Shown here: positions 1-64,000 of the stretch, piece by piece
Numbering within the stretch: the stretch's first letter is position 1
Layout: every line of letters begins with the position of its first letter
Assembly (NCBI GenBank): GCA_041660505.1
Contig: JBAZWG010000002.1
Span: forward strand, 868 to 64,867
Source of the DNA: Minisyncoccota bacterium
GTDB lineage: Bacteria; Patescibacteriota; Minisyncoccia; Phycocordibacterales; JACRKE01
Direction of reading: 5' to 3'
Length of the DNA stretch: 64,000 bases
Position numbers and translations under genes: made by a program
Notes under the pieces: generated by a model
Database searches by the model: none
Told to the model about the DNA's origin: nothing
The model's input: the letters and a program-made list of their open reading frames with translations, nothing else

Positions 1-2
1 TC

Positions 3-158
3 CGTTGCCGACACATGTCCCGTGTCGCACTCCGCAACCAACCCGGCCTCTACGAACGCACCTGCGCCAAGTGCGGTAAACCCATAAGCACGCCATACGC
101 TCCAGACCGGCCGGAGATTGTGTATTGCGAAACATGTTACCAACAGGAGGTTGTATAA
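3..158 (+). CDS. 3' end (partial, window edge) of a Cys-rich zinc-ribbon protein; paralog of the C-terminal module of the 4440..6152 protein
   Basis: Frame-3 translation gives ...CRHMSRVALRNQPGLYERTCAKCGKPISTPYAPDRPEIVYCETCYQQEVV*, with stop TAA at 156-158. This matches the repeated module ...YAP(E/D)xP..VYC..CYQ.EVV at both ends of the 4440..6152 protein. GC is noticeably higher than in the full-length copy. Confidence 0.5.
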   Translation, partial: RCRHMSRVALRNQPGLYERTCAKCGKPISTPYAPDRPEIVYCETCYQQEVV

Positions 159-204
159 AATAGCTATTTTTGAATAAATTTCAGTCTTTCCATCACAAAT
201 AATT

Positions 205-1074
205 ATGGAACCGCTTGTGTCAGACACGGAGAATATTGAACCGACATATGAAAAAAATATTGGTTCTCGACTTATTTCTGTTTTAATGAACGAAGAGTTG
301 GCACCTTATTGCCTTAACACGTATATTAATTCATTTTCGGGAATGGGAGTGGATAATCCTGAACAGCATGCACAGAAAACGAACGAGTTGCTTTCGCAGG
401 ACAAGCCACTGCGTGAGCGAGAACGGGAAATCTGGGAATATTTGAAGACGCTTTCGGTGCATTATACACCTTTTGAGTCATATGTTGCCGGGCTCGTAAA
501 CGAACGACGAGACATTATGTTCAAGCAGGTTGCTCCGAACTTACTCATCGAAGGAAAAACTTTGGATTTCGGTGCTGGCAATGGAGAGTTTATGAGACAG
601 GTCCATGCGAGCTTCCCAAAACTGGACATTGAAGGATGGGATGTTGTAAGCGATGATTCAAAGGGCCAGGTGCAGGTATACGACGGTAAAGTCGTACCTC
701 GTGATGATAAATTTTATGATCAGGCATATGCGACCACTGTCCTTCATCATACGGCAGACCCATTTGCCGGTGCAGAAGAAATGGCACGGCTTACAAAAGA
801 ACGCCTTATTCTGATCGAGACAATTCCCGGTGAGCACACCGGCGATCGCAAAAAAGACTGGGACATTACCTTTGTTGCCGATTACTTTTGGCGTTTGATC
901 CACCGAAGCACCGAACCGGTACCCGGCTCATATTTAACAGCAGAAGAATGGCAAAAATTGTTTACAGAAAGATTGGGGTTCAAGCTAAAACACTTTGAAA
1001 ACCTAGGCCAAGACCAGAAAACAATCACCGTGAAGCACATACTTGCCGTGTTTGAACGAACCAGGGTTGTATAA
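205..1074 (+). CDS. class I SAM-dependent methyltransferase (substrate unknown)
   Basis: 289 aa; LDFGAGNGEF glycine-rich motif I typical of the Rossmann-fold MTase SAM pocket; an acidic residue follows ~20 aa later (EGWD). Confidence 0.55.
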   Translation: MEPLVSDTENIEPTYEKNIGSRLISVLMNEELAPYCLNTYINSFSGMGVDNPEQHAQKTNELLSQDKPLREREREIWEYLKTLSVHYTPFESYVAGLVNERRDIMFKQVAPNLLIEGKTLDFGAGNGEFMRQVHASFPKLDIEGWDVVSDDSKGQVQVYDGKVVPRDDKFYDQAYATTVLHHTADPFAGAEEMARLTKERLILIETIPGEHTGDRKKDWDITFVADYFWRLIHRSTEPVPGSYLTAEEWQKLFTERLGFKLKHFENLGQDQKTITVKHILAVFERTRVV

Positions 1075-1101
1075 GGAAGAGAGCTCTGGTATAGTTTACC
1101 C

Positions 1102-1419
1102 ATGAAAGCAAAAGCTCCTAGTACGAAAAAGTATTTGACCGAGAAAAAGTTCGGTATTTTTCAGAGTACTTTTGATAAGGCCATGACGGGGATTGCGAAA
1201 TCTTTCGCCGGAATTCATCAACTTCTTGCAGAACACGGCAGAATGCATGCAAGCCATACAAAATCCTTTGAGTTAATAATGACCGAACTGAAAACAATTC
1301 ACACAGATAACCAACATTTCAAGCAAACTATGTCGGCCATGCAGCGCGATTTAACTGGGCATGATAGACAGCTCGACAATCATGAAATCCGCATAGAGAA
1401 ACTGGAGGTACATGCATAG
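1102..1419 (+). CDS. hypothetical small coiled-coil protein
   Basis: 105 aa ORF in a tight operon context; its stop overlaps the ATG of the next gene (ATGCATAG). No recognisable motifs. Confidence 0.4.
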   Translation: MKAKAPSTKKYLTEKKFGIFQSTFDKAMTGIAKSFAGIHQLLAEHGRMHASHTKSFELIMTELKTIHTDNQHFKQTMSAMQRDLTGHDRQLDNHEIRIEKLEVHA

Positions 1420-2299
1420 AACTCCAGAAAAAAATATTCTTGTATTTTATCACGCCAATTGCCCGGATGGGTTTGGCGCCGCTTGGTCGGCTTGGAAGTC
1501 GCTTGGCGACACAGCAGAATATATTCCTTATCAGCATGGGCGCACGCAACTGCCGGATGTAACGAGTAAAGAGGTTTATACGCTTGATATGACCTTACCC
1601 GAGCCGGTATTTAGTGATGTGTTGATTAAAGCTAAATCACTAACGAGCATTGATCATCACATTACAAATCAAGATCATATTGGCCGATCAACGAAATTCG
1701 TTTTTAACGTGAATCATTCCGGCGCATCACTTTCTTGGATCTACTTTCATCCAGAGTTGCCGGTGCCTAAACTTATTCAATATGTAGAGGATAACGACTT
1801 ATGGCTTCATAAGTTACCTTTTGCTCAGGAGATTCCATCAGCGACATGGCTTTTAGACTATAACTTCGATGAGTGGAGCGATTATGCAGACCTACTTGAT
1901 GATTCAGTAGGATTTGAGAAATCTACAGAACAGGGGACACTCTTGCTTAAAGCATTCTTGAAGCAAGCAGGCGAGCTGGCCGAGGAGCACTATTTTATAG
2001 AACTCGAAGGGATGAAAATCCCGGTTGCGAACTGCCCGGGCCATGTCTCCGACGTTGGTCATATGCTCTATACCAAGTATCCGCCGATGGCACTCATGTG
2101 GTCACGCAAGAAGAACGCAATAGTTGTGTCATTACGCTCCGACGGCAACAAAGACGTCTCGGAACTTGCTGTTAAATACGGCGGGGGCGGTCACAAAGCG
2201 GCTGCGGGGTTTACGATACTTCTGGATACCGTAGATATGCCGGAAAATAAGCTAAAAAAAGACTTGTTGGCCAAACTTCTTTCCCCTTCGCAAAAGTAG
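1412..2299 (+). CDS. DHH/DHHA1 phosphoesterase (NrnA-like nanoRNase / pAp phosphatase)
   Basis: YHANCPDGFGAA (DHH motif I/II region), IDHH motif III, and C-terminal GGGH(K)AAAG DHHA1 motif; 295 aa. Confidence 0.75.
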   Translation: MHRTPEKNILVFYHANCPDGFGAAWSAWKSLGDTAEYIPYQHGRTQLPDVTSKEVYTLDMTLPEPVFSDVLIKAKSLTSIDHHITNQDHIGRSTKFVFNVNHSGASLSWIYFHPELPVPKLIQYVEDNDLWLHKLPFAQEIPSATWLLDYNFDEWSDYADLLDDSVGFEKSTEQGTLLLKAFLKQAGELAEEHYFIELEGMKIPVANCPGHVSDVGHMLYTKYPPMALMWSRKKNAIVVSLRSDGNKDVSELAVKYGGGGHKAAAGFTILLDTVDMPENKLKKDLLAKLLSPSQK

Positions 2300-2338
2300 C
2301 TATTCTCTGCTATTATTAGCCATACATAACAATATTGT

Positions 2339-3676
2339 ATGGAAAGAACATATATCAAGGATCTTGGCCAACAAATTGGCCAGGAAGTGCTAATTAAAGG
2401 CTGGGTTAACGGGCGACGCGATCAAGGCAAGTTGGTCTTCTTCGACTTTCGCGATATGAGCGGACTTGTACAGGGAGTAGTGCTTCCTAAAAGCTCGGCG
2501 ATGGATACGGCTAAGGACATCCGAAATGAATTTGTGGTAAAGGTAGAGGGGGTTGTAAATAAAAGGGCGGAAAGAAATATTCAAGCCGGACGCAAAAATG
2601 GCGACATAGAAATTGAGGTAAAGAAGATTGAGGTCCTGGCTGCGGCAGAGGCTTTGCCATTCGACATGTCATTCGAGAGTTTTAATTTCGATTTAACGAC
2701 ACAGCTTGATCACCGCGCCTTAATGCTCCGCCACCCGCGCTTACAAGCGATATTCAAAGTGCAAAGCGTCATCATAGATTCCTTCCGGGAATACATGAAG
2801 AGTCAGAACTTCTTTGAGTTCCAAGCTCCGTCTATCACTCCGGCCACTGCGGAAGGGGGCGCGGAGGTCTTTCAGGTTAATTATTTCGACAAGAAGGCAT
2901 ACCTTTCTCAATCTCCGCAACTGTATAAGCAGATTGTGATGACAGCTTTCGAGAGGGTCTTTTCGGTAAATAAAATCTTTCGCGCAGAGCCGAGTGCTAC
3001 CACCAGACATCTGACCGAGATTGTTTCTCTTGATGCCGAGATGGCATTCATCGACTCTTGGCTTGACGTAAGAGATATGTCAGAATCAACCGTGCGCTAT
3101 ATTCTCAAGGAGGTGAGTACCCGATGCGCAGATGAGTTGGCCATCCTTGGTGCCGAAATTCCAACCATGATTGACAAAACACCCACCCTGTCACTTACGG
3201 AGGTGCAAGAGAAAATATTTAAGGCCAGTGGCCGCGACTGTCGCGGTGATAAAGACCTTAATCCGGAAGATGAGCGGGCAATATGCGAAATTATTAAGGA
3301 AGAGACCGGTTCAGATTTCGTCTACGTCTATGGTTATCCGACTCGCCAGAAGCCCTTCTATGTCTACCCTAATCCGGAAAATCCAGAATTTAACGAGGGG
3401 ATGGACCTTCTCTGTCGCGGCGTGGAGTGGCTCTCCGGCGGACGTCGCATCAACGACTACAAGCAGCTTATGCAGCATGTAAATGAGTGGAACATGGACC
3501 CGGAGAAAATTTCTATGTTCCTGGAGGCCTTTCGCTACGGGGTCCCGCCAGAAGGCGGGTTTGCGTTCGGAGCAGAGAGACTTACGATGCAGATATTGGG
3601 ACTCAAGAATGTCCGAGAGGCCTCAATGTTCCCAAGGGACATGAATCGGATAGATACATTATTAAGCCAGGAGTAA
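2339..3676 (+). CDS. aspS: aspartyl-tRNA synthetase, archaeal/type-2 (short, probably non-discriminating)
   Basis: 445 aa with an N-terminal OB anticodon-binding fold (KGWVNGRRDQGKLVFFDFRD). Class II motif 2 FRAEPSATTRHLTE and motif 3 GGFAFGAERL. Overall collinear with archaeal AspRS rather than the ~590 aa bacterial form. Confidence 0.85.
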   Translation: MERTYIKDLGQQIGQEVLIKGWVNGRRDQGKLVFFDFRDMSGLVQGVVLPKSSAMDTAKDIRNEFVVKVEGVVNKRAERNIQAGRKNGDIEIEVKKIEVLAAAEALPFDMSFESFNFDLTTQLDHRALMLRHPRLQAIFKVQSVIIDSFREYMKSQNFFEFQAPSITPATAEGGAEVFQVNYFDKKAYLSQSPQLYKQIVMTAFERVFSVNKIFRAEPSATTRHLTEIVSLDAEMAFIDSWLDVRDMSESTVRYILKEVSTRCADELAILGAEIPTMIDKTPTLSLTEVQEKIFKASGRDCRGDKDLNPEDERAICEIIKEETGSDFVYVYGYPTRQKPFYVYPNPENPEFNEGMDLLCRGVEWLSGGRRINDYKQLMQHVNEWNMDPEKISMFLEAFRYGVPPEGGFAFGAERLTMQILGLKNVREASMFPRDMNRIDTLLSQE

Positions 3677-4413
3677 TGCCGCAATTCGCCGTCAAAAATG
3701 AAAAATTCGAGGGACCGCTCGGGCTTTTGCTTACCTTGATCACCGAACGCAAGATGCATATTTCGGAAGTTTCTTTGGCCGAGATTGCCGACACTTATAT
3801 TTCTTACGCGTCTAAGCTCGAGGAGTTCCCGATACACGAATCAGCCGAGTTCTTACTCGTCGCCTCGACACTCATGCTTATCAAATCGCGTTCGCTCTTG
3901 CCCGGCATAGTCATAACAGACGACGAGCAGAGCGAGATAAAAAATCTTGAGGAGCGCTTGAGGTTATACGCAATATATCAAGAGGCAGGCAAGAAAATTT
4001 CTGAAGAGTTCGGGGCTAGAGAATTACTATTACCATATGAACGTAAAGAAACTGTTATATTCGCACCGCCCGCAGACGGTTCGCTATGGCCAACAGGGTT
4101 GTCTAGAATAGTCATGAACCTGCTTAATGCCATACCAACTATCGCGCCTATCCCGCAGACGACAATCAAGAAGATAATGTCGCTGGAGGAGGCAATGCAA
4201 GGTCTGCTCACGCGCGTCACGCAGGGGATTAAACTGTCGTTTAGAGAAGCTCATGAGGGCAAGCACGGGCCGGAGCATAAGCTAAATATTGTTTTAAGCT
4301 TCCTAGCTCTGCTCGAATTAATGAGGAGAGGCAAAATAAGCGTCGAACAGCACAGCACCTTCCATGACATACTTATCCAACCGGAAGAAGTAAGCACACC
4401 GATATATGGATAA
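3676..4413 (+). CDS. scpA: segregation and condensation protein A (ScpA)
   Basis: Start reassigned to ATG 3676, which overlaps the aspS stop (TAATG), with AGGAG 3 nt upstream. N-terminus MPQFAVKNEKFEGPLGLLLTLITERKMHISEVSLAEIADTYISY is the canonical ScpA kleisin N-terminal motif. The longer ORF-track N-terminus (from 3487) is rejected. Confidence 0.8.
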   Translation: MPQFAVKNEKFEGPLGLLLTLITERKMHISEVSLAEIADTYISYASKLEEFPIHESAEFLLVASTLMLIKSRSLLPGIVITDDEQSEIKNLEERLRLYAIYQEAGKKISEEFGARELLLPYERKETVIFAPPADGSLWPTGLSRIVMNLLNAIPTIAPIPQTTIKKIMSLEEAMQGLLTRVTQGIKLSFREAHEGKHGPEHKLNIVLSFLALLELMRRGKISVEQHSTFHDILIQPEEVSTPIYG

Positions 4414-4439
4414 AAATATAGCGAAATAAAAAAACTAAA

Positions 4440-6152
4440 ATGAACCGAGAAAATAAATCCTGCCAGAATTGTAAACAAAGCTTCGTAATAGAACCGGAGG
4501 ATTTCGCCTTTTACGAGAAGATAAAAGTTCCTCCGCCCACTTTCTGCCGTGAATGCCGCAGGACGCGTAGACTATTGTGGCGAAACATTCGTACGCTTTA
4601 TCGCGGCTCTTGTGCGCTTTGCGGACAGGCTACAATATCGATGTACGCACCAGAGAGCCCTTATGTCGTATATTGCCGCACCTGCTGGTATTCCGACAAG
4701 TGGGACCCGACGAGCTATGGGCGCGATTACGACTTCTCTCGACCATTCTTCGAACAATTTGGTGAATTACTCCGTGTCGTGCCACGCGTTGCGATACTAT
4801 ATTACGGTAATCCTGTTAACTGCACTGCTTCTAACTCGCTCCTTGATAGCAAGAATTTGTACATGTGTTATTCGGGTATTTTTAGCGAGGACTGTGCATA
4901 TTCGCAAAATTTAGACCAATCCAGAAGCTCCTTTGATTGTCTCGATGCAAAAGAGCTGGAGCTTTGTTATGAAAATGTCGATGCCACCAAAAATTACAAT
5001 TCGCACCACCTCGTACATACGCGCAATTGTCTAGAATCATCTTTCCTTTACGATTGCTCAAACTGTCAGAACTGTTTTATGAGCAGTAATTTGCGCAATA
5101 AACAGTATGTGTTTCGCAATAAGCAATACAACAAAGCAGACTATGAACTTGCAATCAAGGAATTAAATACCGGCACCATAGCCACTATTGAGGCACTGCG
5201 TACTGAATTTAGGCAGATGATCAAGGGAGCATTGCATAAATATGCCGATATAAACAAATCTTCAAATTGCACAGGAGATATGATTGACAGCTCAAACAGC
5301 GTTCGCCAGTCGTTCAATGTTTACAACGGCGATAATCTTAAATACTGCGATCGACTATTACCCGGCCATAAAGATTCTTATGATGTTATGGGCGGCAGGG
5401 GTTCGGAATTACTGTATGAAGGGATTATTTGCGGGTCAGGATCCAACACTATTCATTTCTTCAATTCTTCCGACCAAGCTCGCGAAACAGATTACACAGA
5501 CTGGTGCATGGATGTTTCTAATTTATTCGGCTGCGTGTCTTTGAGAAAAAAGAAATATTGCATATTAAACAAGCAATACTCGCAGGGGGAATATATCGCT
5601 CTGCATAAAAAAATTATAGAACACACTACCCAGACCGGAGAGTATGGGGAATTCTACCCTAAAGAAATCTCACTTTTTGCATATAATGAGACGTTGGCTC
5701 AAGAATACGACCCTCTCACAAAAGTAGAAGCTCTCGCAAAAGGTTTTAGGTGGCGAGACCCCGACACCAAGGATTATAAAGTTACGCTCCCAACGCAAAA
5801 CCTCCCGGAGTCAATAGATGAGATTGATGACAACATCATTAACGAGACCATTGGTTGCGCGCATGAAGGAAAGTGTAACGACGGGTGTACTACTGCCTTT
5901 CGAATAATACCAACAGAACTTTCCTTGTATCGCAATATGCGACTTCCCATACCGCGTTTATGCCCAAACTGTCGACACGTAGAAAGACTTTCGTATCGCA
6001 ATCCATTCTATCTTTGGCACCGACAATGCATGTGCGATAAAGCTCATTCTCATCATCAAGGTCATTGCTCGAATGAATTTGAAACAACCTACGCCCCTGA
6101 TCGGCCGGAGATAGTTTATTGTGAACAGTGTTATCAAAATGAAGTTGTCTAA
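4440..6152 (+). CDS. Cys-rich protein with duplicated zinc-ribbon modules at both termini and a Cys/Asn/Ser-rich repetitive core; function unknown
   Basis: 570 aa. N-terminus: CQNC..FCRECRRTRRLLWRN..LY..CALCG...YAPESPYVVYCRTCW. C-terminus: CNDGC...CPNCRHVERLSYRN..LW..CMCD...YAPDRPEIVYCEQCYQNEVV. These are two copies of a C-x2-C...C-x2-C...YAPxxP..VYC..C module. It sits between scpA and scpB. Confidence 0.6.
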   Translation: MNRENKSCQNCKQSFVIEPEDFAFYEKIKVPPPTFCRECRRTRRLLWRNIRTLYRGSCALCGQATISMYAPESPYVVYCRTCWYSDKWDPTSYGRDYDFSRPFFEQFGELLRVVPRVAILYYGNPVNCTASNSLLDSKNLYMCYSGIFSEDCAYSQNLDQSRSSFDCLDAKELELCYENVDATKNYNSHHLVHTRNCLESSFLYDCSNCQNCFMSSNLRNKQYVFRNKQYNKADYELAIKELNTGTIATIEALRTEFRQMIKGALHKYADINKSSNCTGDMIDSSNSVRQSFNVYNGDNLKYCDRLLPGHKDSYDVMGGRGSELLYEGIICGSGSNTIHFFNSSDQARETDYTDWCMDVSNLFGCVSLRKKKYCILNKQYSQGEYIALHKKIIEHTTQTGEYGEFYPKEISLFAYNETLAQEYDPLTKVEALAKGFRWRDPDTKDYKVTLPTQNLPESIDEIDDNIINETIGCAHEGKCNDGCTTAFRIIPTELSLYRNMRLPIPRLCPNCRHVERLSYRNPFYLWHRQCMCDKAHSHHQGHCSNEFETTYAPDRPEIVYCEQCYQNEVV

Positions 6153-6160
6153 TTTAATCA

Positions 6161-6200
6161 GCTCCGACGCTTTGGTCGGAGCCCCGACTGCAACGTCGGG
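6161..6200 (+). terminator. two tandem GC hairpins downstream of the 4440..6152 gene (terminator-like; no U-tract)
   Basis: gctccgac-gctttg-gtcggagc followed directly by cccgac-tgcaac-gtcggg. Confidence 0.3.
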
Positions 6201-6208
6201 GCAAGAAG

Positions 6209-6217
6209 TGGTATAAT
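6209..6217 (+). promoter_or_regulatory. extended -10 promoter TGgTATAAT
   Basis: Perfect TGnTATAAT 10 nt upstream of an ATG at 6228 (a 16-codon ORF MEVRILEYKIGLDELK) and ~45 nt upstream of the 6265 ORF. The same GTGGTATAAT box appears at 35381-35390. Confidence 0.45.
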
Positions 6218-6264
6218 AGAAGATAATATGGAAGTCAGGATACTTGAATACAAGATTGGATTGG

Positions 6265-6582
6265 ATGAACTCAAATAATAACATGGAGAGAACAGCACTA
6301 TTCTACATGGCGAATGCGCACCCAGAGATTGGGAGGATGTTGAACTATGCCGAAAAGGGCGAGACGATTGCAGCCGAAGCGGCGCAACAACGCGCCCTTG
6401 CTATCGTTGATACGATACTTGCGCGGCACGATATCGCTCCCGCAGGTAGGGAGGAGTGGCGTGCCGTAAAAAGTCTTCTGATGGGTTATACGATCCTTGA
6501 TGAGTACGCACGCAAGGTATTGCGGAACTTTGCCGAACCGTTTTCTTACAAATTTATGTATGAATACGCACATGGAAAGTAG
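6265..6582 (+). CDS. hypothetical protein
   Basis: ORF-track 6244..6582 begins at a TTG; the first in-frame ATG is 6265 (alternative 6283). No recognisable motifs. The 3' end overlaps the scpB start by 11 nt. Confidence 0.35.
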   Translation: MNSNNNMERTALFYMANAHPEIGRMLNYAEKGETIAAEAAQQRALAIVDTILARHDIAPAGREEWRAVKSLLMGYTILDEYARKVLRNFAEPFSYKFMYEYAHGK

Positions 6583-7117
6583 CGTGATACAACTCGACCG
6601 GAAAATAGAGGCTCTGCTTTTTATGAAAGGCGAGCCTATGGGGATTGCGGAGCTTATGAAGCTTTGTTCTGTCGGAGAAGGGGAGCTTGAGATGGCCATT
6701 GCAGAACTAATTACGCGACTTGAGGCGGGCGCGACGCGGCTCACACGCACGGAGGATACTGTGGCGCTCACGACCAAGCCGGAGCTTTATGAATTCTTGC
6801 AGGAAGTCTTGAAGCTGGAGCGGACAGAGCCTTTGACCAAATCCCAGCTCGAAGTTCTCTCGATAGTCTTGTACGAGCATCCCGTAAGCGCGGCCAAGGT
6901 AGAATATGTGCGCGGGGTTAATTCTCGCTACAGAATCCGTGCGCTTATGCTCCGCGGGCTTATCGAGCGCAAAGCAGACGAGAACGACGCTCGAGTTTCT
7001 CTCTATGTGCCGACCATCGAGCTCCTCCAACTCCTAGGAATCACGGATGTGACACGATTGCCGGATTATGCTTTAATTAAAGACAAACTTGCCGCTGTGG
7101 TACAAGACAAGCATTAG
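6572..7117 (+). CDS. scpB: segregation and condensation protein B (ScpB)
   Basis: Start reassigned to ATG 6572. MESSVIQLDRKIEALLFMKGEPMGIAELMKL is the ScpB winged-helix N-terminal signature (IEALLF..GEP); 182 aa. Confidence 0.8.
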   Translation: MESSVIQLDRKIEALLFMKGEPMGIAELMKLCSVGEGELEMAIAELITRLEAGATRLTRTEDTVALTTKPELYEFLQEVLKLERTEPLTKSQLEVLSIVLYEHPVSAAKVEYVRGVNSRYRIRALMLRGLIERKADENDARVSLYVPTIELLQLLGITDVTRLPDYALIKDKLAAVVQDKH

Positions 7118-7128
7118 GCATTATCTTT

Positions 7129-8193
7129 ATGAACGCGCCGATTTTAAAGATTTTTATACCGCTTACCATATCATTCCTAACCGGATTGGCGATAACGCCG
7201 ACTCTAACTACTTTTTTATATAAACACAAATTGTGGAAGAAGAAGGTACGCAGTGTCGGTATCGACGGCAAGGCCACGCCGATCTTCAGCAATCTGCATA
7301 AAGATAAAGAGGTTGGCACCCCGCGCATGGGCGGTATCGTGATCTGGGGGAGTACGCTGATAACTACACTTATATTTTTCGGCCTGGCGCAAGTCGATCA
7401 TAACAGTATTCTCGAACGATTCTCTTTTCTCTCGCGCAATCAAACCTGGCTGCCGTTTATTTCTCTTATCGCCGGCTCTTTAGTTGGTCTGATAGACGAC
7501 ATCTTGCACGTTGCGGAGAACGAGGGTCACGCGGTGGGCGGAGGGGGCCTCTCTTTGGCGAAGCGCCTAGCCGCAGTGCTTGTCATCGGGCTCATCGGCG
7601 GCTGGTGGTTCTATGCCAAGCTTGGCAACAGCACCCTCTGGTTCCCATTCGAAGGCCAGATCTACGTCGGATTATGGATGATACCACTGTTTATGCTGGT
7701 AATGATTGCAATGTATTCCGGTACTGTTATTGACGGGCTAGACGGCTTGTCCGGCGGAATCTTTACTATCATGTACGCGTCGTATTCTCTCATCGCTTTC
7801 TATCAAACGCAATATGACATAGCCGCACTTTGTGCGGTAATCGCCGGCGCAACGCTTGCGTTCCTTTGGTTCAATATCCCGCCCGCCAGATTCTATATGA
7901 CAGAGACCGGTACGCTTGGCCTAACTATTACCTTGGCAGTTATTGCCTTTCTTACAGACACCGTTCCGGTTCTTGTCTTTATTGGTTTTCCCCTGCTCGC
8001 GGAATCAGGTTCAGACATCATTCAACTATTGTCAAAAAAATTCAGAGGCGGTAAGAAAGTTTTTCTTGTCGCACCGATACATCATCACTTCGAGGCGCTT
8101 GGCTGGCCGTCGTATAAAGTGACAATGCGCTTCTGGATAGTGGGTATCATCACATCTATCATGGGTATTGTTGTAGCGATAGCGGGCAAATAG
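7129..8193 (+). CDS. mraY: phospho-N-acetylmuramoyl-pentapeptide transferase (MraY)
   Basis: GTPRMGGIVIW, VIDGLDGLSGG and PIHHHFE motifs; 354 aa polytopic membrane protein. Confidence 0.9.
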   Translation: MNAPILKIFIPLTISFLTGLAITPTLTTFLYKHKLWKKKVRSVGIDGKATPIFSNLHKDKEVGTPRMGGIVIWGSTLITTLIFFGLAQVDHNSILERFSFLSRNQTWLPFISLIAGSLVGLIDDILHVAENEGHAVGGGGLSLAKRLAAVLVIGLIGGWWFYAKLGNSTLWFPFEGQIYVGLWMIPLFMLVMIAMYSGTVIDGLDGLSGGIFTIMYASYSLIAFYQTQYDIAALCAVIAGATLAFLWFNIPPARFYMTETGTLGLTITLAVIAFLTDTVPVLVFIGFPLLAESGSDIIQLLSKKFRGGKKVFLVAPIHHHFEALGWPSYKVTMRFWIVGIITSIMGIVVAIAGK

Positions 8194-8201
8194 AGCAGAT
8201 T

Positions 8202-9164
8202 ATGATAGAACGCTTTACTGTAAAGATGCTTAGAGGATCGGCAGAGCAATTGAAATTCAAGTGTATTGTTGAGCCTAAGTTCGGCCATGTCGGTTATATA
8301 GAAAATAATACCGGCGAGAGATTCTTTTTTAAGTTATCAGCTCTGGATATAAATCCACTGGGCGCTTCGAAGATTGCGACTGATAAAGATTATACGCAAT
8401 TCCTGCTGGAGAAATTCGGTTATCCTGTGATATCCACAGAAACATTCTTCTCTGACGAATGGTGCAGAATAAATAATACCCAGAATAATTTAACTGCCGC
8501 ACTGGAATACGCAGAAAAGGTTGGTTATCCGCGCATAGTTAAACCCAACAGCAAGGGCCAGGGTAGGGGAGTGGCCAAAGTATATTCCGACGAAGAGCTC
8601 AAATTGGCACTTATTAATATTTTCGCAATAGATAATATCGCGCTTATACAGCCTTGCGTTCCGGGTACTGATTATCGCGTTGTAGTGTATAAAGATAAAG
8701 TTGTAGCGGCATATTCTCGCACGCCACTTATTATATTCGGCGACGGAATAAAAAGCATACGAGAGCTCTTGCCTGCATATGACATACCACTGCCAACAAT
8801 CGTATCGAGGATAAAGCGCGAGTATAATTTGACATTGGATTCTATCCCAAAAAATGGCGAGAGATTACAGCTTCTGGATAATGCCAACCTCTCGACCGGA
8901 GGCCAAGCCAGAGACATGACAGATACTATATGCGATAACGCGAAAGAGTTAGCCATAAAAGCGGTAAAAGATCTGGGGCTCAATCTGGCGGGCGTTGATA
9001 TTTTAACCACAGACGATATCGAGAAGAGCATGGTAGAATATGTAATTGTAGAGGTTAATTCGATGCCGGGCATGGAACATTATTCGGCACTAGGTCCGGA
9101 CCAGCTTGAGCGTACTCGCAGATTATACATAGATATAGTGCAAGATTATTTTAGCCATGATTAG
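8202..9164 (+). CDS. ATP-grasp ligase, D-Ala-D-Ala ligase (Ddl)-like with a short divergent N-terminal domain
   Basis: ASKIATDKDYTQFLLEKFGYPV resembles the Ddl ASALSMDKLRSKLL..GLPV segment. YPRIVKPNSKGQGRGV matches the ATP-grasp P-loop region. C-terminal YVIVEVNSMPGMEHYS resembles Ddl EANTSPGMTSHS. It lacks the Ddl N-terminal HGxxGEDG motif. It occupies the slot between mraY and ftsW usually held by murD. Confidence 0.65.
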   Translation: MIERFTVKMLRGSAEQLKFKCIVEPKFGHVGYIENNTGERFFFKLSALDINPLGASKIATDKDYTQFLLEKFGYPVISTETFFSDEWCRINNTQNNLTAALEYAEKVGYPRIVKPNSKGQGRGVAKVYSDEELKLALINIFAIDNIALIQPCVPGTDYRVVVYKDKVVAAYSRTPLIIFGDGIKSIRELLPAYDIPLPTIVSRIKREYNLTLDSIPKNGERLQLLDNANLSTGGQARDMTDTICDNAKELAIKAVKDLGLNLAGVDILTTDDIEKSMVEYVIVEVNSMPGMEHYSALGPDQLERTRRLYIDIVQDYFSHD

Positions 9165-9166
9165 TA

Positions 9167-10264
9167 ATGAATAGAACAAAAAGAGTAGATGTGATACTAG
9201 CCACACTTACCGTGCTATTGGTCACGATCGGCTTTCTGGTATTCGCCTCCGCTTCTATGGGTTTGCTATCCAGGGGTGGAGCCAATTATTCCTTGGTATT
9301 AATGAAACAGGGTGCTATTGCGCTCGCCGGTATTGTTTTGCTATTTTTCCTCGCTACGAAGATCCATTATAAATTCTTTCAGCATTATGCCACGGGGATT
9401 TTTTTCTTAACCCTTATACTCACTATTCTAGTTTTCATTCCGCACATAGGTTTCAGCACCAAGGGAGGTACGCGCTGGATAGATCTCGGTTTCGGCACTA
9501 TTCAGCCATCGGAATTTCTAAAGCTCGGCACGGTACTCTTTTTGGCTGCTTATTATGCGAAGATAAAGACTCACGTGACTTCGTTCACAAAAGGCTTTCT
9601 CCCGTTTCTTATTACTGTCGCAGTTGTCGGCGCGATAATACTTAAACAGCCGGACACGGGGACATTCCTGGTGGTCGTTTGCGGTGCTACTGCCGTTTTT
9701 CTGGCTGCAGGCGGGCGCTGGTTGCATTTAGCTATTTTCGCATTGGCGGGAATAATTCTTGCTGCCGGTCTTGCTACCGTATACCCGCATGTGCAGGACC
9801 GTATTAATACTTTTTTGAATTCAAAACAGGGGACTCTGGATACTTCGTACCATTTGCGTCAATCGCTCATAGCCATAGGTTCGGGGCAGATAATTGGCCG
9901 AGGCTTCGGCCAGAGCGTGCAAAAATTCAAATATCTCCCGGAACCGATAGGTGATTCCATATTTTCTGTATTTTCCGAGGACTTCGGCTTTATCGGCTCA
10001 TCTGTTCTAATTCTATTGTTCATGTTCTATTCCTTGCGGGGGCTTCGTATCTCCGACAGGGTGCCCGATCAGTTCGGTAGACTTCTTGGTATAGGAATTG
10101 TTATACTGATAGTGTCACAGTCGTATATAAACATAACGGCTTTGACCGGTATTATCCCGCTTACCGGAGTCCCGCTTGTCTTTATAAGTCAGGGCGGTAC
10201 GGCTCTGTTAATGGCGTTCATTGAAGCGGGGATATTATTGCAAATTTCTAGACATACTCAATAG
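9167..10264 (+). CDS. ftsW: SEDS-family peptidoglycan glycosyltransferase FtsW
   Basis: QPSEFLKLGTVLFLAAYY and an ~10-TM profile; positioned between the Ddl-like gene and murG. Confidence 0.85.
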   Translation: MNRTKRVDVILATLTVLLVTIGFLVFASASMGLLSRGGANYSLVLMKQGAIALAGIVLLFFLATKIHYKFFQHYATGIFFLTLILTILVFIPHIGFSTKGGTRWIDLGFGTIQPSEFLKLGTVLFLAAYYAKIKTHVTSFTKGFLPFLITVAVVGAIILKQPDTGTFLVVVCGATAVFLAAGGRWLHLAIFALAGIILAAGLATVYPHVQDRINTFLNSKQGTLDTSYHLRQSLIAIGSGQIIGRGFGQSVQKFKYLPEPIGDSIFSVFSEDFGFIGSSVLILLFMFYSLRGLRISDRVPDQFGRLLGIGIVILIVSQSYINITALTGIIPLTGVPLVFISQGGTALLMAFIEAGILLQISRHTQ

Positions 10265-10266
10265 TT

Positions 10267-11400
10267 ATGAAAATATTATTTACCGGAGGGGGAACGGGTG
10301 GACACTTTTATCCTATTATCGCTGTGGCGCAGGAACTTGCACGGCTATCGGAGGAAGAAAAATTCGTAGCACCTCAACTCTACTTCATGTCGAACGGCCC
10401 GTACAACAAACGAGCGTTATTCGACAACAGTATCGCCTACATTTTCGCGCCGGCTGGTAATCAAAGAATATATTTTTCACCAAAGAATATCTGGAATCTA
10501 ATAAAAACATTTTTTGGTATTTTGGGCGCCATCTGGAAAATATATCTCCTGTATCCGGATGTAATCTTCAGCAAGGGCGGGTACAGCAGTATCCCGGCGC
10601 TCGTAGCGGCGCGGGTATTCGGAATCCCGGTTGTTATCCACGAATCAGACAGTGTCCCTGGGCGTGTTAATCTCTGGGCGGGCAAATTCGCCGTCAAGAT
10701 TGCCGTATCGTACCCTGAGGCAGCCAAGTTCTTTCCACCGGACAAGACCGCGGTCACCGGCAACCCAATTCGTAGAGATTTCTTCTCTCCGGCATATTCC
10801 GGAGCGCATGAGTTCTTCGGCTTCGATCCGGCATTGCCGGTGATCTATGTGACGGGTGGCTCAAGCGGGTCTGCAAAAATGAACGACACGCTTGTCGACA
10901 CACTTCCACAGCTAATAGAGCATGCCCAAGTCATCATACAGACAGGCAAAGACTCTTACGAAGATATCTTGAAGAGAGTGACCTATATACTTGAAAAGAC
11001 GGGTAAACAGTCTCGCTGTAGGGTTTATGACTACGTAAATACATCGGCCTTGCGCATGATCGGCGGGAGTGCCGCAATAGTTATCTCACGAGCCGGATCT
11101 ACGATCTTCGAGATTGCCGCATGGGGCATACCGAGCATAATCATCCCGGGCGATGAGAGTGTCTTTCATAACGACCATCAACGCAAGAACGCTTACGCTT
11201 ACGCGCGCACCGGTGCATGTGTTGTCATAGAGGACAAGAATCTGCGTCCGAATATATTATATTCGGAAATTGAACGTATTTTGCAAAGTCAGGAGGTGCA
11301 AAAAAATATGCGTGAGGCGGCCAAAGCATTCGCGGACGATAAGAGCGCGCAACGTATAGCGCGAGAACTCTTAACGATTGCTTTGTCACATGAAATATAA
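10267..11400 (+). CDS. murG: UDP-GlcNAc:lipid I N-acetylglucosaminyltransferase (MurG)
   Basis: N-terminal MKILFTGGGTGGHFYPIIAVAQEL (GGGTGGH) signature; 377 aa. Confidence 0.9.
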   Translation: MKILFTGGGTGGHFYPIIAVAQELARLSEEEKFVAPQLYFMSNGPYNKRALFDNSIAYIFAPAGNQRIYFSPKNIWNLIKTFFGILGAIWKIYLLYPDVIFSKGGYSSIPALVAARVFGIPVVIHESDSVPGRVNLWAGKFAVKIAVSYPEAAKFFPPDKTAVTGNPIRRDFFSPAYSGAHEFFGFDPALPVIYVTGGSSGSAKMNDTLVDTLPQLIEHAQVIIQTGKDSYEDILKRVTYILEKTGKQSRCRVYDYVNTSALRMIGGSAAIVISRAGSTIFEIAAWGIPSIIIPGDESVFHNDHQRKNAYAYARTGACVVIEDKNLRPNILYSEIERILQSQEVQKNMREAAKAFADDKSAQRIARELLTIALSHEI

Positions 11401-12667
11401 GTTTGTAATTATATATTTTTTGCTAATTCTGGCGCTGACTCCGCTAGCCTCAACTGTTGCGCAAACTGCCGATCTACAGAGTAAAATAGACGACAAAACC
11501 GCCCAACTTAAAAAGCTAGATTCAGAAATAAAGGCGGCAAGCTCCTTGGCTGCCAACGCCGGCAAAGAGGCAACCACGCTGAAGAAAACGCTTGCTGGCC
11601 TAGACGCGTCGCGTAAGGCACTCGAACAGCAGATAACCACTGCGAAAAAACAGATCGGTGCAACACAGGGTACGATTAAAAATTTGAATGTTTCGATACA
11701 GGCAACAACCAAACAGCTAGAATTACGCAGAAACATGGTGGGGGAGACTGTGCGCATATTGGCCGAGACAGAATCAGCATCTCCAGTAGCCGTCTTCCTT
11801 GGTTATGATTCTATGGGTGCTTATTGGGCTTATGAGCAAGGCGTAGAACAAATACAAAAGAATCTCACCGCCCGTATCATAGAGGCCAAACAGACTAAAG
11901 AATCCCTTGACCAGAACAAGACAATACAGGAGAGGGAGAAGGCGCGCTTAACCGATTATTCCGAACAAGTTCAGGATAAGAAGAAGATTGCCGAAGCGAC
12001 AAGCCAGGAAAAAAAGGCTTTGCTCGACGTGACGAAATCAAAAGAGGCCACTTATCAGAAGCTTCTGCTGGAGAAGAAGAAGGAACGCGAGGCCGTAGAA
12101 GCCGAATTACTTGATTACGAAGCGAGGCTTTCATTCACCCTCGACCCAAGTTCTATACCCAAGGCAGGTACGAAGGTATTTAAGTGGCCAACACAAGGCG
12201 GAGTTATAACCCAACTTTTTGGCAATACTGCGTTCTCTAGGACTACTACAGCCTATAACGGTAAGGGTCACAATGGCATCGATATAGGAGTGCCAATAGG
12301 TACACCGGTTTACGCCGCCGCAGACGCAGTGGTGCGCGGTTTCGGCAATACAGACTTAAACTGCAAGGGAGCCTCCTATGGCAAATGGATACTATTAGAT
12401 CATGCCATGAATATGAGTACTCTCTATGGTCACATGTCGCTTATCTCCGTTACCGAGGGACAACTCATTAAAGCTGGGGACAGAATAGGCTACAGCGGCA
12501 ATACCGGATACTCAACCGGTCCTCACATTCACTTCTCATTGTTTGCTAAGGCGAGTGTCAATATAAGCAAGCTCCAGAGTCGAGTGAGGAGCTGTGGTGC
12601 ATATACCCTGCCCGTAGCGTCCTTTAGCGGCTATCTGAATCCAACTTCATATTTGCAGATGCTGTAG
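11390..12667 (+). CDS. secreted coiled-coil / M23 (LytM) metallopeptidase, EnvC/NlpD-like
   Basis: Start moved to ATG 11390 (the ORF-track start is TTG). Signal peptide MKYKFVIIYFLLILALTPLASTVAQ, then a long coiled-coil, then an M23 domain (GKGHNGIDIGVP..TPVYAAADAVV..YGHMS..GNTGYSTGPHIHF). Confidence 0.8.
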   Translation: MKYKFVIIYFLLILALTPLASTVAQTADLQSKIDDKTAQLKKLDSEIKAASSLAANAGKEATTLKKTLAGLDASRKALEQQITTAKKQIGATQGTIKNLNVSIQATTKQLELRRNMVGETVRILAETESASPVAVFLGYDSMGAYWAYEQGVEQIQKNLTARIIEAKQTKESLDQNKTIQEREKARLTDYSEQVQDKKKIAEATSQEKKALLDVTKSKEATYQKLLLEKKKEREAVEAELLDYEARLSFTLDPSSIPKAGTKVFKWPTQGGVITQLFGNTAFSRTTTAYNGKGHNGIDIGVPIGTPVYAAADAVVRGFGNTDLNCKGASYGKWILLDHAMNMSTLYGHMSLISVTEGQLIKAGDRIGYSGNTGYSTGPHIHFSLFAKASVNISKLQSRVRSCGAYTLPVASFSGYLNPTSYLQML

Positions 12668-12686
12668 TTTACGATATAATAATATT

Positions 12687-12923
12687 ATGCCTAAAAAATT
12701 TTATACAAAAAGGGGAGTGTCTACACTTGGAATCATCGTAATCATCTGCGCTGTTATAGCGCTTCTTGTGTTCTTTAAGACAACCACATTCGACGAGGTT
12801 AAACAGCTTGGTATTGATGTCGGGCAAGGAGCCGTCGCCGTTCTCAAGGCAATCTGGTATCAGGTCATTATGCCGATCGTAAACTTTCTTCTGACAATTT
12901 TCTCGAGAGTCGTCCATAAGTAG
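12687..12923 (+). CDS. small hydrophobic membrane protein (hypothetical)
   Basis: 78 aa with two predicted TM helices. Preferred over the overlapping antisense ORF 12669..13106. Confidence 0.4.
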   Translation: MPKKFYTKRGVSTLGIIVIICAVIALLVFFKTTTFDEVKQLGIDVGQGAVAVLKAIWYQVIMPIVNFLLTIFSRVVHK

Positions 12924-13131
12924 GAGAGTGATGATCAGCGTATCCTTGTTAGAATTTATAGGCTGGCTAGCATTCGCAATAATCCTTGGAGGGGCCATTA
13001 CCATCTGGGCAATGGATAAGATAGGATAGCCCCCTAGCCGCCATGACCTTTTCCGACACACCGTGTCGCAAAAGATATATTCTACGACATGTATAGTATT
13101 ATACAATACCGCTCCCCTCTAATAAATAAGC

Positions 13132-13581
13132 CTACTGGAGGCCTTTGCAATTTGCGGCCGGTGTGTACCCCTTTGCTCGTGCCTCAGCCACTGAAGCAAA
13201 ATATATTTTATTTGCGGTACTGATCCGGTTAGCACCTCCGCACCATGGATAGTAATACTTGGTACCCCCTTTCGAGGCCACAAGAGTGCCTCCTGTCCCC
13301 TGCTTGGGTTCAGAAGGTCCAGACGCTTGGCTTCCGGGTTCCGTTTTGAGAAGCCGAGCGTCTTGAGCCGGTACGGGTTCGCTTATTGTTACGGCCGGCC
13401 TTTGTTTGTTTAGATTAGCAATAAGCCCTAGCTCGAATGAACCTACAGCCACGAAAATAACCAAAACAGCCAGAAACAGGCGTGAATCCAGGAAGTGTCG
13501 CACGGTGGACAGAAATCGGTCTAGGCGTCCTGTATTGCCCTCCTCGTCGAACTTGATTATTTCCCCCGAATCTGGTATCAT
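13132..13581 (-). CDS. membrane-anchored protein with a C-terminal Ada-like zinc-binding ('sunset'-type) domain
   Basis: Start set at ATG 13581, which a TGtGATATAAT box precedes by 7 nt on the minus strand. One TM helix (LFLAVLVIFVAVGSF), a Pro/Gly/Ser linker, and a C-terminal YYYPWCGGANRISTANKIYFASVAEARAKGYTPAANCKG that resembles the Ada N-terminal metal-binding fold. Confidence 0.55.
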   Translation of the reverse strand: MIPDSGEIIKFDEEGNTGRLDRFLSTVRHFLDSRLFLAVLVIFVAVGSFELGLIANLNKQRPAVTISEPVPAQDARLLKTEPGSQASGPSEPKQGTGGTLVASKGGTKYYYPWCGGANRISTANKIYFASVAEARAKGYTPAANCKGLQ

Positions 13582-13600
13582 AATACCCATTATATCACAC
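13579..13600. promoter_or_regulatory. bidirectional promoter with overlapping -10 hexamers on opposite strands
   Basis: Plus strand: TTATAT sits 9 nt before rpmA ATG 13605. Minus strand: TGTGATATAAT sits 7 nt before ATG 13581. The two -10 elements overlap in the same ~12 bp. Confidence 0.4.
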
Positions 13601-13604
13601 CAAT

Positions 13605-13877
13605 ATGGCACATAAAAAAGCAGCCGGTTCAACAAAAAATCTACGCGACTCAAACCCAAAGTATCTTGGCGTTAAGATTGGCGACGGTCAGACGGCTAAG
13701 GTTGGCAATATAATCGTCCGCCAGCGCGGAACTCGCGTCTTGCCGGGTAAGAACGTCTTAATGGGTACAGACCATACCCTTTTCGCCTCTAAGGACGGCA
13801 AGGTCAAGTTCGGCACGAAGCGCAAGACCCACTTCGATGGCACAATCAATCGCCTCCCTATCGTCAGCGTAGAATAG
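13605..13877 (+). CDS. rpmA: 50S ribosomal protein L27
   Basis: [24 protein letters not shown]...IIVRQRGT...GTDHTLFA is a near-canonical L27 sequence. Confidence 0.9.
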
Positions 13878-13879
13878 CC

Positions 13880-14320
13880 TTATAGCGCAGTTATAACCAC
13901 TCGAACATGAGTGGTTTTTTCGCCCGCCTTAAGCTCTACTTGATGCTCGCCAATATGCTTGAGCGGCTTCTCGAGGACAACGAATTCTGCCGGAACAAGA
14001 ATGCTGTGCTTTGCAAGCTCTGTAACTATCTCGTCTTTATGTATGCCGGCAAATAAACTGCCGGTCTCTGTTGCTCTGGATTTGAACGTTAGCGTCAAGC
14101 CTTCTATTATTTTGAACTTGGTGAGGAGTAGCTCTTCTGCTTTCTTTTTATCAAGATGACCTTCTTCGACTTTCTTTTTGGCCCAGGCCTCCTTAGCCGG
14201 TGTAGCGACTTCTGCCAGTCCGTTCTTTACGAGATAATTCCTGCCATAACCGTCAGACACATTCTTGATCTCGAATCTCCTGCCGACATCTTTTATATCT
14301 TTAAGTAAAACAACCTTCAT
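13880..14320 (-). CDS. rplI: 50S ribosomal protein L9
   Basis: [40 protein letters not shown] is the canonical L9 N-domain. Confidence 0.9.
13895..13920 (+). terminator. rho-independent terminator for rpmA (inside the 3' coding end of convergent rplI)
   Basis: aaccactc-gaacat-gagtggtt followed by TTTTTT; it lies within rplI codons ...EKTTHVRVV. Confidence 0.6.
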
Positions 14321-14327
14321 ATATTTA

Positions 14328-15644
14328 TTATTTCCAGAGGGAATTATCTTTTAATACTGCGAGGGCCTTATCGAACTGCGGATCAATCTTCTTGTCTACA
14401 TTATCTTTTGTAATCGTCACAGGATAGTCCGGTGTGAGTCCGGAGTCGGAGATTGATCGGCCCTTTGGGGTAAACCATCTGGCGATGGTTATTTTAGCTT
14501 CCGTATCGGTCGTTATTGGAATAAGTTCTTGCACAGAACCTTTACCGAAACTACGCTCGCCAATCAATTTCGCCACTCCCTCGTCCTGCAAAGCTCCTGC
14601 GAGAATTTCTGAAGCCGAAGCCGAACCTCTATCTATTAATATCGCTATCCGTGGAACACTCTTTAGTTGAGAAACGGTACCGCGACTTTTGTGCTCCTTG
14701 GTTATTGCATTCGCTTCGGACCCCGAACGTTCGCTTACAACAACCCTCCCTGCAGGCACGAACCAGCTCGCGATATCTACGGCAGAATCAAGATAACCGC
14801 CTGGGTTCCCGCGCAGATCCAGGAGGAGTTTATCAGACCCGGAATCGACGAATTTCTGGAGCGCTTGACGGAATAGGTCTGATGCCTGCGCGGAAAAATT
14901 ATATAGTCTGATAACAAATATTCCGTCGGGGCGTATACCCTCATGACCTTCCGCATTACCGATTATGCTCGAGTTCCCTTCTATGCTTATAGTCGGAATA
15001 ACTATGGTGTCGCGAGTAATTGTAATATCTCTTTGAGGTTCTCCGTTGCGGCCAATCGTAATCTTCACTTTCGTTCCCTTCTCTCCCCTGATTTGTTGCA
15101 CTGCGACATCAACAGGCAAATCGGCGGCGGATTTATCGTCGATTTTTACAATTCGATCGCCGGACTTGATCCCCGCTCGAAATGCGGGCGTATCCTTAAG
15201 CGGAGCTACGACGGTCAGAGCTCCATCACGAATGCCGATCTCCATACCGACTCCGCTAAAGCTGCCATTAACTTCGTCCTGGAATAACTTAGCTTCTTCC
15301 GGCGGGAAGAACACGGTATAAGGGTCCCCCAGAGACTTGAACATTCCCTCGATAGCGCCATAAACTCGATCTTGACTCGTAATTTTTTTTGCATCAGTGC
15401 CGGTGGCCATATTACCGAGCCCTTGATGTGTTGCGACATAATGGTCGTCAATAGCCTTCCATGCCTGCCAGAAGGGGGCGAAGTCGACATCCTGTGGTTG
15501 ATCCTGATTTTTATTGAGAACGCCCAGAACTTTATCCGTAAGCGGTTTGTTAGAATACCCGACATATGCGCCGGCCATGAATGACGCTCCTAAAAGGAGT
15601 ATGACTGCGCCTATTAATGTTACTTTCTTACCATAAGGTGTCAT
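14328..15644 (-). CDS. ctpA: carboxy-terminal processing protease (S41 family, PDZ-containing)
   Basis: N-terminal TM/signal, PDZ segment ([13 protein letters not shown]), S41 motifs LDLRGNPGG and [13 protein letters not shown]. Confidence 0.85.
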
Positions 15645-15696
15645 TTATACAGTATCTCATGTAGACGGGAAAATTTCAACGCGTTATACTATTCTA

Positions 15697-16617
15697 ATGA
15701 TTACCAGCTATGACATGCACGGTACCACCTGGGTAGACCTCGAGAAGCCGTCCAAGGATGAATTGTTCGGGCTTAAAGAAGCTTACAATATCCACCCCAT
15801 TGTATTGAACGAACTCAGTGAACCGTCTCTGCGCACAAAAGTTGATCTATATCCGAATTACGCCTATATGATCTTCCGCTTCCCTTCTCTCTTGAGTAAT
15901 GGGGATATCCACGACACGGAGGAGCATGAAGTTGACTTCATCGTCGGCAAGAATTTTTTGATAACGGCGCATTATGAATCGATAGAGCCGATTTACACAA
16001 TGGGCAAATATCTGGAGACCGGCGCAATGCTAAACAAAGACAGGCAAATCGAACATGCCGGCTTTTTATTCTACGCAATAATGAAGCGCCTTTATCAAGC
16101 ATCAGAAGATGACTTAATACACCTGCGCCATCATATTAAAGACACCGAGGAAGCAATTTTCGCCGGCAATGAACAGAAGATGGTGGAGGAAATTTCCAAG
16201 TTAAATAGAGTACTTATCAACTTCTGGTGGTGTACGCGAACGCACGATCAATTACTTTCTTCATTCGAAATCGTCGCCAGGAATTTCTGGGGAGAGTCTT
16301 TCCACTACTATCTTCATTCGTTATCCGGGGAGTTTTCTAAAATAGACAAAATGATAGATGGTTATAAAGAAGTCGTCATCGGCCTGCGCGACACGAACGA
16401 CTCACTTCTGACGACAAAAACTAATCAGACGATGAAGGTGCTCTCGATGGCGGCGGCCACTATCCTACCCATATCGGCGATAGCATCGATATTCGGGATG
16501 AATGTCCAGCATATGCCGTTCGTCGAACTTAAGTACGGGTTCTGGGCAGTCATTCTGCTTATGGTTTTGCTTTCTGTCGCCGGTATGGCATACTTCAGGT
16601 TCAAGAAATGGATATAG
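15697..16617 (+). CDS. corA: CorA-family Mg2+/Co2+ transporter
   Basis: C-terminal two TM helices with the GMN motif (IFGMNVQHMPF); 306 aa. Confidence 0.85.
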   Translation: MITSYDMHGTTWVDLEKPSKDELFGLKEAYNIHPIVLNELSEPSLRTKVDLYPNYAYMIFRFPSLLSNGDIHDTEEHEVDFIVGKNFLITAHYESIEPIYTMGKYLETGAMLNKDRQIEHAGFLFYAIMKRLYQASEDDLIHLRHHIKDTEEAIFAGNEQKMVEEISKLNRVLINFWWCTRTHDQLLSSFEIVARNFWGESFHYYLHSLSGEFSKIDKMIDGYKEVVIGLRDTNDSLLTTKTNQTMKVLSMAAATILPISAIASIFGMNVQHMPFVELKYGFWAVILLMVLLSVAGMAYFRFKKWI

Positions 16618-18035
16618 TTTTTACCAATACCCTATCTAGGCAAAAAGAGATTTTTAAGCCCATTCGTGAGAACGAGGCGGGTGTTTATTACTGCGGGCCG
16701 ACGGTTTACTGGACGCAACATATCGGCAATCTGCGAGGCGCAACCTGCGCGGATTTGATTGTGCGCGTTCTTAGATATAACAATTACAATCTTAATTTCG
16801 TTCGTAATTATACCGACGTCGGACATTTAACAGGAGACAATATTGGCGATGCCGACACTGGCGAAGACCGCATGGAGAAAGCGGCGAGACGCGAGGACAA
16901 GTCACCCGACGAGATCGCTAGAACATACATAGAAAGATATGAACAAGATACTAAAGAGCTCGATTTATTGGAGCCGACTCATAAACCGCGTGCAACAGAA
17001 CATGTTCAGGAGATGATAGAAATAGTAAGGACTTTACTGAAAAAAGGCTTCGCCTACGAGACTGATCTAGCGGTCTATTTCGATGTTTCCAAAGCTCATG
17101 ACTATACTCGCCTATCCGGTCAGGATTTAGATATGAACAGGCCTGGCGCCGGCACGGGTGATACGGAAGATCCAAACAAGAAACATCCCTTCGACTTCGC
17201 TATATGGTTCTTCGCCGCGGGCGCGCATGCAAACGCTCTGCAAACTTGGCCATCCCCCTTTCATTCAGTTTTGGTCAAGGACGGTACAGGTTTCCCCGGC
17301 TGGCACATAGAATGTTCGGCTATGAGTAAAAAGTACCTCGGCCCGACATTCGACATCCACATCGGCGGGATAGAACATATACCGGTGCACCACACCAACG
17401 AAATCGCCCAGAGCGAATCGGCGAACGGAGTGCGCTATGTTAACTATTGGCTTCACAATGAGCACCTTCTGGTCGATAACAAGAAGATGGCTAAGACAGA
17501 AGGTACTGCATATAGTTTGAATGAGGTTATAGAAAAAGGCTTTTCTCCCCTCTCGCTCCGATATCTATTCTTGACCGCGCACTATCGTTCTTCGCAAAAT
17601 TTTACTTGGGAGGCGCTCGGGCAGGCGGAGACAGCGTATAAAAAACTTCTGGGTTTTATCGAAGAACACAGATCAGACGAGCTGGGATCTATTATAGAAT
17701 CATATGAACAATCATTTCACACTGCGATCAATGACGATGTAAACATCCCGAAGGCGCTGGCGGTAATGTGGACAATGATTCGAGACCAGAAGCAGAAATC
17801 TGGAGATATAGTCGCTACTTTATATCAATTTGACAAAGCATTAGGGTTAAGACTTGCTTATACACAGGAAGATATGCCCGAAATTTCGCAGGAGCTTGCC
17901 GATTTACTAGCCCAGCGTAACACTGCGAGGGAAAATAAGGATTGGATTAAGGCCGACGAACTGCGCAATAAAATAGAGTCACAAGGATACATAATTAAAG
18001 ACACTGACAAGGGGTCAAAGTTGATTAAACGGTGA
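16608..18035 (+). CDS. cysS: cysteinyl-tRNA synthetase
   Basis: [17 protein letters not shown] (HIGH region), class I architecture, and a KMAKTEG variant of KMSKS; 475 aa. Confidence 0.9.
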
Positions 18036-18041
18036 TATACT
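18033..18041 (+). promoter_or_regulatory. extended -10 promoter TGaTATACT, 9 nt upstream of the dnaB ATG (near-leaderless)
   Basis: TGATATACT overlaps the cysS stop; ATG at 18051. Confidence 0.4.
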
Positions 18042-18050
18042 GATTGCCTT

Positions 18051-19427
18051 ATGTCAGAGCGCGGGCAATTTATAAAAAAGGTCAGACTTCCTCCTCAAAA
18101 CAATGAGGCTGAACAGGCGCTCCTTGGTTCTATTATGCTTAGTCCCTCGATACTCGAGGAGATAATGACGATAGTAACACCGCGATCCTTTTATTCAGAG
18201 AAGCATCGAGTCGTTTACGATGTGTGCGTAGAACTATTCCAGAAAGGCAGTCCCGTCGACCTCCTCTCTGTCTCAACTCGCCTAACAGAGCGGCAACTAA
18301 TCGATCGCGTCGGAGGCGCCTCATTCCTGACCGAGTTGGTTAACGTTGTACCGTCCGCTTCCAATGCGGAATATTATGCCAAAATAGTTCAGAAAAAATC
18401 CACACTGCGCGAACTTATCGACACCGCCGATTATATTTCTTCACTAGGATATAATGAAGAAGAGGACTTGGATATTGTACTGGATAAAGCCGAGAAAAAA
18501 ATATTTGAAATCGCGAACCTATCGCCTAAACAGAAATTCGTTAGCATCAAGTCAACACTTTCTGAAGCATGGGATAGAATAGAAAAATTGCACGAACATA
18601 CAGGAGAATTACGCGGAACGCCTACCGGCTTCCCCGAACTTGATAGTAAACTTGCGGGACTCCAAAACTCGGACCTGATCATTCTCGCGGCACGACCCTC
18701 GATGGGTAAAACCTCCCTAGCAATGGATATCGCCCGCCAGGCGGCAACTAAGCATAATATCACGGTCGGCATCTTCTCTCTCGAAATGAGCTCTCAACAG
18801 CTTGTAGACCGTATGCTTGCGGCGGAATCGTACGTAGATTCTTGGCATTTGCGTACCGGTAAATTATCCCGAGATGAAGATTTCGCCAAAATCCGTGACG
18901 CACTTGATAAACTATCGCGTGCGCCGATATTCATCGATGACGCACCGGATTCGAGTATAATTAATATGCGGGCAACCGCACGCCGGCTCAAGGCAGAGCA
19001 CAATCTGGGGCTTATAGTCGTTGATTACCTCCAGCTTATGGCGACAAGCAAAAGCTATGATTCATTAGTACAACAGGTAACCGAAATCTCGCGCTCGTTA
19101 AAGGGCCTCGCCCGTGAATTGAATGTTCCCGTGCTTGCACTTTCCCAGCTCTCGCGCGCCGTTGAGGCGCGCGGCGGAGAACCGCGCCTGTCCGACCTCC
19201 GCGACTCCGGCTCTATCGAGCAGGACGCGGACGTCGTAATGTTCATCCATCGCGAGGATAAGTATGATAAAGAGTCAACGCGCCCGAATGTCGCCAAGAT
19301 TATCATCGCCAAGCACCGTAACGGCCCGACCGGCGAGGCCGAGCTCTACTTCGACGAGAAGCGCGTTAGCTTCGTCAGTATCGACAAGTCAGGTAACGCC
19401 GGCGGCGATGGCTTTGGGGGGTTTTAA
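18051..19427 (+). CDS. dnaB: replicative DNA helicase DnaB
   Basis: N-terminal PPQNNEAEQALLGSIML, Walker A ARPSMGKTSLAMD, and RecA-like fold motifs (IVVDYLQLM, SQLSR); 458 aa. Confidence 0.9.
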   Translation: MSERGQFIKKVRLPPQNNEAEQALLGSIMLSPSILEEIMTIVTPRSFYSEKHRVVYDVCVELFQKGSPVDLLSVSTRLTERQLIDRVGGASFLTELVNVVPSASNAEYYAKIVQKKSTLRELIDTADYISSLGYNEEEDLDIVLDKAEKKIFEIANLSPKQKFVSIKSTLSEAWDRIEKLHEHTGELRGTPTGFPELDSKLAGLQNSDLIILAARPSMGKTSLAMDIARQAATKHNITVGIFSLEMSSQQLVDRMLAAESYVDSWHLRTGKLSRDEDFAKIRDALDKLSRAPIFIDDAPDSSIINMRATARRLKAEHNLGLIVVDYLQLMATSKSYDSLVQQVTEISRSLKGLARELNVPVLALSQLSRAVEARGGEPRLSDLRDSGSIEQDADVVMFIHREDKYDKESTRPNVAKIIIAKHRNGPTGEAELYFDEKRVSFVSIDKSGNAGGDGFGGF

Positions 19428-19521
19428 TTTTAGAAAGAACTCACACGAATTTACATGGTCTGGTTGAGTGACGAGGAGATCCGAGGACCTGAAAATTTGT
19501 TTGCGGGTTTGAGAAACAACA

Positions 19522-20139
19522 ATGTCAGAATCAGTACAAAAACTTACCGAGTTATTTAGCAAGTTTCCGGGTATCGGCCCGAGACAAGCTCGGCGCTTTG
19601 TCTATCACCTGCTTGAAGAGACAGAGTCTTCACGAGGTTTTCTCGCTCAAAAAATCCTGTCGCTAAAAAGCGAGATGATGCGGTGTTCAAAATGTAAAAG
19701 ATTCTTTAGCGTCGGTGATGCTCCTCATCAGAATCTTTGCCCGTTATGCGCAGACACGGCTCGCGACAGTTCCCTACTCATGGTCGTAGCCCGCGATGTA
19801 GACCTCGAAAGTGTCGAGAAAACAAAACAATATAGCGGTAACTATTTCGTTCTGGGTGGCCAGCTTAAAATCTTAGACAAAAATCCTGAATCCAGAATCA
19901 GAATCATTGAGCTCGAGGCACTACTGCACAAGTCTCCCGATATAAAAGAAATAATAATAGCAATGAACGCCAATACCGAAGGCGATTATACTGCCGACTA
20001 TGTGCGCCAAAAGCTGACGGAGTCCTTCCCCACCCGCGATCTCAAGATTACCGTCCTAGGCCGCGGTCTTTCGACAGGCACGGAATTAGAATATTCTGAT
20101 TCTGAAACGATTACCTACGCACTTAAAAACCGCTTCTAG
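19522..20139 (+). CDS. recR: recombination protein RecR
   Basis: LTELFSKFPGIGPRQARRFVYHLL (HhH), a C4 zinc finger (CSKC...CPLC), and a Toprim domain; 205 aa. Confidence 0.9.
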   Translation: MSESVQKLTELFSKFPGIGPRQARRFVYHLLEETESSRGFLAQKILSLKSEMMRCSKCKRFFSVGDAPHQNLCPLCADTARDSSLLMVVARDVDLESVEKTKQYSGNYFVLGGQLKILDKNPESRIRIIELEALLHKSPDIKEIIIAMNANTEGDYTADYVRQKLTESFPTRDLKITVLGRGLSTGTELEYSDSETITYALKNRF

Positions 20140-20155
20140 CGGCTCTTAAGTTTCT

Positions 20156-20467
20156 TTATTTTATCGAAGTGATTTTGACTTTGGTGTACGGTTGGCGATG
20201 GCCGTTTTTCTTCTTGTACCTTGACTTGGCCATATACTTCATGACGATAACCTTGTCGGCTCTCCCCTGTTCGACAATCTCTGCCTCTACAGTCTTGCCC
20301 GCTACCGTCGGCGTGCCGAGCGTTGATTTGTCGTCTTCTGATACCAAAAGCACTTCAGCGAAGCTGATTTTATCTCCCGCATTGCCCTCAAGCTTCTCAA
20401 CGCGGAAACTAGAGCCTTCAGTAGCGATATATTGCTTGCCCCCTGTCTTGATAATAGCCAATTTCAT
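20156..20467 (-). CDS. rplU: 50S ribosomal protein L21
   Basis: Start set at ATG 20467 (MKLAIIKTGGKQY...), the canonical L21 N-terminus; the ORF-track start adds 6 non-conserved residues. Confidence 0.9.
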   Translation of the reverse strand: MKLAIIKTGGKQYIATEGSSFRVEKLEGNAGDKISFAEVLLVSEDDKSTLGTPTVAGKTVEAEIVEQGRADKVIVMKYMAKSRYKKKNGHRQPYTKVKITSIK

Positions 20468-20504
20468 AGAAATACTATTATACACGATTTTACGAATTTC
20501 GCAA

Positions 20505-20576
20505 TGACCCTACAGGGAATCGAACCCTGATTACCGCCTTGAGAAGGCGATGTCCTAACCGTTAGACGATAGGGCC
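20505..20576 (-). tRNA. tRNA-Glu, anticodon CUC
   Basis: 72-nt cloverleaf read on the minus strand: GGCCCUA|UC|GUCU-AACGGUUA-GGAC|A|UCGCC-UUCUCAA-GGCGG|UAAU|CAGGG-UUCGAUU-CCCUG|UAGGGUC|A. 7-bp acceptor stem, GTTCGATTCC T-loop, U33, anticodon CTC. Close to E. coli tRNA-Glu. No encoded CCA. Confidence 0.8.
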
Positions 20577-20586
20577 GAAAAAGGAA

Positions 20587-21906
20587 TTAGACCCTATTTA
20601 ACCATTCTTTTTCTTGTCTGACAAGCAGTTTTTCGGCTTCTTCGGGAAAGGCCATTATTTCTTTCACCACCCTCTCCATGCGGACGCCTTGCGAGCCTTT
20701 TACCAGTATCAGATCACCTGATTTTATTATCGGCTCTATATACTTCCCCGCTTCTTCGGCAGTGTCGAATGACTGAATCTTATCGGGATCTAGACCCGCC
20801 TCGCGAGCGCCGTCGGCGATGAATTTGGCGCGCTGGCCGGCCGTCACAAGCAGGTCACAGATCTTGGCAACTTTCCTACCTATCTTCTCGTGTGCTTGAA
20901 CAGTATGTTCACCAAGCTCGAGCATGTCGCCAATGACAGCAATCTTTTTGCCTGCAACCTTAAGCTCGTTCAAACTATCCAGCGCCTTCTCGGTAGCCAA
21001 TGGCGAAGCATTATAGGTATCGTCCAGAATTATAGTATCTTTCTCCCCTTCTATAAGGCGCAGACGGCCGGGTGCCTTTTCGTAGTCCTGCAGAGCCTCA
21101 AGCATGGTTACCAGATTAATTTTAAGCGTGTGGCCGACGGCGACAGCGGCTAGCGCGGCATAAATATGGTGCTTACCGAAGATACCTTTGATGCGCACGG
21201 GTACGCTCTTGCCATCCATATCGAGCTTGAAGCTGATGCCTTCTGGGAATTCTTTGCCGTTGTTGGTTTCGTACAGTATTCTGTCGTTGGATGCACGAAT
21301 ATCGGCTTCTTCTTCGAAGCCATAAGTGACGGTTTTATGAGAATGCGTGCCTTCCGCCGTGACCCCCATTGCGAACACGAGCGGATCATCTGTATTTAGG
21401 ACCAGTGTCCCGGTTGCTATCAGGCCGTTCTTAATTTGGGATTTCTCCTTGGCCAGAGCTTCCTTTGTTTTAAAAAATTCGATATGCACCGGCACTTCGC
21501 CCACGCTTGTCACGACGGCAATGTCGAGTGGCAGCCAGCTGGCTAGAGACTTAATGTCACCGGGCCTATCGGCACCAAGCTCGAGGATAAGCCACTCGGG
21601 ATATTCGTGCGGGAAAATTATAATGACCAAGCCATAAGCCAAATTATAAAGCCAGCTAAAGAGGTTGCCCCAGCCTGAATCAAGACCGAGAATAGTGAGG
21701 GGAACGCCAAACTCGCTATTTAGACTCTTTTTGCTTTTACGTACTCTATAGGCAGTCGCTAGCACCGCGTGTATCGCGTCTTTAGTGGAAGTCTTGCCAA
21801 CGTTACCCGTAACACCGACAATGCGCGGTTTGTATTTCACCAATACTAGCTCCGCCTCTTTGCGCAGAATACTTAAGATAATTTTCTTGATGATACTTTT
21901 GAACAT
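20587..21906 (-). CDS. murF: UDP-MurNAc-tripeptide--D-alanyl-D-alanine ligase (MurF-type Mur ligase)
   Basis: Mur ligase P-loop VGVTGNVGKTSTKDAIHAVL, and NSEFGVPLTILG (MurF NNxIGxPLT motif); 439 aa. Confidence 0.75.
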   Translation of the reverse strand: MFKSIIKKIILSILRKEAELVLVKYKPRIVGVTGNVGKTSTKDAIHAVLATAYRVRKSKKSLNSEFGVPLTILGLDSGWGNLFSWLYNLAYGLVIIIFPHEYPEWLILELGADRPGDIKSLASWLPLDIAVVTSVGEVPVHIEFFKTKEALAKEKSQIKNGLIATGTLVLNTDDPLVFAMGVTAEGTHSHKTVTYGFEEEADIRASNDRILYETNNGKEFPEGISFKLDMDGKSVPVRIKGIFGKHHIYAALAAVAVGHTLKINLVTMLEALQDYEKAPGRLRLIEGEKDTIILDDTYNASPLATEKALDSLNELKVAGKKIAVIGDMLELGEHTVQAHEKIGRKVAKICDLLVTAGQRAKFIADGAREAGLDPDKIQSFDTAEEAGKYIEPIIKSGDLILVKGSQGVRMERVVKEIMAFPEEAEKLLVRQEKEWLNRV

Positions 21907-21915
21907 ATTTGACTG

Positions 21916-23619
21916 TTATCTGTCCGGTGGAATATTGTAATAGTTTATCAAAAACTTTGTAAGACTCATAAACGGGTCGGTCAAGGTGGCGGAAGCATAC
22001 TGCGCCCCCTTGGGGTAGGTATGGAACAGGAATATCAGGAATCTGGGATTGTATGCCGGGAAGTAGCCAAAGAACGAGTGGAGGTATCTGTCATCATAAT
22101 ACTCTTTTGTAGCCGGATTGACCATCTGCGCCGTGCCGGTCTTGGCCGCGATACTGTAGTGTTCCATCTTGGCTTTGCCGTTTACGAGAGCTTTGTCGAC
22201 TACGGTTACGAGCATTTTGGTAATTGCAGTTGAGGTTTCGGGCTTCAGTATTTGTACACCCTGACTAAAGTCTGTCTTATCTACTATGCCCAGACGATAT
22301 TCTATTCTGTCCAATATGTGCGGTGCAACGAACCTGCCGCCATTCGCAAGCGAGGCGAGCGCAGTGGCCATCTGGATTGGTGTGACAGCTATCCCCTGCC
22401 CGAAGGCCGCTGTGGCATAATTAACATCTCGATTACTTGAGAGATTAGCAATCAGGCCGCTCGCTTCATTCGGCAATTCTATACCGGTCTTCTCGCCAAA
22501 TCCATAACCTTTCATATACTTCGCAAAAGTGGCGTTGCCTGTTTTCTGCTCCACGAAGACCATGCCGACGTTCAATGATTGATTCAAAACTTCCTGCATA
22601 TATATCCGACCTCGCGCCTTGCCGTCGTAATTGCTTATCTTCTTTTTATCGAGAATAATTGAGCCGGTGTCGGTGTACATCGTGTCGGGAGTAAGCACGC
22701 CGGAATCAATCGCCGCAGCCATTGCAAGAGGCTTCATTGTCGAACCCATCTCATACATATTTTCGACATTCGGATTCTGGAAGGCGCGCGGATCTTTGAC
22801 CGCATTGAACTCGTTAGGGTCATAATCTGGATATCCAGCCATGGCAACGATCTTGCCAGTCATTGGGTCAAGAATTATTCCTCCTATCTGATCGGCATGC
22901 CACGTTTTTTCCGTCGTAGCGAGTGTATCTTCCAGTTGCCTCTCTACTGTCGGTTCAACCGTCGTTACAATATCACCGTCTAGCTGATTCCCGCCAGCAG
23001 ACATCGCGGAACTTAGATTAGAGAATACTTCGGCGAAAAAATTCACATATAAGCCACCTGCGTGCCGAACAAGAATGTCGTCGAAGTAGGATTCGAGCCC
23101 GGCTCTACCGGATACCGTATCCCCCGTATCCTTCGATAATCCGACAAACCCAAGGAAGCCAGAACCGAGCCTCCCCCCGGGATAGTAGCGCTTTTTTTCC
23201 GTATAAATAGTAACACCCTTTATCTTTAGTGCCGAAATGTTGTCGGCATTCTTCTGGTCTATATTTTTTTCGATTACTTCGTAGGTATCGTCCTTTTTTG
23301 TCGCGCGGGCAAGAAATGTCTGTTCGTCCGTCGTCAGATTGCTCTTGAGCCTAGTGTAGACTTCCACGGCATTCATTAATAGTGCCGGATTCACCGCAAC
23401 GAAGTAGGTGTCCTTGAGTGTCGCCGCCGATACTCGCCCCCCGGTCTTTTCTTTAAAGTAAATATTCCCGCGTGAAAATTCGGCGGTTTCCGAATGAGCA
23501 TATTGACGATTGGCAACCTCCGCGAATTCAGCGCCGTTCAATACTTGAATATACGCAAGTCTGGCGACACATACTGCCGCAACCACAACGACAATTAGTG
23601 AGAGGAGTCGTACACGCAT
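21916..23619 (-). CDS. ftsI: penicillin-binding protein (FtsI-type class B transpeptidase)
   Basis: N-terminal TM, dimerisation domain, transpeptidase motifs STMKP and KTGTAQ; located downstream of ftsL. Confidence 0.85.
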   Translation of the reverse strand: MRVRLLSLIVVVVAAVCVARLAYIQVLNGAEFAEVANRQYAHSETAEFSRGNIYFKEKTGGRVSAATLKDTYFVAVNPALLMNAVEVYTRLKSNLTTDEQTFLARATKKDDTYEVIEKNIDQKNADNISALKIKGVTIYTEKKRYYPGGRLGSGFLGFVGLSKDTGDTVSGRAGLESYFDDILVRHAGGLYVNFFAEVFSNLSSAMSAGGNQLDGDIVTTVEPTVERQLEDTLATTEKTWHADQIGGIILDPMTGKIVAMAGYPDYDPNEFNAVKDPRAFQNPNVENMYEMGSTMKPLAMAAAIDSGVLTPDTMYTDTGSIILDKKKISNYDGKARGRIYMQEVLNQSLNVGMVFVEQKTGNATFAKYMKGYGFGEKTGIELPNEASGLIANLSSNRDVNYATAAFGQGIAVTPIQMATALASLANGGRFVAPHILDRIEYRLGIVDKTDFSQGVQILKPETSTAITKMLVTVVDKALVNGKAKMEHYSIAAKTGTAQMVNPATKEYYDDRYLHSFFGYFPAYNPRFLIFLFHTYPKGAQYASATLTDPFMSLTKFLINYYNIPPDR

Positions 23620-23641
23620 AACAAATTATGACGCACCCGGA

Positions 23642-23974
23642 TCAATTACCCTTCGTTAACATCACTATCGGCTCGCCATTAGCATCGACATATTGGACAT
23701 GCGCCGCATTTATGTACTGCATCGAATTGGCAGTCTCTATCGTAACCTCGTTCTGAAGCGCAAAATATTTTGACTCCAGCACGGCGACACTCGATGAAAG
23801 TTCGTCGGTCCTCTTTTCTAAAGCCATTCTACCGACAACATGACCGACGGAGGCGTTCACCAAATACCCGTAGGCAAGGATCTGAATGACTACGAACGTC
23901 GCAAATACCGAAAACGCCCGACGTCCTTTTTCGGTTGTATTTTCTTTATTGCTTTGTGTATACAATTTTGTCAC
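23642..23974 (-). CDS. cell division protein FtsL-like (small bitopic coiled-coil protein)
   Basis: 110 aa, single TM (VFATFVVIQILAYGYLV) followed by a coiled-coil; positioned between rsmH and ftsI. Confidence 0.5.
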   Translation of the reverse strand: MTKLYTQSNKENTTEKGRRAFSVFATFVVIQILAYGYLVNASVGHVVGRMALEKRTDELSSSVAVLESKYFALQNEVTIETANSMQYINAAHVQYVDANGEPIVMLTKGN

Positions 23975-24891
23975 GATACTTTTTCTATAATCCTTAATTT
24001 TGCGCTTCTGGCTCTGGGGTTTTTTTTGACTTCTGTCTGCGTTGGCGCTATGACTTTCTTCGTGATTATTACCCCACCCCGCTTTTTAAAATCAATGAAC
24101 TTCTTTTTGACTATTCTGTCTTCGCCGTCATGGAATGTAATGACTGCTATTCGGCCAGACGGAGCTAAGTAATCCCATGCGGAGCCGAGTGCGATTACAA
24201 CAGAACCAAATTCGTCGTTAACGGCAATGCGTAGAGCCTGGAATGTCTTGGTTGCGAAATGGATTTTGCGATGCTTATAGAATTCCGGAACGGCCTTTTC
24301 TATAATCTCGACCAGATCGAACGTAGTAAGTATTTTTTTGTGCTTCCTTTCTTCTACAATAACCCTCGCTATCCTGCCCGAGAACTGCTCTCCGCCAAAT
24401 CCGCGCAAAATTGCCTCGAGAGACTCTTCGGACCATTCGTTAACGATAACCCGTGCAGTTAGTACATTTTCTCCGGGGTTCCTCTCTAGGGTCATAACAA
24501 GCGGCTCGTTGATTTGGAAAGAGAATCCTCGTCCGGATGATTCGAGCTGAACAGAGTTAAGTCCCAGATCAAAGAGAAATCTATCTACCTCACCAGGTTT
24601 AGTGCCGACTATTTCAAGCGTGTTCTTAATGTCCCTGAAATTGCCAATTTTGAGTGTTGTTTTACATTCGAGAGCGCCGAGAAAATCTTTTACGTCGTTC
24701 ACATTCTGTTCGTCCGCATCTAGGCCGATAAGCCAGCCGCTAGTACCGATCTTCTTGCTGATTTCGCACGTATGTCCGCCTCTGCCGAGCGTTGCGTCTA
24801 CAACAGTCTGTCCCAGTTTAAGGTTAAGGCCGTCTATTGTTTCTTGTAAAAGAACCGGAATGTGTTCTGAGTTATCTTTAAACTGGCTCAT
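23971..24891 (-). CDS. rsmH: 16S rRNA (cytosine1402-N4)-methyltransferase RsmH (MraW)
   Basis: HIPVLLQETIDGL...VVDATLGRGGHT, and the C-terminal RSAKLR motif. Confidence 0.9.
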   Translation of the reverse strand: MSQFKDNSEHIPVLLQETIDGLNLKLGQTVVDATLGRGGHTCEISKKIGTSGWLIGLDADEQNVNDVKDFLGALECKTTLKIGNFRDIKNTLEIVGTKPGEVDRFLFDLGLNSVQLESSGRGFSFQINEPLVMTLERNPGENVLTARVIVNEWSEESLEAILRGFGGEQFSGRIARVIVEERKHKKILTTFDLVEIIEKAVPEFYKHRKIHFATKTFQALRIAVNDEFGSVVIALGSAWDYLAPSGRIAVITFHDGEDRIVKKKFIDFKKRGGVIITKKVIAPTQTEVKKNPRARSAKLRIIEKVS

Positions 24892-25322
24892 ATTGCACCA
24901 ATATCTGAAAGCTGCTGCGCCAGACCGGCTACTTTGCCTTGAATCCCCTGCTTGTAGGTCGTCCAGATTTCTTCATCCCAGATTTCTACCCGTGAATATA
25001 CTCCCGTGACTATCGCGTTTATTTTGAGACCGGCATGCAGTTTCAAAAAATCAGGAATCAGAATGCGTCCGATAGTATCCACTGCTGTCTCCACTGCGCC
25101 CGAAAACATAAAGCGGTTGAAGTCTCTTGCATTTACCTGTCCGATGGAAGGGGCCGCCAATTTCTCGGCAACAGTCTTCCATTGGCTCATGGGGTAAACG
25201 AAGAGACATTTATCCAACCCGTAGGTAATCACAACGGTCTTGCCCAATTCCTTCCGGAACTTTGCCGGCAGCGAGATGCGCTTTTTTTCATCTATCGTGT
25301 GATGATACTCGCCAATGAGCAT
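24888..25322 (-). CDS. mraZ: transcriptional regulator MraZ
   Basis: MLIGEYHHTIDEKKRISLPAKFR plus a second SpoVT/AbrB-like repeat; 144 aa. Confidence 0.9.
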   Translation of the reverse strand: MLIGEYHHTIDEKKRISLPAKFRKELGKTVVITYGLDKCLFVYPMSQWKTVAEKLAAPSIGQVNARDFNRFMFSGAVETAVDTIGRILIPDFLKLHAGLKINAIVTGVYSRVEIWDEEIWTTYKQGIQGKVAGLAQQLSDIGAI

Positions 25323-25426
25323 AGACTTTTATGATTTACCCCACTCTTTCCCACTTGAGTATATTTTATACCACTTCATCACACAGCACAACATATTTTA
25401 TAGTGGATAACTCCTTAATTACAACG

Positions 25427-25446
25427 CAAAAACGCCCGTAGGCGTC
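25427..25446 (-). terminator. rho-independent terminator downstream of greA
   Basis: Minus-strand acgcc-tacg-ggcgt hairpin followed by TTTTT. Confidence 0.45.
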
Positions 25447-25475
25447 TTTGTCAATCCTGTTTGAAATCTGAATCT

Positions 25476-25937
25476 CTACTTTATTTCTACAATAGAATAT
25501 GATGCTGTCTGGCCCGATGGGGTTTTTACGATAAATGTATCACCCGCTTTCTTGCCTATCATCGCCGCTCCAATAGGAGATTCGTTCGATATCTTGCCAT
25601 CTTTAGGCTCGGCCTCTTCCGAGCCGACGATACTGTATTCCACGGCTACACCGCCGTTCTTTTTAACCACAACCTTCGATCCGATATCTACTGTTGTGCC
25701 GTGCTTCTCTTTAACTATCACTGCTTGTTTCAGAACATCCTCGATCTTGGCAATACGTTCTTCAAGATCAGTAAAAGCCTCCCTGGCCTCTTGATATTCC
25801 GCATTTTCCGACAAGTCTCCAAGGGATTTTGCGTATTCGAGACGTCCGGCAACCTCCTGCCGTCCGGTCGTTCTTAAACGTTCAAGCTCTGCCGAAAGCT
25901 CGGCAAATTTCTCTTTTGTTAGATAGTCGTTTGACAT
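25476..25937 (-). CDS. greA: transcription elongation factor GreA
   Basis: N-terminal coiled-coil (LTKEKFAELSAELERL...) and C-terminal FKBP-like domain; 153 aa. Confidence 0.9.
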   Translation of the reverse strand: MSNDYLTKEKFAELSAELERLRTTGRQEVAGRLEYAKSLGDLSENAEYQEAREAFTDLEERIAKIEDVLKQAVIVKEKHGTTVDIGSKVVVKKNGGVAVEYSIVGSEEAEPKDGKISNESPIGAAMIGKKAGDTFIVKTPSGQTASYSIVEIK

Positions 25938-25970
25938 ATGGATATACTATATATCTAAAATGACATTGAG

Positions 25971-27635
25971 TCAACTTTTGATGTATTCCGGGGCGTGCCA
26001 GAACATCCAGTCGAAAAGTTGGCGCATCACGTAAACACCGCCAATGGTATTATGAACGGGACCGGCCTCCATAACTATCGTAAATGCATATTTAGGATGT
26101 TCATACGGGAAGAACCCGACAACCCATGAGTTTACCTTAGATTTAGAGACGCCGAGCTCGGCCGTGCCCGTTTTGGTTGCAACCTTTAAATAATCAAGAT
26201 TAAGCCCTTTACCTGTGCCGGTTACTGCGGACATGCGCATCCCTTCCTTTACAACATTAAAGTTCGCTTGCGGAAGATCTATAGTGCGTTGGATTTCCGG
26301 TGTCTCTGTCTGTAATATTGTCGGCCGAACCAGTTTGCCATTCGTAGCAAGCGCCGCGACAGCCCGCACGGCCTGAATAGGCGTCACAAGAAATCCATAT
26401 TGACCGATGACAGTATGGTACGTATTTCCTACGCGCCAAGCGGCGTCCTTCGGGAATGTCTTGGCCTTCCACTCCGGTGAAGGAATATTGCCCATCTTCT
26501 CGTCCGCGAATTCGATCTTCGTCGGTTCGCCGAAACCAAACATGCGCGCATATTTCTCTATATTCGTAATACCGAGCCCCCTTTGATCCTTATATCCGCC
26601 CCCTATCTGATAAAAATATTCGTCTGACGACTGCTCTATCCCCTGCCTCATATTTATCCAGCCGTGTGCTTCCCAGTCTTTAAAAATAGTAGGCTTCTCA
26701 GGGTCGTAGGGGTTCGGGATTACAAGTTGGCCTGTGCTTAAAATCTTTTTATCAGGTGAAATTATCCCCTCAGTAAGCGCGCCTATTGCCATGAATGGCT
26801 TAATAATAGAGCCGGGCGCATACAATCCAGACACCGCTCTGTCGAGGAATGGTTTAGCCGGATCACGCAACGATTGATTTATGGCAACCCTGTCATTGCC
26901 TGCAGAAAAAACTAGTGAACTGAATTCCGGATAACTTGTAATAGCCACGAGTTCCCCCGTCTCAACGTTCATAATTATTCCCGCTCCACCGGCAAATCCC
27001 CTGTCTGTAGAAACGGCTTTTATAATTTCGTACAGCTTCTGTTGAACTTTTGCATCAATAGAGAGAACGAGCGGTTGTCCGGAAATTGGATCTTGCTGAA
27101 CGCTTTCCGACAGCGTGTGCCCAAGGGCATCTGTCTCGGTTATCTTAATACCTGGCGTACCGGCCAGCCGAGTATTAAAAATCTTCTCAACACCGTCAAT
27201 GCCGACAGTTGTTGTCGCCATAGGAATAAATGAATCGCTTGTGGTAGCATCGTTCTGCCCGAGATAGCCGAGCAAATGACTGAATCCACCGCCCTCCATA
27301 TAATTGCGCTCCGAACCGTTGTTCCAAGCAAGAAGCGTCCCATTCTTATCTTTTATAGACGAACGTTCGGGAAAAACTGGGAAAAATCGCAGTGTATTAA
27401 CGAGACTCCGTTTATAAAAAGCCTGGCCTTGATTAATTTGCAAAGTGAAGAGTTTGCCTCCGATAAAAATTATCGCTAATAAAAAAAATGCCGCCAGGGT
27501 GTACAACGACTTCTGGGAAATCGGCTTTTCTATGCGGCCTTCAAATTGTTGAGTGTTGAAGGTCGGCATATTCCGGGCATCCAGGAAAATTTCGTCCGGA
27601 TATATTTCACCAGTGTTTCGTGATTTTCTTTTCAT
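25971..27635 (-). CDS. mrdA: penicillin-binding protein 2 (elongasome class B transpeptidase)
   Basis: Start moved to MKRKSR (27635); the upstream ORF-track extension overlaps mreD. Motifs SIIKP (SxxK), SSD, KTGTAE. Follows mreBCD. Confidence 0.8.
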   Translation of the reverse strand: MKRKSRNTGEIYPDEIFLDARNMPTFNTQQFEGRIEKPISQKSLYTLAAFFLLAIIFIGGKLFTLQINQGQAFYKRSLVNTLRFFPVFPERSSIKDKNGTLLAWNNGSERNYMEGGGFSHLLGYLGQNDATTSDSFIPMATTTVGIDGVEKIFNTRLAGTPGIKITETDALGHTLSESVQQDPISGQPLVLSIDAKVQQKLYEIIKAVSTDRGFAGGAGIIMNVETGELVAITSYPEFSSLVFSAGNDRVAINQSLRDPAKPFLDRAVSGLYAPGSIIKPFMAIGALTEGIISPDKKILSTGQLVIPNPYDPEKPTIFKDWEAHGWINMRQGIEQSSDEYFYQIGGGYKDQRGLGITNIEKYARMFGFGEPTKIEFADEKMGNIPSPEWKAKTFPKDAAWRVGNTYHTVIGQYGFLVTPIQAVRAVAALATNGKLVRPTILQTETPEIQRTIDLPQANFNVVKEGMRMSAVTGTGKGLNLDYLKVATKTGTAELGVSKSKVNSWVVGFFPYEHPKYAFTIVMEAGPVHNTIGGVYVMRQLFDWMFWHAPEYIKS

Positions 27636-27888
27636 GTAAATTAAAGTTGTGTCTGAACACCTGTAGAATAAAAAAGATGATTGTCCCAATAATTGTGAAG
27701 GTTGCGGTGCTGGCTAACGGCCCCGTTGCTCGAGAGTAAATCAGATCGTAGAGAAGCGAGAATAAAACTATTTCGTAATATGATGCAAACATGAATGATC
27801 CACAAACGAGCGCGCCGGCAAACAGCCACCATGGTGCGAATATCAGCAAAACGAAAATGAATATATCTAACGCGTAGCGGGAATACAT
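27607..27888 (-). CDS. rod shape-determining protein MreD-like (small polytopic membrane protein)
   Basis: 93 aa, entirely hydrophobic, between mreC and the PBP2 gene. Confidence 0.5.
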   Translation of the reverse strand: MYSRYALDIFIFVLLIFAPWWLFAGALVCGSFMFASYYEIVLFSLLYDLIYSRATGPLASTATFTIIGTIIFFILQVFRHNFNLHEKKITKHW

Positions 27889-28754
27889 GTGCGTTTTATA
27901 TTATTCGAGTCCTTTCGATCAACATAAACCCATTTAAGGGTATGCAGATTTACGGGACTCTTAAGATATATCGTTTCAAACGGAGCGTCCTCGGTCTTCT
28001 TGACCTGCTCAACCCTTGCGACAAGCGTGGGCTTTTCTGTAGGCAAAGTGGCCTCATCAAGCACGTTTATTTTTATATTCTTCGGTAAACTGGCAATGAA
28101 CGTGCCATCGCCGTCGCCTTGGATATTCACAGAAACATGCTCCTCCCCCAGAAATACTGAGGTTGTCACCTTGGCCGCCGAATAGAGTATTACTCTAGAG
28201 GATGATGTGTATACATCCGAGACAGAGCCGAGCACTATGTCTCCGAATGAATACACCTTGTCGCCACGAGAAATGCCGTCAGTACTGCCGACATCAATCA
28301 GCATAGACGCATAATATGAACGCTCCGGCGAAAGCAGAACAAGCGCCCCGATTGAATTTGCAGTCGGGGCACACAGAGTCCAGGGCGTGGTTGAAGAAAA
28401 AACCGTATCCTTTCTTCTTGATAATAAATTCTTGAGCTCATTATTCTCACTTGTCAGAACCGAAAGATACGATAGTCTCTCGCGAGAAAGTTCTATATCT
28501 GTTCTTAGCGCCTCATTTTCTGTCATGAGATTTTCTTTGCTTTTTAGGCCGACAGAAAGCGAGTCGACAGAGCGGACAATAAATTGCCCCGCATAAGTGA
28601 ACGGGCTTACTAAAAAAATTACAAACTGCGAAGCATAGGTTCGAGCCGGGGAAAAAATAAGGGCGAGGGCGAACGCAACGAGCGTAAACGTCCATGACTT
28701 ATACCAATGCGGCTGATTTCTATTCTGGAGGTAGGTCGTCTTCATCTTGGACAA
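27867..28754 (-). CDS. mreC: rod shape-determining protein MreC
   Basis: N-terminal TM, coiled-coil (ENEALRTDIELSRERLSYLSVLTSENNELKNLL), C-terminal beta-rich domain; operon position after mreB. Confidence 0.8.
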   Translation of the reverse strand: MSKMKTTYLQNRNQPHWYKSWTFTLVAFALALIFSPARTYASQFVIFLVSPFTYAGQFIVRSVDSLSVGLKSKENLMTENEALRTDIELSRERLSYLSVLTSENNELKNLLSRRKDTVFSSTTPWTLCAPTANSIGALVLLSPERSYYASMLIDVGSTDGISRGDKVYSFGDIVLGSVSDVYTSSSRVILYSAAKVTTSVFLGEEHVSVNIQGDGDGTFIASLPKNIKINVLDEATLPTEKPTLVARVEQVKKTEDAPFETIYLKSPVNLHTLKWVYVDRKDSNNIKRTCIPATR

Positions 28755-29784
28755 GTAAGTCTCTATAAAATTCGATGTCGTCTAAGATTATTCCGGTACC
28801 CCTTGCTACGGCCGTAAGCGGGTCATCGGAAATATATACTGGAATCTTCAAATCCTCCTCGAATACCTTGGTCAAGCCACGCAGAAGAGAGCCGCCGCCA
28901 GTGAGTAATATGCCTCTATGCATGATGTCCGAAATAATTTCTGGCGGAGTTAATTCCAACACTTCGCGTACGGCCGTCACCAGAAGACTGATTGATTGCC
29001 CGATTGCCTCGGTAATATCCTCGTTCGTCAGCATTATCTCGCGAGGGAGGCCAGTGACGAGGTCGCGACCCCGCACTATAGTTTCTAACGATTCGGATTT
29101 TGGATGGATAGAACCTATGGCAATCTTGACCTCCTCGGCGGTCTTCTCTCCGATGAGCATTTTGAACTCATCGCGCACATAGCCGACAATATCTTGATTA
29201 AGTTTGTCGCCCGCTATACGCAAGCTCTTGGCTTTTACGATGCCGCCGAGCGATATGACCGCTATGTCTGAGGTGCCGCCACCTATATCGATTATCATAT
29301 TACCTATCGGCTCGTAGACGGGCATACGGATACCGATAGCGGCGGCAATAGGTTCTTCTACTATATGCACTTCGCGCGCGCCGGCATTCTTAACAGCATC
29401 TCGTACGGCACGGCGTTCGACATTCGTAATACCGGACGGTACCCCCACGACCACTCGCGGACGGATTATCTTACGCGGAAACATTGCCTGTGTCTTTTTT
29501 ATGAAATAATGTATCATCTCCTCTGTTGCCTCGAAGTCGGAGATGACACCGTCAACCAGGGGCCTCACCGCAACGATGTGCTGGGGCGTGCGGCCGAGCA
29601 TCGAACGCGCATCACTGCCTATTGCCACAACCTGACCGGTCTTTTGGTTCAAGGCAACTACTGACGGCTCATTGATAATGATGCCGTTCCCACGAACAAA
29701 CACGAGCGTGTTGGCGGTACCCAGATCCATACCCACGTCGCTTGAGAATTTTGTGAGCAAACTTTCGAGAACTTTATTTTTCAT
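28720..29784 (-). CDS. mreB: rod shape-determining protein MreB
   Basis: DLGTANTLVF, EPIAAAIG and IDIGGGTSDIAVIS actin-fold motifs; 354 aa. Confidence 0.9.
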   Translation of the reverse strand: MKNKVLESLLTKFSSDVGMDLGTANTLVFVRGNGIIINEPSVVALNQKTGQVVAIGSDARSMLGRTPQHIVAVRPLVDGVISDFEATEEMIHYFIKKTQAMFPRKIIRPRVVVGVPSGITNVERRAVRDAVKNAGAREVHIVEEPIAAAIGIRMPVYEPIGNMIIDIGGGTSDIAVISLGGIVKAKSLRIAGDKLNQDIVGYVRDEFKMLIGEKTAEEVKIAIGSIHPKSESLETIVRGRDLVTGLPREIMLTNEDITEAIGQSISLLVTAVREVLELTPPEIISDIMHRGILLTGGGSLLRGLTKVFEEDLKIPVYISDDPLTAVARGTGIILDDIEFYRDLLVQDEDDLPPE

Positions 29785-31015
29785 ATCCGATTAGCTTGGC
29801 CATCAGTTCATCCTCGGTCAGTCCGATTGCGTCTGTATCCTTACGCGCTTTATATTCCAGCTTGCCAGAAGCCACAGTCTTCGCACTTATAATCACCCTA
29901 TGCTGGATACCTATCAAGTCGCTGTCGGCAAACTTCTCTCCGGCTGGTTTATCTCTATCGTCATACAAGACCTCTATTCCCTTCGCAGTCAATCTTTCAT
30001 ATAACTTATCAGCATCGGAACTGACATCGCCAAGAGATACTAAGTGTATTATAAAAGGCGACACAGCCTCCGGCCAGACAAGCCCTTTCTCATCCGCGAA
30101 GTATTCTACAATGACACCCATAAGTCGCGAGAGGCCGATACCATAACAACCCATGACGACCAACTCATCTTTACCTTCACTTGTTCTGTAGGTTAATTCA
30201 AACGGTGTCGTATATTTCGTCTTCAATTCGAAGATATTGCCAACCTCTACTGCCGACTTTACTATAAGATCTTTCGAACCGCATGATGGGCAAACACTCT
30301 GTTCCGCGATTATTTCTTTATTTATCGCAACATGGCACTTCTCACAAATAGAGATAGTATCCTCACCGGTCTCGAGCACCGTTTGGAACTCGTGAGAATA
30401 TTTAGAGAACGATCCGCCGGAGGCAAAGGTTATATAAGTATCTTTGCCGAGTCCTAATCTTTCATAAACCTTGGCATAAACACCCTTCATCTTTTCATAA
30501 TATTTAGCCAAATCGGCCTCGTCGGCATGGAAGGAGTACATGTCCTTCATAATGAACTCTTTACCGCGCAAGAGCCCTGACTTCGCGCGCAACTCGGCAC
30601 GGAATTTGTTCTGGAATTGATACACGGATTGAGGCAGGTCTTTATAAGAAGATATAAATCTCTTCAAGAGTGGGACAACAACCTCTTCATGGGTGGCGCC
30701 CAATACAAATTCTCTGTCTGACGCGTCTTTAAGCTTAAACAATGGATCGGGACCGGACCAACGGCCGGTTGTTTCCCAGTTCTCTTTAGGATGAAGGGCC
30801 GGCATATAGATTTCTTGCCCGTCGGCCTTATCCATCTCCTCGCGAATTATCTGCTCTATCCTATTCATTACTCGCAAACCAAGCGGTAAGAATGTGTATA
30901 CACCGGCGTGTAATTTATCAATAAAACCGGCACGGATAAGCAGGGTCGCGTTCTTAGACACCTCATCCTTTGGTGCCGTTTTGCTTGTTTTAGTGAAGAG
31001 TTGTGATTGTCGCAT
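29774..31015 (-). CDS. proS: prolyl-tRNA synthetase, bacterial-type but lacking the INS editing domain
   Basis: N-terminus MRQSQLFTKTSKTAPKDEVSKNATLLIRAGFI... collinear with bacterial ProRS. Class II motifs present (FRAELRAKSGLLRGKEF, GCYGIGLSRL). Only 413 aa versus ~570 for editing-competent bacterial ProRS. Confidence 0.9.
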   Translation of the reverse strand: MRQSQLFTKTSKTAPKDEVSKNATLLIRAGFIDKLHAGVYTFLPLGLRVMNRIEQIIREEMDKADGQEIYMPALHPKENWETTGRWSGPDPLFKLKDASDREFVLGATHEEVVVPLLKRFISSYKDLPQSVYQFQNKFRAELRAKSGLLRGKEFIMKDMYSFHADEADLAKYYEKMKGVYAKVYERLGLGKDTYITFASGGSFSKYSHEFQTVLETGEDTISICEKCHVAINKEIIAEQSVCPSCGSKDLIVKSAVEVGNIFELKTKYTTPFELTYRTSEGKDELVVMGCYGIGLSRLMGVIVEYFADEKGLVWPEAVSPFIIHLVSLGDVSSDADKLYERLTAKGIEVLYDDRDKPAGEKFADSDLIGIQHRVIISAKTVASGKLEYKARKDTDAIGLTEDELMAKLIGYEK

Positions 31016-31036
31016 GATATTTATGATACTACGCTA

Positions 31037-31894
31037 TTAAGACTTTTTGTCAAAAAATTTGTTATCTCTTTTATTCTTAAGGTCAAGGTAATTTGATCTT
31101 GTTGAGACCTTTTGTCCAGTCTTGGCTTCGACAGCTCGACGAGCGACACCCGCAACCGAACCACCTTCTTTTGCATCTTTTTGTAGGGCTGGCAGTTCGC
31201 GAGAATCTTTGTTGCGAGAAATTTGAGTTGTTGTTGCTTCACCAAGCATCGTTAAAATAAGCTCGAGCTCGTTCATGTGGTCGCGTGGATTGTCTGGACT
31301 GTTCAAGCTCTTAAACTCTTTAATTTCTTTTGCTGTCATTTCGAATGCGCCCTGATATATCTCGTTAGTCAATATCGCAAAGTCAATCCCCTCCCTTGCA
31401 CCACGATCTTTCCACTCATCTGTTAGCGTATTCCGGATATTAATACCACGCATTCGTTTGGCGACCCAATCTTCTGAATAGCCTTTCCTGTCGTATATCT
31501 GTTTTGCTCTAACTATTGCCCGTTCCGGGTCTTGGATTTCCTCTATGCGCTCCTGACCGACCTTTGCAAGCCAGAGCTTGAAAGGCTCGGCTTTTGGGGA
31601 CGGTATGGATTGGATTATTCTAAACATACCCTGAAGATTTGTGCTGTCTGTCTCATATAACTTACCGTCTGCTGATGGTAATTTCAGTTGTACGATTTTT
31701 TCGTACAACTCGGAATATCCTTCTGAAATAAGCTTAATTTTAAGATCGCTCCAATATCGCCTCGGGTTTTGGCTCTCTGAAAGAATGCCTACGATATCAA
31801 TTATAGAGAAATACCACTGCTCATTATGCCATGTTCTGCGAACTTCCTTCTCTTCGAAAACAGCTGATTGTTTTACTTTTATGTCTTTTTTCAT
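31037..31894 (-). CDS. DinD-like protein (N-terminal Bro-N domain; DNA-damage-inducible protein D family), paralog 1
   Basis: Bro-N-like N-terminus (FEEKEVRRTWHNEQWYFSIIDIVGIL). The rest is collinear with E. coli DinD (LTDEW..GAREGIDFAILTNEIY..., ELELILTMLGE). Paralog of 59828..60586. Confidence 0.65.
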   Translation of the reverse strand: MKKDIKVKQSAVFEEKEVRRTWHNEQWYFSIIDIVGILSESQNPRRYWSDLKIKLISEGYSELYEKIVQLKLPSADGKLYETDSTNLQGMFRIIQSIPSPKAEPFKLWLAKVGQERIEEIQDPERAIVRAKQIYDRKGYSEDWVAKRMRGINIRNTLTDEWKDRGAREGIDFAILTNEIYQGAFEMTAKEIKEFKSLNSPDNPRDHMNELELILTMLGEATTTQISRNKDSRELPALQKDAKEGGSVAGVARRAVEAKTGQKVSTRSNYLDLKNKRDNKFFDKKS

Positions 31895-31900
31895 GCGATT

Positions 31901-32992
31901 TTAGAATAGCTTTACAATGTCGTGTACGGTTACGATTGCCATCAGTATTATGAGGATTGCGAAGCCTGCGGAATGGACCTTTTGAGTGAATTCCGGTTTT
32001 ATCGGCGAACCTTTAATTTTCTCTATTATAATGAATAGTATTCGGCCACCGTCCAAGGCCGGAATAGGTAGAATATTAAGAACTGCCAGATTAATGGAGA
32101 GCAACGCCATGAATGCCAGTATATAAGAGAAGCCAATGCCCGAGGCCATGCCGACCATCTTGAATATCCCAACCGGCCCACTGACCTGTCCGACCGTTGA
32201 TTCTTTTGCGAATATTCCTGTGGCGAAATAGTACAAACCTGTTATTGTTTCTTGCGCCAAGCGAACTGTCATGAGACCGCTCTCTCTTATCGCCGACATT
32301 GGAGGCAGATACGCCTCACCCATAATGGCAAAAGCGATACCTATTTTATATGTCTTGCCGTCTTCGGATTGCGGGGTAACAGTTACGAGTTCCGGCGCGG
32401 ATTTACCTGCGTGTTTGATATTGAGAATTATCGGCTTGCCGACGCTTTTCGCCACCAAATCGGAAATATCAACAGACCCGAGTACCGTATCTCCGCTCGA
32501 CAATCCGGCACGCGATGCCGGCGAATCATTTGCTACATAGTCTATTATTATCTGTCTATTGCGCAAATATTCCGGATTTATCGTACCTTCTACGGGTAAG
32601 AGAAGGCCTGTCTGGAGGCTTACGAATAACAAAAGCAACGCGAGCAATATATTCCCGATTACGCCAGCCGCGAGAATGATTATTTTTTTGTATGTCTGCT
32701 GGGTGCTGAAGCTGCGTGTTGAAAATTCGGAGGTCGGACCTCCGAAAGTCGTCGGAGGTCCGACCTCCGAATTTTCACCTTCTTCTCCCAATATTCTGAC
32801 GAATCCGCCGAGAGGCAACCAATTCAGCGAATAAAATGTTTCGCCGTATTGTTTGCCGAAAATTTTTGGCGGGAAGCCGAGCCCAAACTCATCGACTTGC
32901 ACACCGAAGAGCTTCGCGGCAATGAAGTGGCCGAACTCATGAGAAATAATAAGCGTCACGAGGACGATAATGAAGAGTATGGCTGTAAACAT
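31901..32992 (-). CDS. rseP: RIP zinc metalloprotease RseP (site-2 protease, M50 family)
   Basis: HEFGHF zinc motif in TM1, PDZ region, LPIPALDGG motif. It carries an in-frame palindromic repeat insertion (see repeat feature 32722..32775). Confidence 0.85.
   Translation of the reverse strand: MFTAILFIIVLVTLIISHEFGHFIAAKLFGVQVDEFGLGFPPKIFGKQYGETFYSLNWLPLGGFVRILGEEGENSEVGPPTTFGGPTSEFSTRSFSTQQTYKKIIILAAGVIGNILLALLLLFVSLQTGLLLPVEGTINPEYLRNRQIIIDYVANDSPASRAGLSSGDTVLGSVDISDLVAKSVGKPIILNIKHAGKSAPELVTVTPQSEDGKTYKIGIAFAIMGEAYLPPMSAIRESGLMTVRLAQETITGLYYFATGIFAKESTVGQVSGPVGIFKMVGMASGIGFSYILAFMALLSINLAVLNILPIPALDGGRILFIIIEKIKGSPIKPEFTQKVHSAGFAILIILMAIVTVHDIVKLF
32722..32775. repeat. tandem pair of 21-bp perfect palindromes flanked by AAAA/TTTT, lying in frame inside rseP
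   Basis: ttcggaggtc-g-gacctccgaa at 32726-32746 and gtcggaggtc-c-gacctccgaa at 32751-32771. Together they form a ~56-bp super-palindrome. They encode ...ENSEVGPPTTFGGPTSEFS... in a loop that is ~13 aa longer than in E. coli RseP. Confidence 0.7.
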
Positions 32993-32995
32993 GTT

Positions 32996-33547
32996 TTATA
33001 ACTCGATCTCCTTGCGTTTGCGTTCGTGGAGCTGTTCCAATTTGGCAACTGTGTCGTCTACCATTTTCTGCAGTTCGTCTTTATATCTGAACTTTTCATC
33101 TTCTGTGACTGTGCCTTCTTTTTCTTGCTTTTGAATATCATTCCAGATTTTCTCGCGCTCGGCGCGCAGAGAAATCTTAGCTTCCTCGAGTTTCTCCCCC
33201 GCCAGCTTCATAAGCAATTTCCGGCGATCTACCGTGAGCTCGGGGAAAATAACTCTGATAGACTTGTTGTCAGGGCTGGTTGAGACGCCGAGATTAGCGG
33301 AAGCAATACCGGTCTCGATAGCCTTCACGAGCGACGCATCCCAGGGTGTAATGCGTAAAGTCTTGGGATCCTCAACGGCAATAGCCGCCACGTTCGATAC
33401 CGGCATTTTGGAGCCATAAGAGTCTACCAGCACACTATCCAAGAGCGCCGGCGTCGCCCTACCCGTGCGGATAGAGCCGTGCTCGTTCACAAGCCAGTCT
33501 TCTACCCCCTTTGCCCCTATTTTAAAACCCGCAAAATTATAAGCCAT
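32996..33547 (-). CDS. frr: ribosome recycling factor
   Basis: 183 aa; typical RRF three-helix bundle plus beta domain (KMPVSNVAAIAVEDPKTLRITPWD...). Confidence 0.9.
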   Translation of the reverse strand: MAYNFAGFKIGAKGVEDWLVNEHGSIRTGRATPALLDSVLVDSYGSKMPVSNVAAIAVEDPKTLRITPWDASLVKAIETGIASANLGVSTSPDNKSIRVIFPELTVDRRKLLMKLAGEKLEEAKISLRAEREKIWNDIQKQEKEGTVTEDEKFRYKDELQKMVDDTVAKLEQLHERKRKEIEL

Positions 33548-33592
33548 AATTTAAGTTGAAAGTTATAAAGTTACAAAGTTGAAAGTAATACG

Positions 33593-33603
33593 ATTATATC
33601 ACA
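33593..33603 (-). promoter_or_regulatory. extended -10 promoter TGTGATATAAT for frr, overlapping the holB stop
   Basis: Minus-strand TGtGATATAAT is the same 11-mer as upstream of the 13581 gene. It is followed by a ~40-nt leader rich in CTTTCAACTT repeats. Confidence 0.4.
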
Positions 33604-34255
33604 CAGCTTGCCCGCCGACGAGGCGGGGCAGATGTAAGGCCAAACTCTCAAGAATAAGTTTAATGGCCGGCGCCGTGTCGTGTATATATTGCTTGCTCTT
33701 TTCGAGCAGTTCGAAGGCTGTTTTGTCTTTTTTCGCCAGTTCCGGGTTCTTTGCATAATATATTTCTAAAGCAGACAATATTGCACCGGCATCGTATTTA
33801 GTCCGCGCGTGCACTTCATCACTCTCATCGCGCACGTCAAAGAATGTCTTTTCTAGATATTTCAACCGTTCGATCGGCGTTTTCCTCAGAAACTTTTCTG
33901 CGTCGAAAACTTCTTCACTTGGAAGCTTAGCTTCCAAGTCTTCTAAAATATGTAATCTTGAGCGGAGGGTTGGTAATAAGTCATCCGGATACGGCGTAAT
34001 GATAACAAACTTAGTTCCGGGCATTGGCTCTTCTAGTGTCTTGAGTAGAGCATTCTGCGCCTCTCGTCCGAAGCCGTACGCGCCGATACTGAATGTCTGT
34101 ACATCCCCGTCTGCCACTGCCAAGCTTGCCCTGCGGTGCAATTCATGTGCGTCGGCGATATCAAATGTTACGTAAACTTCATCAGCAGAGACGGGCTCGC
34201 CTTGTATCAAGAATGCATGGTGAGTTGAAAGTTGAAAGTTGAAAGGGGTTCGCAT
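33599..34255 (-). CDS. holB: DNA polymerase III delta' subunit-like (AAA+ clamp-loader subunit without a P-loop)
   Basis: HHAFLIQGE (degenerate Walker A region, as in delta') and ALLKTLEEPMPGTKFVIITPYPDDLLPTLRSRLHI (sensor-1 / SRC-like motif). 218 aa. Codons 5-11 (FNFQLST) are encoded by an (AGTTGAA)3 heptamer repeat. Confidence 0.65.
   Translation of the reverse strand: MRTPFNFQLSTHHAFLIQGEPVSADEVYVTFDIADAHELHRRASLAVADGDVQTFSIGAYGFGREAQNALLKTLEEPMPGTKFVIITPYPDDLLPTLRSRLHILEDLEAKLPSEEVFDAEKFLRKTPIERLKYLEKTFFDVRDESDEVHARTKYDAGAILSALEIYYAKNPELAKKDKTAFELLEKSKQYIHDTAPAIKLILESLALHLPRLVGGQAV
34222..34244. repeat. (AGTTGAA)3 tandem heptamer repeat immediately downstream of the holB start codon
   Basis: gagttgaaagttgaaagttgaaagg. 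It is related to (AGTTGGG)4 at the fmt 5' end and to AAGTTGAAAG motifs at 33551-33590 and 48301-48360. Confidence 0.7.
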
Positions 34256-34260
34256 TTTAC

Positions 34261-34289
34261 TTTATACTTTAAAACTTTGTAACTTTCAA
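34261..34289 (-). promoter_or_regulatory. sigma70-type promoter for holB (TTGAAA-17-TATAAA); TSS predicted at or next to the ATG (leaderless)
   Basis: Minus strand: TTGAAA, then a 17-nt spacer, then TATAAAGT ending 6 nt before ATG 34255. Built from AAAGTTN heptad repeats. Confidence 0.5.
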
Positions 34290-34293
34290 CTAT

Positions 34294-35319
34294 TTATCGC
34301 TTGCTTATAATACTGCGTTTATATGTATCAAGATGCTCGAGGGCGACACCAGTGCCTTTAGCCACACAAAAGAGTGCTTCGTCGGCAAGCTGAGCTTTGA
34401 CCCCCGTCTTGCGATAGACCAATTCCGGCAGATTGCGAAGCTGGGAGCTCCCGCCGGTCATGATTATGCCTTTATCAATAATATCAGAGGCGAGCTCCGG
34501 CGGTGTCTCTTGCAAAACATCTTTAATCGCCTTGACCATCTGACGAAGCTCGTTGTCAATCGCCTTCACAATCTCATTCGTCGCCATCTCGGCACTGCGC
34601 GGGAGACCGGTCAAGAAATCTCGACCCTTAATAATAGTGCGCAATTCGCTCTCCATCGGTACTGCAGAACCGATCTTCACCTTAATTTCTTCTGCGGTCT
34701 TGTCGCCTATCGCCAGATTAAACGTGCGTTTGATATATTCCGTAATAGCGACATCCATTTTATTACCGGCACACTTGACGGATGTAGAGGCCACGATACT
34801 GCCAAGGGATATCACCGCTACGTCTGTCGTACCGCCGCCGATGTCGACGACCATGTACCCGCATGGCTCATGAATCGGGATGCCGGCGCCAATCGCCGCG
34901 AGTATCGGCTCCTTGACCACGTAAGCACTGCGCGCACCAGCCTTGATGGCTGCCTCGATGACAGCCCGGCGCTCGGTCGAGGTAATACCGGCAGGTACGG
35001 ATATCATAACGTCGGGCTTAAAAAAGTTCCACTTGCCAAGAGCCTTCTGGATATAATACCGTAACATCGCCTCGGTCACGCGATAGTCGGCGATGACGCC
35101 GTCCTGCATCGGTTTGTAGACAAGTATACCGTCCGGCGCCTTGCCCACCATCTCTTTGGCCGCCGCGCCGACGGCCAAGACTTTATTATCTATCTCCGAA
35201 ACAGCCACAACTGAAGGCTCGTTTAGAACAATCCCCCGCCCAGGTACGAAGACGAGCGTGTTGGCGGTACCCAGATCAATACCAAGCTTGCGAGTAAATC
35301 GAGGGAATTCAAACTTCAT
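34294..35319 (-). CDS. mreB: MreB/Mbl actin-like protein, second paralog
   Basis: Start set at MKFEFPRFTRKLGIDLGTANTLVFV (ATG 35319). TGcTATAGT sits 6 nt upstream on the minus strand. Full MreB motif set. The ORF-track N-terminal extension runs into the RAYT element and is rejected. Confidence 0.85.
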   Translation of the reverse strand: MKFEFPRFTRKLGIDLGTANTLVFVPGRGIVLNEPSVVAVSEIDNKVLAVGAAAKEMVGKAPDGILVYKPMQDGVIADYRVTEAMLRYYIQKALGKWNFFKPDVMISVPAGITSTERRAVIEAAIKAGARSAYVVKEPILAAIGAGIPIHEPCGYMVVDIGGGTTDVAVISLGSIVASTSVKCAGNKMDVAITEYIKRTFNLAIGDKTAEEIKVKIGSAVPMESELRTIIKGRDFLTGLPRSAEMATNEIVKAIDNELRQMVKAIKDVLQETPPELASDIIDKGIIMTGGSSQLRNLPELVYRKTGVKAQLADEALFCVAKGTGVALEHLDTYKRSIISKR

Positions 35320-35381
35320 TACCCTACTATAGCAAACACTTTTTACTGTCCAAAGCTTAGCTTTGATAATTTCGATATGTG

Positions 35382-35390
35382 TGGTATAAT
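35382..35390 (+). promoter_or_regulatory. extended -10 TGgTATAAT, 6 nt upstream of the RAYT ATG (leaderless)
   Basis: gtggtataat-ttaaca-ATG. Confidence 0.45.
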
Positions 35391-35396
35391 TTAACA

Positions 35397-36077
35397 ATGC
35401 GAATTATTGAATTTTGTGCGAATGAATATTACCACGTCTTTAACAGAGGCAATAATAAACAAGTAATCTTTCGCGATGATAGCGACCGTTTCCGATTCCT
35501 GTTCGCACTGCTTTTTTTTCAGGCTCCAATCAGCTATGACCAGATTGGCAGATATATAGTGTTTTTAAAAAGGCACAGGACGGACATTAGCCAGAATGAT
35601 TCATTAAAGGATTTAGCGGAGCACGTACTGGGCAAACGCTCTATAGAATTAATCAATTTTTGTCTTATGCCAAACCATTTCCACCTTGCCGTTAAGCCAA
35701 TGAAGGATAATGCAGTGTCGCTATATTTACATAAAGTATTAACTTCGTATACAAAATATTGGAATAAAAAATATAAGGCGACGGGACACCTGTTCGAAGG
35801 ATCATTCAAAGCTGTCCGTGTTGCTGATAATGACCAGTTTTTATATCTATCGACCTATATACACAGAAACCCCGCTGAATTATCGACGTGGATTGGTCGC
35901 GAGCATGAATATCCGTGGTCGAGTCTGCAAGACTACCTTGGTGTTAATCGTTGGGGAAAACTGCTTGCGACCGAAAATATTTTAGAGCAATTTGACTCGA
36001 TTGAGGAATATCGGGCTTATGTTAACGATAGCACAGCAAAAACCGGCGATGACGACATCGAGTTTGTCCAAAGCTAA
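35397..36077 (+). CDS. REP-associated tyrosine transposase (RAYT), HUH/Y1 family
   Basis: YHVFNRGNN...IF.DD.DR.RFL.LL, HUH motif LMPNHFHL, GHLFEGSFK, catalytic-Tyr region YIHRNPAELS, and the C-terminal YPWSS motif. Start at ATG 35397 (ORF-track GTG 35379 rejected). Confidence 0.7.
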   Translation: MRIIEFCANEYYHVFNRGNNKQVIFRDDSDRFRFLFALLFFQAPISYDQIGRYIVFLKRHRTDISQNDSLKDLAEHVLGKRSIELINFCLMPNHFHLAVKPMKDNAVSLYLHKVLTSYTKYWNKKYKATGHLFEGSFKAVRVADNDQFLYLSTYIHRNPAELSTWIGREHEYPWSSLQDYLGVNRWGKLLATENILEQFDSIEEYRAYVNDSTAKTGDDDIEFVQS

Positions 36078-36094
36078 GCTTTGGACATTGGACC

Positions 36095-38326
36095 CTACTT
36101 CCCGTACATATATAATGAGTAAATCTCATTGGCCGACAACTCGCGGTTATAAATACGCACGTCATCGATTCCGCCCTTCCACGGTTCAGCCGGCGCGCCA
36201 TAATCACCAATATACATATTTACTCCGCCATCGTTATATACTCCGCCAAGATTCTTGTTATCGCTACCCACAAGTCTACCATCTATATATAAATACTGTG
36301 CGGAGTTTGTTTTTACACAGACCATATGATGCCATTTACCGTCCTTATACACATTGCTTACTGCCGGGGACGCAATGGTCGCTGCAACTCTTAGACTGCA
36401 ATACATTTGAGTACCGCCACTATCCCCCATCAATACTGCACTACCAGCAGAGTATTTTCCCAGAATAAAATAAGCGGTGGCGCCAGGGACTTGCCCTCTA
36501 TTGAACCAAGCGGAATATGTCCAACTATTCGCATTGGTTGGCCCGAAGTTGTTGCCCAGATTTACAGTATTATTAGCGCCATTCTTTGGGAAATACAACC
36601 CTTGTCCAATTTTCCCTGCAATAATACTTGTCCCTGTCACTGTCCCATTTTTCCCATTTCCACTTTTGTCTAACATTACACCGGTAGTCCTGTCCACAGC
36701 ATCAAACGTCCACCAGCCGACGAGACCATTTGTGGTGCTTTGAGCCGAGACTAGCGCTGGACTGGCTGTGACCTTCGCGCCACCGAGTGTATATAATGAG
36801 TAAACTTCATTGGCCGACAAGGCGCGGTCGTAGACACGCATGTCGTCGGCTTGCCCTGAAAAAATACCGTCTGACTCGGCGTTACCAAATACTCCAAAAT
36901 AGTAAACACTGTTTGTTATATTAGGGGTTACCGTGGTCGGAGTACCGGATATCGCCTGTAGTACACCATTCACATATATCTGCGTGGTTGTATTTGCCGC
37001 GCCGGGAGATTTAACAATGGTCACTAAATACCATTTATTTGCCGTTAATGCACCTGCGGCTGTTGCGACAGAATTGCCGGAAGCGTATTCGACCGAAACA
37101 GCCCCTGCTCCGCGCAAATTAAAGAAGGTGCCTATAGCCGCACCAGCACCACCGTTACGATCACCCGTAAAAAGACCTGCGCCGGATGTTGTTGTATCTC
37201 TCAATTTCACCCACTGCGATAAGGTTATAGACGCATTACCAGAGATGCCAGAATTATTAGCACCAAGTAGATAACATTTCTGCCCATTTGTGGTCGCTGT
37301 TGGCGTAAGCGATATTCCTCGACTTATCTTCGCGGTTACAAATTGCGGCGTGCAATTCGTCCCGCTCTGTGTTGTAAACATATGACCATTACCAGTCTTA
37401 TCTATTGTATAAGTACTCCCTGAATCTGGGGTATCGAAAGTCCACCAGCCGACAAGGCCATTCGTGGTACTCTGCGCGGAAACTTTCGTCGGGCTTGCCG
37501 TAATCTTACTTGTACCGAGCTGGTACAGAGCTTTAATCTCGCTCGCAGACAATGCACGACTATAAATGCGCACGTCGTCGATAGAGCCGTTAAAGTTATA
37601 TCCTCGTGCGTTAACTCCGCCTGGTCCCCATGGGCCGTCTGCAGCAATATCCAATTCTCCATCCGGCGCATTTTGCGAACCGGTTATCGTTGTCGGGGTC
37701 TGGGCAATTCCGTCGATGTATAAGGTTATTGTTGTACCGTTTATTGTTTCGACCGCATGATGCCATTGATTATCTCCATAGGCACCGGCGCTCGTAGAAA
37801 AAAAGTCTGTACCGTTATAGTACTCCGCAGATACTGTATTATTCGTATTCATCAATAGACCCCAAAGATAGCGGTTGGGAGCATTATTAAGCGTATCTTT
37901 TCGGAGAATCGACATTTCACCTGCCGCATTCCCGCTCGTTTTAAACCAAGCCGAAATCGTAAGCGTAGAACCCAGCCGCAGGCTTGCGCTATCGGGCACG
38001 GCGACGTATTGCGATGCACTAATTGCGCTCCATGAAGCATTAGACGACAGAGCTTGGCCGATCTTGCCCTGCACTTTACTCATGCTTGTTAATGTCCCAT
38101 GATTTGCATATAAGCTTTTATCCCTCACTTGCGAACCTGTTACGTATCCTGAATCAAACGTCCACCAGCCAACAAGGCCATTCGTCGTGCCCATCGCGCC
38201 CAGAGCCTGCGCGCTCGAAACTGCAGACGCCTCTGCCTTGCCGGCCAAAAATAGCGCAGGCAACAAAAGCAAGAGCGCGAGGAACCTAGTTAAAAGTTTA
38301 ATGCTTACGAGTGTCACAATTTTCAA
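36095..38326 (-). CDS. secreted protein with four LamG-like (concanavalin A-like lectin/glucanase, Laminin_G_3-type) domains
   Basis: Signal peptide. Four repeats of TNGLVGWWTFD ... DDVRIY(S/D/N)RALSA(S/N)EI..LY. 743 aa. Starts 18 bp downstream of the giant gene stop, so likely the same operon. Confidence 0.8.
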   Translation of the reverse strand: MKIVTLVSIKLLTRFLALLLLLPALFLAGKAEASAVSSAQALGAMGTTNGLVGWWTFDSGYVTGSQVRDKSLYANHGTLTSMSKVQGKIGQALSSNASWSAISASQYVAVPDSASLRLGSTLTISAWFKTSGNAAGEMSILRKDTLNNAPNRYLWGLLMNTNNTVSAEYYNGTDFFSTSAGAYGDNQWHHAVETINGTTITLYIDGIAQTPTTITGSQNAPDGELDIAADGPWGPGGVNARGYNFNGSIDDVRIYSRALSASEIKALYQLGTSKITASPTKVSAQSTTNGLVGWWTFDTPDSGSTYTIDKTGNGHMFTTQSGTNCTPQFVTAKISRGISLTPTATTNGQKCYLLGANNSGISGNASITLSQWVKLRDTTTSGAGLFTGDRNGGAGAAIGTFFNLRGAGAVSVEYASGNSVATAAGALTANKWYLVTIVKSPGAANTTTQIYVNGVLQAISGTPTTVTPNITNSVYYFGVFGNAESDGIFSGQADDMRVYDRALSANEVYSLYTLGGAKVTASPALVSAQSTTNGLVGWWTFDAVDRTTGVMLDKSGNGKNGTVTGTSIIAGKIGQGLYFPKNGANNTVNLGNNFGPTNANSWTYSAWFNRGQVPGATAYFILGKYSAGSAVLMGDSGGTQMYCSLRVAATIASPAVSNVYKDGKWHHMVCVKTNSAQYLYIDGRLVGSDNKNLGGVYNDGGVNMYIGDYGAPAEPWKGGIDDVRIYNRELSANEIYSLYMYGK

Positions 38327-38344
38327 TTTCTAACTTACAATTAT

Positions 38345-41300
38345 TTACGGCGTCGTACTCGTCGCATTTGGGTCTATTACGTTAACTATTCTTATCTGTT
38401 CGATGGCATTATTACCTGAATTATCTACTGCGTTATATTTAACCTCATGTGTACCGGCTAATGTTGTGTCTATCTGATCGCCTGTCGTGACTATGCCGAG
38501 ATTATGATCTACGTTGTCTGTAACTGTTGCGCCCATGTCGCTGTAACTCGAGCCCATGTTTATTGTAGATGGGTTGAGGCCGAGCATTGTGATGACCGGA
38601 GCCTCTGTGTCTGCTGGCGGGGTCGAAGTACCAGCAGGCGCCCCGGCTGGGGCAGTTCCTGCCACGCACTCCCCTGCTACGCTGGCGACGAGGCCACTTG
38701 ACACCTTCAAACAATACGGATTGCCTGTCGTGTCGTCATATAATGTGACACCTATCGGGTTTACTGACGAGCCAACCTTCATACTCTTTAACACGTTTAA
38801 GTCTTGTACCACCAATCTGCCGTTCTCGTCCAAGCTCCAGTTGCCCGAGGCAGAAGCCAGACTCTTTATATTGACTATTGCTTGCCCTTGCAGGTCGAGT
38901 ACGCGCGCTGTTGCGAGCTTCATATAACCCGTACTTTGATCTACTACCCAGTCTGAACTCACGGCGCCGTCTGCAATACCCGAAGAAATATTCTGATAAC
39001 CAAGATTGACGAAGACAGTAATACTGCCTGTCTGTGAATAAGAGCCGTCGGGTAGAGTGCCGCTCCAAGGCTCAAGGGCGATACCAACAGTCTGGCCGGA
39101 GGTCGTCGCCTTCATACCGATACCTGCCGCCGATGAAAGCGTGATGTAGTCACCAACCGCAATATCCCCTCCTTCAAGGTTAACTTTAGTCGGCACGCGA
39201 CCAGAGAGAGCCACGGGACGCGAAGTACTCGCCGTAAACTCCGAACTTGCACCACCGAGCAGAACACCGGGGTCAGTAGATATGATTCCTATTACCGGTA
39301 TGATAGTAGAACTTGCCTTTCTCACAACAAGAGTCGAGGTAGAAGTATCCAACGATACTAAGTCACCCGCCGAGATAGTCTCGTCCGTTATTTTGTAACT
39401 CTCTGCCAGGTCCACGGTTTGCGTCGAAGCTCCTCGAGAATAAATCTGTCCTGCCGGTACAGAACTACATGCTACCGTAGCGGAACTCGTTGACACGCAA
39501 AGACCGGAACCAGTCCCTGTTCCGTAAACTTCGAGCTTCGCCCCTGGCGTCGTCGTCCCGATACCGACGTTGCCCCCCTGTGCCTGAAAAGCGATATTCT
39601 GATTATATCCCGTGTTCTGCTGTATTCCTTGAAATTCAAAGACATTTGAGGCATTGGACATTGTAACCTGTAGTTGCTTTTGTGTTGTCCCCTGCTGATT
39701 TCCAAACTCCATAAGTTTAACGCGGTCTGTTGCAGTCTCGCTTACTGGAGAGATAACTCCATTCACGCTTAGCTTGTAGTTAGGTGTGGTTGTCCCGATG
39801 CCTACGTTGCCCGCGTTTGTTATTGACAACTTCTCCGAGCCTTGTACCGCTAACCCCATGGTTGCTCCTGTACCTCTTGCGTCTAAGAACGCTTTACCAG
39901 CATTACTCGTGTATATAGACAGACCAGTAGCGGCAGCAGCGGAGAAGGTGTTGTTGCCAATTACCAATCCATAAGGGCTATCATCATCTCCTGTTATTTT
40001 TAGCAGTTGTGTTGCGGCTGTCCCACCATCAAGAATTTCAAGTTTTGCCGAAGGACTCGTCGTCCCGATGCCGACGTTGCCATTCTGTTGTATTCTCATC
40101 TTCTCAGCATTAGCTGGTGAGAATGAGATATAGTTTCCAGTACCAGCAGAGTAGTTGGTTTGGAAATCAAGTGAATTATCACCAGCGTCATTGAAGGTTA
40201 TTTTGGCATACTGTCCCGCTACTCCTGCGCCCAAGTTATCCAAAACGATTTGCGGATTGCCGCGAGTCCCCTCGTGAATTGAAAGTTTAGCCCACGGAGT
40301 TGTGGTTGCAATTCCGACATTACCATTCGTATCTATCATCACTTGGTCAGTATTTGAATAGGAGTCTGACCCTTTTCCAAAAAACATTGTCCCATTACTA
40401 CTCTGTATGTAGCGATGATGCAAACCAGATACGGCATCGGTATCAGAAAGATAAAACATTGGGGCGATATTGGCGATATTTAACAAATATGCTGGCGTCG
40501 TCGTCCCGATACCGACGTTGCCGTTTCGGAGCACTGTGAACGATGTCGTTGTTGCCGTTAATGTTGAGCTGGCCACCGTGAATATCGGCTGGGTGCCGTC
40601 AACATTGCTGTCGCTTGTGTTGGCGGAGACAGAGAGTTTGGCCCATGGGGTTGTGGTGCCGATACCGACTAGCCCGCCGGAGGTGATACGCATGGCTTCG
40701 GTCATTGCGGTGCTATTGTTGGTACTGAAAGCTAAGTAGCCAAGTTGATTGTTTGTTGTAGAGTTTTCTTTAAACCCAACGATGCTGGCGAAATTTCTGA
40801 TCGATGAGGGGATTAATGGTACATCGTCTTTATAACCACCGAAGGCGATAGAGCCACCGGTATCTACAGCTTGGGAATTATTCGATCGTATCAATAATTG
40901 TCCCGTAGCGGTACGCGTCGGGACGGTGCTCGAGCCATAGATATCAAGCAGAGCTAGCGGCGTCGTCGTGCCGATGCCGACATAGCCACTGCGGAGGATT
41001 GTAAATAATGAATTGGTGGCGCTGGCGGTAGAGCTCGCAACGACAAAGAGCGGGGTGGCCATGTTGGCAGAGGAGTCGGTCGTATTGCCTTGTATCGAGA
41101 GTTTAGCAAATGGTGAGGTAGTGCCGATGCCGACAAAACCATTAGTGGTGAATTGGCCTGTGCTTGTGGTGGTGGCGTTGCCGTTCACGGTCAAAACAGA
41201 TGTTGATGTTGTGCCTGTTGTAGTGAGGTTGGCGTTGGTGCCAGAGGAACCAATGAGAACGCCACCGGCAAAGTTGGCGGCGACGCCGTTCGGGTTGGTA

Positions 41301-44300
41301 ATTGGATAGCTGACAATAACAATACCGGAACCGCCACCGCCACCCGCGCCTCCTTCTGTAGCACCGCCACCTCCACCGCCCGAGTTAGTGGTTCCGGCAG
41401 TACCAGCACCAGAAGTACCTCCTGCGCCACCGCCACCAAGCCCTCCAGAACCTCCGCTTTGAAGATCGCTGGAGCCACCACCACCGCCACCATAGTAGAC
41501 GGTGGTTACACCATCGCTAATAGCGGTAGTTGTGCCTATTCCGCCGACGCCGGCGGCTGCATCTGACCCATTACTACCAGTAGCACCCGCTCCGCCACCA
41601 CCACCGCCACCATTATTCTGTGCCGCTCCGCCACCATTATAGCCTTGCCCCGAAGTACCGTTACCGCCTGATTGACTGCCGGCACTGGCAGCACCGCCAC
41701 CAGAACCACCATCGCTACCAGCCCAAGTGAACGCTTGAGAACCTCCCTTACCTCCTCCTGTGGCCACTACAGTACCAAACTGCGAATCGCCTCCGTTAGT
41801 ATTAGTGCTACCGGTAGCACCCGCTCCGCCAGCACCGACTACTACTGTTATGCTTTGAGAAGGCGTCACCGCGTATGAATATCCGTTACTAGGTCCGCCG
41901 CCAACAACTCCTCCTCCACCTCCTCCACCGCCATCAACCCACGAAGTAACGCCGTTCTTGCCTCCACCGCCACCACCTGCCACCACGAGCACCTTAACGC
42001 TGGTTACACCACTACTTGGAACGGTAAAAGTGACAGACCCGGTATTGGTAAATGTATGAACCCTGTAGGTCTGTCCACCTGACGTATAGGTAGTGACGGT
42101 TCCTTGATTGTCTGTAGCCGATGGCGTTGAGCCTACTGCATTAACATCGAGTGAATATGCCGGCGTCACAACGCCGATGCCGACGAGGCCTGCGGACGTG
42201 ATAGTTGTTGTTGCAGTTCCTCCAAACCACGACTGATCGTTGACGGAAAGTTGAGTTGTCGAAGCATTAGTAAACGTGGCTTGGCCGGTGACTGCGAGCG
42301 TGCCGGATAATGTCGTTGCGCCGGTGACGGAGAATGTGCCACCAACGGATGTGTCGCCGGAGACAACGAGAGCTGATGTGCTTGCTGTGCCCGTCACCGC
42401 CAGATTCGTCGTCGTGGCGTTGGTGCCTGTGGCATTCACGAAGGTGAAGTTTTGGAGGGTGGTGCTACCTGTGAGCAAGATGTTGGTGGCGGTGAGGAGA
42501 CCGTTATTAAGAAGCGTAAGCCTCTCGTTGTTCGCGAAGTCGGCGAAGGCGAAGAGTCTGCCGGTGTCATTGGTGCCGAAGCCGTTGACGGCGAACTTGG
42601 CGGATGGCGAGGTTGTGCCCACGCCGACACGGTCGGAATATGAACTGCCGGTGCCGTCGGCAAGAGCGTAGACCGTGAGGGTGGAGGTAGCACCAATGCC
42701 AGCCGAGAAGCCGAGCTCGGTACCGGAGGCGAGCGTTGTCGAGGCGAGAGGCATATTGATCCAATCAATGAGACCGGCGTCGGCCTCGAAGGATTGCGAG
42801 CCGGTGATGAGCTGGGCAATGGTGGTTGAGCCGGTGTTGTCTATAGAGAAGAGCGTGGTGGAGGCACTGTCTGTGACTTCGAAAGCTCGGCCTGATGACG
42901 TGGCTGTGCCCCAGATGGTAACCTTGGCATATGGCGAAGTGGTGCCGATGCCGACGTTGCCTGTCGATGAAATGTAGATGGAAGAGGTGGCCTGTGCTAC
43001 TCCCGCATCGTTACCGACGAGCAAGAAGCCTTTCGTAAGATTGAGAGTGGTGAGAAGTGAGGATGTGGCAGTTGAATACAATCCGCCGGTAGAAGTAAGT
43101 GATGCAAAACCGGATGTGTAAGAAGAGAATGTCGCGTTGCCGGAGACTATGAGCGCGGATGTGCTTGCGATGCCCGTCACCGCCAGATTTGTCGTTGTCG
43201 CATTCGTGCCCGTGGCGTTTGCGAAAGTAAAGTTCTGGAGAGTAGTTGACCCCAGTGTAAAGATATCGCCGAGATAATTCACAGAGAATTTGGTGGAGGA
43301 TGCGACTTTCATATCTAGCAACATACCGGAGAAACCGGCTAGGGCATCGGTGCCGATAACTGTGCCCGTGGTGGAGAGTTTTTCGACAGAAAGTAGGGCG
43401 TATGGTGATGAGGTACCAATGCCCAACAAGCCTTCGGCGGTCACTGCGCCGAGAACCGTACCAGAACCATTTTGCCATTCTTGCAGATCTGCTGTTTGGC
43501 TTGTGATGCCTTGTACGATCAAACCTTTTTCACCGACCTCAGCAGTGCTGACGTGAAGTTTAGCGAGCGGTGTGGCATGCGAGGTGGCGGTATTGCCGAG
43601 AACAAGGGAGCCTATGAAGATCCAATCTGATTGGCTGGCGCTTATATTGAGTTTGTAATATCTATAGTTCTGTGCTGTACCTAGGGCATATGTTCTGATT
43701 TCACCAGAGCTCCAAGCGGGAACATTTGTTTGTGTATTCAAAACAGTCCATGCCGAATTGTCGTTTGAACCCTCGAATGTCCAAGTTTTTGGCCCATAGG
43801 TGTAATAAGTGGTATACGAGTCTGCCTGGATTTTATATTGATTTACAGTTGTATAGGTTCCCAAATCAATTTTCAACCAACCTGAAGTACCATTAACACA
43901 CCACGCCGTCGAAGAATCTGAATCAAAAGATTGCCACGCAGAACAGTTGACCTCTGTAGACGCACTTGCCACATACGGCGAAGGGGCGCTGTCGCTCGTC
44001 AAGAATGTCGGGATCTGAACATTTGCCGGCGTAGAACCAATAGCTAAGCGAGAGTTTATCGAGTCAAAATACATGATGCTGTTATTCTGACTGACTGCTC
44101 CATTAGCACCAATATACGGGACAGAGCCAGAAGTAAGCGCGGTAAGCGAGAGCGTACCGCCAACCGTTGAATTGTCGCTGACGATGAGCGCAGAAGTTGA
44201 TGCTGTACCCGTGACTGCAAGGTTGGTGGTTGTCGCATTGGTACCCGTAGCATTGGCGAAAGTGAAGTTCTGCAATGTAGTTGATCCCAACGTAAAGATG

Positions 44301-47300
44301 TCGCCAAGATAATTTACGGAGAACTTGGTGGATGAGGCGACTTTGAGATCAAGTAACGTACCGGTAAATGTTGATAATGAATCAGCGCCAATGACGGTGC
44401 CTGAAGAAGATAGATGTTCGATAGAGAGACGAGCATATGGGGTTGAAGTGCCCATTCCGATCAGGCCGTTATAGAATGATGTGAAGATAGGGGCGGAACT
44501 TGTGGCGTTTTGTAATGAAAATATGGAGATACTTTGTGAACGAGAGGTCGTAGCGTTGAGCGAGAAGAAGCCGTTCACATTCAGACTGTTCCAAAGTCTG
44601 GTATTCCCCGCCACTTCGACATTGCCGGATGAGAAAATGTCGCCGGAGTAAATTGATGATGCGCCGGAGTCGGCCTCGGCAAGAGTACTGCTTGAGTAAG
44701 CGAAGCCGATCATGTCAAGAGTACCAGCCAGCATTGTGCGCGCCAATGATGAATATTCAACAGATGAAAGTGCGGTCGTACCGCCATCATTTGTTCCGGC
44801 GATGGCATAAACATAACCATTTACAACAAGAGATGTGTGATATTCCCTAGCACCGCTAAATGGCGTAGCGGTGAGCGTCGTCCACGCGCCGAGAGTGCCA
44901 TTTGCATATATCTTGGCATATTCGATGGAGGAAAGGTTGCCGCCGCCGATACCGCCCATCGCGTACAAATATCCGTTTGCCACCACGGCGGATAACGCTC
45001 CTCTGGCTGTATTAAGAGGAGTTGCGGTGAGCGTCGTCCACGCGGCCAGCGTGCCGTCGCTGTTTATCTTCGCTGACTCTACCGACGATATGGACGTTCC
45101 ACTTGTTATTCCACCAATTGTATAAATATATCCTCCAACAACAACTGACGCGTGAATATTTCTGGCTGCGTTAAGCGGTGTCGCCGTTAGGGTCGTCCAT
45201 GTACCAAGCGTACCGTCACTATTTATCTTCGCATATTCGACGGTAGCGGTATCGCTTATGCCGGTACGACCGCCCATAACATATACATAACCGTTAGAAA
45301 CTACGGAGGCGTGCGCGTATCTGGTGATATTTAATGATGCCGTCGTTTTCCACGCACCGAGCGTGCCGTCGCTGTTTATTTTTGCGTATTCGACAGTATT
45401 AACCTGTACTCCACCTGTACCATTACCACCGATGGCGTAGACATATCCGTTGGCGGCGATAGAACTGTGCTGATATCTTGTGATGGTAAGCGATGACGTT
45501 GTTGTCCACGCACCAAGTGTGCCATTACTGTTTATCTTGGCATATTCGACAGATGAAAGCCTGGTACCGTTGTATCCACCGATGGCGTAGACATATCCGT
45601 TGGCGGCGACTGATGTCTGTTGGTAACGAGTCGTGCCTAGAGATGATGACGTTGTCCACGCGCCAAGTGTGCCATCATTGCCGGAGTTGAGCGCAATTGT
45701 TTTCTGCGCAACCGATACCGGATACACAGGGGATGAAGTCCCGATGCCGACGTTGCCGCTATTCTGCTGGACAACGAATTGCGATGTGCCAACTGTTAAG
45801 CCGCCCGTTGAGAATGTGGAAGTGGCGGTGGTGGAAGTAATTGCGAGCACGCTCGTTGTACCGATTGATGCGGTAAAATTCTGGAGCGTGGTACTGCCCA
45901 GCGTAAAGATATCACCGAGATAATTCACCGAGAACTTGGTGGAGGATGCGACTTTGAGATCGAGCAATAGGCCGGAGAAGCCGGTGAGCGCATCTCCCGC
46001 GATAAGCGTGCCGGCAGAAATCCCGTCGACGGAGAGCTTGGCGTAGGGCGTTGAGGTACCGATACCGACGTTACCGGCAGTACCTTCTATCACCATGCTG
46101 GTTTGCGGTGTTGCAAACATGTCTCTCGGAGTAGTTAGGAACCGAATTGCTGTTGGTACGGTGTCACCATTGTCTTCGGCTTGTTTCGCGGCGACAATAT
46201 CCAAGACTCGCGCATAACGACCCGCAGACGGATAATCTATTACATAGTTATATGAAAATGTGGCTCTGTCGTCCGCCAAATAACTCGGCAAACTCGTTCC
46301 TCCATATCCTCTGAATATTTTTATATCTTTACCATAAACGTCTAAACCTGCAGTGGGACTTTCGGTCCCTATTCCTACGTTGCCGCCGCGTGTTACAACA
46401 AAGTTAGTTGTTGTAGCAATATCGGTTGAGGATGATATCAAGAAGAGCGGTGCGATTAGGTCTAGATCGGAAGTGTTGCCACTCACAGAAAGTTTCGCGT
46501 AAGGCGAAGTGGTACCGATGCCGACGAGGCCAGTATCGGTGATGGTCATCCGCTCGGCACTGGCGGTTACGAATCGAAGGAAGTCGTCATCACCGGCGGT
46601 GATGTAGGTGGTCTGGGCGGCGTTGATGACACCGCCTAGGCCTTGCCAGACACTGTTGTCGCCGAAGCCTTCGAACTGGTGCGTCGTTGTGTTGTAACGG
46701 ATCTGGCCGGCAAGCGCCATGCCCGGTCTCTGGGCTGTTGTGCCAATTGGGAGATGGACTGCGTCGGTGGCGTAGATGTCGAGACTCGTGGCCGGTGTTG
46801 AAGTGCCAATGCCGATGCGACCGCTTGATGACTGGACGATGAATTGGCCGGAACCGATATTAAGGCCGCCTGTCGCGAACGTCGATGTAGCTGTTGTCGA
46901 TGTCGCAGTGAATGACGAGGCGACCACTTCGCCCATAACAGAGAGCGGTGCATATGGCGAGCTGGTGCCGATGCCAACATTGGAATTGCGGTAGATGTTG
47001 GAGCCGTTCACCGTCCAATTGGAGAATACTGCCGCAACACCATTCTGGAGTAATGAACCAGTGATGTTGATATCGCCCGCCACATCGAGCGCATGTTCGG
47101 GAGAAGTAGTGCCAATGCCGACAAGGCCGGTGAAGATGGCGCCAGTGCCGGTGGTGGTGCCCGTAAGTGTCCCGCCACCAAGCGGCAGATACCCGGAGAT
47201 TGTGCCCCCGCCGGTGAAGGTGCCGGAGATGGTGGCATTGGTGATGGTAACGCCGTTCAATGAATCGATGCGATTAGAGAGACTGATGGCGCGATAGTTG

Positions 47301-47833
47301 CCGGCATCGACAGCGGCGCCATGCGAAGCGTTGGCGTAGATGAGGGCTGTGAGTTTGTTGTCGAGCTGGTTCAGCTTGGTAGCCAAGTCACTTGATGTAA
47401 CACCGGAACTTGTTTGTTGGTAAATGATTGTTGGTTTGGTTGTTGTAACGGTTCTCGCGGGCGCACTGCCGATGACAGAAATCTTGCCCGCCAAACTATT
47501 GACTTGATCACGTAATGCTTGTATATCGCTGTTTACAGTTGTAGTTGACAGAGTATCAGATATCGTGGCAATGTCGGTGACTTTTTGACTGATAACAGGG
47601 GTGGTAACTGTGACTGTCGGAGAGGGCTTTTGGACCTGCGGAGAGAAGAAGGAGATGAGCGACGTTTGAACGCTATTGAATATGTCCCCTATCGTACTGC
47701 TGATGCTTGCCATATATTGGCTAGGTAGAGCCGTATATTCATTGACGAGGGAGGCGTGAGCTAGCGAAAAATTTGCAATAAAAAAGACGGTTAAAACCGC
47801 AAAGTAAACTACAAATTTTCGCACCGAATGCAT
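38345..47833 (-). CDS. giant secreted multidomain surface protein (3162 aa). It has tail-fibre-like GIGT repeats, a Kelch-type beta-propeller, a discoidin (F5/8 type C) domain, a Gly-rich domain, a tail-fibre-like C-terminal module and an Ig-like (DUF5011-type) domain.
   Basis: Signal peptide [27 protein letters not shown]. About 20 copies of G(N/L)VGIGT(T/S)(S/T)PxAKLxV. About 6 YVYAIGG Kelch blades (aa ~715-1060, nt ~44650-45690). Discoidin-like [31 protein letters not shown]...YRYYKL (aa ~1290-1415). Gly-rich [14 protein letters not shown]... (aa ~1955-2175, nt ~41320-41960). [19 protein letters not shown] module (aa ~2808-2990). C-terminal Ig-like [31 protein letters not shown] (nt ~38380-38610). 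No C-terminal TM or sortase signal. Confidence 0.85.
   Translation of the reverse strand: [3162 protein letters not shown]
42300..46000. repeat. three to four near-identical ~250-300 bp direct repeats inside the giant gene
   Basis: Copies around 45860-46000, 44160-44350, 43140-43330, and a partial copy at 42300-42480. They encode (G/M)LLD(L/M)[46 protein letters not shown]. They are potential recombination or size-variation substrates. Confidence 0.7.
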
Positions 47834-47886
47834 ACATTAATTATACTAAAATATGACCACGTTTAGTACGCATTTCCGAGACATGT

Positions 47887-47928
47887 TGTGGATAATTAAT
47901 CCTTATTCTGTAAGGGTATTTATCCACA
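47887..47928. promoter_or_regulatory. pair of perfect DnaA-box 9-mers in inverted orientation
   Basis: tgtggataa at 47887-47895 (TTATCCACA on the minus strand) and ttatccaca at 47920-47928, 24 bp apart, in the divergent intergenic region between the giant gene and the priA-like gene. TTGACA at 47931-47936 is adjacent. Confidence 0.5.
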
Positions 47929-47986
47929 GGTTGACATTTTTATTCGGTTGGTACTTTTCTGGCCGAAAATAGGGTACAATCACCTC

Positions 47987-49669
47987 ATGCAGGTCATCAC
48001 ACTTATCCCCATCGTCCGTGGTATCGGCAAAGACGAGCTTACCTACTTCTCTACCCTGCCTGTCAAGGTCGGCGACATTGCCACTGTCACCATCAACTCG
48101 CGCGAAGTGCGCGGGATAGTCACGGACGTACTCGACGCGAGAACGGCAAAGAATTCTGTGAAGCGCGGAGACTTCGCGCTAAAGAAGGTTCTGAAGATCG
48201 AGCCGGGATTTATTGCACCATCTGTCATTTCTGTAGCAAAAGAAACTTCTGATTATTTCGCTTGTTCAGTGAGTCAGGTTCTCGGCTCGATGTACCCCAA
48301 AAACGTACTAAACGAAGTTGAAAGTAAAAAGTTGCCGTGCCTGCCGGCAGGCAGGAAAGTTGAAAGGAATCACCCCTCTCCTTCGGGGAGGGGCCGGGGT
48401 GGGGTTGCAATCGAAGGAACCCGGCAAGATCGTTTTGTTTGGATTCAAAAAAACTTAATCAAGAGGAATATGAAAGTCTTATATATTTCACCATCGAATC
48501 ATGAACTAGCAAAAGCTAAAAAAGTTTTCAATGATACTGAAATTATTTGCGTATCGCCGGAATATGGCTTTGTATGGCTACCTTATGTCGATACGATAAT
48601 TTTAGATAACGAAAGTGGCGCTGGCTATCATGATAATTCACGGGCACAAATAGATTTTAAAAAAGTGTACGAATTTCATGCGCTGGAAAATAAACAGCAA
48701 ATAATTTTCGCTGATAACGTGCTTGATCTCAAATATTTCGCAAATCCAAAAAGTGGCCAACATCGGGTGTTGACCACTTTTCCAAAAGTTATGGTGGTAA
48801 AAAAGGAAAAAACTGCTCTGCATAATTCTTGGCTCGTGAGTAAAGAAGCAGTGGGATTGACGGAAAAAATACTTGCAAAAAATTCTAGAATGTTCTTCTT
48901 CGCTCCACGTAAAAGTATCGCGAGTATCACCGTATGTGGTGATTGCGGCGAAACCGTGCAGTGTGAGACTTGCAAACGGCCACTTATGCTCGCACGCAAG
49001 AATGGTAAACGAATATTCATCTGCCAAAAATGCTCTCAAATCACGCAAGTAGATATATCATGTGCAAGCTGTAATAGCTGGAAGTTGAGACCCCTGGGTG
49101 TGACAGTTGACTCTGTCGCTGATGAGCTGGAGCGATTATTTCCCAAGGCGACCGTCTTGCGAGTGTCGGGCGACATCACAAAGACCAAGACCCAACTTGC
49201 AAAAATCATCAAACAATTTTATGCCACATCCGGCGCGCTGCTCGTCGGCACCGAGCTTGCGCTCCCCTATCTCGAACAGCTAATTTCTTATTCTGTAATC
49301 TCCAGTATCGATTCGTTTTTATCAGGCAGAAGTTTGTCAGGTACGGACAAAGCCGCGCGAATTATCTTTGAGGTTGCAACCCTTGCCCATGAAAAAGTTT
49401 TAGTAGAAACAAGCGACCCACACCAGCAATTTTTTCAAGATATTTCTGATGGCGGAGGTTTAACCTCCGCTATGCTAAAAACATATCGCGAACATGAACT
49501 TGCAGAAAGAAAAAAGTTTAACTATCCGCCATACAGTATTATCATAAAAATAAATTCAGAAATATTTTTTATAAATAAAGAGAAGTGGCCGGACGCAGAA
49601 CTCGTCGCGAGAATTCGCGCGTTGCCAAAGGGCTCAACCTACACCATAGACGCAAACAGTGTCGTGTAG
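47987..49669 (+). CDS. primosomal protein N' (PriA)-like, with degenerate helicase ATPase motifs
   Basis: Start set at ATG 47987 (TACAAT 6 nt upstream; ORF-track TTG 47948 rejected). N-terminal 3'-DNA-binding domain. PriA Cys-rich zinc-binding region CGDCGETVQCETCKRPL...CQKCSQ...CASCNS is collinear with the E. coli PriA CHDCG..CPRCD..CHHCD..CPSCG region. Walker A GxTGSGKT is absent (YISPSNHELAKAK instead), and DEEH is replaced by DNES (IILDNESGAGY). It carries an in-frame REP-like element at 48301-48360. Confidence 0.6.
   Translation: MQVITLIPIVRGIGKDELTYFSTLPVKVGDIATVTINSREVRGIVTDVLDARTAKNSVKRGDFALKKVLKIEPGFIAPSVISVAKETSDYFACSVSQVLGSMYPKNVLNEVESKKLPCLPAGRKVERNHPSPSGRGRGGVAIEGTRQDRFVWIQKNLIKRNMKVLYISPSNHELAKAKKVFNDTEIICVSPEYGFVWLPYVDTIILDNESGAGYHDNSRAQIDFKKVYEFHALENKQQIIFADNVLDLKYFANPKSGQHRVLTTFPKVMVVKKEKTALHNSWLVSKEAVGLTEKILAKNSRMFFFAPRKSIASITVCGDCGETVQCETCKRPLMLARKNGKRIFICQKCSQITQVDISCASCNSWKLRPLGVTVDSVADELERLFPKATVLRVSGDITKTKTQLAKIIKQFYATSGALLVGTELALPYLEQLISYSVISSIDSFLSGRSLSGTDKAARIIFEVATLAHEKVLVETSDPHQQFFQDISDGGGLTSAMLKTYREHELAERKKFNYPPYSIIIKINSEIFFINKEKWPDAELVARIRALPKGSTYTIDANSVV
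48301..48360 (+). repeat. REP/MITE-like element in frame inside the priA-like gene. It is AAGTTGAAAG-flanked, with a 14-bp perfect palindrome gcctgccggcaggc.
   Basis: gaagttgaaagtaaaaagttgccgtgcctgccggcaggcaggaaagttgaaagg encodes ...NEVESKKLPCLPAGRKVERN.... A second GC hairpin (cccctctcc-ttcg-gggagggg-like) follows at 48372-48395. It is near-identical to the minus-strand copy at 51549-51583. Confidence 0.7.
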
Positions 49670-49678
49670 TATAGTAGG

Positions 49679-50254
49679 GTGATGAAAGTGATGTTGGATG
49701 GCGCACCGGTACTGCGCGAAAAAGCAAGAGAAGTACCTGTACCGGATATCAAAAAAGGCTTATATAAAGCCATGGTTGCAGACATGCAGGCTACGCTCCT
49801 GAAGTGCCACGATGGGGTAGCCTTGGCCGCCCCGCAGGTCGGCAAGAGCATCAGATTATTCGTAATATCGCCAAAAGTATTTCAAGCCGAACAGGAGTTA
49901 GGAGATGGGAGATCGGAGTTAGGGAAATCCAAAACCGTATCCCCCAAACTCCAAACTCCTAACTCCCAACTCCCACGCCTCGTCTACTTCAACCCTAAAA
50001 TAAAAAAAGTTTCTGCCAGTAAAAAAGATCTCGATGAAGGCTGCCTCTCGGTGAACGGCCTCTATGGCAAAGTCCCGCGCAGTACAAAGGCGCTGATTGA
50101 AGCCTACGACGAATACGGTATGAAGTTTACGCGCGGAGCATCGGGCCTGCTCGCGCAAATCTTCCAACATGAAGTCGATCATCTTGATGGCATTCTCTAT
50201 ATCGACAAAGCATCGGAACTCAAGCAATTAGAAAGTAGGAAAACAGATGCTTAA
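49679..50254 (+). CDS. def: peptide deformylase, carrying an ~28-aa repeat-encoded insertion
   Basis: GVALAAPQVG, EGCLSV and QHEVDHLDG motifs are intact. The segment ELGDGRSELGKSKTVSPKLQTPNSQLPR lies between the conserved VIS and LVYFNP blocks, where E. coli Def has only ~8 residues. Confidence 0.9.
   Translation: MMKVMLDGAPVLREKAREVPVPDIKKGLYKAMVADMQATLLKCHDGVALAAPQVGKSIRLFVISPKVFQAEQELGDGRSELGKSKTVSPKLQTPNSQLPRLVYFNPKIKKVSASKKDLDEGCLSVNGLYGKVPRSTKALIEAYDEYGMKFTRGASGLLAQIFQHEVDHLDGILYIDKASELKQLESRKTDA
49911..49987. repeat. imperfect hairpin element built from GGAGTTN / AACTCCN heptamers, in frame inside def
   Basis: Left arm gggagatcggagttaggg, a ~20-nt loop, right arm ccaaactccaaactcctaactcccaactccc. 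Confidence 0.65.
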
Positions 50255-51164
50255 TTCGAATGGAAGTTGGGAGTTGGGAGTTGGGAGTTGGGGAAAATAC
50301 AACTTCGTATTTTTTGGTACTTCTAACTTCGCCGTCATAGTTTTAGACGAGCTCAAGGCCGGCGGCTATCTACCGAGTTTAATTATTACAGTGCCTGATT
50401 CCCCGCAGGGCAGAAAGCAGATAATTACTCCTTCACCGGTTAAACTCTGGGCAATTGAACATAATATCCCTATCGAACAACCCGAGAAACTCCTAACTCC
50501 CAACTCCCAACTCCTAACTCCTAACCGTGACTTCGGCATTGTCGTTGATTACGGCAAAATCATTCCGCAGAAAATTATAGATATCCCGAAACACGGACTT
50601 CTGAACGTACACGTGTCTCTTTTGCCAAAATTTCGCGGGGCTTCGCCAATGCAAACAGCAATACTTGAAGGCGAAGCAGAGACCGGCGTAACTATAATGC
50701 AAGTGGTAAAGGGGCTCGATGAAGGCGATATAATTGCACAAGAAAAATTTGATTTGGCTAACTGGCACCCGTATTTTCTTGAACTTGCAGACAAAACCGC
50801 ACATGCCGGCGGTAAATTGCTTGTAAAAATTCTGCCGGATTATCTCGCCGGCAAAATTACACCAATTAAACAAGATAATTCTAAGGCAACTTTTACGCGA
50901 AAATTCGAGGTGCAAGACGGTTTTATAAAACCTGAAATCGTGCTGGGCACAGAGACTGGAGAATTGGCGCAAAAAGCAGAAAGAAAAGTCCGTGCCCTGA
51001 ATCCAGAACCCGGCACCTGGACCGAGTTAAAAATAAGAAATACGGCTCTACGTATAAAGATTCTGAAGGCGCACTTAGAAGTAGATAAATTTATACCCGA
51101 CACTGTAATACCCGCCGGCAAGAAAGAGATGTCGTGGCAAGACTTCAAAAACGGGAATCTGTAA
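50247..51164 (+). CDS. fmt: methionyl-tRNA formyltransferase
   Basis: Start ATG 50247 overlaps the def stop (ATGCTTAA). VFFGTSNFAV, HVSLLPKFRGASPMQ, and a C-terminal domain. The N-terminal 13-aa extension SNGSWELGVGSWG is encoded by (AGTTGGG)4. LLTPNSQLLTPN is encoded by (AACTCCN)5. Confidence 0.9.
   Translation: MLNSNGSWELGVGSWGKYNFVFFGTSNFAVIVLDELKAGGYLPSLIITVPDSPQGRKQIITPSPVKLWAIEHNIPIEQPEKLLTPNSQLLTPNRDFGIVVDYGKIIPQKIIDIPKHGLLNVHVSLLPKFRGASPMQTAILEGEAETGVTIMQVVKGLDEGDIIAQEKFDLANWHPYFLELADKTAHAGGKLLVKILPDYLAGKITPIKQDNSKATFTRKFEVQDGFIKPEIVLGTETGELAQKAERKVRALNPEPGTWTELKIRNTALRIKILKAHLEVDKFIPDTVIPAGKKEMSWQDFKNGNL
50254..50286. repeat. (AGTTGGG)4 tandem heptamer repeat at the fmt 5' coding end
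   Basis: gaagttgggagttgggagttgggagttgggg. Confidence 0.75.
50491..50529. repeat. (AACTCCN)5 tandem heptamer repeat inside fmt (reverse complement of the 50254 repeat family)
   Basis: aactcctaactcccaactcccaactcctaactcctaacc. Confidence 0.75.
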
Positions 51165-51165
51165 G

Positions 51166-51540
51166 CTACGCCTTCTTAAGACCTTTTAAAATTTTCTTGA
51201 TCTTTCTTGCCCCTCTAGTTCTAAGAGTTTGAGCGCGGTCCTTCTTCGAAACAATTTCGCGCTCGAGCTCATCTTTCATCGCGTCTATGGAAGCATAGAG
51301 GTCGTCTGTCGTAGCCGAGGCGTTATAACTGTCTTTACCCACCTTGACGTGCGCTTCCGCCTTAAACAATAATCCCGAATGATGATGTTTGGTCGTCTTG
51401 CCGATCTCGACTTTTACTAATACAGTGTCGAGCTTCTCTTGCTTAACGAGCAATTTCTTTAGCAAGCCAAACTTCTTCTCGACATACAACTGTATCGCCG
51501 GTGTCAACTGCATCTCTATCGCGTTGATGTTTAACTTCAT
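51166..51540 (-). CDS. hpf: ribosome hibernation promoting factor (HPF/RaiA family)
   Basis: 124 aa. MKLNINAIEMQLTPAIQLYVEKKFGLLKKLL... fits the beta-alpha-beta-beta-beta-alpha fold with the conserved N-terminal signature. Confidence 0.85.
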   Translation of the reverse strand: MKLNINAIEMQLTPAIQLYVEKKFGLLKKLLVKQEKLDTVLVKVEIGKTTKHHHSGLLFKAEAHVKVGKDSYNASATTDDLYASIDAMKDELEREIVSKKDRAQTLRTRGARKIKKILKGLKKA

Positions 51541-51548
51541 AGCGTGAG

Positions 51549-51600
51549 GTTATTTAATAAACTTTCCTGCCTGCCGACAGGCATGGCAACTTTATACTTT
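51549..51600 (-). repeat. REP-like element copy in the hpf leader / promoter region. It has a TATAAAGT -10-like box, the gcctgtcggcaggc palindrome, and (AAAAGTT)2.
   Basis: Minus strand reads gttaaaagttaaaagtataaagttgccatgcctgtcggcaggcaggaaagttta. About 90% identical to 48311-48352. Confidence 0.65.
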
Positions 51601-51606
51601 TAACTT

Positions 51607-51873
51607 TTAACTATTCTGAACACCTCCAGAGCCGCGCATACGTATGCTCGCCGTATCGAAGATACTGAAGAGCTTCGAGGGTGATGTGTGGCCGGAGATA
51701 AGGCGCACAAGCTTCTCCTCTACGCCTAATGTTCTTGCCAAGAGCTCTGTAACTTTCTTATTAGCGAGATTGCGCTCGGCCTTCTCGCGCACCCACATCT
51801 CATACTTGTCAGAAGACACCTTTGTTACACGATCAGCCTTGGCGCCCGGCGTAACCTTAACGTGGATATACAT
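51607..51873 (-). CDS. DUF167 / YggU-family protein
   Basis: 88 aa; MYIHVKVTPGAKADRVTKV...LGV...GHTSPSKL matches the YggU (UPF0235) pattern. Confidence 0.55.
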   Translation of the reverse strand: MYIHVKVTPGAKADRVTKVSSDKYEMWVREKAERNLANKKVTELLARTLGVEEKLVRLISGHTSPSKLFSIFDTASIRMRGSGGVQNS

Positions 51874-51887
51874 ATCGGTAGAATACT

Positions 51888-53087
51888 CTACTTGGTGATA
51901 TTTGTGAATGGGCCTGTGATAGTGTGCTCGTAGCCGTTGTAATACGGGTAGGAAGCAGTGGAAGTTTGGCCCTCTGCGGCCGCATCATCGGTGTCGGCAT
52001 TCTGGGGCGCGATAGTAGCGCTCGAGTTAAGGCCCGTCGCAAGAAGGTCGGTATTCTCATTGATATTAAAGTCTATTGTGCGGTTGACACCGAGGCCGAC
52101 ATCGCCTTTGACGTACGCATTAAACGAGTCGCCGCGCTCGATGCGGATACCATCCTCACCAAAATCGGAATCATAGAAGCGTGAGTCGCTATCGCGAGGG
52201 ACGGCATCGAATTCATACTTCTGCCCGCGATATTCGACGACTGTCTTAACATTGTGTATATCATCTCCACTGGCCGAACCGTTCTGACGCCAAGCAAGAG
52301 AGTTAAGAGTAATAGGCTCCGCACCGCTCAGATCGAAACGCACGCCAGAGAAAGCAACGCCTGCTGAATTCAAGATAATACTCTTGTTCAGAGCCGGGTC
52401 ATACGAGCCGATAGTACCCGTCAAGCTCCCAATGACATACGTCTCATTGACCGTCTGGAATCTGCCGGCGATTGGCAGGCTGCCCTGAACCGGTGCGTCT
52501 GCATCGATTGCCGTAAGTGAGAGCCTCGCCAATTCCCCATCGTGCCCCGTGAGATCGCTCGCCATGGCACCATAGAGCGTGATTTCTTGCGACTCGTCTT
52601 GCTTAATAAGCATTGGCTTCTTTAATCTCAAAATATAAATATGATCTGTATGAGGTGCGAGAACATAGGCCGCATCTTCATATATCCCTAAATACGAGAA
52701 TACCGATTCGCTCGCCATGCCCGTCTGCATGATGGTAAGAGCCTTTACTGTTACATCGGCGCCCTTGGCCGTAAACTTAACTTTGGTAAATTCTGCCCCT
52801 TGATCTGCGGCGACAAGGAGCCGTTCCGCCGGATTTTCTAATTGTTCGACGAGGAGCGCTGGAGCCTCTGTGGCCGGCACGCTGACGACGCTTGCCGTAA
52901 GCGCTGAACTGCTTTGCGCGATCATCTGGGCCAGCTCCTTACGAAGCTCTACTATTTTCTTAAGCAACGCGACAATAAGCTCTTGCTTGCTGTTCGATGA
53001 TTGCACTGTGGCATTCGCCGTCTGCACGGACACGAACGACACCAGAAGCAATAAGCCAAGAGCGACACTTTTAGAAACTGATTTCAT
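51888..53087 (-). CDS. secreted hypothetical protein
   Basis: Signal peptide MKSVSKSVALGLLLLVSFVSVQTANA; 399 aa; no recognisable motifs. Confidence 0.5.
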   Translation of the reverse strand: MKSVSKSVALGLLLLVSFVSVQTANATVQSSNSKQELIVALLKKIVELRKELAQMIAQSSSALTASVVSVPATEAPALLVEQLENPAERLLVAADQGAEFTKVKFTAKGADVTVKALTIMQTGMASESVFSYLGIYEDAAYVLAPHTDHIYILRLKKPMLIKQDESQEITLYGAMASDLTGHDGELARLSLTAIDADAPVQGSLPIAGRFQTVNETYVIGSLTGTIGSYDPALNKSIILNSAGVAFSGVRFDLSGAEPITLNSLAWRQNGSASGDDIHNVKTVVEYRGQKYEFDAVPRDSDSRFYDSDFGEDGIRIERGDSFNAYVKGDVGLGVNRTIDFNINENTDLLATGLNSSATIAPQNADTDDAAAEGQTSTASYPYYNGYEHTITGPFTNITK

Positions 53088-53151
53088 GTTGTTACCGTTA
53101 CTATAGCACTAAATAAGCAGATGTGAACCCCGAAATCAAGAAAACAGTGGA

Positions 53152-54621
53152 TTACTTACTATCTTCAGATAACGGCCTCATAAGCGGGAACATCTGCGTC
53201 TCGCGGATAGGTTTGTCTGCCAAGAATGAGAATAACCGCTCGCCGAAGCCGAAGCCACATGTTGGCGGCATACCGTGCTCGAGCATCTCCACGAACTCCC
53301 AGTCCGGCATCATCGCCTCCTCATCTCCGGCCTCAAGAAGTTTGTTCTGTTCCTCGAAGCGTTTGCGCTGGTCCAGTGGATCATTAAGCTCTGAATATCC
53401 CTTGCCGGCCTCACTGCCGGCGATAAGCGGGATGAATGTCTCGGTAAATTCCGGATGCCCGGGCAGACTCTTGGCGAGCGGCATGATGAGCTTGGGTAAA
53501 TGGACGAGGAAAGCCGGGCCGGAAATTTTCTTGCGACAATACTTCCAGAGGGTGTCGGTTAGCCGTTCCTGCGTCTCGCCTTCATACTCAACCCCGAGTT
53601 CTTTAAGCTTTGCTTTGATCTTTTCTGCATCGGTCGCAACTACATCAATACCTGTCTGGCGCAACACTTCGTCGCGGAACTCGATCCTCGGCCAGTTGCC
53701 GGCGAGGTCGAATTTGTGTCCGCGCGCCTCGAACTTTGTCGTCCCGAACACTTCTCGCGCAATAGTCTGATACAAATCTTGCACCAGATTCATTCCGTCT
53801 TCATAGTTCGCATACGCCCAATAGAATTCCAGATTGGTATATTCCTGCAGATGGTCAGGGCTCGTCCCCTCGTTCCTATATACTCGGCCGATTTCGTAGA
53901 TTTTCTCGAAGCTTCCGGCCATTAGGCGCTTCTGCCATAACTCCCCCACTGAAATTCTTAAATATAAATCTATATCGAAATCATTGTGATGTGTCGTAAA
54001 AGGCCTAGCCTCGGCACCGCCGGTCGTGACTTCCAAGGTTGGCGTCTCTACCTCGAGAAATCCCTTCTTCTGCATGAAGTCGCGTGTTACAGCCCAGAAT
54101 TTCGCCTTCTTTATGAACAAATCACGCAGTTCATCACTCTGGAGCAAATCAAGATAGCGCTTCCTGTAACGCGTCTCTTCGTCGGTCAGGCCGTGCCACT
54201 TCTCGGGCAATGGCAAGAGGGCTTTAGTCAGGAATGTCCATGACTTTACTAAAATAGAAATTTCGCCTTTCTTGGTCGTAAAAATAGTACCGCTGACGCC
54301 AATAAAATCGCCCGAGTCAATCACTCTGGTAAAAAGATCATACGATGCGTCATCAACTTCGCCGACTTTTAAAACAACCTGAATGCGACCGGAGAAGTCC
54401 TGAATGTGCGCGAATGTTATCTTGCCCATCTCGCGCCGGAGCATCACGCGACCGGCAGTCGTAACATCAGCACCATCGCCTGCGGCAACAGCCTCGGCGC
54501 AAGTATGCGTCCTCTCGAAGCGGTCGACGTAAGCCGAGACGCCGGCAGCCTTTAACAATTCAAGTTTTTTAATTCTATCGGCTCGTTCTCCTGTCTGTTC
54601 TATTTTATTATCCATAATCAC
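53152..54621 (-). CDS. lysS: lysyl-tRNA synthetase (class II)
   Basis: N-terminal OB fold (TAGRVMLRREMGKITFAHIQDFSGRIQVVLK), motif 2 and motif 3 (GFGFGERLFSFLADKPIRETQMFPLMRP). Confidence 0.9.
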   Translation of the reverse strand: MIMDNKIEQTGERADRIKKLELLKAAGVSAYVDRFERTHTCAEAVAAGDGADVTTAGRVMLRREMGKITFAHIQDFSGRIQVVLKVGEVDDASYDLFTRVIDSGDFIGVSGTIFTTKKGEISILVKSWTFLTKALLPLPEKWHGLTDEETRYRKRYLDLLQSDELRDLFIKKAKFWAVTRDFMQKKGFLEVETPTLEVTTGGAEARPFTTHHNDFDIDLYLRISVGELWQKRLMAGSFEKIYEIGRVYRNEGTSPDHLQEYTNLEFYWAYANYEDGMNLVQDLYQTIAREVFGTTKFEARGHKFDLAGNWPRIEFRDEVLRQTGIDVVATDAEKIKAKLKELGVEYEGETQERLTDTLWKYCRKKISGPAFLVHLPKLIMPLAKSLPGHPEFTETFIPLIAGSEAGKGYSELNDPLDQRKRFEEQNKLLEAGDEEAMMPDWEFVEMLEHGMPPTCGFGFGERLFSFLADKPIRETQMFPLMRPLSEDSK

Positions 54622-54783
54622 ACTATTCTACACCGATAACATGGCGCTTGTCTACGTTTAATTAGGCGCCGAAAATTTATGTTGCCAAATGCAACTTTTT
54701 ATGTTTTAATTAGAACAATATCAGTTCCCTACCATCACCCCAATACAGTCCCGCCAGAAGCGGGGCGAAAGGTAAAGTGCTCC

Positions 54784-55230
54784 ATGAAGTCCTTCTTCAC
54801 GCCATGCGAGGTGGCGAAGCTCGTCAACATCTCGTACCGCCAGATCCAGTACTGGGATAAGACGAACTTCATCCGCCCGTCTTACCGGAAGCGCGGGAAA
54901 TACCGCCTGTATACCTTCGCTAATCTCATCCAGCTCAAGGTGGCGCGCACCTTGCGTGACCACGACTTCAGCATCCAGCGTCTGCGCAAGACGATTGTGA
55001 ACCTGAAGGAGCTCTTGCCTCAGGTGGCTCACCCATTGGTGGAGCTCACCTTCCTCATCGAGGGCGAGAAGATTCTCGTCTTCAACGGCGAGGTCCTCAT
55101 GAACGCCGTCTGTAGCCAGAACTACATCCGCTTCGACGTGAAGACGCTTCGCGAGGAGATCAAGACGCAATTCCCCGAGGCGTTCGCGCTGGAACCGCCT
55201 AGCCGCTACGGTGGCAAGGCGGCAAAGTGA
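54784..55230 (+). CDS. MerR-family transcriptional regulator (GC-rich gene)
   Basis: Start set at MKSFFTPCEVAKLVNISYRQIQYWDKTNFIRPSYRKRGKYRLYTFANLIQLKVARTL (MerR HTH and wing). No C-terminal Cys metal site. Coding GC and third-position GC are clearly higher than in neighbouring genes. Confidence 0.65.
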   Translation: MKSFFTPCEVAKLVNISYRQIQYWDKTNFIRPSYRKRGKYRLYTFANLIQLKVARTLRDHDFSIQRLRKTIVNLKELLPQVAHPLVELTFLIEGEKILVFNGEVLMNAVCSQNYIRFDVKTLREEIKTQFPEAFALEPPSRYGGKAAK

Positions 55231-55242
55231 GGTGAACGGTAA

Positions 55243-55281
55243 TAGTGATGGAATCGTCCCGAGTCAGCAATGGCTCGGGAC
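55243..55281 (+). terminator. strong rho-independent terminator after the MerR-family gene
   Basis: atcgtcccgag-tcagcaatgg-ctcgggacgat, an 11-bp perfect stem, followed by TTGTTTT. Confidence 0.7.
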
Positions 55282-55290
55282 GATTTGTTT

Positions 55291-56211
55291 TCATAATTTC
55301 TTCGGGAAGAGTATCGACAGCCACATGGAGATTCCGAGCGCAACACAGATGACCAGAAGCGAAGTGAGAGACGAAAGATGAATATCGATAATATCCAGAA
55401 GCATTTTTGCACCGATGAATATCAAGATGAAGGCGAGACCTTTTTGGAGATGATGAAATTTATGCAAGAAGCCCTCAATCAAGAAGAATAGCGCGCGCAG
55501 ACCCATCACGGCGAAGATGTTCGAGGTGAAGACGATGAAAGGATGCTGGGATATCGCGAACGCGGCGGGGATAGAATCGAAGGCGAAGACAATATCGGTC
55601 GTCTCGACGAGTATTACAATCAAAGCAAGCAGAGTAAAAAATAGTTTGCCATTCTCGCGGACGACGAATTTACCGCCATGATGATTAGTACTGAAACGCA
55701 GATATTTGCGCGCGTATTTTACAACTCTCCCATCCTCCAGATTGGCGTGCTCTTCTTTCCTTTCTGCGAAGAGTTTAACTCCGGTATAGAGCAAGACTAT
55801 CCCGAATATATATAGAATCCAATGGAACTGGCTGATGAGATAGGCGCCGGCACCGATGAATATCGCACGAAAGACTACCGCACCAAGTATCCCCCAGAAG
55901 AGCACTTTATGATGATACTTCTCCTCCAGCTTGAAGTAGCTAAAGATAAGCATTATAACGAAAAGATTGTCTACGGATAGCATCTTCTCCGTCACATAAG
56001 CGCCCAAGAATTCCGCCGCGAGTTCCTTGCTCATGAAGATAAAAACAAGGAAGGCGAACGCGAGCGAGATAGCCACCCAGAACATCGATTGGATAAGAGC
56101 CTCCTTAGGTTCTATCTTGTGCGCACGCTTGTTGAAGTAGCCGAGATCGGCAACAAGAAATGAGACAATAATAAAACCGAACAAGAGAGATAACGATGTT
56201 TGAGGGTCCAT
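55291..56211 (-). CDS. TerC-family integral membrane protein
   Basis: Start at MDPQTSLSLLFGFIIVSF (56211). MLSVDNLFVI, FAFDSIPAAF and FTSNIFAVMGLRALFF TerC motifs. The ORF-track N-terminal extension into the GC-rich leader is rejected. Confidence 0.8.
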   Translation of the reverse strand: MDPQTSLSLLFGFIIVSFLVADLGYFNKRAHKIEPKEALIQSMFWVAISLAFAFLVFIFMSKELAAEFLGAYVTEKMLSVDNLFVIMLIFSYFKLEEKYHHKVLFWGILGAVVFRAIFIGAGAYLISQFHWILYIFGIVLLYTGVKLFAERKEEHANLEDGRVVKYARKYLRFSTNHHGGKFVVRENGKLFFTLLALIVILVETTDIVFAFDSIPAAFAISQHPFIVFTSNIFAVMGLRALFFLIEGFLHKFHHLQKGLAFILIFIGAKMLLDIIDIHLSSLTSLLVICVALGISMWLSILFPKKL

Positions 56212-56414
56212 TGGGAAAGGGGCTATGCCTTGCGCGTGAGCCAGCCGGCGACAAGCATACAACCGGCCACAATATTCACAATAGCATGCGCCGACGCTTG
56301 TGTCTCGGGCAGGCCGACAACAAGCATATAGACATGGGTAACTACCACGACGAACAACCCGGCCATATACAACCACCAACTCATTTTATTATTTTCGTAC
56401 ATAATATTTCTTAG
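56212..56414 (-). promoter_or_regulatory. ~200-nt GC-rich structured 5' leader of the TerC-family gene (candidate cis-regulatory RNA; yybP-ykoY / Mn2+-type not confirmed)
   Basis: Long untranslated gap with internally repeated segments (ggccgg(g)ttgt, atgcttgt(tg)tcg(g)cc) and GUGGUAGUU / GAGAC-like elements. Confidence 0.3.
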
Positions 56415-57857
56415 CTACTTAATAATCATATTTTCTTTTAAAGCAGCGGTGTCAGTTTGGATTTTTTCTTGAGTAGTCCGCGTATCAACCTGTGACGTCT
56501 GCGCCGGCACGTATATCGGCTTCAATCGGGTTTGGGATAGTATTGCTTCCACCTGCGCCTTTAGTGCGTCAATCTGACTTCTTAGAGAAGCCTTCGTTTC
56601 ATCATCGGTGGCAATATTCAACTGTGCCATTAAAGCATCGATTTTCGCCGAGACGGGAACTATTTGCAATTGTCCTTTCAGTGCAGTGATTTGTGCCGGC
56701 AAATGAGCCTGTGCTACGACGTCGGTAGTAGTGTCTAGTTGATTCTGTAGTTTATTAATTTCCGCCTGTATATTCGCCATTTTTTCTTGGGTGGTTAGAT
56801 ATCCGTTACCTACTGAGTTGGTTGATGTTTTATTTGCCGGATTATTTATACCGCTTGGTTCTGCTTGACCGTATCCTCCACCTGTCGTTACTGCTGGTGT
56901 AGTTCTGACTTGAGTGTTAATAACTTGCCCCGGCACAATGCTAAACGTCCCGTCGCTGGAGTCGCCAATATAAGAAATCGCATTACAATACGAGACTGAA
57001 CCTTCGACGTAGATTGTTATTTTATAATTATCGCCCGCGGGGAGTATTTGATTAAGTCTATAAGTATAACTCTCCGGATTTGTGGTAACTCCTATCAATT
57101 GACTGCTGTTTGGCGTTGTTTTAGTCGTTGGCTGATCGTGTCCTTTTTCCAAGTAAATCAGCAAGGCTTTATTGCCGGCAACATTTTCCGCAGAATATTT
57201 TATAGTCTGGAATTCGCCCATTTGCCATACTTCCCCGCCGTTTGGAGAAAGAACTTTAATGACAGTCGAAGTGAATTGAGGCTGAACGGTCGTCGGAGCT
57301 TTACATGGTGTGGCTGGCGTGGTCGTTACGGATCGAGTTGTGGGAGGCGTCGGTGCCCCCGATACTAGATAAGGGACTTCCGATGTGTCCGGCGCGGCCG
57401 TCGTTTGACCGCCGGGCTGGGCAATAATTACCGGCGTTGTCGATACCGGAGGAATAGCGGTGGCAAGTACGTTTAATTTCTCTTGCGTTTTCGGGCCCAC
57501 AATTCCGATAGACTCGATGCCGTTTTGAGCCTGGAATTTTTTAACCGCCGCGGCTGTACGCGGACCGTAATATCCGTTCACCGTGCCATCAGGGTAAGCG
57601 CCGGTATAATTTTTAAGAAACTCTTGCAACTGTTTTACATCATCGCCGGTAGTCCCCTGCGTTAGAACTCTGCTGAACTTGAGTTCCATTTTGACAGTTT
57701 GCACTTCTGTTTTGAGGTCTGCTATCTGGGCCTGGAGCGATTGTATCTGCGTCTGCAGTTTTTTAATCAAAACCTGCAAATCAGCCGTCGGGTCAACTGT
57801 CTGTGCGAATGAAACTAACGGCAGTGCGAAGGCAAGCAAAAATAAATATTTTTTCAT
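56415..57857 (-). CDS. secreted protein with a peptidoglycan-binding (PG_binding_1-like) domain and coiled-coils
   Basis: Signal peptide MKKYLFLLAFALPLVSFA. LTQGTTGDDVKQLQEFLKNYTGAYPDGTVNGYYGPRTAAAVKKFQ is PGBD-like. Thr/Pro-rich linker and C-terminal coiled-coil. Confidence 0.6.
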   Translation of the reverse strand: MKKYLFLLAFALPLVSFAQTVDPTADLQVLIKKLQTQIQSLQAQIADLKTEVQTVKMELKFSRVLTQGTTGDDVKQLQEFLKNYTGAYPDGTVNGYYGPRTAAAVKKFQAQNGIESIGIVGPKTQEKLNVLATAIPPVSTTPVIIAQPGGQTTAAPDTSEVPYLVSGAPTPPTTRSVTTTPATPCKAPTTVQPQFTSTVIKVLSPNGGEVWQMGEFQTIKYSAENVAGNKALLIYLEKGHDQPTTKTTPNSSQLIGVTTNPESYTYRLNQILPAGDNYKITIYVEGSVSYCNAISYIGDSSDGTFSIVPGQVINTQVRTTPAVTTGGGYGQAEPSGINNPANKTSTNSVGNGYLTTQEKMANIQAEINKLQNQLDTTTDVVAQAHLPAQITALKGQLQIVPVSAKIDALMAQLNIATDDETKASLRSQIDALKAQVEAILSQTRLKPIYVPAQTSQVDTRTTQEKIQTDTAALKENMIIK

Positions 57858-57864
57858 ATATTTT

Positions 57865-59241
57865 TTAAAGAACATATTTTAAGATGAAATAGACAATCGC
57901 CAATGCGAGAGGGACGCCGATGAGTGCCGCGACGGCATCTCCTTGCGCAGATGCCGGCGCACCGGTAGTAAGATTAACATTTATATATCGATCTTCTCTG
58001 CGCGGTCTCATTTTAACAGTGATCTTCTTGCCCGTTTCGGCCGACTTAATCACAAGCTCAACCTCTGAATTCTTTTTGTTAGCTAAGACATCCTGGAAAT
58101 ATGGGTCTTTTGCACGATAACGCGCTGGATCGCCCGTATAAGAGCGATTGTAGACTGGCCAATTGCCGACATTTTTACCATTGATCTTCAGAATAAAATC
58201 GCCCGGGTTTATACCATTTTCTGCCGCAACGGAATGCGGCTCGACATGATTGATTAAACGCCAGTCTTTTGGTCCAAATCCGAGCCCCAGGCCACTATAG
58301 CGCGAACGACAGACACGACGCTTCGGAGACTTGTCTGACTTCTCAGGGAACTCTCCTATTAACTCTGCGAGCATAACGGGCGCAATTCCGCGAATATCCG
58401 GGTCAAGCCCTTCATTATCCGCTTCGCCCATCCAAATCATCGGCGGGATTTCAAGCTTTTTACCGCTTGCCAACTTGGCGTGATTCAAAAAATTAAGCCT
58501 AATATTACTGTAAAAGGTGGTGGTGGTGTAACCCGGCGTAGTGCGCGAGCTTGTTATAGGCACGGCGGAAGTCATCCCTCCCCAGCTATCGCCGAGCGTG
58601 ACAATATTCCAGTCGTACTTTACTTCTGTGCTGGTGATTGTCGTCGGTGGGGTATATTGCTCTTTTTTGCCACTAAAGAAATCCATACTGATGACGGTCT
58701 GCGGATTCTTTTTCGCACGTGTCATCCCTTGCGACAACAATATTTTTTCCAAATCTCGAAAGAGCTCTTTTTCGAGCAACGGGTTTGTCTTGTTAGTATA
58801 ATCGAAGTCGAAGGTCTTGTAGTCGGCCAAGGGCTCATCGGTATCGCGATAAGTCCGAACATTGATTTCTTCCATCGGGAAGGCAACGGGGAAAAGGTCT
58901 TCGTTGTTGTTATTGTAACCCGCCGCGTGTTCCCCTATCGTGTCCACAATATTGGCTTCAGAAATCCATGAGGTTGCAGCCACTGCCTTCTTTCGTTTCG
59001 CCTTTCCAACCAGTAACCCGAACAAAACACCCAGTACCAGATAAAACACGGGTGTCATCCATAATGCAATGGTGAACAAGCTTGATGTATCAGGGCTAAT
59101 TATCGCCACTATAAATACAACCGGGTAAAGTAATACTGCTAATAAATCAACAGAATACCCGGAGAAAAAAAGAGTTGGGTAAATCAATCCTATTATCAAT
59201 CCAATCATCCCCCACTTCTTCCAACTCTTCCAATTTTTCAT
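57865..59241 (-). CDS. membrane protein with a PDZ domain (hypothetical)
   Basis: N-terminal TM helices, PDZ-like GLGLGFGPKDWRLINHVEPHSVAAENGINPGDFILKINGKNV, and a C-terminal TM. Confidence 0.55.
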   Translation of the reverse strand: MKNWKSWKKWGMIGLIIGLIYPTLFFSGYSVDLLAVLLYPVVFIVAIISPDTSSLFTIALWMTPVFYLVLGVLFGLLVGKAKRKKAVAATSWISEANIVDTIGEHAAGYNNNNEDLFPVAFPMEEINVRTYRDTDEPLADYKTFDFDYTNKTNPLLEKELFRDLEKILLSQGMTRAKKNPQTVISMDFFSGKKEQYTPPTTITSTEVKYDWNIVTLGDSWGGMTSAVPITSSRTTPGYTTTTFYSNIRLNFLNHAKLASGKKLEIPPMIWMGEADNEGLDPDIRGIAPVMLAELIGEFPEKSDKSPKRRVCRSRYSGLGLGFGPKDWRLINHVEPHSVAAENGINPGDFILKINGKNVGNWPVYNRSYTGDPARYRAKDPYFQDVLANKKNSEVELVIKSAETGKKITVKMRPRREDRYINVNLTTGAPASAQGDAVAALIGVPLALAIVYFILKYVL

Positions 59242-59245
59242 AAAA

Positions 59246-59731
59246 TTAATTTTTAATTATTTGTTTGAGTTTTGTCGAAAAGTCATTCACACCTTTATTG
59301 CTGGACGAGTTGGCGCAGTTGTAATTGCCTACATCCAGAAGAACGTTATCGTTTCTTGAGACTTCTACCGATTGATTCGACCCGCCCGTGCAGCCGCCTA
59401 GGTCTTTTTCTGTCTTGCTTATAAGCATCGCCTTGCCGACAACTTGTTTGAATTGGTCTTCTGTAACTATCACGTCCTGCTTCTTTGTAACATTCCCCTT
59501 ATAATCGTTCACTGTCAGCTCTCCGACTGCTCCGCCGTTAGCAGGAAAAGATAAAGTCAAAATATTTTTAGTGTAATAGGGCGGTGGCACAGAGCCGTTA
59601 TCTTCTGTATATACGAGCTTCACGTTGCGAAAGTCGCCGAGATCAACCGGAGGAGTTACTTTCTTGTCAGCGAATAAAACGTAGCCTAATATGACCAACA
59701 CGGCGATAAGGAGAATGTATTTACTTTTCAT
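59246..59731 (-). CDS. small secreted/anchored hypothetical protein
   Basis: 161 aa; N-terminal signal/anchor MKSKYILLIAVLVILGYVLF. TGcTATAAT sits 7 nt upstream of the ATG on the minus strand (59739-59747). Confidence 0.45.
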   Translation of the reverse strand: MKSKYILLIAVLVILGYVLFADKKVTPPVDLGDFRNVKLVYTEDNGSVPPPYYTKNILTLSFPANGGAVGELTVNDYKGNVTKKQDVIVTEDQFKQVVGKAMLISKTEKDLGGCTGGSNQSVEVSRNDNVLLDVGNYNCANSSSNKGVNDFSTKLKQIIKN

Positions 59732-59827
59732 ATATTACATTATAGCACTTATTCTCTTTAATTTTCTAGCTCCTTTTTGTAGTAATTTCGCATTTTTATT
59801 AGTTAGCACTTTTTTGCCGATTTTAGC

Positions 59828-60586
59828 CTAGATTTGTTTGCGCGCATTGCCGGCGATGCTACCGCCTTCATTCGCCACCGCCTTATTCTCGTCTAAATTT
59901 TTCGGTTCGCGCTTTCCGGAGATTTCTGTCGTTGCCGTTTCTGCGAGCATATTCAAGACCAGTTCCAGATTGGTCATATTGTCCCGCAGATTTTCTTTCT
60001 TTAAATCTTTGAATTTTTTGTATTCTCTCGTGGTCATGCCGGTCCAAGCCTTTGAGATTTCGTCAGTCAAAATAGCGAATTCCAATCCTTCTTTGACACC
60101 GCGCTTTTCCCATTCATCGGTCAATGCTTTGCGAATTTCAATACTTTTTAGTCTCTGGTTCACCCACTCTGGGCTGTATCCTTTTTGTAAATATGTTTTA
60201 AGCGCACGATTAATAGTAAGCTCTGGGTCAGCAGTCTCTTCGAGCCGTTCATACCCTACCTGTGCGAGCCAAAGCTTAAATGGCTCTGCGTTAGGAGAAG
60301 GAATTGACTGGATAAGCCTAAGTATTGTTTCTGTGTCGGCCGCGTCGGTTTCTCTTTGCTTTCCGTCCTCTGCTAACATTTTCAACCGGTGACATTTTGT
60401 CACCACTTCACTTCCTTCTTCTTTTAATCGCTGTGCCAGTTTATTCCAATACTTTCTAGGGTCGGTACTCCCGGCCAACACTCTCACAACATCAACCACG
60501 GAAAAATACCAAAGCTCGTTATCTTCGTCCCAATGTCGACGTATTTGTGCTCCTTCGAAAATAGCGACTGCTTTATTCCTTTTCAT
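59828..60586 (-). CDS. DinD-like protein (Bro-N domain), paralog 2
   Basis: WYFSVVDVVRVL, IQSIPSPNAEPFKLWLAQVGYERL, LTDEWEKRGVKEGLEFAILTDEI and LELVLNMLAE are collinear with the 31037..31894 protein. Confidence 0.65.
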   Translation of the reverse strand: MKRNKAVAIFEGAQIRRHWDEDNELWYFSVVDVVRVLAGSTDPRKYWNKLAQRLKEEGSEVVTKCHRLKMLAEDGKQRETDAADTETILRLIQSIPSPNAEPFKLWLAQVGYERLEETADPELTINRALKTYLQKGYSPEWVNQRLKSIEIRKALTDEWEKRGVKEGLEFAILTDEISKAWTGMTTREYKKFKDLKKENLRDNMTNLELVLNMLAETATTEISGKREPKNLDENKAVANEGGSIAGNARKQI

Positions 60587-60610
60587 TCCAATTGGATTGT
60601 TCTGCGTTAT

Positions 60611-61024
60611 CTACTTGACCGCTTCGCCGAAGGCCTCGTCTGCGACGTCTTTGTCTGCGTCGGCTTTGGTCACATGAATCTTTCCGTCTATGTGATTTGG
60701 CGGGGCATAAACTGTGTAGATTTTGAGATCGCTAGTGCCTGTGTTAAAGAAATTATGCTTCGTGCCCGGTGTCACCACTACAACATCGCCGGCTCGAATC
60801 GGACTTTCTTTATCGTTTAACACCGCTTTGCCTGTTCCGCTTAAAAAGAATAGGGTTTGCTCGACGTTCTTATGCGTCTCCTCGCCCAATTCTCCGCCGG
60901 CCGGGATGTTCATCACGACAAGCTGGCTGCGCGCGCCGGTGAACAACACTTTTCTGAAATACGTATTCTTTTCCGTCTCGGCGACAATGTTCGTTATATA
61001 TGGCATATGTAAATATTGTAGCAC
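60611..61024 (-). CDS. cupin-domain protein
   Basis: Two-motif cupin signature: GGELGEETHKNVEQTLFFLSGTGKAVL, then PGTKHNFFNTG. Confidence 0.65.
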   Translation of the reverse strand: MLQYLHMPYITNIVAETEKNTYFRKVLFTGARSQLVVMNIPAGGELGEETHKNVEQTLFFLSGTGKAVLNDKESPIRAGDVVVVTPGTKHNFFNTGTSDLKIYTVYAPPNHIDGKIHVTKADADKDVADEAFGEAVK

Positions 61025-61031
61025 ATTCAGA

Positions 61032-62033
61032 CTAGTAATATTTATCTATCTGCTTTTTGTGCTCGGCGTAAGTCTTACTGCAATGAAAATTGCCTTTTTT
61101 GTCGTTGAAGTAGAAAAGGCAATCGGTCTTGATGGGGTTAAGCGCGGCGAGGATTGAGGCGACAGACGGATTGGCAATCGGCGCCGGCGGGAGGCCGGAA
61201 TTTTGGTAAGTGTTATAGGGCGACTTGATATATTTGTCTCTTGGATAGACCGTCGGCCACCAGTTACTCACCGATTTGTTATTAGCCTTGGCATATTGGA
61301 GCGTTGCGTCTACCTGCAAATTCATATCAGCGAATATTCTGTTCCACATAATACCGGACAAGAGCCTCATGCCGTCTGTCGTGATAGTCTCACGCTGGAT
61401 GAGCGATGCGATAGTGAGAGCCTCGTTCAAAGGCACGACCGCTTGTGTTGATGTACTATAATGAGCGAGCACGTCGGCAGAAAATCTCTCGTTTACCAAT
61501 TTCTGCGCATCTTCCGGCGCCATACCTTTCGCCACCGCATAAAGACCGGGCGCGAATGAACCTTCTGTAAGCGGTAAAGACGCGCCGGTTAGTGGTGTCA
61601 GAAACTTCTGCTTTTGCTTGCTTGTCCAGCCAAGCGTCTTGGCAAAGGCTGTCGCCACCTGCTCTTTGCGCATGCCGGGCGTTATGGTCACGAATCGTTC
61701 AGTAACGTTTGCCAGGTTTTGATACCAAGGCAGGTCGGCAAGACTCGTAGCAAGCCAAACAAAAATATCTTGAATAACACCGCCGACACTGGCGACAGAA
61801 GCGCCGAAGAGCGAATGTTCGTCGGCAAGGAAGGCATTGACCTGTTCGTTCTCTGAAATAATCTCGCGCTTCGGATCAACAGTCACAGGAAATTCCTGGG
61901 TCATTTTAGAAACGGCCTGTTGTTGTTCATATTGGAGCGACCAAGTTAATATTCTGGGGAGCGAAAGAAAGAAGACAATAAAAAGAATCGGTATGAGTAT
62001 GAGAAGAAGCTTTTTCCGGCTAAGCCATTGCAT
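61032..62033 (-). CDS. mltG: endolytic murein transglycosylase MltG (YceG family)
   Basis: N-terminal TM. LQVDATLQYA, YNTYQNSGLPPAPIANPSVASILAAL and LFYFND..G.FH..KTYAEH are YceG/MltG signatures. Confidence 0.8.
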   Translation of the reverse strand: MQWLSRKKLLLILIPILFIVFFLSLPRILTWSLQYEQQQAVSKMTQEFPVTVDPKREIISENEQVNAFLADEHSLFGASVASVGGVIQDIFVWLATSLADLPWYQNLANVTERFVTITPGMRKEQVATAFAKTLGWTSKQKQKFLTPLTGASLPLTEGSFAPGLYAVAKGMAPEDAQKLVNERFSADVLAHYSTSTQAVVPLNEALTIASLIQRETITTDGMRLLSGIMWNRIFADMNLQVDATLQYAKANNKSVSNWWPTVYPRDKYIKSPYNTYQNSGLPPAPIANPSVASILAALNPIKTDCLFYFNDKKGNFHCSKTYAEHKKQIDKYY

Positions 62034-62112
62034 GAGTTCATTCTAACAAAAAACAGGCTCGATGCGAAGCTGACGTTTTCCACTGTCTCCAGTTGGTGCT
62101 CTATACGAGCCG

Positions 62113-62121
62113 TGTTACAAT
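62113..62121 (+). promoter_or_regulatory. extended -10 TGtTACAAT, 9 nt upstream of the 62131 ATG
   Basis: cgtgttacaat-attgttcat-ATG. Confidence 0.35.
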
Positions 62122-62130
62122 ATTGTTCAT

Positions 62131-62406
62131 ATGGAAATTGTAACAATTGTGTTCACTGTAGTAATAGCCCTACTGTCATTCTGGATTCTCTTCAAGCTCA
62201 AGGGTTACGGCGGAGTAATCGGCCGGTCATTAAACAGCATCGGCTACGGCACGGTCGTCCTCGGCTTCTCGCAAGTCCTTGAGTCAGCCGTCCCCGACTC
62301 TTTTGGTATCGACCCGGAGACTATCCACATGTCTCACCATTTCATCTTTATCGTTGGTCTGACCATGGTCGCCTGGGGCTTCAAGAATTTGATGGATAAA
62401 AGATAG
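62131..62406 (+). CDS. small membrane protein (hypothetical)
   Basis: 91 aa, two to three TM helices. Confidence 0.4.
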   Translation: MEIVTIVFTVVIALLSFWILFKLKGYGGVIGRSLNSIGYGTVVLGFSQVLESAVPDSFGIDPETIHMSHHFIFIVGLTMVAWGFKNLMDKR

Positions 62407-62425
62407 GCTTTTTATACATCTTTTT

Positions 62426-63772
62426 TTGAATGCAAAACACATGAAAAAATATCTAGCTTCGCTCGGCGTATTTATTTTTCTCTCTGTTGTTTTAAGTTCT
62501 GCCACGGCCATCAATCCGCCCCCCTCCGCCGACTACACAGGCGCGGTTACGAATGCAACAAACACACAAAAAAAGAGCCAGAAGGCACTGACGTCGGCAT
62601 ATGCGTCACTTAACAAAGAAATAGAAGAAGGGCTGACCCATCCGGGGGTATCGCCGTCGTGGCGCAACATGATTCAGAAGAAGCTTGAACTCTTGCGGAA
62701 GCAAGGTTTGGATGCAAAAAGAGTATCCGCCCTCAAGTCTAAAATAGACAAGCTTAGCGTGGGCGGAGCCTCCGATGCGCAGGTGCTTGCCGCTCAAGGA
62801 GCGGCGTGCAACGCGTCAACCACGCCAATCTTCACCCATGCGTTTACCGACCTCGAGAAAGTCAATGCGCTCAACCCTATCGGCGGCATCGGCGGAGGCT
62901 CGCCGGGTAGGAGCTATATCGGCGTTAAGGATGGCATGGAGGCTCCGATCTATGCGCCCATGGACGCGACGCTCCGCACCATCGTGTACGCAGACCGCGG
63001 CGCTGGATACGGCGAGTATGGGCTCATCTTCGAGGCGGGGTGCGGGCTCCAATTCATGTTCGATCACATTGACCGCATTTCTGACCGGCTTATGGCCTAC
63101 GCCCCCAAGACGGCAGCAGCTTCTTCGCAAGTTCAAGACGGCAAACGTTACTCCATCGCTATTCGCGCCGGAGAGCTCCTCGGCTACACGAACGGCACCG
63201 ACCTCGCGCACACCTTTGACTTTTTGGTTATGAATTTTGCGAAGAAAAATAATTTTCTTAATCCCAAGCGCTGGGAATGGGAACAGGCCGTATACGCCAC
63301 CTGCCAATACGATTACTTTACTACTGACTTGCGTTCGGCATATTACGCCAAGCTCGGCCGGCCGAGTGAAGCCGGCATCATAATACAAGCGCGGTCGTGT
63401 GGCAATCCTTCGCACGATGTTGCAGATACCATTTCCGGCGGATGGTTCAAGGTCGGGAGCAGCGACATACGCGGCGAATATCTGGCAATCGCCCGCGAAT
63501 ACGACGGCGCGCAAGTTGCCTATCGCAAAGACGGCCTCGCCTTCGCAAGCACAGAGAATGTGCAGGCCGGCATCCCCTACTTCCGCCTGACAGACCCGTC
63601 GCCGAGGAAATTCCCCGCCGATGTCAAAGTCGGAGAGGAAATCTGCTACAGCGACCGTCAGAACTGGTCATTCATCAAACTTGTCTCAACAACAGAACTT
63701 GCCCTCATTCGTGGAACAGGCGCATGCCCCGCCACCTTCCCGGAAGAGAAAGTGGAAACCTGGCTCCGCTAG
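62426..63772 (+). CDS. secreted hypothetical protein (GC-rich gene)
   Basis: Signal peptide MKKYLASLGVFIFLSVVLSSATA; 448 aa; no recognisable catalytic motifs. GC is clearly above the local background. Confidence 0.5.
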   Translation: MNAKHMKKYLASLGVFIFLSVVLSSATAINPPPSADYTGAVTNATNTQKKSQKALTSAYASLNKEIEEGLTHPGVSPSWRNMIQKKLELLRKQGLDAKRVSALKSKIDKLSVGGASDAQVLAAQGAACNASTTPIFTHAFTDLEKVNALNPIGGIGGGSPGRSYIGVKDGMEAPIYAPMDATLRTIVYADRGAGYGEYGLIFEAGCGLQFMFDHIDRISDRLMAYAPKTAAASSQVQDGKRYSIAIRAGELLGYTNGTDLAHTFDFLVMNFAKKNNFLNPKRWEWEQAVYATCQYDYFTTDLRSAYYAKLGRPSEAGIIIQARSCGNPSHDVADTISGGWFKVGSSDIRGEYLAIAREYDGAQVAYRKDGLAFASTENVQAGIPYFRLTDPSPRKFPADVKVGEEICYSDRQNWSFIKLVSTTELALIRGTGACPATFPEEKVETWLR

Positions 63773-64000
63773 TTGAGCCACTTGAACCCCCTCGGCTCAT
63801 GGCGAGTAAAAAGTAATCGGTTTATCAGAATTTGCAATGTGCATTTTTTGCATATTGCTTTTTTGAACTATCCGGAAATCCCGAATAGTTGCTTTTCTCT
63901 CCAATTCCTTATACCACAGCGAGCCAAATGGTGGGAATTGACTCGCTCCGAGTCTAAAGCGCCTGATATTCGGCGCGCTCGTCCGGGCCAACTTGCTGCA

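Follow-up and report, generated by a model that had tools for sequence, protein, structure and literature searches.

Heptanucleotide repeats are the most abundant class of long simple-sequence repeats (SSRs) in many bacteria, and G-rich heptamers, inverted pairs of heptamers and occurrences within ORFs have all been described (PMC4692102, PMC4679880). The G-rich heptameric SSRs, GGGAATC in Xanthomonas and GGGGA(C/T)T in Nostoc, consist of about four head-to-tail G3-4N3-4 units, are capable of forming G-quadruplexes, use a genome-specific unit in both orientations with occasional inverted stem-loop pairs, and are over-represented in intergenic and under-represented in coding DNA (Rehm et al. 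2015, PMC4692102). The STRR and TAACTGA repeats of Beggiatoaceae, cyanobacteria and Bacteroidetes place heptamers at many loci, often beside start codons, with coding potential setting the tolerated sites and orientations and with rare cases inside ORFs; TAACTGA itself has stops in all forward frames and is nearly always intergenic, and the mechanism by which heptamer direct repeats spread has been described as unknown (MacGregor 2015, PMC4679880). Two further repeat systems offer comparisons. RPEs, about 150 bp long, are translated in frame at fold-compatible positions of housekeeping proteins and form families with a conserved consensus and peptide and dozens of dispersed copies (PMC10969869). 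The REPINs of the REP/REPIN-RAYT system are inverted doublets that fold as hairpins; they differ little from one another, each being a copy of one particular palindrome that as a rule is also found on the flanks of the RAYT gene (PMC3116915).

We analyzed a 64-kb window, the whole stretch of DNA considered here, from a Candidatus Paceibacterota CPR MAG, in which four arms of a GGGAGTT / AACTCCY heptamer family lie in frame in def and fmt (Table 1). These arms share with the repeats of Rehm et al. (PMC4692102) the head-to-tail architecture, the number of units, the capacity for a G-quadruplex (in array C), the use of both orientations, the inverted stem-loop pairing and the genome-specific unit, but the host is a CPR bacterium, the unit is GGGAGTT, and all four arms are translated. 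Heptamers at several loci, some of them beside start codons, with placement set by coding potential, are likewise features held in common with the TAACTGA/STRR repeats (PMC4679880). The window arrays are, however, few and locally clustered, and unlike TAACTGA their unit is free of stops on both strands and fits inside genes.

Table 1. Genes, heptamer arrays and other repeats of the 64-kb window (window coordinates)
Feature	Position	Strand	Description
def	49679-50254	+	peptide deformylase, PF01327; probably begins at the ATG at 49691
arm A	49893-49923	+	degenerate G-rich, AGGAGTT AGGAGAT GGGAGAT CGGAGTT AGG; within the variable loop of Def; forms the left side of hairpin (i)
arm B	49943-49975	+	C-rich, AACTCCN x4.3; right arm of hairpin (i); Def-loop peptide ...PKLQTPNSQLP...
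fmt	50247-51164	+	methionyl-tRNA formyltransferase, PF00551/PF02911; 8-nt overlap of its ATG with the def stop
array C, or (ii)	50261-50293	+	GGGAGTT x4.6, 96% matches; from +14 after the fmt ATG
array D, or (iii)	50488-50525	+	AACTCCY x5.4; Fmt linker, 3' of 'QPEKL'; peptide LLTPNSQLLTPN
(AATCCAG)x3.6	19882-19905	+	degenerate array, in frame within recR
(TTCAACT)x3.3	34218-34247	-	immediately follows the start ATG in a holB-like gene (DNA_pol3_delta2); peptide FNFQLST
Y1_Tnp gene	35379-36077		Y1 (IS200/RAYT-like) transposase
PriA-linker insert	48313-48410	+	composite, after the 3'BD domain; AGTTGAA-type heptamers at 48313-48333
palindrome in PriA-linker insert	48338-48353	+	TGCCTGCCGGCAGGCA
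GC-rich hairpin in PriA-linker insert	48371-48405	+	CCCCTCTCCTTCGGGGAGGGG + GGGGTGGGG
yggU-hpf intergenic spacer	51568-51615	+	second palindrome copy TGCCTGCCGACAGGCA, then an (AACTTTT)x3.6 array

A 14-mer of the family, GGGAGTTGGGAGTT, was matched 11 times in the window with at most two mismatches, compared to 0.31 matches expected, and 0 of 100 shuffles reached 11. All matches fell at 49907-50522, i.e., inside 620 bp, and no more copies of the strict GGGAGTT/AACTCCY family were present in the remaining 63 kb. The clustering of one heptamer family in def-fmt reported in the initial annotation is therefore borne out; the loci listed there are real, although their coordinates were off by 3-18 bases (hairpin (i) begins at about 49893 instead of 49911 and array C at 50261 instead of 50254), and the encoded Def and Fmt peptides match those quoted at the time. 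TRF gave 91-96% matches for arm B, array C and array D (copy numbers in Table 1). Arm A is complementary to arm B by 83% and to array D by 90% over 31 nt, the order of unit variants in arm A is that in the reverse complement of array D, and an exact 21-mer, AACTCCTAACTCCCAACTCCC, is common to arm B and array D. Hairpin (i) has a folding energy of -37.2 kcal/mol (z = -4.5), and an Rfam search with it returned nothing beyond sub-threshold look-alikes of miRNA hairpins. Arrays C and D are single arms 200 nt apart, with conserved coding sequence between them. The arms measure 31-38 bp and vary in unit number, and no shared flanks, conserved termini, target-site duplication or consensus past the unit was detected among the four.

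The two genes themselves are intact. The overlap between the fmt ATG and the def stop was confirmed and is kept in the relatives L122, L126, L214 and L215, and the catalytic residues, whose integrity had also been proposed, are invariant in alignments (G..AAPQ, EGCLS and HExxH in Def; N120, H122 and D158 in Fmt). The Def segment had been regarded as an extra loop of about 28 residues. This did not hold, as every Paceibacterota Def aligned has a hypervariable, unalignable loop of 15-40 aa at the site of arms A and B, and relatives that are 70-76% identical carry a loop that is comparable in length but unrelated in sequence. The alignments thus agree with the segments being repeat-derived and lineage-specific in sequence, but not with an extra loop in Def; the heptamers overwrite an existing hypervariable one. 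In Fmt, array C encodes the peptide SWELGVGSWG within a 16-aa N-terminal extension. In AlphaFold2 models, Def residues 75-89 have pLDDT values below 50 and are without secondary structure, and Fmt, with a mean pLDDT of 92.5, drops below 50 at residues 8-15 and averages 75 in block 81-90. The repeat peptides therefore lie in low-confidence, unstructured segments outside the catalytic cores, as had been expected of them, and are predicted to be floppy surface segments that leave those cores unaffected and may be dispensable parts of both enzymes.

That all copies keep the reading frame and avoid stops is true, but it is no special feature. The cyclic word GGGAGTT contains no stop trinucleotide on either strand and an array is therefore translatable in all frames, its translation being a repeating cycle of 7 residues (GSWELGV or NSQLPTP); an in-frame array requires only that its total length be divisible by three. 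TAG or TAA can arise only from A/T variant units, and in the window these triplets are out of frame. The unit itself, together with ordinary purifying selection, thus accounts for both the kept frame and the lack of stops.

Elsewhere in the window, where the strict family is absent, a looser (AACTYYY)n family was found at three extra sites, with 13 matches compared to 0.03 expected. These sites are the holB-like N-terminus, the PriA-linker insert and the yggU-hpf spacer, where the array spans 51588-51615. Of the 7 heptamer arrays of the window, 6 are located in ORFs.

Period-7 arrays also recur in related loci. Across nine related priA-def-fmt loci (140 kb), period 7 accounted for 32 of 74 TRF rows (next class, 8), and in more distant fmt loci of Patescibacteria type, 845 kb in total, it occurred 19 times, against 7, 4 and 2 for periods 5, 6 and 8. 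Within the nine loci, priA-def-fmt holds 16 of the 32 period-7 arrays in 20% of the sequence, an enrichment that is inflated because three loci were chosen for low-complexity inserts in Fmt. Arrays were found in the Fmt linker (window, L126, L128, L129, L132 and L149), the Fmt N-terminus (window, L132 and L216), the Def loop (window, L122 and L216), the PriA linker (window, L122 and L214) and the def-fmt spacer (L128 and L129), and were absent from the fmt start of L122, L126, L214 and L215. While the sites coincide, the units are lineage-specific, for instance AGTCGAA/ATTCGAA in L216 and CCTACTK in L132, and L216, L132, L122 and L128 each carry their own unit at 2-4 nearby sites; the 64 kb of the window genome likewise contain a genome-specific unit at several loci and in both orientations. 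Of 120 Fmt homologs, 6 contain peptides with a period of seven residues, and none contains peptides with periods of 2-6. One Fmt homolog, P0003, has the peptide KFEIRNLKFEI and a def-fmt spacer of 129 nt. Array length did not differ between the window and L121, an independent contig of 100% identity, and no indels in arrays were seen among the consensus assemblies L129/130/131, L122-125, L126/127 and L132/133, which are 99.9-100% identical.

The unit is not confined to this genome. In-frame runs of (AACTCCC)n are present in bona fide genes for Nostoc PFOR, a GH57 enzyme, an NRPS A-domain, Treponema Lon and Bacteroidales TilS. The Nostoc repeat GGGGA(C/T)T we take to be STRR1. Exact (GGGAGTT)3 was present at at least 120 loci in genome contigs, from Cyanobacteria, Acidobacteriota, Planctomycetota, Bacteroidota and others; Patescibacteria did not appear among the matches listed. 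GGGAGTT is thus widespread, but it is not a special unit: in viral contigs (GGGAGTT)3 occurred at 6 loci, and two G-rich heptamers taken as controls occurred at 2 and 11. Transfer of GGGAGTT across phyla is unsupported, as the control heptamers are about equally frequent in viral contigs. We also rejected a preference for exactly four units, since run lengths simply decay (71, 34 and 7 runs of three, four and five units among the matches listed, L001-L120), and discarded long 'open frames' with high GC at L006, L019, L025 and L087 as spurious.

Altogether, we consider it probable that the arrays are STRR-type heptanucleotide SSRs, with the G3N4 unit GGGAGTT present alongside its complement and with an origin by slippage and local copying, and that they are not transposable palindromic elements. 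Like STRR-type arrays they consist of at least three head-to-tail 7-nt units and lie far above chance, whereas they are not predominantly intergenic; their position inside ORFs sets them apart in location, not in kind, in a CPR genome that is densely coding. Replication slippage would create and homogenize the arrays in this Paceibacterota lineage, and short-distance copying in either orientation, through template switching or gene conversion, may place them at neighboring sites, in which case the complementarity of the four arms would mainly be a by-product of having one unit nearby in both orientations. We infer ongoing slippage rather than observe it, because near-identical contigs are without copy-number polymorphism. 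The arrays persist where the product tolerates them, i.e., in the disordered Fmt N-terminus, the length-variable Fmt linker, the hypervariable Def loop, the inter-domain PriA linker, the N-termini of other genes and intergenic spacers. In orientation the strict arms, all within 620 bp, alternate G/C/G/C and flank the fmt start, an arrangement that would not be expected under a purely neutral model.

The initial annotation had likened the arrays to the palindromic elements of Rickettsia. In its broadest form this reading takes them as in-frame insertions of an RPE-, MITE- or REPIN-like miniature palindromic element, perhaps mobilized by the Y1 transposase of the window. Hairpin (i) is indeed made of two arms in inverted orientation, and comparable doublets are present in L122 priA, the L128 and L129 spacers, L132, L173 and L216; in L126 a Y1_Tnp gene beside fmt has GTAGAATCGGATTCTAC palindromes on its flanks, and the priA and fmt genes of this clade also carry in-frame insertions of other small hairpin elements. 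The arms also resemble RPE/MITE-type insertions in being in frame in intact housekeeping ORFs, at tolerated positions of low pLDDT. RPEs and MITEs are, however, defined elements of about 100-150 bp with a consensus, conserved ends and many dispersed copies in one genome, whereas each arm is a 7-nt unit repeated over 31-38 bp; the arms differ in unit count, share no non-repeat sequence and, within the 64 kb, are clustered instead of dispersed. The separation of arrays C and D by conserved coding sequence and the change of unit between genomes at coinciding sites count against an element as well. Nor did the window show the arrangement of REP/REPIN-RAYT systems (PMC3116915), in which one palindrome lies on the flanks of the Y1/RAYT gene and recurs across the genome: the heptamer doublets are tandem units of variable length, and the hairpin downstream of the Y1 gene, GTCCAAAGCTAAGCTTTGGAC, is unrelated to them. 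A link between the heptamers and the Y1 transposase was rejected, as no array lies beside this gene. Without conserved ends or a consensus past the unit the arrays are not RPE-like, and an origin as a mobile element is improbable.

Three other explanations assign a role to the arms in expression, and the pairing potential around the fmt start makes an mRNA structure the first to consider. The arms would act in cis to gate fmt translation, through nested A:D and B:C helices or through A:B and C:D; a long helix beside the fmt ribosome-binding site and ATG could enforce def-fmt translational coupling or set mRNA stability. The 676-nt region folds at -214.9 kcal/mol compared to -173 for shuffled sequence (z = -6.2) by means of the nested helices, and the C:D duplex reaches -59.2 kcal/mol compared to about -30 for shuffled arrays. 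An analogous pairing partner lies at -61 to -22 from the fmt ATG in L132 (-45.4 vs -31), heptamer hairpins fill the def-fmt spacer of L128 and L129 up to the fmt ATG or to within 8 nt of it, and a role in regulating translation has been suggested for start-codon heptamers of Beggiatoaceae and Nostoc (PMC4679880; bioRxiv 10.1101/2022.06.06.494920). Yet the pairing topology is not conserved among relatives: the Def-loop and Fmt-N-terminal arrays of L216 are direct repeats and unable to pair, the linker array of L128, L129 and L126 has no partner above background, and four relatives have no array at the fmt start. Similar arrays in priA, holB, recR and spacers, and the position of all arms within translated ORFs, where ribosomes would melt the pairing, point the same way, and the unit differences between lineages preclude covariation as support. 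Because strong arm pairing around the fmt start is not conserved, a regulatory role is a minority hypothesis, and we regard it as rather unlikely. We hold it to be unlikely, too, that heptamer arrays serve in this clade as raw material from which long-range mRNA helices are repeatedly built at the fmt start; candidate cases are the A:D/B:C helices of the window, the X:Z arms of L132 and the spacer hairpins of L128 and L129. Array C may alternatively form a G-quadruplex, in the mRNA or the non-template DNA strand, that modulates fmt translation or transcription. Its sense strand reads GGG-AGTT-GGG-AGTT-GGG-AGTT-GGGG, with four G3 tracts and 4-nt loops, and it is the only array with at least four G3 tracts and loops of 1-7 nt; in isolation the quadruplex is favored (-10.4 vs -2.1 kcal/mol, ViennaRNA with G-quadruplex energies), and G-rich heptamers of at least four units form such structures in vitro in Xanthomonas and Nostoc (PMC4692102). 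Once arm B or array D is included, however, the duplex out-competes the quadruplex, which is lost from the MFE structure. The same-site arrays of L132 (CCATCTA) and L216 (AAAGTCG) are without G tracts, and no more than three G3 tracts are present in the G-rich strand of arm A, B or D, leaving this role highly improbable. A unit not divisible by three at the 5' end of an ORF is also the classical architecture of a contingency locus, in which 7-nt slippage after the ATG would toggle fmt. We consider phase variation exceedingly improbable: array C holds just 4-5 units, L121 and near-identical contigs of relatives show no length variants, and fmt is a housekeeping gene. In simulations of +/-1 and -2 units an in-frame start (the ATG at 50258 or a TTG) remains for the Fmt body, and slippage would therefore not switch fmt off.

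Were the pairing at the fmt start functional, it would constitute a new mode of def-fmt regulation; if the helices were repeatedly built from repeats, the def-fmt junction would be a case of convergently evolved translational coupling or a stability switch, and in-frame heptamers a general class of locally copying repeats that remodels essential CPR proteins. As STRR-type arrays, the repeats show that the heptanucleotide class of cyanobacteria and Xanthomonas is present even in a streamlined, densely coding CPR genome, where, because there is little intergenic space, they come to lie in the reading frames of housekeeping enzymes (Def, Fmt, PriA, HolB and RecR). The arrays provide a natural data set on the spread and homogenization of long-unit SSRs, and they call for caution in annotation, since 'insertions' or low-complexity loops of CPR proteins can be repeat DNA and not functional domains. 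Different lineages reuse the same few permissive loops and N-termini, and the arrays offer a practical way of flagging the parts of these proteins that are structurally dispensable.

The repeats in def-fmt belong to one heptamer family, present as four arms: A and B make up hairpin (i), and C and D are arrays (ii) and (iii) (table). The 14-mer GGGAGTTGGGAGTT, with two or fewer mismatches, has 11 matches in the window versus 0.31 expected, all within 49907-50522, which confirmed the heptamer arrays reported in the initial annotation; the sites were right, although positions were a few bases off. The window derives from a Candidatus Paceibacterota (Parcubacteria/CPR) MAG. The genes overlap by 8 nt (ATGCTTAA), with a priA-like gene upstream and hpf and yggU downstream, and the encoded Fmt is identical to P0001. 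The strict GGGAGTT/AACTCCY family has no copy in the other 63 kb of the window, whereas a looser (AACTYYY)n family recurs (13 matches versus 0.03 expected).

Positions of heptamer arrays and related features (L, DNA loci compared)
Feature	Locus	Position	Detail
def ORF	window	49679/49691-50254	
fmt ORF	window	50247-51164	
Arm A	window	49893-49923	G-rich, degenerate
Arm B	window	49943-49975	AACTCCN x4.3
Array C (ii)	window	50261-50293	GGGAGTT x4.6
Array D (iii)	window	50488-50525	AACTCCY x5.4
(AACTYYY)n	window	34218-34247	directly after ATG of holB-like gene; encodes FNFQLST
(AACTYYY)n	window	48313-48333	PriA linker
(AACTYYY)n	window	51588-51615	yggU-hpf spacer
Degenerate heptamer array	window		within recR
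IS200/RAYT-like Y1 transposase gene (PF01797)	window	35379-36077 (+)	adjoins mreB/holB
Fmt linker arrays	window, L128, L129, L132, L126, L149	+202..+260	respectively AACTCCY; CCAGTTC/CCAATTC; CCTACTA; CTACTKC; degenerate CTACGAG; CCTACMA
Fmt N-terminal arrays	window, L132, L216	+6..+14	respectively GGGAGTT; CCATCTA; AAAGTCG
Def loop arrays	window, L122, L216		
PriA linker arrays	window, L122, L214		heptamer hairpin in L122
def-fmt spacer hairpins	L128, L129		end at fmt ATG (L128) or <=8 nt from it (L129)
Intergenic inverted array pairs	L132	3019-3095, 3662-3786	
Intergenic inverted array pair	L216	2968-3054	
Intergenic inverted array pair	L122	6227-6490	
Intergenic inverted array pair	L173	6766-6863	
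In-frame (AACTCCC)n	L022	2536-2588	Nostoc pyruvate:ferredoxin oxidoreductase (PFOR), between matched Pfam domains
In-frame (AACTCCC)n	L105	5634-5664	Treponema Lon protease, between matched Pfam domains
In-frame (AACTCCC)n	L111	5900-5931	Bacteroidales TilS, inside PP-loop domain match
In-frame GGGAGTT-type array			GH57 enzyme
In-frame GGGAGTT-type array			NRPS adenylation domain

The arrays occupy permissive positions. At its N-terminus Fmt gains 16 residues from array (ii), an extension that the nearest relatives P0002, P0003 and P0005 lack in the alignment, and array (iii) lies in a linker of variable length after 'QPxSLK'. The heptamer-encoded Def loop (~30 residues) had been taken for an extra insertion, as E. 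coli Def has ~8 residues there; this reading fails, since all Paceibacterota Defs, even at 70-76% identity, carry a loop of 15-40 residues at the same place, unrelated in sequence. What the heptamers overwrite is a hypervariable loop. AlphaFold2 models agree with the alignments: the Fmt model has a mean pLDDT of 92.5, falling below 50 at residues 8-15 and averaging 75 over block 81-90, and the Def loop has a pLDDT of ~47-51 without secondary structure. Catalytic residues of both enzymes are invariant in the alignments, and the motifs are intact as initially described. Neither GGGAGTT nor AACTCCC, read cyclically, contains a stop trinucleotide, and any frame of such an array yields the cyclic peptide GSWELGV or NSQLPTP. 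The claimed absence of stops in both orientations is thus a consequence of the unit; only A/T variant units give rise to TAG or TAA, all out of frame, as an intact ORF requires. The arrays are translated in frame because the segments are permissive and the unit is stop-free.

Among the tandem repeats of eight related priA-def-fmt loci plus the window (140 kb), period 7 far outnumbers any other (32 of 74 TRF rows; next class, 8); the more distant fmt loci analysed (845 kb) contain 19 repeats of this period versus 7, 4 and 2 of periods 5, 6 and 8. The same sites carry heptamer arrays with different units across relatives. Within a genome, one particular unit family is used at several sites close together (AGTCGAA/ATTCGAA in L216, CCTACTK in L132). 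Of 120 Fmt homologs, 6 show the seven-residue periodicity by which heptamer DNA is recognised in protein; none shows periods 2-6. Half of the arrays (16/32) fall in priA-def-fmt, 20% of the sequence (p = 1.3e-4), an enrichment inflated by locus choice because three loci were picked for low-complexity inserts in their Fmt. The intergenic inverted pairs would form hairpins of tandem 7-mers and may be terminator-like structures.

The exact (GGGAGTT)3 array was found in many phyla (at least 120 loci), and in genuine conserved proteins it lies in frame, encoding the same NSQLPTP/GSWELGV peptides. In viral contigs the GGGAGTT array occurs at 6 loci, and two control G-rich heptamers at 2 and 11; the unit itself is nothing special.

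Could the arms act as RNA structure by pairing at the fmt start? Folding energies are -37.2 kcal/mol (z = -4.5) for hairpin (i) and -214.9 kcal/mol (z = -6.2) for a 676-nt region, whose fold nests the helices A:D and B:C around that start, and the C:D duplex reaches -59 kcal/mol versus about -30 for shuffled arrays; in L132 an analogous pairing partner lies just 5' of the fmt ATG. However, the L216 arrays are direct repeats, unable to pair, the linker arrays of L128, L129 and L126 have no partner above background, and in four loci the fmt start has no array. The pairing is not conserved, and a regulatory role is improbable. Array (ii) matches a G-quadruplex motif and, folded alone, is predicted to prefer the G4 (-10.4 versus -2.1 kcal/mol), which disappears when arm B or D is included. 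Phase variation of fmt is unlikely: when array (ii) is lengthened or shortened by one unit in silico, an ATG (50258) or TTG start remains in frame, and near-identical contigs contain no length variants. No Rfam family matches the window arrays.

The arrays had also been likened to Rickettsia palindromic elements (RPEs), which are described in PMC10969869 as ~150 bp long, with a family consensus, conserved peptides and dozens of copies. The window arrays lack the element consensus, the conserved peptides and the copy number: sequence comparison of the four arms revealed nothing common outside the unit, no termini and no target duplication, the arms differ in unit number, and the strict family is not dispersed in the window. 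On these features the likeness fails.

Unrelated small hairpin elements also lie in frame in the same genes and would, by analogy, fit the RPE model better than the heptamers. The window has two copies of the 16-nt palindrome TGCCTGCCGRCAGGCA (0.05 expected), one in frame in the linker between PriA domains (48338-48353) and the other in the yggU-hpf spacer (51568-51583); AAAGTT-type heptamers border each copy, with the common stretch AAAGTTGCCrTGCCTGyCGGCAGGCAGGAAAGTT, and the Logan contig L121 begins at 48337, one base ahead of the palindrome. PriA also contains, at 48371-48405, a GC-rich hairpin CCCCTCTCC..GGGGAGGGG (CCCCTCTCCTTCGGGGAGGGG) followed by GGGGTGGGG (in-frame peptide …HPSPSGRGRGGV…). 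In-frame elements like it are present in the Fmt C-terminal domain of L128 (5039-5079) and L129 (4423-4450; P0005 …PLPRGGVGWG…), and a similar hairpin adjoins a (GGGAGTT)16 array in L115/L076; the hairpin plus GGGGTGGGG seems to represent another family of small elements translated in frame. L132 carries a small hairpin element, GGATCCCCG..CGGGGATGAC, and a 32-nt repeat with an internal hairpin, AACCTGGATCCCsg…CGGGGATGACAC, upstream of def (9357-9388) and in frame in fmt (10745-10776; peptide …NLDPRCLGDD…). In the relative L126 a Y1 homolog (7853-8518) separates fmt from hpf, and around it lie three copies of the palindrome GTAGAATCGGATTCTAC, just after fmt and just upstream and downstream of the Y1 gene. 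This CPR genome thus has an arrangement of the REP/RAYT-like kind. Immediately upstream of priA in the window is a single 3162-aa ORF (38345-47833, -); several short CCGCCA/CCTCCTCCA-type repeats lie at ~41300-42000, where local GC (~0.53) exceeds that of the rest of the window.

According to reports summarised in PMC4679880, heptanucleotide repeats are more abundant in many bacteria than any other class of long SSR. In Xanthomonas and Nostoc the G-rich heptamers GGGAATC and GGGGAYT form runs of about four units, are capable of forming G-quadruplexes and occasionally occur as inverted pairs; their location is mainly intergenic (PMC4692102), whereas the def-fmt arms are translated in frame. TAACTGA repeats adjoin start codons and are rarely ORF-internal, and their authors note that coding potential determines which sites are tolerated (PMC4679880). 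No report of such arrays from CPR bacteria turned up in our literature search. Replication slippage and local template-switch copying would generate the arrays, and the arrays at shared sites may either descend from a single ancestral array whose units turned over or have been gained independently several times. Altogether, the def-fmt arrays belong to the known heptanucleotide SSR/STRR class, here represented in a CPR bacterium.
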